A DNA stretch of 32,617 bases from Phycisphaerales bacterium (GTDB lineage: Bacteria > Planctomycetota > Phycisphaerae > SM23-33): assembly GCA_003153915.1 (NCBI GenBank), contig PMBX01000114.1, forward strand, positions 1 through 32,617, written 5' to 3'. Below the pieces are notes generated by a model. It was given only the letters and a program-made list of their open reading frames with translations, was not told where the DNA came from and made no database searches. Every line of letters starts with the position of its first letter. Position 1 is the stretch's first letter. Positions 1-32,617 of this stretch are shown piece by piece. A program made the position numbers and the translations under genes.

Positions 1-49
1 GGTCGAGGAGGCGAGCGTAGCGAGCCAACAACGGTTCCCGAGTTGGCGG

Positions 50-1174
50 CTACGATTTTACCGCCTCCAAGATAAGTTTGAGATTGGTACTGAACCTGGA
101 ATTGGGATCGCCTGATCCTTCCGAGCCCCAATAACCACATGCTGCCACCAAAAGGTTACGACTGGGGATCATGACCATGTAATGGCCGCCGTAGCCGATG
201 GCCGCAAACGTGTCCGGAGGAGCGGTGGGCCAGTACAGGCCGCCAGTGGCGGGCATGGGGGCATTGAACCACCAGTTGAATCCGTATAACCCAGGCCCGG
301 GTTCCCACTGGTTATTGTCCCCGCCATAGCTGCCGATCCCGAGGTAATCCAACGGATCTCGCTTGGCGGCTCGGGGTAAACTCGCCGGTACCTGGGGCTT
401 CATGTACCGTTCGAAGAAATCCCGCCTCAGTATTTGTCGGCCGTTCCATTCGCCATGATGCATCCACATCCAACCGATACGGGCAAAATCCCGAGCAGAT
501 GTCTCCACCTTCATGCTCTTGGCGAATACGTCTCCATCCTCAAGCCGCAAGTCCTTCAGCAGCCGGCCGGATGGGGCATTCAGCCCCTTTCCGCCAAAGA
601 CGCGGTCCAGCGTCAAGGCATACAACTGGATGGCGAAGTCGTTATACGCCCAGCCCGCACCTGGCGGCTCCTTCAGCGTATACCCGCTGACCATGTTGGC
701 CAGGTGGGCAAAGGTTATGGACCGGTCCTTGCCAAACATTGTCCAGCTCCAGTCGCCCACTCGGTCATCCACGCTCTTGAGCCGGCCTTCCTGGATGGCG
801 AAAAACAGCATCGTACTCAGCATCGGTTTAGACGCGGATCGCCAGTTGGTCTTTTGGGACGGTTTGCCCCAACTTGCCACCATGAAACCATCCTTGATCA
901 CGCAGCCACAGCTTTCACCCTCTTCGGTGGGGCCATCTGCGGGGTCCTTGGCAAGCGTGGTCAGTCTCGATATAAAGGCATGGAGTTTCTCCGGGTCCAT
1001 ACCAACCTCGCCAGGTGGTTTCTTCTCCCATATCTTGGCTGGAAAATGAGCGGCAGGCACGGCGGCCCAGGAGAAACCGCCAACCATAAATAAGACCGCC
1101 TCCGCCAGTAAAACCATCGACAGGCCGGAGGAACAAGCCTTGCGAAATCGGATGATGTTGCCAAGCCCCTTCAT
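50..1174 (-). CDS. Secreted serine hydrolase, beta-lactamase/transpeptidase-like fold
   Basis: 374-aa ORF. ATG at 1172-1174 has GGAG 7 nt upstream. N-terminal hydrophobic signal/anchor (LSMVLLAEAVLFMVGGFSWAAVPA). S-x-x-K motif (SASKPML) and a C-terminal GYGGHYMVMIP block resemble class-C beta-lactamase/esterase-type hydrolases. Family call by eye only. Confidence 0.6.
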   Translation of the reverse strand: MKGLGNIIRFRKACSSGLSMVLLAEAVLFMVGGFSWAAVPAAHFPAKIWEKKPPGEVGMDPEKLHAFISRLTTLAKDPADGPTEEGESCGCVIKDGFMVASWGKPSQKTNWRSASKPMLSTMLFFAIQEGRLKSVDDRVGDWSWTMFGKDRSITFAHLANMVSGYTLKEPPGAGWAYNDFAIQLYALTLDRVFGGKGLNAPSGRLLKDLRLEDGDVFAKSMKVETSARDFARIGWMWMHHGEWNGRQILRRDFFERYMKPQVPASLPRAAKRDPLDYLGIGSYGGDNNQWEPGPGLYGFNWWFNAPMPATGGLYWPTAPPDTFAAIGYGGHYMVMIPSRNLLVAACGYWGSEGSGDPNSRFSTNLKLILEAVKS

Positions 1175-1255
1175 ATTATTTCTCCAAAAAAGGACATACC
1201 GCTTCCCAGTCCAGCGGGGGTCCCGCTTCGGCCAAAGCCGGCGCCTCGCTGATAC

Positions 1256-2527
1256 CTACCCCTTGACCCTGTTTCCCATGCCCTGTGTTTCCCGCCATTG
1301 CGTCGGCTTGGAGACCTTCACTACGGCTTCGACGATCTGCCTCATACGCGCTGGGGCGGCCAGCAGGATCGATTGGCCCAGCCAGACCGTATCCCGGCAG
1401 ACCTGCTCACAGACCGGGCAGCTCACGCGGCTGTAGTCCACGTGTTGAGCGACGAATGGCGCCAGCGAGGGCGTCATGCCGCGGCTGCTCTTGAAGAAAC
1501 CGTACTGATACAGCGGCAGGGCGTAACCCTCACTGGCGGGCACGCCTTCGGCCCGCAGCAACTGGAGGAACAGTTGGCGGTTCATACCCAACTTGGCCTC
1601 GTCGATGCGGAAGCAGTAAAGGTGGTAGCCGCGGCGGGTCATGCGCTTGTCGCCCTTGAGCATGACGATGCCGGGAATTTTAGACAGCCCCTTGTCTAGA
1701 ATTTTCGCGTTGGACTGGCGCGTGAGGGTTTGCTTCTCCAGACGCGGCAATTGCGCCAGCAGCAGGGCCGCCTGGAACTCTGTCAGCCGCCAGTTGGTCC
1801 CCAGAACGTCGTGCTGGTACCAGGCCGAGTTCTTGGTGCGTCCGCAGTTGGTGCGGGCGCGGATGGCGTCGGCGAGTTTCTCGTCGTCGGTCAGGACGAT
1901 GCCTCCCTCGGCGCTGGTGATGTTCTTGGAGAACTGGAAGCTGAAGGCCCCGCAGTCGCCCAGGGCGCCGGTGCCCTTTCGCTTCCAGCGGCTGCCCCAG
2001 GAGTGGCAGGCGTCCTCCAGGATCATCAGTTTATATTTCTTGGCGATGGCAGACAGGCGGTCCATGTCCGCTACGTACCCGGCCAGATGGACGGGCATGA
2101 TGATCTTGGTGCGCGGGGTGATCTTGCGCTCCACGTCGTCGGGGTCGATGCACAGCGTGTCAGGCAGGATATCGGCGAAGACTGGGATGGCGTTGGCCAT
2201 GACAACCGCCGACGCTGAGGCCATGAAGGTGTATGGAGGCAGGATCACCTCGTCGCCGGCCTGGATGCCCATGCCCAGCAGCGCCGCCAACAGCGCCATC
2301 GACCCGCTATTGGCCACCACGCCGTACTTGGCGCCCTGGAAGGTGGCGAACTTCTCCTCGAACTCCCTGCATTTGCTCCCGTTCCACCACTTGCCGGACT
2401 CCAGGACCTCCAGCAGGGCTTTCCGCTCCACTGCTCCGTGAATCGGCCAGGCGGGCCAGGCGGATTTCCTGGCGATTGCTGCGGACTTGGAGGAAGCTGC
2501 CTTGTCGCGACTTCGTCTGGCTGCCAT
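1256..2527 (-). CDS. DegT/DnrJ/EryC1/StrS-family PLP-dependent sugar aminotransferase
   Basis: The ORF track starts this ORF at a TTG (2584). I prefer ATG 2525-2527, which has GAGGAG 6 nt upstream and gives 423 aa. Family blocks present: ANSGSMALLAAL, DEVILPPYTF, and FSFQFSKNITSAEGG (PLP lysine). Confidence 0.85.
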   Translation of the reverse strand: MAARRSRDKAASSKSAAIARKSAWPAWPIHGAVERKALLEVLESGKWWNGSKCREFEEKFATFQGAKYGVVANSGSMALLAALLGMGIQAGDEVILPPYTFMASASAVVMANAIPVFADILPDTLCIDPDDVERKITPRTKIIMPVHLAGYVADMDRLSAIAKKYKLMILEDACHSWGSRWKRKGTGALGDCGAFSFQFSKNITSAEGGIVLTDDEKLADAIRARTNCGRTKNSAWYQHDVLGTNWRLTEFQAALLLAQLPRLEKQTLTRQSNAKILDKGLSKIPGIVMLKGDKRMTRRGYHLYCFRIDEAKLGMNRQLFLQLLRAEGVPASEGYALPLYQYGFFKSSRGMTPSLAPFVAQHVDYSRVSCPVCEQVCRDTVWLGQSILLAAPARMRQIVEAVVKVSKPTQWRETQGMGNRVKG

Positions 2528-2592
2528 CGGGTACTCCTCAAAGCGGCGTCTTCTCATCGTGCAACGAAAACCGGGATTCCGCAATGTAAATC

Positions 2593-2620
2593 ATAATACC
2601 GCCGCGTACCGCTGAGTAAA
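2593..2620 (-). promoter_or_regulatory. Candidate sigma70-like promoter for the aminotransferase gene
   Basis: Minus strand reads TTTACT, 16 nt spacer, TATTAT, about 65 nt upstream of the ATG at 2527. Sequence match only. Confidence 0.3.
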
Positions 2621-2669
2621 GGCCGACACAACGACCGCCGTGGTATCGTCGCGACGGAAACTATCGTCC

Positions 2670-3950
2670 TTACTTTGTCTTGGCTTTCCAGGTGAGGATG
2701 CAGGCGTCGCCTGGATCGAGTTGGGTCTCCAGAGAGGCCCCGCCAAGCAGCTTCACCGAACCGTCCTTGGCGACCCGGCCCATCAGGGTCTTGGGGTCCC
2801 ACGCCAGGGACAAGGGCGAAAAACCGTAGGGGTCCTGGTTGACGATCACCAGGAAACGGCGGTCTCCCTTTGACAGCAGGGAGACGACGGCCTTTTTGTT
2901 GCCGACATCGAGGTGTTTGATGGGGGCTTCGGGGCTGTAACTTCTGACGCCAAACGGGGCCGATCCACCGATGTATCGAATCGCTTCCACCTTTGAACCA
3001 ACGAATACCCCTGCCTGTGCTTGTATCTGCCTGTTGATTTGCCGAGTCATGTCGTAGGTAGGCGTCCGCCGGCCTTCGGTGTCGATAGGCCCGGCCTTGA
3101 GGTAATCGGGCGGGGGAGACTTCCACGTCCAATACATGAAGTACTCGATGCCTGTCGCCCCATAGGCTAAGTTTGTGTACACCTGAACTCGCAAGCCACC
3201 CAAAGTCGGGACGGGCATGCAACTCCCATCATTGGGGTCCGGTGTCTTGCCCCAACCCACGGAGGCGATGAAGACCCACAAAGGCTTGTGGAACACGCGG
3301 GCGGCGCCGGCGACGGTGTCCAGGCTCCCGCCGTACCAACTGGACTCAACACCAGCCTGCTTGACCGGATAACAATCATAGGACAACACCTCCACAGGGA
3401 CTTCGCGGAGAAACCTATAGACGTACTCTGCGTAGTTCTCCACCCCCATCTGTTCGGGAGTGCAACTGGGAAACAAATTGATCCAGCAGATCCGGTTGGG
3501 ATCGGCGTCCACCTGGCGGATCCGGCGGATCGTCTCAGCCAGTTTGGGGAAAGCTACTACCGATGGTTCATCACTGACGAAATATCCGCCCAAGGCCGGA
3601 TGGTCCTTCAGTGCGGCGGCGATTTCTTCAAAGGATATGCCACCCTCCGCCGGCAGAAGCTTCACCCCAGCCGCCTGTGCGGCATCCAGCATTGCCCGCG
3701 CCTGGGGGACCGAAGCGAACGAGGTCAGCCCATTGGTGAAACCGGCTTCGGCAAACTCCTTGAAGCGATCCACCGTTGCATCAGCGCCACTGGGCGCTCC
3801 CCAGGCCATGATCGTCAGCGGACCGGAGGGCGGCAGCGACAAGTCCGCCATCGGCTGGGTTTGGGAGGCAGGCTCCCCTGCGGCGACTAAAGATGTTACC
3901 GCAAGACACAACGGTACTAGTCCGACCAAGACTTCTTTGCGTGATTTCAT
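2670..3950 (-). CDS. Secreted protein of unknown function, possibly a glycoside-hydrolase-like TIM barrel
   Basis: 426-aa ORF. ATG at 3948-3950 has AGGAG upstream. Sec-type signal peptide (MKSRKEVLVGLVPLCLAVTSLVAAG). The functional guess rests only on a loose resemblance to GH42-like/TIM-barrel hypotheticals and is weak. Confidence 0.6.
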   Translation of the reverse strand: MKSRKEVLVGLVPLCLAVTSLVAAGEPASQTQPMADLSLPPSGPLTIMAWGAPSGADATVDRFKEFAEAGFTNGLTSFASVPQARAMLDAAQAAGVKLLPAEGGISFEEIAAALKDHPALGGYFVSDEPSVVAFPKLAETIRRIRQVDADPNRICWINLFPSCTPEQMGVENYAEYVYRFLREVPVEVLSYDCYPVKQAGVESSWYGGSLDTVAGAARVFHKPLWVFIASVGWGKTPDPNDGSCMPVPTLGGLRVQVYTNLAYGATGIEYFMYWTWKSPPPDYLKAGPIDTEGRRTPTYDMTRQINRQIQAQAGVFVGSKVEAIRYIGGSAPFGVRSYSPEAPIKHLDVGNKKAVVSLLSKGDRRFLVIVNQDPYGFSPLSLAWDPKTLMGRVAKDGSVKLLGGASLETQLDPGDACILTWKAKTK

Positions 3951-4215
3951 GTGGCTCTCCTGTTGGTACCCCCCTTTTCCGGCAACGGGCCGGTGGCGGG
4001 GTATAGTATGAGTGACGTTGGCGGGAAAATAATCTCGCAGAATATAAAAAAATTAATGTCGGTTCGTCGCAACGGGATCCGCGTAGAGGAACCGACCAGA
4101 CGGACTATCCGGCGGATTGGCCGACAGGCTTGTAACTCTCCGTTCCTGGGGATAATCAAGGCACAGCCTTCGCGAGCGCCACCCTGTGCTATCGGGCTTG
4201 ACGTCCCCGCTAAAT

Positions 4216-4238
4216 AAAAAAAGCCCGCCGAAGCGGGC
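4216..4238 (-). terminator. Rho-independent terminator downstream of tRNA-His
   Basis: Minus strand reads GCCCGC-TTCG-GCGGGC (6-bp GC stem, tetraloop) followed directly by seven T. It begins 3 nt after the tRNA 3' end. Confidence 0.7.
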
Positions 4239-4241
4239 AAG

Positions 4242-4316
4242 GGTGGATGATGGGGCTCGAACCCATGACCCCCTGGACCACAACCAGGTGCTCTAACCAA
4301 CTGAGCTACACCCACC
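4242..4316 (-). tRNA. tRNA-His (anticodon GUG)
   Basis: Hand-folded cloverleaf: G(-1), GTGGGTG acceptor, GCTC/GAGC D stem, CCTGG-TTGTGGT-CCAGG anticodon arm, ATGGG-TTCGAGC-CCCAT T arm, CATCCAC, then C73 pairing with G-1 (the His identity feature). CCA is not encoded. Confidence 0.92.
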
Positions 4317-4343
4317 ATGCGGACCGGACAGCCAACTCGGTGA

Positions 4344-4372
4344 ACACTAGCAATTCCACCCTTCCCTGTCAA
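4344..4372 (-). promoter_or_regulatory. Candidate promoter for tRNA-His
   Basis: Minus strand reads TTGACA, 17 nt spacer, TAGTGT. The -10 element ends about 27 nt upstream of the tRNA 5' end. Confidence 0.4.
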
Positions 4373-4389
4373 CGGCGGCACGGTGCGCT

Positions 4390-4623
4390 TTACCGCAGTT
4401 CCTGCAAGCCCATGACGATCAGCAGCCCCCCCAAAGCCAGGGGTGCGATGACCATGGCCAGGAAATACAGGTAAAGGAACATCCGATCGGTCTTGGAGCC
4501 TCCGCGGCGATCGAAGACGGCAGAGTCGAACCACGTGCTCTTTCCGCCCACCCATCCGCTGAGCATAAGCACGCCCAGGAGCATCGAAGCGACACCGCAG
4601 ACTATCAGCACCGCGCCCATCAT
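4390..4623 (-). CDS. Small two-helix membrane protein, hypothetical
   Basis: 77-aa ORF with two clear hydrophobic helices (AVLIVCGVASMLLGVLMLSGWV and LYLYFLAMVIAPLALGGLLIVMGL). No recognisable family. Confidence 0.45.
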   Translation of the reverse strand: MMGAVLIVCGVASMLLGVLMLSGWVGGKSTWFDSAVFDRRGGSKTDRMFLYLYFLAMVIAPLALGGLLIVMGLQELR

Positions 4624-4734
4624 GGGTATGTATCCCGACCGAAATGACCGACGAAGGCGGAGTCTAATGCCGCGGTGACACTCTAGGCAATGGTCAATGT
4701 CTCCATGCGGCGATGCGATGGCAGCGTGGAGGGA

Positions 4735-5133
4735 TCAGGCCGAAGCCGCCGCGGTCACGGGCTGGCGCCGCCGGCCCGTTACCGCGTTCTCGCGGGCGGT
4801 GACAATCGCCTGGTGTAGTTCGTCGACCGTGAAGACGGGCTTGAGCAGCAACTCGTCGCCGCCCTTTTGCCAGACCCGCCAGGCGCGATCAAAGCGAGCC
4901 ATGTGCTCCGTCAGCAGGATCGCAGGTCGCGGACTCATCGTCGTCAGGGATTCGATCAGCCCCCGCTGGGCCAGTTCCGCCGACAAGATCACCAAGTCGG
5001 GCTGCCAGCCTGCCGCTTGCGCCAGCACGGCAGTAGGACGGTTCTCGCAGACCACCAGGTGCGCGTGGGATTCCAGGAACGAAGTCGCCTTTCGGGCGAA
5101 ATGCCAATCCGGGTCCGCAATCAAAACTTTCAT
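4735..5133 (-). CDS. Stand-alone response-regulator receiver domain protein, atypical acidic pocket
   Basis: The ORF track extends to 5229. ATG 5131-5133 (MKVLIADPD...) is preceded by AAGGAG and gives 132 aa. CheY-like pattern present: beta1 VLIAD, DLVILS, ILLT, LLLKP. Confidence 0.75.
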   Translation of the reverse strand: MKVLIADPDWHFARKATSFLESHAHLVVCENRPTAVLAQAAGWQPDLVILSAELAQRGLIESLTTMSPRPAILLTEHMARFDRAWRVWQKGGDELLLKPVFTVDELHQAIVTARENAVTGRRRQPVTAAASA

Positions 5134-5335
5134 GGATCGAATGCTCCTTGATTGTCCGCCCCCTTCAGTACCGAGGCGACTGTCTATCCATCGGCGCGTC
5201 TGGGGGCCGACATAAACAACAGCGGCCATTCGGATTCATAAAAACGTCCAAGCCGGTGGCGGCAGTCCCGCCCGACCCGTGGCATGTCGATATGGCGCTT
5301 GACGCCACCAGTCCCTTGGACTATCCCAAAGAATC

Positions 5336-5875
5336 ATGGAACCTCGTATTACCGGCAGAAAGAACGTCTTTCAAACCCCATACTTCTCCCTGGTGGCCAA
5401 AACCATTTCAGGCCATCTGGACGACGACCCCTTTTATGCCATCGAGGCCAGCGACTATCTGGCCGTCGTGGCCGTCACGGAAAACGATGAACTGCTGCTG
5501 GTCCGCCAATACCGCCCTGCCGTGGAAGACTTCTGCCTGGAACTGCCCGCCGGAACACTGGATACGGATGAGTCCCCCACCGAGGCGGCCAGGAGGGAAC
5601 TGTTGGAGGAAACCGGTTATATAGCCGATGAAATCCGGGAACTGGGATGCCTGATCACCGATTCGGCCAGGCTGGCCAACCGAATGTGGTGCTTTTTCGC
5701 CCCCCGGGTCCGGGCGGTGGCGAACCATCCCAGAGAAAAGGGTATCGAGTTGGTGGTCGTCCCGCGCGATCGGTGGCTGGAGACGCTTCGCCCGCCGGCA
5801 TTGCGGCACGGCTTGCATCTGGGCGCCCTTTACCTGGCCGTAAGCTCCGGGCAGTTTACGCTTCCGTCGCGATAG
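5336..5875 (+). CDS. Nudix hydrolase, ADP-ribose/nucleotide-sugar pyrophosphatase-like
   Basis: 179 aa with a canonical Nudix box, GTLDTDESPTEAARRELLEETGY (G-x5-E-x7-REUxEExGU). Confidence 0.85.
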   Translation: MEPRITGRKNVFQTPYFSLVAKTISGHLDDDPFYAIEASDYLAVVAVTENDELLLVRQYRPAVEDFCLELPAGTLDTDESPTEAARRELLEETGYIADEIRELGCLITDSARLANRMWCFFAPRVRAVANHPREKGIELVVVPRDRWLETLRPPALRHGLHLGALYLAVSSGQFTLPSR

Positions 5876-5901
5876 TCCTTCTGTTTTTGTGGAATAGAGC
5901 C

Positions 5902-7137
5902 ATGAACGCCACCAAGGAAGATTTTCAAGCCGATCTGTGCGTCGTGGGAGGCGCAGGGCACGTGGGCCTGCCCCTGGCGATCGTCTTCGCCTCCAAGGGC
6001 CTGAAGGTGATGATCCACGACGTCAACGCCGCCGCCTGGGAAACCATCCGCTCGGGTAAGATGCCCTTCATGGAGGCCGGCGCTGAACCGCTGCTCAAAG
6101 ACGTCCTGGCCAAGGGCCGGCTGGCGTTTTCCAGCGATCCGGCGGCGCTGCGGGGCGTGCCAAAAGTCATCATCACAATCGGCACGCCGCTGGATGAGTA
6201 CTTCAACCCGGTATTCAAGGGCTTTCAGCGGTTCCTCGACGCCTCGGCGCCCCACATGGACCAGACACGCCTCATCGTCCTGCGGTCCACTGTCGCCCCG
6301 GGCACCACAGAATGGTTGCAGCGAGAACTCCACCGTCGCGGACTAAAGGCCCAACTGGCTTTCTGCCCCGAGCGCATCGTCCAGGGCTTCGCCGTCCAGG
6401 AATTGCAGAAACTGCCCCAGATCGTCAGCGGTACAACCGACCAGGCCGCGAGCGAGGCGACCGAGTTGTTCCAGCTCATAACGCGGGAGGTCATCCACGT
6501 CTCCCCTACCGAGGCCGAGTTCGCCAAGATATTCTGCAACGTCTACCGCTACGTGCAGTTCGCCATCGCAAACCAGTTCTACATGGTCGCCGACGCCGCG
6601 GGGGTGGACTACAGCCGCATCCTGGAGGCATGCAAGCGACATTACCCTCGCCTACAGGACATGCCCGGTGCGGGATTCGCCGCCGGCCCATGCCTGCTGA
6701 AGGACACCATGACCCTGGTGGCCTTCGCCCGCAACCAGTTCAGCCTTGGCCACGCGGCCATGATGGTCAACGAGGGGTTGGTGTTGTATCTGGTCGAGAA
6801 GATGGCCAAAGAATACGACCTGCCCAATATGACCGTGGGGCTGCTTGGCATGGCGTTTAAGGGCGAAAGCGACGATACGCGCGCCTCGCTGAGCTACAAG
6901 CTCAAGAAGTTTCTCACGATCCGATCTCGGCGGATCCTGACGGCCGACCCGTACGTGACAACCGATCCGGACATCCTGCCCGTCGAACGAGTCATCGCCG
7001 ACAGCGACGTGCTGGTCCTCTGCACGCCCCACAAGCAATACCGCAACCTGGACCTGCGAGGCAAACCGCTGGTGGATGTCTGGGGCTGCCATCGGGATGA
7101 TGGCAAAGGCAGCGGGCAGCCGTGCCGGGAGGCGTAA
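5902..7137 (+). CDS. Nucleotide-sugar dehydrogenase (UDP-glucose/GDP-mannose dehydrogenase family)
   Basis: The ORF track starts at 5647 and overlaps the Nudix gene. The in-frame ATG at 5902 (MNATKEDF...) sits just before the Rossmann motif VVGGAGHVGLPLA. Catalytic Cys block FAAGPCLLKD and C-terminal GMAFKGESDDTR block are present. 411 aa. Confidence 0.85.
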   Translation: MNATKEDFQADLCVVGGAGHVGLPLAIVFASKGLKVMIHDVNAAAWETIRSGKMPFMEAGAEPLLKDVLAKGRLAFSSDPAALRGVPKVIITIGTPLDEYFNPVFKGFQRFLDASAPHMDQTRLIVLRSTVAPGTTEWLQRELHRRGLKAQLAFCPERIVQGFAVQELQKLPQIVSGTTDQAASEATELFQLITREVIHVSPTEAEFAKIFCNVYRYVQFAIANQFYMVADAAGVDYSRILEACKRHYPRLQDMPGAGFAAGPCLLKDTMTLVAFARNQFSLGHAAMMVNEGLVLYLVEKMAKEYDLPNMTVGLLGMAFKGESDDTRASLSYKLKKFLTIRSRRILTADPYVTTDPDILPVERVIADSDVLVLCTPHKQYRNLDLRGKPLVDVWGCHRDDGKGSGQPCREA

Positions 7138-7143
7138 CGTCCA

Positions 7144-7908
7144 ATGTGTGCCAGCGGACAGAACAAGGCCGGAGAAAGAGAGTTCTTCGACAAGCACGCC
7201 GAAGCCGTCAGCGAGTACGACGTTCTCTCCGAAAGAACCAATCGGCGGCTTGTCCAGGCCTGCCTGGACCGATGCCGTTTGGAACCAGGAATGCGAGTGC
7301 TGGACCTGGGCTGCGGGTCAGGCATCTTCAGTCATCTCCTGAGCCGTCACGGTATGAGCGTCACCGGCGTGGATATCTCTCCCGGACTTATCGACTTGGG
7401 CGCCAGGCTTTACCCGGAGGTGAAATTCCTTGTCGGCGACGCCGAGGCGCTGCCTTTTGAGGACGGGCACTTTGACTGTGTTTTCATGGGCGGCCTGATT
7501 CACCACTTCGCAGACCCCTCCGCGCTAGCCGGCGAGGTGGCCCGACTGCTCCGGGACGGCGGCTCTTTCTTCGCGTTCGACCCCAACCGGCGCAATCCCT
7601 TCATGTGGCTGTATCGGGACCATGACTCGCCTTTATACAGTTCCAAGGGCGTCACACCGGGCGAGCGACCTGTCCTGGCTGAAGAGGTTGCCACGATCTT
7701 CGCCTGGGCCGGTTTCCGGATCTCTAGCGAGGCGACATCGGTCGAGTATAGATACGCCGCTTCTCTGTTGATGAGACTACTGCTGCCCGCCTGCAACCTG
7801 GTGGAGAAGGTTTTTCTGTCGCCTCCTTTCCTTGGCCCATTCCGTGCCTTCGTGCTGACACACGGTGTCAAGCTGGCCAGGCCGGGCCAGGTTACTCAAC
7901 AGACATGA
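7144..7908 (+). CDS. Class I SAM-dependent methyltransferase
   Basis: 254 aa. Motif I VLDLGCGSG, post-I VTGVDIS, and motif II FDCVFMGGLIHH. Starts 6 nt after the dehydrogenase stop. Confidence 0.8.
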   Translation: MCASGQNKAGEREFFDKHAEAVSEYDVLSERTNRRLVQACLDRCRLEPGMRVLDLGCGSGIFSHLLSRHGMSVTGVDISPGLIDLGARLYPEVKFLVGDAEALPFEDGHFDCVFMGGLIHHFADPSALAGEVARLLRDGGSFFAFDPNRRNPFMWLYRDHDSPLYSSKGVTPGERPVLAEEVATIFAWAGFRISSEATSVEYRYAASLLMRLLLPACNLVEKVFLSPPFLGPFRAFVLTHGVKLARPGQVTQQT

Positions 7909-7941
7909 CCAATCGGCCCGGTCAAAGGAGCAATACAGGTA

Positions 7942-8934
7942 ATGGCAAATTCGTATCTTGTCACGGGCGGGACCGGTTTCCTGGGTAGCGCCCTGGTGCG
8001 CCGGCTTGTGGGGCAGGGCCATTCCGTGCGCGTCCTGGACAACAACTATCGCGGCAGAAGCGACCGCCTGACGGATGTGCGTGGCCAGGTGGAAATCATC
8101 GATGCGGATATCCGCGACGCCTCTGCCGTCGAGCGGGCCGTGGCGGGCGTGGATGTCGTGGCGCACCTTGCGTTCATCAACGGCACGCGGTGGTTCTACT
8201 CGCACCCGGAACTCGTGCTGGACGTGGGCGTCCGCGGCATGCTCAACGTGTTGGATGCCTGTATGAAACACGGCGTGGGGGAACTGATCCTTGCCTCCAG
8301 CTCCGAGGTCTACCAGACCCCGCCCCGCGTGCCCACCGACGAGACCGTGCCACTGACGATCCCCGACCCCCACAACCCACGATATTCCTACGCATCGGGC
8401 AAGCTCATCAGCGAGATACTGGCCATCAACTTCGGGCGAAAACATTTCCGCCGCGTGGTGATCTTCCGCCCGCACAACGTCTACGGTCCTGACATGGGCT
8501 TCGAGCACGTCATACCACAGTTCGTGCTTCGGATGAAGAAGCTTTGCCCCCAACAGAGCGACCCAGCCCAGCCGATCGCCTTCCCCATCCAGGGCACGGG
8601 TAAGGACAGCCGATCGTTCATATTCATCGAGGACTTCATCGACGGCCTATCCTTGGTAATGGACTCCGGCGAGCACCTGGGCATCTACCACATCGGCACA
8701 GGCGAGGAAGTGTCCATCGCGCGTGTGGCGGAGATGGTGGGCGAATATTTCCACCGAAAGGTCGTTATCCAGCCCGGCCCGCCGGCCGAGGGCGGGACAC
8801 CGCGGCGATGTCCGGATATCTCGCGGATCGCCGCGCTGGGTTTCAAGCCACGCTACAACCTCGCTGCTGGACTGGCCATGACGGCACGATGGTACGACGA
8901 AAACTCCGCCATGGCCCCGGAAGGGTTCTTCTGA
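7942..8934 (+). CDS. NAD-dependent epimerase/dehydratase (extended SDR; UDP-glucuronate decarboxylase- or 4-epimerase-like)
   Basis: 330 aa. VTGGTGFLGSAL (GxxGxxG), ASSSEVY, and YSYASGK (YxxxK). AAGGAG lies 11 nt upstream of the ATG. Confidence 0.85.
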   Translation: MANSYLVTGGTGFLGSALVRRLVGQGHSVRVLDNNYRGRSDRLTDVRGQVEIIDADIRDASAVERAVAGVDVVAHLAFINGTRWFYSHPELVLDVGVRGMLNVLDACMKHGVGELILASSSEVYQTPPRVPTDETVPLTIPDPHNPRYSYASGKLISEILAINFGRKHFRRVVIFRPHNVYGPDMGFEHVIPQFVLRMKKLCPQQSDPAQPIAFPIQGTGKDSRSFIFIEDFIDGLSLVMDSGEHLGIYHIGTGEEVSIARVAEMVGEYFHRKVVIQPGPPAEGGTPRRCPDISRIAALGFKPRYNLAAGLAMTARWYDENSAMAPEGFF

Positions 8935-9064
8935 TCGCTTATCGCCACAGAATTTTTCATAGACGCGGCGGATTAAGAGTGCGGTTAGAATACTAGTGGT
9001 AGCAGCCTGCTAGCCCCACCCTCCCCCTGCCTGGTAGAACCTGAACGTTGGTCATGCCACTGCC

Positions 9065-9655
9065 TCACTTTCCCGTTGCCACGGCGGTAACAATCCCCAC
9101 CAGTCCCTTGCGGATCATCATGACGGCGATGGCGGCAAGGATCAGACCGGCGACCTTGGAGACGGCCTTGGACCCGGCGTGGCCCAGGACTTTTTCAATG
9201 GCGCCGGCGCCGCATAATATCACGCAGGCTAAGAAGACATTAACCACCACGGAAAGCAACGTGGGAACCAGTCCGTAAACGTCCACCAACATCAGCGCCG
9301 TGGTCAGCACGGCCGGGCCAACGATCAAGGGCGTGCCCAACGGGACGGCACCGAGGGTATCGATTTGGCGTGTGAACTTTCGCTCGCTGACCAAATCCAC
9401 CGCCGAGATGGCGAACAGCAGCACGCCGCCTGCGACCATGAAGTCATGGATCGTAATGCCCATCAGGCGGAATACCCCCTTGGCGAGAAAAACGAAACCC
9501 ACCGCCACCAGGACGGCCGTCAGGAACGACTGAAACACGATTTTTCGCCTGGCGGATGGTTCCAAGCCTTCCGTGAGGTTGAGGTAGATCGGCAGCAGAC
9601 CGATAGCGTCCACCGCGACAAAGATGGGCACAAAGGCCAGGAAGAATTCGTTCAT
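9065..9655 (-). CDS. MarC-family (UPF0056) integral membrane protein
   Basis: 196 aa and polytopic. The N-terminus FLAFVPIFVAVDAIGLLPIYL and the overall layout are typical of the MarC/NAAT family. Confidence 0.75.
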   Translation of the reverse strand: MNEFFLAFVPIFVAVDAIGLLPIYLNLTEGLEPSARRKIVFQSFLTAVLVAVGFVFLAKGVFRLMGITIHDFMVAGGVLLFAISAVDLVSERKFTRQIDTLGAVPLGTPLIVGPAVLTTALMLVDVYGLVPTLLSVVVNVFLACVILCGAGAIEKVLGHAGSKAVSKVAGLILAAIAVMMIRKGLVGIVTAVATGK

Positions 9656-9796
9656 GGTTTTTCCGCGTCTCCGCTAGTTGCCGCCGCGAAACGACGAGCA
9701 TCTTTTACCTGTGAGCGGGATACAAAGCCATATAGAATCATATAGCCCCAGCCGGGAAGGCATGGGGCCATACTTTTGGACTTTTGGAACGGATGC

Positions 9797-10792
9797 ATGG
9801 CGAAGATTCCCGACAGGCGGTTGCGACGGCTGCGATATCATCCCACGCTACGCGCGATGCTGGCGGGTGTGCGATTATCGGTATTGGACCTGGTGGCCCC
9901 GCTGTTCGTGCGATCCGGCCAGGGCACGCGCGGGGTAATCTCCTCCATGCCGGGACAATTCCAATTCTCACCCGACTTGGCGCTGGAGACGGTTCTTGGC
10001 TGGTCCTCCTCGGGCCTGCGGGCGGTGTTGCTGTTCGGTATCCCCGACAGCAAGGATCCATCCGGGTCGTCCGCCTGGGACGACGACGGACCGGTTCAAA
10101 CGCTGACTCGCCTGATCAAGACCAAGGCCCCCGAGGTCCTTGTTATTACGGATGTCTGCCTGTGCGAATATACCGACCACGGGCATTGCGGCGTGTTGTC
10201 GCGGTGTGGCGAGAGGGTGGAGATAGACAACGACGCCACCTTGCCGCTGCTGGCTAAGGCGGCCTTATCGCAAGCGCGGGCGGGAGCGGACCTTGTGGCG
10301 CCCTCGGCAATGATGGACGGCCAGGTTGCGACGATACGTCACGTCCTGGATGCCGCCGGCCTGGTCGAGACGGGCATTCTGTCCTACGCGGTGAAGTTCG
10401 CCTCGTCGTTCTATGGTCCCTTCCGCGACGCCGCCGGAAGCCACCCGCAGTCGGGCGACCGTAGAAGCCACCAGGCGGATTTCGCCAATCCCCGCGGGAA
10501 TATCTGCGAGGCGCTCGCCGACATCGACGAGGGCGCCGACATCCTCATGGTCAAGCCCGCGCTGCCTTATCTGGACGTCATCGCCTCGCTGCGCCGACGG
10601 ACGGACCTGCCCATCGCCGCCTATCATGTCAGCGGGGAGTACGCCTCCATCCAGGCCGCCGCCAGGGCAGGTTGGCTCGAGGAACGGGCCGCGGCGATAG
10701 AAGTCACAACCGCCATCAAACGCGCCGGGGCCGACTTGATCATCACCTATTTCGCCGGGCAACTGTCTGGTTGGCTGGCGGAGGGCGCGTAG
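9797..10792 (+). CDS. hemB: Porphobilinogen synthase (delta-aminolevulinate dehydratase), Zn-type
   Basis: Motifs present: RRLRYHPTLRAM, the Zn-Cys motif DVCLCEYTDHGHCG, SYAVKFAS, and the Schiff-base lysine in ILMVKPALPYLDV. The ORF track starts at a TTG (9776); the first in-frame ATG is 9797. Confidence 0.92.
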   Translation: MAKIPDRRLRRLRYHPTLRAMLAGVRLSVLDLVAPLFVRSGQGTRGVISSMPGQFQFSPDLALETVLGWSSSGLRAVLLFGIPDSKDPSGSSAWDDDGPVQTLTRLIKTKAPEVLVITDVCLCEYTDHGHCGVLSRCGERVEIDNDATLPLLAKAALSQARAGADLVAPSAMMDGQVATIRHVLDAAGLVETGILSYAVKFASSFYGPFRDAAGSHPQSGDRRSHQADFANPRGNICEALADIDEGADILMVKPALPYLDVIASLRRRTDLPIAAYHVSGEYASIQAAARAGWLEERAAAIEVTTAIKRAGADLIITYFAGQLSGWLAEGA

Positions 10793-11686
10793 ATGCATTC
10801 GATCAGGCCCGGCAAGGAGACCGACGGCAGCCGCGACTGCGGTGCCTTCTTCATCGACACGACGGGTGCCTTCGGTCCTGGCGAGATTATCGTCCAATGG
10901 TCAGCCCAGCGACAAACCTTCAGTGACCTGATCGAACGGCTCATCGATCAGGCATGGAGGGAGGAACTCGCCACGGCTGCGAAGTTCGGCAGGGACCTGT
11001 TCAACGGAAACCTCTGCCGCCTCATCGACTGGTCGAGCGATGAGGGCAAGATGTCCCTGACGCTGGGACCGGCAAAGTTCATGGAATTCATCGGCACCAA
11101 CGCCCGTCACCCGGACCTTCGCTATCGCTTCGGGCCGGAGGCTCTGACCAATCCGTTGGGCGTCTCGGCGGCCATGGTAACTGGCGACGGATTCATCCTC
11201 CTTGGCAGGCGCAGCAACCGCGTTGCCGTGTATCCCAATACCATTCACCCAATCGGCGGGATCATGGACTTCACCGAGCCGATGACGAGCATCCCGAATC
11301 CCTTCGAGGTCATGCTCCGGGAGTTGCGCGAGGAAACGAGCCTGTCCGGCGATGCGATACAAGGCATCTTCTGCCTGGGCATGGTGCGAGACAGGCTGAC
11401 ATTCCAGCCGGAACTTGTTTTCGACGTGGCGACACATTGCGACGTGGAGGCGATCCTTGCCTCAGCCACCGGCGCCCCCGACGCCAATGAACACACCGAA
11501 CTGGTGGCGGTAGGCAACAATCCCGCCGCGGTCGTGGGCTTCATTGAGCGGAACCACGCTGAAATGACCCCACTGGCGATGGCAACGCTGCTGCTGCACG
11601 GACTGCATCACTGGGGCTGCGGATGGTTCACCACAGCCCGTGGGTATCTCGGTGGAACCGCACCGGGCGCCTGTTCCCCGCGATAA
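10793..11686 (+). CDS. Nudix-like domain protein with a degenerate Nudix box
   Basis: 297 aa. The ATG directly abuts the hemB TAG (TAGATG). Contains GIMDFTE-13 aa-RELREETSL, a Nudix-box-like element with a longer spacer and Ser in place of the box Gly. Confidence 0.6.
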   Translation: MHSIRPGKETDGSRDCGAFFIDTTGAFGPGEIIVQWSAQRQTFSDLIERLIDQAWREELATAAKFGRDLFNGNLCRLIDWSSDEGKMSLTLGPAKFMEFIGTNARHPDLRYRFGPEALTNPLGVSAAMVTGDGFILLGRRSNRVAVYPNTIHPIGGIMDFTEPMTSIPNPFEVMLRELREETSLSGDAIQGIFCLGMVRDRLTFQPELVFDVATHCDVEAILASATGAPDANEHTELVAVGNNPAAVVGFIERNHAEMTPLAMATLLLHGLHHWGCGWFTTARGYLGGTAPGACSPR

Positions 11687-11696
11687 TCGCCGCCGG

Positions 11697-12761
11697 TCAA
11701 CCCAGCAAGTACTCGGCCACCCGTCGTGGGGAGATTTCCGCATCGAAGACCGCCGCCGATCCTTCCTGACCCAGAGGCCGGCACAAGTCAGGATCCGTCA
11801 CGCCGGTGAAGATGGCGGAGGTGCGACGGTTCATCGCCGCGGCAAGGTGGGCCAAACCGGAATCGTTGGTCAGCACGCCCTCGGCACCGGCGAGCAAGGC
11901 GGCCACCTGCCCGATCGGTTTACCCACGAATGTGACGGCATCGGGCAATCGCCCGGCCAGCGACTCGCATAGACTGTTCTCCCCGGCCGATCCGGTCACG
12001 ACAATCGCCCCGCCGTGGTCCTGTATAATTCGCCCCACCTCGGCGAACCGTTCCACCGGCCATTGCTTGGACGGCCAGCCCGCCCCGGGAACCAGGACGT
12101 AATAACGCCCGCCCATCAATCCCAGGAGACCCTGCACGGCATCCGGCGTGCAGGTCGGTGTCGGCGGGCGCAGGGGCAGCGAATAGGCAAAGTGCCGCCG
12201 GCAGTTCGACAGCAACGGCTCGATCACACGGAATGGCTGCTCACTGAGGTGCCGCCGGGGCGGAACGCAAAGGCGGTGAGAATACAACCAGCCCAGTTCC
12301 CCACCGTCAAATCCTAGACACCATCGCGGGCGGAGCAGAAAGCACAACCATGCGGAATACCGGTTGCCGGTCAGGTCGATCACTAAGTCGAAACCCAACG
12401 GCCGCAACCGACGCGCCAGACGGGCGATAGCAATCCAGCCGGCTGACTCGCGACGACGGTCGCTGACAACCTCCGGGGCCTCCCAGACGCGATGTGGTGG
12501 AATCAACCCGTGCCATAGGTCCGCGCAGAGTGGCTTGGTGACAACGTGGATAGCCGCCGCGGGAAACCGCTCCGCCAGCGATGGCGCCACCTGGGTGGCC
12601 CAGAACGTGTCGCCGATCCAGTGGCAGGCTACCAGTGCGACAATTTGGGGCTGAATGGTTGCAAGGTCCGGCGGTCGAAAATATCCGCCACGCGCCCAAG
12701 CCCTCGCAGCAGGCCAGGCCACGCGGGAAACCACCGAAATCGCCGACTTGAGAAATGACAT
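11697..12761 (-). CDS. Glycosyltransferase family 9 (LPS heptosyltransferase-like)
   Basis: C-terminal GT9 block VTGSAGE...GKPIGQVAALLAGAEGVLTNDSGLAHLAAAM. I prefer ATG 12759-12761, which has GAGG upstream and gives 354 aa. The ORF-track start is a TTG at 12839 that overlaps the mcsB stop by 4 nt (TTGA) and cannot be excluded. Confidence 0.8.
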   Translation of the reverse strand: MSFLKSAISVVSRVAWPAARAWARGGYFRPPDLATIQPQIVALVACHWIGDTFWATQVAPSLAERFPAAAIHVVTKPLCADLWHGLIPPHRVWEAPEVVSDRRRESAGWIAIARLARRLRPLGFDLVIDLTGNRYSAWLCFLLRPRWCLGFDGGELGWLYSHRLCVPPRRHLSEQPFRVIEPLLSNCRRHFAYSLPLRPPTPTCTPDAVQGLLGLMGGRYYVLVPGAGWPSKQWPVERFAEVGRIIQDHGGAIVVTGSAGENSLCESLAGRLPDAVTFVGKPIGQVAALLAGAEGVLTNDSGLAHLAAAMNRRTSAIFTGVTDPDLCRPLGQEGSAAVFDAEISPRRVAEYLLG

Positions 12762-12835
12762 GAAACCTCGCCAAACACCCCCCCACTGAAAACCGGCAAC
12801 CGGGACGTATCGACCCACCGCTGCCGCGACGAACC

Positions 12836-13906
12836 TCAACTGGAACTTGCGCCCAACCGGCGGCGGAGATACTCCGCGCGGGCCGCCGAGCGCGTCTGCG
12901 GGTCCATCTCCCGCTTGAGCATCCTCTGGAGGTGCGCCGGCTGGGTCAGAAGAAACAGTTCGTTGACGGTCCGCAGGTCTACATCCTTGATCTTCTCGAT
13001 ACTCACCCCCAGGCGAACCAACGAAAGCAGGTACATGGTCTCATCGGAGCCGATCATCCGGGTCGAACGCAGCAACGCCAAGGAACGAAATATCTTGTCC
13101 TCCAGCGCCGTGTTTTGCCGTTTGAGTAATCCATCCCTGGCCCGCCGCTCGTAGTCAACGAACCGCGGGACGATCTGCTGGCGGAACTCCTCGATGATGT
13201 CCTCCTCCTTCTTGCCAAGCGTGGTCTGATTTGAGACCTGGAAGAAATCACCCGTGGCCTCGGTGCCCTCTCCATAGAGTCCACGAACCGCCAGTTGCAA
13301 GTCCCTGGCCGCACGGAAGGCTTTCTCGATCTCCCCGGTCATCTTCAGCGCCGGTAGATGCAACATGACACTGACGCGCAAACCCGTGCCCACGTTGGTG
13401 GGACAGGCCGTAAGGTACCCGTAACGACTGTGGAACACGAAGTCCAACCGGTCTTCCAGGGCGTCGTCCACCTGCTGGATCCGCTGGGCCGTCTCGATCA
13501 GTTGCAGCCCGCTTCGCAGCACCTGGATGCGAAGGTGGTCCTCCTCGTTGACCATGATGGCGACCGTTTCGTCGGCGCTGACGGCCACCCCGCGCGGATG
13601 CTCAGCTTCGGCGTGCTCGCGGGAGATCAAATGCCTCTCCACCAGCAGCCGCCGGTCTACCTCGGCGGAGGTGGAAATGTCGATGTAAAAAACCTTCTCG
13701 GCTATGGGACAGGCGGCGATCTCCCGACGCAGGCGAGTCTCCAGTTCCCGTTTCTGCCCCACTGAGCAACGGGACAGGAAGGGGATGCCCGCCAGGTTTC
13801 GCGCCAGGCGAACCCGCGACGAGACGGCCACATCTACCATCGGGCCGGTCCCGCAAAGCCATTCTCCAACGTATTGGGCGGGATCTCCCAGAAAAGGATA
13901 CGTCAT
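12836..13906 (-). CDS. mcsB: Protein arginine kinase (ATP:guanido phosphotransferase)
   Basis: Phosphagen-kinase blocks NEEDHLRIQ and TACPTNVGTGLR. Starting at ATG 13904-13906 (MTYPFLG) gives 356 aa and an ATGA overlap with the mcsA stop. The 76-aa Arg/Gly-rich extension in the ORF track overlaps mcsA and is rejected. Confidence 0.85.
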   Translation of the reverse strand: MTYPFLGDPAQYVGEWLCGTGPMVDVAVSSRVRLARNLAGIPFLSRCSVGQKRELETRLRREIAACPIAEKVFYIDISTSAEVDRRLLVERHLISREHAEAEHPRGVAVSADETVAIMVNEEDHLRIQVLRSGLQLIETAQRIQQVDDALEDRLDFVFHSRYGYLTACPTNVGTGLRVSVMLHLPALKMTGEIEKAFRAARDLQLAVRGLYGEGTEATGDFFQVSNQTTLGKKEEDIIEEFRQQIVPRFVDYERRARDGLLKRQNTALEDKIFRSLALLRSTRMIGSDETMYLLSLVRLGVSIEKIKDVDLRTVNELFLLTQPAHLQRMLKREMDPQTRSAARAEYLRRRLGASSS

Positions 13907-14391
13907 GTGTTGTCCAACTCCTTGATCTGGTCGCGAAGCATGGCGGCCTTTTCGTAGTCCTCCGCAACAATGGCGTTCTTCAGTTCCGCCCGGAGGCGAA
14001 GCAGCGCGGTGTGCTTCTTCTGGTCTCCCCCCGCCCGGTGGGGCACTTTCCCCACGTGCTGGGTGGCCCCGCCCTGGGCGCGTTCCAATAACGGCAGCAT
14101 CGCCTCGGCGAAGGCGTCGTAATCGTGGGGGCAACCCAGCAGGCTCTGCTGGCGAAACTCGCTGAAACGCATCCCGCAGACATCACAGACGGGATCCAAC
14201 GCGCCTGTTTGTTCCCCGCCCTGGAGGACGAATTCCTCCAGTATCTGACTGAGCGTCATATGGTAATGGAAGGCGACACCCTCTGACACCGCACACTGGT
14301 TGCAATAGTGTTTCTCGATCTTCTGGCCCTGAATAATATCGAAAACGTGGATGGGGGCGGGCTTGCCGCACTTGTCGCACTTGTTGTCCAT
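13903..14391 (-). CDS. mcsA: Protein arginine kinase activator, UvrB/C-motif (UVR) protein with two Cys clusters
   Basis: Motifs present: CDKCG...CNQC, CDVCG...GCPHDY, and a C-terminal UVR motif LRAELKNAIVAEDYEKAAMLRDQIKEL. GGAG directly abuts the first ATG (14400) and lies 9 nt from the second ATG (14391), so 14391 is preferred. Confidence 0.8.
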   Translation of the reverse strand: MDNKCDKCGKPAPIHVFDIIQGQKIEKHYCNQCAVSEGVAFHYHMTLSQILEEFVLQGGEQTGALDPVCDVCGMRFSEFRQQSLLGCPHDYDAFAEAMLPLLERAQGGATQHVGKVPHRAGGDQKKHTALLRLRAELKNAIVAEDYEKAAMLRDQIKELDNT

Positions 14392-14404
14392 AATCGCCAT
14401 CTCC

Positions 14405-14423
14405 CCGCCGGACGGACCGGCGG
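14405..14423 (-). other. Perfect 7-bp GC hairpin in the PTPS-mcsA intergenic spacer
   Basis: CCGCCGG-ACGGA-CCGGCGG on the plus strand. On the minus strand it lies between the PTPS stop (14429-14431) and the GGAG of mcsA. Confidence 0.5.
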
Positions 14424-14428
14424 AACTT

Positions 14429-14812
14429 TTATGCGCCCTGGGGGTAAAACGCCGCCTCGCACCCAGGCGCCTCCGTCACGGCCAAGCGGTAGAGCCTCCG
14501 GTCGCCTCCCAGGCGATCGGCCAGGCGTTGGGCCACATACTCCGCCAGGCGTTCAGCCGTGGCCCCTCCGTCGGAGAACACCGGCAGTGCATTGAGGTTC
14601 GCCCCATCCAGATCGTCGGTGACGGCCCGCAGCGACGCCTCCGCTTCCAGGAAATCGATCACCACGCTCATCGTCTTGTCAAGCCTGGAAGAGCGAAACA
14701 CTGCCGTCACCCGCCACTGATGTCCATGTGGCGATTCATGGCTGCCGTCAGGCAGCGACACCGAATGCGTGGCGCCGAACTCGCCCTTGACGCTGACCTC
14801 ATAAGTGCCCAC
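14429..14812 (-). CDS. 6-pyruvoyl-tetrahydropterin synthase family protein (QueD-like)
   Basis: 127 aa with a GTG start. Zn-ligand pattern ATH...HGH and a C-terminal VTEAPGCEAAFY block are typical of the PTPS/QueD fold. Confidence 0.75.
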   Translation of the reverse strand: MGTYEVSVKGEFGATHSVSLPDGSHESPHGHQWRVTAVFRSSRLDKTMSVVIDFLEAEASLRAVTDDLDGANLNALPVFSDGGATAERLAEYVAQRLADRLGGDRRLYRLAVTEAPGCEAAFYPQGA

Positions 14813-14883
14813 GAAACGATTCCTTTGTGCCGTAACCTAGGATAACATCCCCGTCATCCGAATTGAAACGTATTGCTTACCGG

Positions 14884-14914
14884 TTGCATTGTCCGCTCGT
14901 GCCTTCTATATAAT
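14884..14914 (+). promoter_or_regulatory. Candidate sigma70-like promoter for the P-type ATPase
   Basis: TTGCAT, 17 nt spacer, TATATA (overlapping a TATAAT), about 105 nt upstream of the ATG at 15021. Confidence 0.35.
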
Positions 14915-15020
14915 GCCCCATTCAAACAGAACCCGCCCGACAACGGTGGCGTAAGATGTTATGTTGGGTCACTATACGAATCCGCCACGGGCCGGACAAG
15001 GCCCACGGCAGGAGGTATCC

Positions 15021-17006
15021 ATGGCTCATGACATATTGAAGGACTCGGTCAAGGCCCAGACCGGCCGTGCCGGCCTGCTGATCGTCGGCATTCTGGTCGG
15101 TGGGGTACTGGTTGGAAGTTCCTACCTGGCCGATTGGATCTTCGCTGGCCAGACCGCACCAGACGGTAGCAATTTTTACAGCGACACGCTGGCCCTGATC
15201 GGGGCGATCCTGCTGGGTCTGCCGATCCTCATTCATGCCGTAAAGCACCTCATGGAAGGCCACATGCACATGGACGAGCTGGTGGCGCTGGCGGTGGTGG
15301 CGGCCATCGCCGCCAGGGACTACAAGTCTGCCGGCGCGGTGGCGTTCTTCCTGCTGCTAGCCAACCTCATCGAGACTCGCACCGCCCTTGGCGCGCGGGC
15401 AAGCATCGAGGGGCTGGTGCGGCTGGCGCCCAAGAAGGCCCACCGGCTCACGTCCGGAGGGACCGAGGAACTGGTCGATCCGCTGTCGCTGGCCCCCGGA
15501 GACATCGTTCGCGTCCGCCCGGGCGACAACATCCCCGCCGACGGCGAGGTGGTCGCCGGACAATCGTCTGTCAACCAAGCCAACGTCACGGGCGAGTCGC
15601 TACCGGTGGACAAGACCGTCGGCGACGAGGTTTTCTCCGGCACCAACAACCTCGCCGGCGCCATCGACCTGAAAGTTACCCGCGCCGGGGAGGATACCAC
15701 CCTCGGCCGCGTGCAGAAGCTGATCCTCCAGGCCGAAAAGACGCGAATCCCCATCATGCGTCTCATCGACCGTTACGCCGGATGGTACACCCCAACCATC
15801 CTCATGCTGGCTGGTGCGGTACTGTTCTTCACGCGAGACAGAGGCGGATTGGAGCGGGCCGTAACCATGCTGGTGGTGGCCTGTCCCTGTGCGTTGATAC
15901 TGGCTGTCCCGACAGCGATGGTGGCGGCACTTTCTTGTGCCGCCAGGCTTGGCATACTCGTCAAGGACATCTCCACGCTGGAACTGGCTAAGGGCGCCAC
16001 GGCTTTTGTCTTCGATAAAACTGGTACGCTGACAACCGGTGAGCTTTCCTTGACGCAACTAGGCCCCGCCGATGGAATTGACCCGGCGGACTTGCTTTCC
16101 ACCGCGGCCTCCGCCGAGGGCCTGTCCAAGCATCCCGTAGCCCGCTCGGTGGTGGCCAAGGCGCAGGAGGCCCACTTGGTAATGAGCGAACCGACTGATT
16201 TTGAGGAAATCTCCGGCTGTGGGGTCCGCGCGCATGTGGGCGGAAAGACGCTGCTGGTCGGCCGATCGAGTTGGGTCGCCTCCCAGGGCGTCAACGTGGA
16301 AGTGATGAAAAACTCCAAATACCCCGAACCGGAAGGCCTCAGCACGCTCTACGTCGTCCGCGATGGGCGGCTTCTGGGCTGGATCGGCCTGGAGGACCGC
16401 ACCCGTCGTGAGGCCCGCCAAGCGTTGGAGGAACTACGCGGGCTTGGTATCAAGGACCTGGTCATGGTCACCGGAGACCGCTTGTCGGTGGCACGTCGCG
16501 TGGCCAGGGAGATGGGTTGCACGGAATTGCAGGCCGAGGTCCTTCCGCAGGACAAGCTGGAACTGGTGGCGGCGCTGAAGTCCAAGGGCCATCGCGTGGC
16601 GGTCGTCGGCGACGGCGTCAACGACGCCCCGGCGCTGGCGGCGGGGGATGTGTCCATCGCCATGGGCGCCGCCGGAAGCGACGTGGCCATCAACTCCGCC
16701 TCCATTGCGCTGCTAAACAACGACCTGCGGCGCCTCCCCTTCCTGGTCCGCCTCAGCCGCAAGACCTACCATGTCATCCACCAGAACCTCCTGTTCGGCG
16801 TGGGCTTTATCGTGGCGTTTGAAATCCTGGCTGGCTTTGGGCTTCTTCGACCGGTGCTAGGGGCGATGCTTCACATGCTGGCGGCGACCTTCGTGATCTT
16901 CAACAGCGCCCGATTGGTGCGATTCGGGGAGGAACTGCATCGTCCCGAAGACCAGCATCCCATTTGGGAGGCGCAACTCCGGACACAACCAGTTGCGGCC
17001 CGTTGA
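15021..17006 (+). CDS. Heavy-metal-translocating P1B-type ATPase, metal specificity unassigned
   Basis: Motifs present: CPC (VVACPCALILAVP), FDKTGTLT, TGES, and VGDGVNDAPALA. ATG 15021 has AGGAGG 5 nt upstream and gives 661 aa. The ORF track starts at 14961. Confidence 0.9.
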   Translation: MAHDILKDSVKAQTGRAGLLIVGILVGGVLVGSSYLADWIFAGQTAPDGSNFYSDTLALIGAILLGLPILIHAVKHLMEGHMHMDELVALAVVAAIAARDYKSAGAVAFFLLLANLIETRTALGARASIEGLVRLAPKKAHRLTSGGTEELVDPLSLAPGDIVRVRPGDNIPADGEVVAGQSSVNQANVTGESLPVDKTVGDEVFSGTNNLAGAIDLKVTRAGEDTTLGRVQKLILQAEKTRIPIMRLIDRYAGWYTPTILMLAGAVLFFTRDRGGLERAVTMLVVACPCALILAVPTAMVAALSCAARLGILVKDISTLELAKGATAFVFDKTGTLTTGELSLTQLGPADGIDPADLLSTAASAEGLSKHPVARSVVAKAQEAHLVMSEPTDFEEISGCGVRAHVGGKTLLVGRSSWVASQGVNVEVMKNSKYPEPEGLSTLYVVRDGRLLGWIGLEDRTRREARQALEELRGLGIKDLVMVTGDRLSVARRVAREMGCTELQAEVLPQDKLELVAALKSKGHRVAVVGDGVNDAPALAAGDVSIAMGAAGSDVAINSASIALLNNDLRRLPFLVRLSRKTYHVIHQNLLFGVGFIVAFEILAGFGLLRPVLGAMLHMLAATFVIFNSARLVRFGEELHRPEDQHPIWEAQLRTQPVAAR

Positions 17007-17046
17007 TCATTTGCGATGATCGCGAGGCTTCCATCGATCGAGAGTG

Positions 17047-18441
17047 TCAACGGCTCGATTTGAAATGATACCGAGTCCTGGGCAACAACAAGATCCACAC
17101 GACGACGCAGGCCAGCAAGCCCGTGGCGAGGCACCATGCGTTGCCACGCCCCAGTGGCTCCACTCGCGCCCATTGCAGGCCCAGCAGGCCCGCCCCCGCC
17201 ATCACGCCCAGGACAACGAAGGACGTCAGGATCAGCCAATAGCTCCAACGAGCCCCCATGGCAAAGAAGGTCCACACAACCCACGCCACGGCGGCCAAGG
17301 CCGCAACTGCCCCGGCGCCGCCCAACCCACGGAGGGTGGGTCCGCCGGTGGAGGAGAGGGCCGTCAGGACGACCCCGCCGGCGATCAGCAACGCTGCGGT
17401 ACGTCCCAGCCAGGCCAGCAGGCTCACCGCCCCGGGGATGACGCCCGATGCCGTGGCAGGCTCCAATACCTTCCGCTGGAACAGGACGACCGCCAGCGCC
17501 ATGGCGGCGGCAACATAGAGAGCGCCGTATGCCGCAGCCAGGCCGATGTAATCCAAGGGGATGTCCAATTCTCGCATCAGCGATTCCTGGGCGTCGAAAT
17601 GCCTCAGGTTAGGAACGATCCATCCTATCGCGCGGATGACCGGCGACGGTTGCGACTCGGCGCCAAAGAGGAACGGGTGCGAATAGCCCACCAACAACAC
17701 GCCCAGGCAGACCAGCAGGGTCATCACCTGCCCCAGGCGAACGCTGGCGGCGATGGCCACCGCCGAGAAGACCAGCACGGCCAAGAGGCTCAATACCATG
17801 GCTGCGGGCAGTTGCGGGCTAATCTCCAGGCCGAAAGGAACGATCTCCCATCCCTTGCCGACAAAACCAATCACCCCGGCTGTCGCGGTCAGCATAACCA
17901 CGCCGCCCACCACGCCCGTGGCGGCAAACGACCAGCCGAACAACAGGTTACCCAGCAGCGACATCGCCAGGACCGCCCCGAAGCCCGACAGGCCCAGCAC
18001 GATGACCGGCCAGTCGTAGGGGTCGCTGGCCGTGGCCATCACTCCGTGCCTGGCCGTGATCAGGAAGGCCAGGCAGCAGAGGTAATAGGCCACCGCGACG
18101 GAGGCGGCCACGCCGGCGAATTTGCCCAGTACGAACGTCGCTCGAGAGACGGGCTTAGAGATCACCGTCAGGACGGTCTTATCATCGATCTCGATCCGCA
18201 GCGCGGTGGAGGCAGAAAAAGCCGCGATCAACAGCCCCGACATCAGCAATGTGCTGATGCCCAGGTCATACAGCATCTTCTGGTCGCTGGCGCGGTGAGC
18301 GCCGGAAGGATCCATCGTCCATCCGGCCAGCGGGACGTCCATTACCAGCACGGCGAAGGTCGCCAGGATCAGCACGCCGTAGACGGGCTGGCGAATCGTC
18401 TGCACAAATGTGTTTCGCCCTATCGACCAGAGCTTTACCAT
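17047..18441 (-). CDS. ABC-2-type permease-like polytopic membrane protein with an extra C-terminal TM bundle
   Basis: 464 aa. ATG has GGAG 9 nt upstream. The N-terminal pattern, TM1 then EIDDKTVLTVISKPVSRATFVLGKFAG, matches the E-x-T-x-(L/V)-x-(S/T)-x-P-(V/L)-S-R-x5-GK signature of ABC-2 permeases. About 12 hydrophobic segments. Confidence 0.7.
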   Translation of the reverse strand: MVKLWSIGRNTFVQTIRQPVYGVLILATFAVLVMDVPLAGWTMDPSGAHRASDQKMLYDLGISTLLMSGLLIAAFSASTALRIEIDDKTVLTVISKPVSRATFVLGKFAGVAASVAVAYYLCCLAFLITARHGVMATASDPYDWPVIVLGLSGFGAVLAMSLLGNLLFGWSFAATGVVGGVVMLTATAGVIGFVGKGWEIVPFGLEISPQLPAAMVLSLLAVLVFSAVAIAASVRLGQVMTLLVCLGVLLVGYSHPFLFGAESQPSPVIRAIGWIVPNLRHFDAQESLMRELDIPLDYIGLAAAYGALYVAAAMALAVVLFQRKVLEPATASGVIPGAVSLLAWLGRTAALLIAGGVVLTALSSTGGPTLRGLGGAGAVAALAAVAWVVWTFFAMGARWSYWLILTSFVVLGVMAGAGLLGLQWARVEPLGRGNAWCLATGLLACVVVWILLLPRTRYHFKSSR

Positions 18442-18579
18442 GGATTGTTACTCCGGTCCGGACACCGTCGGTGCCAACCGGCTTCCCGGTGGATTCGGAT
18501 GAACGGACCGACAAGGATTGTAGCGCCGCGGCAGGTGCTTACGCAAGGCTCGCGGCTGGGCTATGGAAGGGCTTGACAG

Positions 18580-20880
18580 ATGGAAAGCCAGAAACGTGCC
18601 AAGAACGTGGCGATATCCGGTGCGGTTCTCCAGACCGTACTGACTGCCGTCATGCTGGCCTTGTGGCTGGGGCTGGGGCGGACTTCCGCCTCGACGATGG
18701 CGTGCCTGTTTTTCCTGGCTGGCGCGCCGCTTCTGTGGCTGATGACGGCCGTGTTGCTCTATTGCCGCCAGCTTCAGCAACGCGAAGCCGCCGAACTGGA
18801 GGAAATCTCCGCCGCAAAGACCGGAGCGATATTCGAACAGGATTCCGTCGCCGTCCTCCGCCCCGCCCGAGCGAGGCTTGCCTGGATGGAACGGTGGGTC
18901 GCCCCGATTTTCACGCTGCTCTGGGCCGCCTACAACGGCGGAGCGGGGTTGCTGGTACTGCGAAATCTGTTGACCGGTCCGGCGGGCGAATTGCCCGACG
19001 GTACGGCCAAGGCGTCTCTGTTGGCGATCCTACTGGCCTTCGCGGGTTTCCTTTTCAGCCGGTACGCCATGGGTATGGGCATCCGGAGCGAATGGCGACT
19101 GCTGCGAGCGGCAGGGGGATTTCTCTACGCCAACGTCCTGGCCATTGCCGCCGTCGCCGTGGCGTTGTTGGCGGCGCACCAGGGCTACCTCCAAGTGGAC
19201 GCGGCCGCGGGGTATATCATCCCCTGCGTGCAGATCATCCTGGCCGTCGAACTTCTGTTGAACTTTATCCTGGACCTCTACCGGCCCAGGATGCCCGCGG
19301 AAGACTACCGCCCCGGTTTTGAGTCGCGCCTTCTGAATTTCGTGGCCGAACCAGCCGCCATCGGCCACTCCATCGCCGAGGCGATCAACTACCAATTTGG
19401 CTTCGAGGTCTCCAAGACCTGGTTCTACCAGCTTGTCAGCAAGGCATTCGTACCGCTGGTCATCTTCGCCGCCACCGTCCTGTTGGCCATGACCTCGGTG
19501 GTCATCGTGGAACAAGGCCAGCAGTGCGTGGTCCTGCACTGGGGAATGCCCCAGAAGGCGACCCTGGAACCTGGAATCCACTTCAAGTGGCCCTGGCCAA
19601 TCGACGTGGCCAGGTGTTTTGACGTCTCGACGGTGCACGAAATACTTCTGGGCGTCGGGGGCGAGCGAGACCCCAACCAGCGAGCCGCCGCTATCGTCCA
19701 GCAAGGCACGTTCAAGGGACGTGAACTTTATCTTTGGACCGCCGAGCACGGCCAGCGCGAGGAACTGGACTTTCTCCTGGCCGTCCCACCAGATCGAGCC
19801 TCACCCGCCGGAGACCGGCAAAGTCGTTTGCCCCCGGTAAGCATCATCAAGCTGGTGGTGGCCGTACGGTACGTCATCAGCGATCCCTTGAAGTTCGGCT
19901 ACCGCTTCGCCAACGCCGAGCAGATACTGGAAGACCAAGCCTGTTGCCAAATGGTCCAGTACTGCGCCAGCGCCACGCTGGATTCCCCGGTGGGGCCTGA
20001 AACTTCCGACCGCCCCGAAGCAATTATGACCTACGGGCGCCAGCGAGCGATGGAAGAGTTAAAGCACCGCATCCAGGCGACAGCAGACGACATGAGCTTG
20101 GGCGTTAGGATCACCTATGTGGGATTGCAGTCCGTGCATCCCCCCGCCTCGGCGGCGGGGGCGTTCCAGGACGTCCTCAAGGCCGAACGGAAACAGGATC
20201 TGATCCGATACCAGGCCGAAGCCGAGGCCAACAGCCTTCTGGCGCAGGTCGCCGGCGACCCCGCCTCTGCGCTGCGGTTGGCTCTGGCGATTCGGAGTTC
20301 CGAGGAACTGGAGGCCCTTGGCCACCTTCCGGCAAATCCCGCAGAGTTCCAACGAGCACTGGAAGAATACCTCCGCGCCGCCAATGGCGATTGCCGGTCG
20401 CTGGAGGAGGAGATCCAACGCGAGCGGCTGCTGGGAGCGGCCGCCGGGGCCAAGGACCAACTCCTGGAAGCCCAAATAGCCCACCTGGCCTTGCTGACGT
20501 CGCTGAACGATCCGCAACGGCGGGGAGAGCTTCCCGCCATGCAGGAAACCGCCCGGGCGACCGCCTCGGACCTGTTCGACCAGGCCGCGGGCACCCCGGC
20601 CTCCCTCGTCGCCCAGGCCTCCTCCTACCGATGGGCCAGGGAACTGGTAGAACGATCTCGGGCTGAGTCATTCGCCCGCGAGATGACTGCCTATCAGGCC
20701 AGTCCGCGAATCTTCATGCTGGACCGCTGGCTGGACGTGTGGGACCAGGTCCTGCCTAAGACCACCAAGTACGTCCTGGGTGTGGACCGCCGGAAGATCG
20801 AAATATGGCTCAACTGGGAGCGGGAAGCCGCCGTGATGGAAGGCGCCTTTGATGTGGAAAAGGCCACCCCCGCCAAATAA
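18580..20880 (+). CDS. SPFH/Band-7 (HflK/C-like) protein with a polytopic N-terminal domain and a long helical C-terminal region
   Basis: 766 aa. About 7 hydrophobic segments in the first ~310 aa, then an SPFH core (VVIVEQGQQCVVLHWG...EPGIHFKWPWPIDV...KLVVAVRYVISDPLKF), then Ala/Glu/Leu-rich helical sequence. Confidence 0.75.
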   Translation: MESQKRAKNVAISGAVLQTVLTAVMLALWLGLGRTSASTMACLFFLAGAPLLWLMTAVLLYCRQLQQREAAELEEISAAKTGAIFEQDSVAVLRPARARLAWMERWVAPIFTLLWAAYNGGAGLLVLRNLLTGPAGELPDGTAKASLLAILLAFAGFLFSRYAMGMGIRSEWRLLRAAGGFLYANVLAIAAVAVALLAAHQGYLQVDAAAGYIIPCVQIILAVELLLNFILDLYRPRMPAEDYRPGFESRLLNFVAEPAAIGHSIAEAINYQFGFEVSKTWFYQLVSKAFVPLVIFAATVLLAMTSVVIVEQGQQCVVLHWGMPQKATLEPGIHFKWPWPIDVARCFDVSTVHEILLGVGGERDPNQRAAAIVQQGTFKGRELYLWTAEHGQREELDFLLAVPPDRASPAGDRQSRLPPVSIIKLVVAVRYVISDPLKFGYRFANAEQILEDQACCQMVQYCASATLDSPVGPETSDRPEAIMTYGRQRAMEELKHRIQATADDMSLGVRITYVGLQSVHPPASAAGAFQDVLKAERKQDLIRYQAEAEANSLLAQVAGDPASALRLALAIRSSEELEALGHLPANPAEFQRALEEYLRAANGDCRSLEEEIQRERLLGAAAGAKDQLLEAQIAHLALLTSLNDPQRRGELPAMQETARATASDLFDQAAGTPASLVAQASSYRWARELVERSRAESFAREMTAYQASPRIFMLDRWLDVWDQVLPKTTKYVLGVDRRKIEIWLNWEREAAVMEGAFDVEKATPAK

Positions 20881-20914
20881 TCCCCAAGGGAAAAACCACG
20901 CAGAGGTATCGAAC

Positions 20915-21877
20915 ATGAAAAGACACGTGGGAATGTTGGTGCTGGCCCTGCTGGTGGTCGCGGCCCTGTTGGCCACCACGGTGGCCTTCAAGGTGGATTT
21001 CACCGAGTCCGCCCTGGTCAAGACCTTCGGCAAGACCACCCGCCACATCGACGGGGCCAAGGAGGCGGGGTTGGCCTTCAAGTGGCCCTGGCCGGTCCAA
21101 AAACTCATCCGCTACGACGTCCGGACGATGGTCTTCGAGGACACCTCCACGGAGCTTCAGACTCGCGACAAGCAGAACCTCCTGCTGACACTCTCCTGCG
21201 CCTGGCGGATCGCCGACCCGGTGAAGTTCAACGCCTCCATCCAGACGCCCAAGGCCGCCCAGGACCGCATCCGCGACCTGCTCCGCAGCGCCAAAAGCGA
21301 CGTCGTTGGCAGCCACAACCTCGAGGACTTCATCAATACCGATCCCAAGAAGATGCTGATCGCCTCCATCGAGGCCGAAATCCTCGCTCCCGTGCGGCGC
21401 GTGGCGATGGAGGACAATGGCGTGGAGGTCATCGCCGTGGGACTCAAGAGCCTCGGACTGCCTGAACCGGTCACCCAGATCGTCATCGAGGCCATGAAGG
21501 CCGAGCGACAGCGGGATGTGCGGCGATATGAGGCCGCCGGCGAGGCGCAGGCGACGGCCATCCGGGAACGCGCCAAGTCCGCCAGCAACCAGATACTGGA
21601 GTTCGCTAACCGCAAGGCCGCCGAAATCCGAACCGAGGGCGACCGCGCCGCGGCCACCTACTACAAGGAATTCGCCAAAGACGAACGTTTCAGCATGTTT
21701 CTCCGCTCCCTGGAATCCCTCAAGAAGGAGTTGGAGAGCAAGGCTGTGATTCTTCTGGACGGTTCACAACTACCGGCTGTGGGATTCTTCCAGGAAGGCC
21801 CCTCGCTGAAACCCTTCGACTCTCCGCCCGGGACCGCTGGTTCCACCGGCAAGACCGAGGCAAACCATGGCAAATAG
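20915..21877 (+). CDS. SPFH/Band-7 protein, HflC-like
   Basis: Start at ATG 20915 (MKRHVGMLVLALLVV...), with AGAGG 8 nt upstream; 320 aa. Single N-terminal TM, then VKTFGK...GLAFKWPWPVQKL...LTLSCAWRIADPVKF. Confidence 0.8.
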   Translation: MKRHVGMLVLALLVVAALLATTVAFKVDFTESALVKTFGKTTRHIDGAKEAGLAFKWPWPVQKLIRYDVRTMVFEDTSTELQTRDKQNLLLTLSCAWRIADPVKFNASIQTPKAAQDRIRDLLRSAKSDVVGSHNLEDFINTDPKKMLIASIEAEILAPVRRVAMEDNGVEVIAVGLKSLGLPEPVTQIVIEAMKAERQRDVRRYEAAGEAQATAIRERAKSASNQILEFANRKAAEIRTEGDRAAATYYKEFAKDERFSMFLRSLESLKKELESKAVILLDGSQLPAVGFFQEGPSLKPFDSPPGTAGSTGKTEANHGK

Positions 21878-21892
21878 TCCGGAGCCAGCACC

Positions 21893-23218
21893 ATGATGGA
21901 ACATAGCCATACACACCACGATCACAATCACGACCCGGATCCCCTAGGAGGGATTGAATCCCTCGATCCGGCGGGGCAAAGCCTCGCCAAGGCTTTGCGC
22001 GCCAGCTTCCGTTTGCTGTCGGCGATCATGGTCCTGGTGCTGGCGATGTACCTGTTGTCGGGGGTCAAGACCGTCCAGTCCTACCAGGTTGGTATCAAGA
22101 CGTTCCTGGGCAGGGTGGTGGGCCAGTCCGATCAGGGGCTGGCGTACGTCTGGCCCTTCCCCATCGGCGGCATCGAGATCATCGACATGCGCCAGCGGCA
22201 GCTCGGTGTCGATGACTTCTGGATGTACGAGACGAGCGAGGATAAGACCCGCGATCTGCTTTCCCGCGCCGGTTCCTCCTCACTGCGGCCGCAACTGGAC
22301 GGAGCGCTGTTGACCGGCGACCGAAGCCTGCTTCACGTGAAGCTTAACTGCATCTACCAAGTTGTCGATCCGCGGGCCTACGCCGCCGCCGTGGGCACCT
22401 TGGACAAGATCGAGGAATACAGTCCCGTCGAGGAGATGGTCCGTGCCGCGATATGCCAGGCCGCCATCCGCTGCGCTGCGACGCGGACGGCCGACGCCTT
22501 GCAGCGCACCGAGCGGGACCAGTTCGCACTCGATGTCGCCAGGACCGCCCAAGTTCAACTGGACTCGCTGAAAGCGGGCATCCAGATCAGCAAGGTGCTG
22601 CTGACCAACGCCAGTTGGCCCATCGAGGCGCTGCGGACTTACATCGACGCGCAGAACGCCGTCAGCCAGGCGGAGAAACTCAAGAGTGACGCCCGTGCCG
22701 AGGCCGAGAAGATCCTCAACGCCGCTGCGGGGGCAAGTTACCGAAAACTCGTCACCGATCCGGAACAAACCGATCCGGCATCGCGCTCCGCCGCCAACAG
22801 CGGTTCGGGCAATCTCATTGGACTATACGTCAAGGCCCTAGCTTCCAGCGACACGGCCAAGGCTGCCCAACTGCTGGACGCCATCGACGAAGTGCTGCTG
22901 AGCAACGAAACCGGAGGCGACGCCTCCAGAATTCTGGCCGAGGCCCGCGGCTATCGCACCGCAACCATCCAGCGCGTCAAGAGCCGCGCCGAGCGGTTCA
23001 ATGAACTGCTGCCCGAGTTCCGCCAGACGAGCGAACTGATGCTTCAGCGGCTCTGGGCGGCGACGAGGGAGGAGATTCTTAACTCCCCCACCGTGGAGAA
23101 ATTTTATCTCAGCTTCGGCGACGACAAGACCGTTCTGCGGATCAACCGTGACCCCGATGTGGTCAATCAGATTCTCAAGGAACTCAAGGCCGCCAAACAA
23201 CCCAAGTCGCCGCAATAG
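21893..23218 (+). CDS. SPFH/Band-7 protein, HflK-like, with a His-rich N-terminal tail
   Basis: 441 aa. GGAG 8 nt upstream. N-terminus MMEHSHTHHDHNHDPDP, one TM (LLSAIMVLVLAMYLLSG), and an SPFH core (YQVGIKTFLGRV...GLAYVWPFPIGG...LHVKLNCIYQVVDPRAY). Confidence 0.75.
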   Translation: MMEHSHTHHDHNHDPDPLGGIESLDPAGQSLAKALRASFRLLSAIMVLVLAMYLLSGVKTVQSYQVGIKTFLGRVVGQSDQGLAYVWPFPIGGIEIIDMRQRQLGVDDFWMYETSEDKTRDLLSRAGSSSLRPQLDGALLTGDRSLLHVKLNCIYQVVDPRAYAAAVGTLDKIEEYSPVEEMVRAAICQAAIRCAATRTADALQRTERDQFALDVARTAQVQLDSLKAGIQISKVLLTNASWPIEALRTYIDAQNAVSQAEKLKSDARAEAEKILNAAAGASYRKLVTDPEQTDPASRSAANSGSGNLIGLYVKALASSDTAKAAQLLDAIDEVLLSNETGGDASRILAEARGYRTATIQRVKSRAERFNELLPEFRQTSELMLQRLWAATREEILNSPTVEKFYLSFGDDKTVLRINRDPDVVNQILKELKAAKQPKSPQ

Positions 23219-23266
23219 CATCGAGGCGTTATTGAGGGTAGTGGATCCAAGGGTCAAGGAATGAGT

Positions 23267-24454
23267 ATGGCGGATGATGTTCAAGGCGTCGTGGTCGCCA
23301 GAAACCTCACCAAGGTGTTCCGCGACTTCTGGCTGCGCGAGAAAGTAACCGCGGTGGCGGGCCTGGACCTGGATATCAGGGCGGGGGAAGTCTTCGGACT
23401 GCTGGGGCCGAACGGGTCCGGAAAGAGCACCACGATCAAGATGATCCTGGGCCTGCTGTATCCCACGCGCGGTCGGGTAGCGGTGTTCGGACGCCTGCCC
23501 ACCGACGTTCGGATCAAGGCTGACATCGGCTTCCTTCCGGAGGAGTCGTATCTCTATCCGTTCCTGGACGCTCGCGAGACGCTGGACTTCTACGGCAGGC
23601 TGTTTCGCCAGCCTCGTCGCCAGCGCCGCCGGCGGGTCGATATGCTGCTGGACATGGTTGGTCTGGGCAGCGTGGCCTACCGCCGTGTGGGGGAATATTC
23701 CAAGGGCATGCAACGGCGTATAGGCCTTGCCCAGGCACTGATCAACGATCCTCAGTTGCTGATCCTGGACGAACCTACCAGCGGCATGGACCCCATCGGT
23801 ACGCGCCAGTTTAAGGACCTTATCCGTACCCTGGCGATGCGAGGAAAGACGGTTATCCTCTCCAGCCACCTGTTGGCCGACGTGGAGGATGTCTGCGACC
23901 GGATATGCATCCTCTACGGTGGACGGCAGCGGGCGCTGGGGCGGATGGATGAACTGCTGTCAAAGGAGGACTTTACGCAGATCACCACGGAGCGGCTGGA
24001 CGAGCCGTCGCTGGAATCGCTCCGTCGAGTGTTGGCGGCATCGGGAAGGGAATTGCTCCAAGTTTCCGCCCCTCGTGACAAGCTGGAGTCGTTGTTTCTC
24101 CGCATCGTCCAGGAGGCACAGGAGCAGCGCCTTTCCACCGGCGGGGCGGTGTCCGGCGGGGTAATCGCCGAATTCCTCCGGCCCGATCGAGACCAGACCC
24201 ACAATGTACTCGCCGGTCTGGTTTCGGTGGCGGAGGCCAAAGCCCCCACCGACACCCAGGAGGTTGCCTCCTCCCAGGCTGCGGCTGCGCAACGAAAAAC
24301 TGAGGTTCTGCGGGACCTGGTGGAACCGGAAAAAACCACATCGGCTCTCCAACCCCAAGGCGATCATAAAGACGCCTCGCCGACAAAACAACCCGATCGG
24401 GGCTTGCTGGATGAGCTCCTGGGCGGCCCCAAAAACAATCCGGAGAAATCCTAG
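23267..24454 (+). CDS. ABC transporter ATP-binding protein with a long low-complexity C-terminal tail
   Basis: Walker A GPNGSGKST, signature YSKGMQRRIGLAQAL, Walker B LLILDEPTSGMD, and H-loop SSH. ATGs at 23261 and 23267. AAGGA abuts the first and is 6 nt from the second, so 23267 is preferred. Confidence 0.9.
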   Translation: MADDVQGVVVARNLTKVFRDFWLREKVTAVAGLDLDIRAGEVFGLLGPNGSGKSTTIKMILGLLYPTRGRVAVFGRLPTDVRIKADIGFLPEESYLYPFLDARETLDFYGRLFRQPRRQRRRRVDMLLDMVGLGSVAYRRVGEYSKGMQRRIGLAQALINDPQLLILDEPTSGMDPIGTRQFKDLIRTLAMRGKTVILSSHLLADVEDVCDRICILYGGRQRALGRMDELLSKEDFTQITTERLDEPSLESLRRVLAASGRELLQVSAPRDKLESLFLRIVQEAQEQRLSTGGAVSGGVIAEFLRPDRDQTHNVLAGLVSVAEAKAPTDTQEVASSQAAAAQRKTEVLRDLVEPEKTTSALQPQGDHKDASPTKQPDRGLLDELLGGPKNNPEKS

Positions 24455-24456
24455 CC

Positions 24457-26100
24457 ATGCGAGGCATTTGGGCCATCGCCCGGCATACCCTTTCGCATTG
24501 CCTTCGGATGAAGATCGCGGGGGCGTTCGTCCTCATGCTGCTGGCGATACTGGCGGTCCTCCCCATGATCCTCCAGGGCGATGGAACCTTGGCCGGGCGA
24601 ATCCGCACCTTGCTGGCCTACGGCATGGGTGTCACGGGACTGCTGCTATCAGTCGTCACGCTACTGCTGTCGGTCGGGGTTATCACATCGGATGTCCGCG
24701 CCAAGGCAATCTTTACCGTCGCCACCAAACCGCTTAGCCGTTGGAAGTATGTCATCGGCCGCTGGCTGGGAGTGGTGGTTTTCGTCGGCATCCTGCTGGT
24801 GACCTCTGCCGTGACGATCTATGCCTTTGCCCAGCATCTGCGAACAGGCGAGGCGCTAAACCCCTCGGACCGCCGTGCCGTGGAAACGGAAGTTTTCACC
24901 GCGCGCCGCCAGGTGAGGCCCCAGCCCATCGACATCGACACGTTGACCGAACGCAAACGCCGGCAACTCCAGGACGAAGGGCGGTACCAGGAAGCGATGA
25001 AGGCTTTCGTCGCCCAAACCGGAGGCGATGAACAAAAGGCTCGCTCGTTGCTGGAAGAGCAGATTCGCTCCCAGGTCGCCGGTACGGCGCAATCCGTGGG
25101 ACCCGGCGGGGTCTTCCTATGGCAATTCAACGGCATCGCCGTCGCCGGAAACAAAAGGACGGCCAAGGGCCAGGTAACGCTGGTGGACGAGGAGACCGCA
25201 AGTCTACGTATCCTGGCCGATGATGAACTTTTGGGTAGTTTGGTCTTCGGCGGACCGGTTCGGGTCAACGGTGTGGACCTGCGCGTCACCCGGCTGGAGA
25301 AGGAATTCTTCGAGGTCCAACCCTCCGCCGACGACCGCGCCGGGGGCCGACTGGCCTCACTGGTATCCGGCGCCGAAACCGACATCGTTGCCGATCCCAC
25401 CATTCAACTCAGTTACAAGGCCGCCGCCTCCGTTAATCCCACCGACAAGCTGCTGCGAAGCATATGGCAACTGGACAATCCCGCCACGGGCTTCCGCTAC
25501 ATGGAACTTCGCAGCGATCCGGTGGCGACGCCGGCCACCATGACCGTCTCGGCGAGGCTGGTGGACCCCAATGGCAGGATGGACGCTCAGTACGTCAATC
25601 TCCCCGACTCCCAGGGCAAGGGCACTAGTGTGACCATACTGGAAAACGACATCGCCGTGCTTTTCCGAATGGGAAGCTTCGAGGGAACTTTTATACGAGG
25701 AACGGTGATGATCCTGCTTCAACTGGCCTTTCTGGCGGCAGTGGGCGTCGCGGCGGGAAGCTTCCTTTCCTTTCCCGTTGCCTGCCTGGTGGGCCTGGCG
25801 ACGTTACCGCTGTCAATGGCCGGAGGTTTCTTGAGAGAATCCCTGCGTCTAAATCCCGAATCAGGCCCGGCCACCGACGCCCTTACGCTGGTGGGCGCCT
25901 GGATCTTCCGCGTGGTGCGCGTCGGGCTACCGGACTTCGCCCAAACCTCGCCGGTGGATTCGTTGATCAATGGGATGAATATATCCTGGGAATACCTCGC
26001 CCAGGCGGCGCTGCTGACGGGGGTGATACGCACCCTGGCGATACTGGTGATTGCCTGCCTGATATTTCAGCGGCGCGAACTGGCGAGAGTCCAGGTGTAA
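24457..26100 (+). CDS. ABC-2-type permease with a ~280-aa extracytoplasmic insertion
   Basis: 547 aa. ATG is 2 nt after the ATPase stop. ABC-2 signature SDVRAKAIFTVATKPLSRWKYVIGRWLG. Three N-terminal and about three C-terminal TM segments flank a long soluble region. Confidence 0.7.
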   Translation: MRGIWAIARHTLSHCLRMKIAGAFVLMLLAILAVLPMILQGDGTLAGRIRTLLAYGMGVTGLLLSVVTLLLSVGVITSDVRAKAIFTVATKPLSRWKYVIGRWLGVVVFVGILLVTSAVTIYAFAQHLRTGEALNPSDRRAVETEVFTARRQVRPQPIDIDTLTERKRRQLQDEGRYQEAMKAFVAQTGGDEQKARSLLEEQIRSQVAGTAQSVGPGGVFLWQFNGIAVAGNKRTAKGQVTLVDEETASLRILADDELLGSLVFGGPVRVNGVDLRVTRLEKEFFEVQPSADDRAGGRLASLVSGAETDIVADPTIQLSYKAAASVNPTDKLLRSIWQLDNPATGFRYMELRSDPVATPATMTVSARLVDPNGRMDAQYVNLPDSQGKGTSVTILENDIAVLFRMGSFEGTFIRGTVMILLQLAFLAAVGVAAGSFLSFPVACLVGLATLPLSMAGGFLRESLRLNPESGPATDALTLVGAWIFRVVRVGLPDFAQTSPVDSLINGMNISWEYLAQAALLTGVIRTLAILVIACLIFQRRELARVQV

Positions 26101-26102
26101 CT

Positions 26103-28016
26103 ATGCGTTCCTGGTTAATCCAAGGTTTGTGGCTGGCGGCGGCTGCGGGATTGGCGGTCGGGGGAGGCGCGCTTCAACGTCCCATGGACGAACGGGGCAG
26201 CCGGTTCGGCCTCAATACCATCGACCGGCAGGTCGCCCAAACGCACCCTTGGGTGGCGTTGGTCAATATAGCCCCAGGCGGATTGCGGGCGCCGATCGTC
26301 GATTACCTCTGGATCCGCGCCGAGAAACTGAAAAACGCCGGACGCTATTTCGACGCCATGCAACTGGCGGACCTGATCTGCACATTGCAGCCACGTTTTC
26401 CGGGGGTGTGGTCCTTCCACTCCTGGAACATGGCCTGGAACATCTCCGTGGCCACGCAGACGAGCGAGGAGCGATGGTTGTGGGTGTCCAACGGTATGAA
26501 GCTTCTACGGGACAAGGGGCTGGCGTATAACCCCCAATCCCTGCTGCTCTACAAGGACCTGGGCTGGGTGTTCTTCTCCAAGATGGGGCAAAACCTCGAC
26601 GACATGCACATGATCTACAAGCGGCGGTGGGCGAGCCAGATGCAACGGCTGCTGGGCGCTCCTCCGACAGGTGAGAACGCCAAGGTGATCGACACATTTC
26701 GAGCCATCGCCGAGGCGCCTCTTGATAAAAACCTCGCCCGTCAAGGCCGCCAGACCATCCAGCCGGACCAACTGGCGGTTCTCCTGAGCGATCCCAACGC
26801 CGCCGATTACGCCAGACAACTGGCGAGATTCGCTGTTGGGATCGACGAAAGCCTGCTGGACGCCTACAATCGTTTCAGTCTCGACGAAGCAGCCAACATC
26901 GTCCGCTACCAACCGCCCTCGCCAAGAACTCCGGAGGAACGTTCCCTAACTAATCTAATCAACAGTCCTGCCTACGTGCAGGCCAGGGGCAAGTTGCTGG
27001 CCTTCGTCCGAGCGCAGGTCCTATGGAATACCTACAAGATGGACCCGCGGTGGATGCTGGGCCTGATGGAAAAATACGACGCGCCGCTGGACTGGCGTCT
27101 GGTCTGGCCGCACGCTCTGTACTGGGTGAGCTACGGGATGCACGTCTGTCAGGATGTTGACCTGGCCAGTATTACGTCCCTGAACACCGACCGCGTCGCC
27201 TTCGCCTCGCTCCAGGCGATGTCCTGGAACGGCAGGATGACATACATGGACAATCCCGAAAATCCCGATCTGCCGATGATTACCCTCTGGTCGGATTGGC
27301 GATATATCGACTCCGTCCATCGCGAGTGGCTGGCGATGATCGAGGAGTTCTGCAAGGCACGGGGAGAGAAGCTGGAAAACAGCGTCCTGAAACCAGGACA
27401 CATCAATTACCTCGTCGCGGCCATCCAGATGCTCTATGTCCAGAACCGCCACGAGAAGGCCCAGGAATACCTGGACTGGATCAAGACCAACTACAAGATG
27501 ACCGGGGATATCTGGGACCTTGACCTGGGTGATTTCGTCGTCAAGTCGCTGACTGACAACGACACGCCCACCATGGATGTAACACGAAGCCAGTTGACCG
27601 CGGCGATGGAGATGGCCTTCTACTTCCTGGCCCTCGGCGACCAGGCCGCCTACCGCGACAACGTTCGCTACGCGCAGCGGCTGTACCAGGCCTATCAGAA
27701 AGCCTCGCAGTTCCAGCGCATCAAGATGGTCGATTTTCAGACCCTCGCCGGCGCGATCGCCGCGCAGATGGTCGTTGAGCCTCGCGCGGTGGGATTGAAC
27801 CTCCCGCTGATCGCCCGCGCGAACCTCTACACCCGGCTGGAACGACAAATCCAACTTGCCGCTTTTGACCGCCTGTCCGGCTCACGGGATTTGCAAAGAC
27901 TCTGCCAGGCTGAAAATCTTGACTTCGATCAGGCATTCCCCACTCCGGTCGGCATCGAGGAATACCGCAGTCAACAGCGGCGGATGCTCCTTCCGGCCGC
28001 CCCACCGTCACCATAA
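26103..28016 (+). CDS. N-terminally anchored 637-aa helical (TPR-like?) protein of unknown function
   Basis: ATG is 2 nt after the permease stop. A single N-terminal hydrophobic segment (LIQGLWLAAAAGLAVGGGAL), then Trp/Tyr-rich, apparently all-helical sequence. No catalytic motif recognised. Confidence 0.65.
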   Translation: MRSWLIQGLWLAAAAGLAVGGGALQRPMDERGSRFGLNTIDRQVAQTHPWVALVNIAPGGLRAPIVDYLWIRAEKLKNAGRYFDAMQLADLICTLQPRFPGVWSFHSWNMAWNISVATQTSEERWLWVSNGMKLLRDKGLAYNPQSLLLYKDLGWVFFSKMGQNLDDMHMIYKRRWASQMQRLLGAPPTGENAKVIDTFRAIAEAPLDKNLARQGRQTIQPDQLAVLLSDPNAADYARQLARFAVGIDESLLDAYNRFSLDEAANIVRYQPPSPRTPEERSLTNLINSPAYVQARGKLLAFVRAQVLWNTYKMDPRWMLGLMEKYDAPLDWRLVWPHALYWVSYGMHVCQDVDLASITSLNTDRVAFASLQAMSWNGRMTYMDNPENPDLPMITLWSDWRYIDSVHREWLAMIEEFCKARGEKLENSVLKPGHINYLVAAIQMLYVQNRHEKAQEYLDWIKTNYKMTGDIWDLDLGDFVVKSLTDNDTPTMDVTRSQLTAAMEMAFYFLALGDQAAYRDNVRYAQRLYQAYQKASQFQRIKMVDFQTLAGAIAAQMVVEPRAVGLNLPLIARANLYTRLERQIQLAAFDRLSGSRDLQRLCQAENLDFDQAFPTPVGIEEYRSQQRRMLLPAAPPSP

Positions 28017-28109
28017 CTCTCCGATAGCCCCTCGACGGACTTCACCACGCCACGACCGTCGGGCCATCCGCCCGCTACGTACCTGGCTCCCGGAGACTTC
28101 AGACCATAC

Positions 28110-28139
28110 TTGTCCACCGTTGGACTCATGCTGTATAGT
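28110..28139 (+). promoter_or_regulatory. Candidate promoter for tRNA-Ser
   Basis: TTGTCC, 18 nt spacer, TATAGT. The -10 element ends 14 nt upstream of the tRNA 5' end. Confidence 0.3.
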
Positions 28140-28153
28140 GTCCGCCTCGGTTA

Positions 28154-28240
<87 letters not shown>

Positions 28241-28329
28241 TTATATATGCCGGATGATTCGGCATGAAGATTACTCTATTACTGCTTGAACCAGTATAGT
28301 GGATGAGAACACACCCGTCGCGCAGCGAC

Positions 28330-28390
28330 ACCGTGGGTTCGACGCGACGAAGTCGCGCCGCGAAGCGAATTCCACCCTCTCCTTTATATG
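28330..28390 (+). pseudogene. Degenerate copy of the tRNA-Ser 3' part (T arm + acceptor 3' strand + flank), interrupted by a 26-nt insertion
   Basis: ACCGTGGGTTCGA (28330-28342) equals 28213-28225. ATTCCACCCTCTCCTTTATATG (28369-28390) matches ATCCCACCCTCTCCGTTATATATG (28226-28249). The two halves are split by CGCGACGAAGTCGCGCCGCGAAGCGA. Confidence 0.55.
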
Positions 28391-28460
28391 TATCGGAAGT
28401 TCCTTCGGTCCTCCGGTCTTATGGTGAGCAGAGGCGAACCACTTTCGGTACTCATGGTCC

Positions 28461-29876
28461 TCACGTCTTGATGGAATCCAGCATGACCACCGCGATAGGA
28501 CCAAACAGCAGGATGGGTACCCAGGCAGCCCAGGCGGCGGGCAATCCCAGGTAGCGGCAGAGGTGGATGAACGCATAGAACGTCGCGACCGTCAGGAGGC
28601 ATAGCGAGGCCGATGCCTTGATATCCCGCTCGCGCGAGAGGATGAAGGGCAGCCCCAGCAGCAGCAGGATGAGGTTGTCGATCGGCTCGGTCACGCGGAC
28701 ATGTTTGACAAGTTTGGCGGCATCGAGGTCCGTGGCGCGACGCAACTGCATTATGTCCGTCAGTTGCCGGCTGGAAAGGTAATCCATCCACCGGCTGGAT
28801 CGGCGAAGTAACAGGTCCTCCTTGGTAAGGTCCGATGGACAAAACGCCCGCCCGTCCTGTAGCTGCCAATATCCCCCACCCTCTTGGCTCCGCCATCTGG
28901 CCGCGACGGCGGCAAAGATACACAGAACCTTCCCTTCCTGAGAACGGAAGGTAAAGGTGGGGTTGCGAAGTTCTCCGGCCAGTTGGTCGTCGTCGGGAAG
29001 CTGTTCGGTCTGGATGTCGCCTGCCAGGGGCCGGTCCAACGCGTACCGGTCAGCCTCGATGCGCATACCATAAAAGGCATCGTCGTCGCTAACGGGGCGA
29101 ACGGCCAGGACAGGGCGGTCACCGGCGGGACGGGACATCGCCGCCTCTCCGGCCAGGCCCCGTTCGACGAGTTTTCGTGGTCCGACGACGGAGTAGACCG
29201 CTCGTGTGTCGGGCGTGTGGGACCACGCAACGCCTTCTCCACCCGCAGGAGAGAGCACGGCGTCCTGGAAGATCCATCCGTCCTTGCCGCGCATCTGTCC
29301 GGGGCTTGCCTCTAACCCGAAAATTCCGGCCACCTGTCGCAGTCGCGAGTCACGCAAGGCCACTACGGGCCGGGCCATCTTGTCTTCCACGGGATTGAAT
29401 GTCTCGCCATACCACACCGACCCTTGCCCATCGGCGATCAAGTGGACCCTGAAGGATTTGCCGACGGCCACGTCATCCCGGTCGCGGGCGAGCTTGTCGG
29501 CGAAGTGCGGAATAACCAACTCCTGGTCCAGCACGATCAGCCCGCCCAACAGCATCGCGCAGAGGACGATGGGCCAGACGACCCGGTGAAGGCTCACTCC
29601 CGACGCCAGGATGGCCACCAGCTCGTTGGTGTGGTTCATCATGGCCAGGGTGAACGTGGCGGCCGCCACGATAATCACCCCTCCCAACTGAGCCACGTAG
29701 GCCAACGACTGGTATCCGTAATAGCTGGCGATGGCCGAGAAGGTTCTTTTCTGCTCGACGAATTCATCCAAATTGATGAACAGGTCGGTAACGATCCTCA
29801 TGGCCATGAGAACGACGAACCATAGGACGGCCGAATATAGAAAGCTTCGGATAATGTAGCGGTCGAGAATTCTCAT
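28461..29876 (-). CDS. lptG: LptF/LptG-family (YjgP/YjgQ) LPS export permease
   Basis: 471 aa. N-terminus MRILDRYIIRSFL, NELVAILASGVSLHRV block, and C-terminal TM bundle. The symbol is assigned only from gene order (second of the pair). Confidence 0.8.
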   Translation of the reverse strand: MRILDRYIIRSFLYSAVLWFVVLMAMRIVTDLFINLDEFVEQKRTFSAIASYYGYQSLAYVAQLGGVIIVAAATFTLAMMNHTNELVAILASGVSLHRVVWPIVLCAMLLGGLIVLDQELVIPHFADKLARDRDDVAVGKSFRVHLIADGQGSVWYGETFNPVEDKMARPVVALRDSRLRQVAGIFGLEASPGQMRGKDGWIFQDAVLSPAGGEGVAWSHTPDTRAVYSVVGPRKLVERGLAGEAAMSRPAGDRPVLAVRPVSDDDAFYGMRIEADRYALDRPLAGDIQTEQLPDDDQLAGELRNPTFTFRSQEGKVLCIFAAVAARWRSQEGGGYWQLQDGRAFCPSDLTKEDLLLRRSSRWMDYLSSRQLTDIMQLRRATDLDAAKLVKHVRVTEPIDNLILLLLGLPFILSRERDIKASASLCLLTVATFYAFIHLCRYLGLPAAWAAWVPILLFGPIAVVMLDSIKT

Positions 29877-29892
29877 GCCGTTTTGGCTAACC

Positions 29893-31584
29893 TCATTTCC
29901 TGGATAAATGCAGATAGACGCACAGGTCGGCGATCATAAGCGCCACGATGCCCCCCCAGATGGCCGAGAGGCCATAGACCGTGGGAAGGTCGATCCGGCG
30001 AACCAACTGTTTGCCCATGAGCATCATGATGATGACAATGGTCGCGGGAATCGCCGCCAGGGCAAAGGCGCTGATAATCTGCCCGCCACGGAACATCAGC
30101 CCCAACGCCGCCCCCATGGCCACCATCAGGAAACAACTGATGCCATAAGCGATCCGCCCATGCAACTCCCCCTTGATCCGGTTGGTCAATCGGGGAATCT
30201 CGTTGAGGTTTAACTCGTCGATGTCCCTGCGAATGCTCTTGCTGGAGGTCATCTCATTTCCACGAAGGCAAATATCCGCCAGAGGGATGCCGGCGGCGCG
30301 GTCCAGGACATCTTTCGGCACGGCCAGGGGTGGGGATTCCCAATCCGTCCGTCGCTGCAATCCCCCGGCGGCGCCCCCGGATACGGTCACGCCGTCCTTC
30401 AGCGACAGCGTCGCCTTCGGGGCGTCCTGGCCCAGTGCCCAGTTTATTTCAATGGAACCACTCTCGGCCCGAATGATCTGTCGCACCAGGCCGTCCCGCT
30501 TGACGGCCACCTCCACCGACCGCGTAACCTGGCCGTCACGGGCCTGCGACCGCAAGGCGACGGTCTCCTTGTCCGTCACCTCGGCGCCCGCGGCGCGGAT
30601 GGCGTAGGTTTCGCCCTCCAGGGTCAGGCCTTCATAGGACCTGGCGGCGTTGACTTCCGAGGCTATTTCCCGCGACAGGACATCGTTGGCGAGCCTTCGC
30701 TGGATCTTGGTAAGCAGCGAGGCGATCTCGGAATTGGCGGCCGGGTCCTTCAGCGTCCCCAAGAGGCGGTCCCATTCATACCATGAGGCATCCTCCCGGA
30801 CGCGGTCGCTCAACAGCCGCGGGGGAAGCGGCATGGAAGCCTGCTCGATGATGTCACGGCTACTGGTCCGCATGACCGTCGGACGGATCAACGAAACGGT
30901 CACGAAGGTCCGCCCGTCGCTTTGGTCGAACTGGACGACGGCATTGGAGGCCGTCAGGATGCGGATGTCGTCCTTCTTGCGCCCATCGACGGCCACCACG
31001 CCACGGAGGTCCAATGTATCGTGGTCCTGCTCGACGCTGTCGGCGTGGACAACCTGCTGTCCGCGGTCGTAATCAACATAGCCCTGCGTGCGGAACCGCT
31101 GCCGGACGATGCCCAGAACATTGGCCTTGGCCGACTGCTCTGTCAACTGCATCATCTTTGGAGTAATGTAATTGCTCAGCAGAAGCGATAGCACGGTCAC
31201 CACCGCACCCAGCGCCATGGCGGGCTTCAATACCCGCACCGTTGACAGGCCGCTGGCCCGGCAAGCGGTCAGTTCATTGTCCTGGGCAAATCGCCCGTAG
31301 ACGATCGTCGAGGCAAACAGCGCCGCCACCGGCAGCGTCAATGACAGCGTGATGGGCACCGTGTAGGCCAGCAGCGCAGCCAGTTGCCCCGCGGCCAGGC
31401 CCTCCTTGCGCAGCGGCTCGATGATGGCGAAGATCGTCATCACCAACGTAAAGGCCACCAGTGCCAGGCCGGTGACCTTGGCCAACTCGCGAGTCAGGAA
31501 CACTCCCAGCGTCTTGATCAACTCTATCGTTCTCCGCCAAGGATGCGCCGCGGCGTCCAACGGCCCGGACGCACCGCATGGCAC
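29893..31584 (-). CDS. lptF: LptF/LptG-family (YjgP/YjgQ) LPS export permease
   Basis: 563 aa from GTG 31584, which has GAGG about 6 nt upstream. An in-frame TTG at 31521 is an alternative start. NELTACRASGLS block and TM bundles at both ends. The symbol is assigned only from gene order. Confidence 0.75.
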   Translation of the reverse strand: MPCGASGPLDAAAHPWRRTIELIKTLGVFLTRELAKVTGLALVAFTLVMTIFAIIEPLRKEGLAAGQLAALLAYTVPITLSLTLPVAALFASTIVYGRFAQDNELTACRASGLSTVRVLKPAMALGAVVTVLSLLLSNYITPKMMQLTEQSAKANVLGIVRQRFRTQGYVDYDRGQQVVHADSVEQDHDTLDLRGVVAVDGRKKDDIRILTASNAVVQFDQSDGRTFVTVSLIRPTVMRTSSRDIIEQASMPLPPRLLSDRVREDASWYEWDRLLGTLKDPAANSEIASLLTKIQRRLANDVLSREIASEVNAARSYEGLTLEGETYAIRAAGAEVTDKETVALRSQARDGQVTRSVEVAVKRDGLVRQIIRAESGSIEINWALGQDAPKATLSLKDGVTVSGGAAGGLQRRTDWESPPLAVPKDVLDRAAGIPLADICLRGNEMTSSKSIRRDIDELNLNEIPRLTNRIKGELHGRIAYGISCFLMVAMGAALGLMFRGGQIISAFALAAIPATIVIIMMLMGKQLVRRIDLPTVYGLSAIWGGIVALMIADLCVYLHLSRK

Positions 31585-31691
31585 TTTAGCCTCTGGGGCG
31601 GCGCGAGTCCATCCCCTTCCACGCGACGGGAGGCGACAAACTCCTGCGGCACCACCGTAAATTTCGGCGAGACGGTGTTGGAAGCCACAAA

Positions 31692-31732
31692 ACTCATCTT
31701 ACTCATCTTGAGGAAAGGTTCGAGGAAAGGTT
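31692..31732 (+). repeat. Two adjacent short tandem duplications immediately upstream of the hppA -35 element
   Basis: ACTCATCTT occurs twice (31692-31700 and 31701-31709). GAGGAAAGGTT occurs twice (31710-31720 and 31722-31732) with one C between the copies. Confidence 0.8.
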
Positions 31733-31761
31733 TTGACAAGCGCCGCGGCAGTTTCTATATT
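31733..31761 (+). promoter_or_regulatory. Candidate sigma70-like promoter for hppA
   Basis: TTGACA, 17 nt spacer, TATATT. The -10 element ends 56 nt upstream of the ATG at 31818. Confidence 0.45.
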
Positions 31762-31817
31762 CCTCTGCCATTCTCGGCCAATGAGTGGCCGACACGCCCA
31801 AGGAAACCGGAGTTTCC

Positions 31818-32617
31818 ATGATCCAGGACATGATGCGACGTTTGAGACAAGGCAAGGTTCGCACGGGCTATCTGGTGCTGTTGGCGGTGTTTTTTCTGGG
31901 CGCTTACGCCTGGACGGCAGCCGGCGGCGCCACGGTTGGTGCTGGCGCCTTGATGGTTCAAGAGAAGTCCTTTCGGTTCTTCGCCCCCCTGACGGATTAC
32001 GCCCTAGGGGAGCGAGCGGCTCTGCTGGTCGTGCTGGCCATCGCCCTGGCGGGGCTGGTTTACGCGATGATGCTGGTCAAGCAGGTCAAGCGGGCCGACC
32101 AGGGCACGCCGCGGATGCAGGAGATCGCCGCGGCAGTCCGCGAAGGCGCCAACGCCTACATGTCCGCCCAGTTCAAGAAGATCGGACCGCTGATCGTCAT
32201 CCTGACGGTCGTGCTTTGGTTCACCAAGATGCACGAACCGGCTTACGCCTGGGGGCGGGCGGGGGCGTTCCTTGCCGGTTCGCTGTTCAGTTGGATGGTG
32301 GGCTTCGTCGGCATGAGACTGGCCACCACGGGCAACCTCCGCGTGGCGGCAGCGGCGCGCAAGAGTTACGGCGAGGCCATGCAACTGGGCTATCGGACGG
32401 GCACCATCACAGGAATGCTCACCGACGGCCTGGGGCTGCTGGGCGGGACGATCATCTTCTTGATCTACGGCGAGCGGGCCTATGAGGCCCTGTTGGGCTT
32501 CGGGTTCGGTGGCACGCTGCTGGCGTTGTTTATGCGAGTCGGAGGTGGAATCTACACCAAGGCCGCCGACGTCGGAGCGGACCTGGTGGGTAAGATCGAA
32601 AAGGACATCCCCGAGGA
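31818..32617 (+). CDS. hppA: Membrane-bound ion-translocating pyrophosphatase, 5' partial (continues beyond the window)
   Basis: Not in the ORF track because it has no stop inside the window. My hand translation from ATG 31818 is open to the end: [13 protein letters not shown]...[26 protein letters not shown]...[19 protein letters not shown]...[40 protein letters not shown]. These are hallmark H+/Na+-PPase blocks. GGAG lies 5 nt upstream of the ATG. Confidence 0.9.
   Translation, partial: [266 protein letters not shown]

Follow-up and report, generated by a model that had tools for sequence, protein, structure and literature searches.

Gene content of the locus

The window, by which we mean the whole 32,617 nucleotide stretch of contig PMBX01000114.1 that was analysed (Phycisphaerales bacterium, assembly GCA_003153915.1), contains one conserved operon-like module of eight genes, designated here U1 and G0 to G6, which is characteristic of the Phycisphaerae (Planctomycetota). 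Genes G1 through G6 are co-oriented on the forward strand between 18580 and 28016 and are separated, in order, by gaps of 34, 15, 42–48, 2 and 2 nt (the start of G4 is ambiguous, 23261 or alternatively 23267), while G0 is transcribed divergently from G1 at a distance of 138 nt. Checking of the open reading frames reproduced exactly the seven genes, strands, gaps and divergent spacing listed in a preliminary description of the locus, including the run of six co-oriented genes.

Three of the genes, G1 (18580..20880, forward strand), G2 (20915..21877, forward strand) and G3 (21893..23218, forward strand), encode SPFH proteins of 766, 320 and 441 aa respectively. With scores of 51.6, 88.9 and 48.6 bits, all three exceeded the gathering cutoff of 23.6 for Pfam Band_7 (PF01145), which confirms their earlier designation as SPFH proteins, and they are only distantly related to one another (20–32% mutual identity over partial ranges). 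The Band_7 domain was also confirmed by Pfam in all three SPFH genes of the distant locus L047, and the cutoff was passed as well by distant orthologs from L052, L065 and L074, the confirmation in L074 and L065 covering G1–G3 or G2–G3. On the NCBIfam models G1 and G3 scored 91.1 and 93.7 bits against TIGR01933 (HflK, equivalog cutoff 159.4) and G2 scored 114.1 bits against TIGR01932 (HflC, equivalog cutoff 134.4); despite these sub-cutoff scores, the two models remained the top-scoring families for the three proteins. The top PDB relative of G1 in a profile search was HflK (E 4e-21), the top match of G2 was E. coli HflC (E 9e-18) and G3 matched HflK (E 4e-10).

Ahead of its HflK-like SPFH domain and coiled coil, G1 carries an N-terminal domain (aa 1–313) with approximately 7 TM helices by hydropathy, in agreement with the polytopic N-domain reported previously, which belongs to no known family. 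This domain was found in 809 representative clusters, almost always N-terminal in proteins of 650–850 aa and almost solely fused to SPFH. That it might be a cryptic ABC-2 permease or a relative of G0 was rejected (hhalign probability 0.1%). Hydropathy indicated a single TM helix in G2 (1–30) and in G3 (34–63). The SPFH domains of G1, G2 and G3 are predicted to face the periplasm from the positive-inside charge pattern of the TM segments, the topology calls being made from hydropathy and charge and not by a dedicated predictor. The cytoplasmic N-tail of G3, which precedes its sole TM helix, is His-rich (MMEHSHTHHDHNHD). Such a tail was observed in 22/60 G3 orthologs and was weakly associated with adjacency of U1 (15/30 with U1 adjacent, 7/30 without).

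The ABC ATPase of the preliminary description is encoded by G4 (23261 or 23267..24454, forward strand, 397 or 395 aa), which scored 109 bits on ABC_tran (PF00005) and falls in the DrrA/NodI/ABCA/NosF group. Its best NCBIfam subfamily was TIGR01188 (200 bits, below the cutoff of that model) and its PDB matches were to ABCA NBD2 (E 1e-65) and NosF (E 3e-51). A disordered tail of approximately 140 aa ends in a conserved DRxV[IL]D[DE]LL motif, seen in most of the approximately 66 G4 ortholog C-termini which were compared. Assignment of the cluster to an anti-phage defence system was rejected, PADLOC having returned generic ABC/AAA matches for G4 only and none for the other six proteins.

Both G0 (17047..18441, reverse strand, 464 aa) and G5 (24457..26100, forward strand, 547 aa) had been described as ABC-2 permeases. 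G0 scored 29.5 bits on ABC2_membrane_2 (PF12679), just above the cutoff of 27.2, whereas G5 at 20.2 bits did not reach it, and the designation of G5 is upheld instead by paralogy and by its structural model. That G0 is a second permease paralog of G5 was borne out by BLASTP (E 4e-6) and hhalign (probability 97.4%). The AF2 model of G5 (pLDDT 89.8) matched the TM domains of NosY and PmtCD with a Foldseek probability of 1.0, these being partial matches of approximately 130 residues, and identity to the NosY TM domain was 20–26%. Between TM3 and TM4 of G5 there is a beta-rich periplasmic insert of approximately 280 aa (aa 130–407) with a partial match to the riboflavin-synthase/lumazine beta-barrel (E 4e-6); G0 has no such insert and carries an additional C-terminal block of TM helices. 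Some G5 homologs have been named multi-copper enzyme maturation permease by JGI. The label of exporter for the ABC part is not established. Among the solved proteins closest to the permease and the ATPase is NosFY, whose action is on a periplasmic partner and is not the simple export of a solute.

The product of G6 (26103..28016, forward strand, 637 aa) is a putative periplasmic, TPR-like alpha-solenoid protein with an all-alpha AF2 model (pLDDT 90.9) and a short N-terminal hydrophobic helix which is either a cleaved signal peptide or an anchor. No relatives of G6 were found in Pfam, NCBIfam or the PDB, and Pfam analysis of 23 members of the family gave sporadic weak TPR_14 matches only. A known enzyme or carrier fold was rejected, the Foldseek matches being generic TPR/solenoid structures with a TM-score of ≤0.17. 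Conservation of at least 97% across 99 orthologs was seen for W, R, N, K, D and Y residues, which are concentrated at aa 59–184. No His, Cys or Met residue was conserved in G5 or G6 across orthologs, so that nothing ties the ABC half of the cluster to metals, and neither protein was retained as a candidate metal binder given the lack of conserved His or Cys.

U1 (15021..17006, forward strand) lies just upstream of the stretch covered by the preliminary description and was overlooked there. Its start at 15021 (MAHD...) agrees with the gene call and with ortholog N-termini. The protein is a P1B-type heavy-metal P-type ATPase with Pfam E1-E2_ATPase (182 bits) and Hydrolase matches, a score of 552 bits on NCBIfam TIGR01525 (cutoff 346) and scores above cutoff on TIGR01512 and TIGR01511 as well. 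An N-terminal HMA (ferredoxin-like) metal-binding domain is common, though not universal, in P1B-type ATPases. Pfam found no HMA domain in U1, and in its place the orthologs have a short His-containing N-terminus, MAHEHLH...EHTHG. The CPC motif in TM4 and a His in TM6 were conserved in 38 orthologs, and the DKTGT, HP and GDGxNDAP motifs are present. The TM signature (CPC, TM6 His, no YN/MxxSS, no K/DxG) fits none of what we take to be the canonical metal classes, and the TM5/TM6 residues likewise do not match the Cu(I)/Zn(II) signatures which we assume to be canonical. Taken together, the pump, the His-containing N-terminus of its orthologs and the frequent His-rich tail of G3 suggest that one cargo is a divalent or heavy metal.

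The divergent intergenic region between G0 and G1 (18442..18579, 138 nt) presumably holds promoters. Within it, at 18516–18525, lies a conserved GATTGTAGCG element, the ATTnTA columns of which were invariant in an alignment of 8 orthologous G0–G1 intergenic regions; the motif was not enriched elsewhere in the window and was rejected as a shared operator there. No riboswitch or known RNA regulator was matched in Rfam near U1 or G1, and no metal riboswitch or regulator was found close to the cluster. Terminator-like sites were found in none of the intergenic gaps of the window, including that between the SPFH and ABC modules, where a terminator had been considered earlier.

Conservation of the cluster

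Conservation of the neighbourhood was assessed in two sets of loci. From the GTDB species-representative set we collected 53 loci with at least 8.2 kb of upstream sequence, anchored on G6 homologs (29–54% identity). By tblastn, G0 through G5 were found in the same order in 50/53 loci. A 51st locus, L052, has a divergent SPFH gene at the position of G1, in L033 the block is inverted and still adjacent, and the block is absent from one. G0 was present in 52/53 loci and a U1 match was found upstream in 31/53. In the second set, metagenome loci anchored on distant G1 homologs, the order G1-G2-G3-U1 was observed in 45/45 loci, U1 lying between G3 and G4 in 45/45 of those reaching that far, and the complete order G1-G2-G3-U1-G4-G5-G6 was observed in all 24 loci of sufficient length. 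The adjacency is not confined to one genome, and spacing between the SPFH and ABC genes stays short (median G3-to-G4 gap of 38 nt across loci). In the distant branch U1 is found within the operon, between G3 and G4. It is part of the conserved module, and the ABC-2 transporter can no longer be regarded as the only candidate client encoded here, as had been stated.

Flanking genes vary among the loci and both flanks have been replaced. In no related locus did tblastn detect the downstream LptF/G genes, which argues that adjacency within the cluster is not general synteny. LptF/G, the heptosyltransferase and other neighbours in the window were rejected as members of the system, and all-vs-all ORF clustering of L001–L080 brought up no further neighbour of at least 120 aa that is conserved. 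In some lineages the strand of G0 has flipped, yet the gene stays in the cluster, and U1, whose position has changed among lineages from outside the operon to within it, has likewise remained in the cluster. These observations support the conclusion that the SPFH and ABC genes, whose linkage was the central claim of the preliminary description, form a conserved operon-like unit and are not adjacent by chance. As gene set, order and tight spacing are kept at 25–55% protein identity while the flanks change, we take the products to work together, and functional coupling is well supported. The carriers are mostly uncultured Phycisphaerae.

Full-text literature searches revealed no description of this SPFH/ABC/P1B cluster, in keeping with the earlier remark that the arrangement was not recognised as a described system. 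Judged at the level of sequence, the cluster is real, undescribed and kept intact across the class Phycisphaerae.

Candidate clients of the SPFH proteins

The function of most SPFH families remains vague and, to our knowledge, the contents of bacterial SPFH cages are known in structural detail only for HflK/C-FtsH. We consider that there is an even chance that a periplasm-facing cage of the HflK/C type organises two ATP-driven membrane machines here, the ABC system and the P1B pump. G1, G2 and G3 would together build a hetero-oligomeric cage covering part of the inner membrane, and the co-encoded machines, namely a type-V ABC machine composed of two copies of G4 with G5 and G0, and the P1B pump, would be located there. 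The beta-rich periplasmic domain of the ABC machine may cooperate with the solenoid G6, and both machines would be confined or regulated by the cage, as FtsH is by HflK/C. Physical scaffolding of the transporter by the SPFH proteins is what we infer from these arrangements. It should be kept in mind that conserved operons can encode a pathway without a single complex being formed. As an HflK/C-type trio is linked genetically to ATP-driven machines, strictly and throughout the lineage, a concrete list of candidate clients can be drawn up. The cluster also yields two protein families that neither Pfam nor NCBIfam models, namely the solenoid encoded by G6 and the 7-TM domain at the N-terminus of G1. 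Should the pump and the ABC machine indeed lie inside the cage, SPFH assemblies would serve not only in the control of proteases but also in compartmentalised transport or cofactor delivery.

The preliminary description had favoured the ABC-2 transporter as client because neither FtsH nor NfeD was encoded nearby. There is indeed no ftsH in the window and no Pfam NfeD match in any cluster protein, but the argument is weak, since hflK-hflC of E. coli is not adjacent to ftsH either. We think it rather unlikely, although worth weighing, that G1–G3 are simply the HflK/HflC of this lineage acting on an FtsH encoded elsewhere, the operon then reflecting FtsH quality control or regulated proteolysis of the co-encoded transporters, or co-expression for envelope housekeeping. 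Each of the three SPFH proteins has HflK or HflC as its best match in NCBIfam and the PDB, G1 followed by G2 is the canonical K-then-C order, the lengths of G2 and G3 are near those of E. coli HflC and HflK, and adjacency to ftsH is not required, hflKC and ftsH being unlinked in E. coli. However, all three proteins score below the TIGR01932/TIGR01933 cutoffs (114 vs. 134, 93.7 vs. 159 and 91.1 vs. 159), and the 7-TM N-domain of G1 has never been seen in HflK. The hflKC operons described in PMC13086221 also show neither a third SPFH subunit nor such a strict association with seven further genes. The adjacency could otherwise derive from shared ancestry and co-expression only, with SPFH proteins, ABC system and pump functionally independent. 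Since every carrier is a member of the same class, part of the shared order is due to common descent, but the order survives at 25–35% identity though both flanks were replaced, the relocation of U1 and the strand flips of G0 occurred inside the cluster, and the block of L033 is inverted yet still adjacent, and we regard this explanation as very unlikely.

Whether the cluster handles metal also has to be weighed. The P1B pump would move metal to the periplasm, where the NosFY-like ABC system and G6 would use ATP to pass it on or load it onto a target, much as NosDFYL does for copper. The SPFH dome would be a confined chamber in the periplasm, and the His-rich G3 tail would feed or sense metal at the cytoplasmic face, for a pump without its own HMA domain. 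In favour of such a route, a large branch has U1 as an integral part of the operon, the pump lacks an HMA domain and its orthologs begin MAHEHLH...EHTHG, His-rich G3 tails are present, and G5 and G4 resemble NosY and NosF, with the multi-copper enzyme maturation permease names of JGI in line with this. Nevertheless, His, Cys and Met are not conserved in G5 or G6, nothing resembling NosD or NosL was found in the cluster (neither NosD beta-helix nor NosL domains by Pfam, and G6 is modelled as all-alpha), the TM signature of U1 presumably lies outside the canonical metal classes, and no metal riboswitch or regulator was found nearby, so that we consider this reading doubtful. A similarly low probability is given to a closed periplasmic SPFH dome over the P1B pump and the NosFY-like ABC system, which would form a confined metallation or extraction chamber with transporters, not proteases, as clients, and in which the His-rich SPFH tail would act in trans as the missing metal-binding domain of the pump.

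Comparison with known systems

The closest known system is HflK/HflC-FtsH of E. coli (PDB 7vhp, 7wi3, 9cz1), G1, G2 and G3 being most like HflK, HflC and HflK respectively. By hydropathy G2 and G3 each have one N-terminal TM helix, ahead of a large C-terminal SPFH/coiled-coil part whose predicted periplasmic position would correspond to that in HflK/HflC, and a hetero-oligomeric cage is suggested by the K-like and C-like genes lying side by side. In contrast to HflK/HflC, the subunits number three and not two, one of them (G1) with a 7-TM N-domain, no FtsH is encoded in the cluster, and the SPFH genes show strict linkage to those for an ABC-2 system, a solenoid protein and a P1B pump.

The ABC part resembles NosDFY(L), which assembles the copper site of N2O reductase (PDB 7o0y, 7znq), with the TM domain of G5 aligning with NosY and G4 matching NosF, and in both cases a large partner protein in the periplasm accompanies the ABC-2 permease. 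That partner is an alpha-solenoid here and the NosD beta-helix there, and unlike NosDFY(L) the cluster has a 280-aa periplasmic insert within G5 itself and two different permease paralogs. U1 shares the CPC in TM4 and the DKTGT, HP and GDGxNDAP motifs with P1B-type ATPases (ZntA, CopA and CzcP groups), but differs from the usual members in the lack of an HMA domain and in its location within an operon of SPFH and ABC genes.

A precedent for an operon with three SPFH genes is PaFlo5-6-7 of P. aeruginosa (PMC13086221), while a 2009 census of prokaryotic SPFH operons names no ABC or transporter partner (PMC2636767). Stomatin/flotillin-NfeD operons likewise combine SPFH genes with a dedicated membrane partner. 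The present cluster differs from these and from PaFlo5-6-7 in having no NfeD, in its SPFH proteins of the HflK/C class and in its ATP-driven transporter partners.

Gene layout and conservation of the locus

The locus consists of an ABC-2 permease gene, G0 (17047-18441, minus strand, 464 aa), which diverges from six plus-strand genes encoding the three HflK/C-like SPFH proteins G1 (18580-20880, 766 aa), G2 (20915-21877, 320 aa) and G3 (21893-23218, 441 aa), the ABC ATPase G4 (23261/23267-24454, 397/395 aa), a second ABC-2 permease, G5 (24457-26100, 547 aa), and the helical protein G6 (26103-28016, 637 aa). Successive spacings from G1 through G6 are 34, 15, 42-48, 2 and 2 nt, the divergent G0/G1 gap is 138 nt, and G6 is followed by a tRNA-Ser. 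The gene list, coordinates, strands and spacings of the preliminary description were all reproduced in the window ORFs. In a consensus scan the intergenic gaps of the module contained no terminator-like site, leaving the SPFH and ABC modules undivided by a terminator.

The sequence GATTGTAGCG is found at 18516-18525 in the divergent intergenic region between G0 and G1. Its ATTnTA core was invariant across 8 orthologous intergenic regions (45-60% protein identity) and the sequence probably acts as a promoter or operator. Opposite G0 on the plus strand, a 510-aa ORF (17044-18576) was rejected as a GC-rich shadow ORF and not a gene; many long alternative-frame ORFs are present around this segment. 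A 100.9-kb ENA metagenome contig matches the window exactly. G0 is intact (464 aa) in the window and in locus L082, unlike L081, where it is split at 8468-9862 into two ORFs (176 + 284 aa) with the 100.9-kb contig otherwise identical; either a frameshift variant or faulty assembly accounts for the split.

A scan with a G6 profile over one genome per GTDB species returned at least 591 stretches with G6 relatives, and the labels of the best 80 of these were nearly all Phycisphaerae, Phycisphaerales or Planctomycetota. Gene order was counted in the 53 loci with at least 8.2 kb of sequence upstream of G6 (G6 identity 29-54%) using the window proteins as tblastn queries, and the order G0(-) G1 G2 G3 G4 G5 G6 was observed in 50. 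The exceptions were L052, with a divergent 820-aa Band_7 ORF at the G1 position, L033, where the complete G5-G1 block is inverted with adjacency kept, and L071, which contains a G6 homolog alone. Shorter loci showed the same order as far as the contig extends. Median gaps across loci were 46 nt (G1-G2), 18.5 nt (G2-G3), 38 nt (G3-G4) and 17 nt (G5-G6). In the distant locus L047, Pfam analysis confirmed three Band_7 genes together with ABC genes; Band_7 was likewise confirmed in G1-G3 of L074 and G2-G3 of L065. All-vs-all ORF clustering of L001-L080 gave no other neighbour of 120 aa or more that is conserved.

In the reverse direction, metagenomes were scanned from remote homologs of G1 (27-37% identical to window G1). 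A P-type ATPase came after G1-G2-G3 in 45/45 loci that extend at least 4.5 kb downstream, and the order G1-G2-G3-ATPase-G4-G5-G6 was found in 24/24 loci that extend at least 10.5 kb. The single SPFH/ABC locus proposed earlier therefore stands, since its adjacency extends beyond this genome in both collections, the modules are not parted by a terminator and the SPFH calls exceed their threshold. The full module was also seen in L062 and L069, from MAGs labelled Vicinamibacteraceae and Cyanobacteria, labels which probably stem from binning or labelling errors and not from genuine carriers outside Planctomycetota.

Directly downstream in the window is an LptF/LptG permease pair (28461-31584, minus strand) with large periplasmic inserts of 471 and 563 aa, which was never found in the related loci. 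The window also encodes a McsB-like protein arginine kinase (12836-14391, minus strand; ATP-gua_Ptrans and McsB_C domains) adjoined by a UVR-domain, McsA-like gene. The McsB/McsA pair is known chiefly from Firmicutes.

The P1B ATPase and the SPFH proteins

U1, a P1B heavy-metal ATPase gene at 15021-17006 (plus strand) in the window, is orthologous (52-60% identity) to the P-type ATPase of the G1-anchored loci. It ends 40 nt before the locus bounds of the preliminary description, which left out a gene that a large part of the family has inside the operon. A U1 match was found upstream in 31 of the 53 GTDB loci, while in L073, L079, L076 and the whole distant branch the gene is located between G3 and G4. 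As its position has shifted and it has never left the cluster, U1 is best read as a component of the module, and the eight genes, U1 and G0-G6, are a unit under selection to remain together. U1 scored 552 bits against a cutoff of 346 on TIGR01525, and no HMA domain was detected in it.

Band_7 scores for G1, G2 and G3 were 51.6, 88.9 and 48.6 bits against a Pfam threshold of 23.6, placing all three SPFH calls clearly above the limit. By hydropathy, G2 and G3 each have one N-terminal transmembrane segment and G1 has approximately seven, at aa 9-313, which precede its SPFH domain. This G1 N-domain had no PDB match, and relationship to ABC-2 permeases was ruled out (hhalign probability 0.1%). Used as a query by itself against 1.84 billion representatives, the domain returned 809 clusters, and because nearly all carry it N-terminally in proteins of 650-850 aa, fusion to SPFH is the rule. 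A basic stretch of G1 on the cytoplasmic side, R235-P236-R237 and NYQFGFEVS, is invariant. The three genes had been called tandem paralogs; they do lie side by side, but the proteins resemble one another only remotely, which indicates an old divergence and not a recent duplication.

The ABC proteins and the G6 solenoid

G4 scored 109 bits on ABC_tran (Pfam). With a threshold of 27.2 bits for ABC2_membrane_2, G0 was barely over (29.5 bits) and G5 under (20.2 bits). The two permeases are true paralogs, with a BLASTP E value of 4e-6 over TM1-3 and an hhalign probability of 97.4% over TM4-6. The AlphaFold model of G5 (pLDDT 89.8) has a type-V-like helical core, aligned by Foldseek with NosY and PmtCD (probability 1.0, ~130 residues) and interrupted by a beta-rich periplasmic insert (aa 130-407), within which aa 233-318 (window 25150-25410) resemble a riboflavin-synthase/lumazine-binding beta-barrel (profile E 4e-6, also Foldseek). 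The nearest relatives of the G4 nucleotide-binding domain were ABCA NBD2 and NosF. The G4 C-terminal tail of ~140 aa (aa ~250-397, window 24000-24454) is disordered-looking and of low complexity and ends in DRxV[IL]D[DE]LL, a motif located near the C-terminus in most of the ~66 orthologs printed, often with a VL[DE]EL repeat upstream; it may be a docking peptide.

G6 has no Pfam family. Its AlphaFold model is an all-alpha solenoid (pLDDT 90.9) for which no specific structural analog was obtained (TM-score at most 0.17), and its short N-terminal hydrophobic stretch is an anchor or a cleaved signal peptide. Residues kept in at least 97% of 99 orthologs are W, R, N, K, D and Y, clustered at aa 59-184, with no conserved His or Cys among these orthologs. 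A lipid or glycan ligand for the ABC half would fit, given this W/R/N/K/D/Y-rich conserved face and the ABCA-like nucleotide-binding domain. Solitary G6 homologs (~30-32% identity) were observed in L071 (8744-10906), adjoined by an SBP_bac_5 gene, and in L080 (3386-5182), with no other module gene within 3-9 kb upstream; they may represent paralogs, or may show that the solenoid is also used independently.

Proposed function and comparison with known systems

In the arrangement that we propose, G1-G3 would assemble together with their SPFH domains on the periplasmic side, like HflK/C. G4 would drive a heterodimeric type-V ABC machine of G5 and G0, and the G5 insert and G6 solenoid would cooperate in the periplasm, by analogy with NosY and NosD or LptFG and LptC/A. 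This machine and the P1B pump would be organised by the SPFH cage; more speculatively, the G4 tail motif (acidic/hydrophobic) and the basic G1 segment are candidate docking elements. We consider the chances of a cage around the transporters to be about even.

An FtsH-centred reading of the SPFH proteins draws on their closest relatives, E. coli HflK being the closest solved relative of G1 (E 4e-21, profile search) and HflC and HflK the best matches of G2 (E 9e-18) and G3 (E 4e-10). The NCBIfam models likewise ranked HflK top for G1 and G3 and HflC for G2, with all three proteins under the equivalog cutoffs, and we regard this reading as unlikely. A more specific reading of the locus as a metal chamber is equally doubtful. 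The CPC and TM6 His of U1 recur throughout 38 orthologs, and many orthologs begin MAHEHLH...EHTHG. On our own reading of the P1B signatures, the TM5/TM6 residues of U1 match those of neither the Cu(I) class nor the Zn(II) class. G3 starts MMEHSHTHHDHNHD in the window, with a His-rich cytoplasmic N-tail, MMEHSHTHHDHNHDPDP (aa 1-17, window 21893-21943). Tails of this type, some of them much longer His/Asp runs, occur in 22/60 orthologs (e.g. L027 and L063-L065) and are absent from the rest; their association with U1 adjacency is weak (15/30 vs 7/30). That the genes lack any functional coupling is very improbable. The unusually clean genetics give research on SPFH proteins a concrete hypothesis on their clients, although most hosts are uncultured and the function and substrate given here are proposals.

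The preliminary description recognised no described system here, and our full-text literature searches likewise found no description of this gene cluster. Neither NfeD nor a defence signature was found in the module. Three SPFH genes per operon have a precedent in PaFlo5-7 of P. aeruginosa (PMC13086221), and a 2009 census of prokaryotic SPFH operons did not mention a transporter partner (PMC2636767). We see the locus as an SPFH cage operon whose set of partners is new and well defined. The ABC part is likened to NosFY and other type-V machines, although NosD and NosL are absent here, and G1-G3 belong to the same class as HflK/C but do not reach the equivalog cutoffs and depart from that pair in architecture and in the number of subunits.
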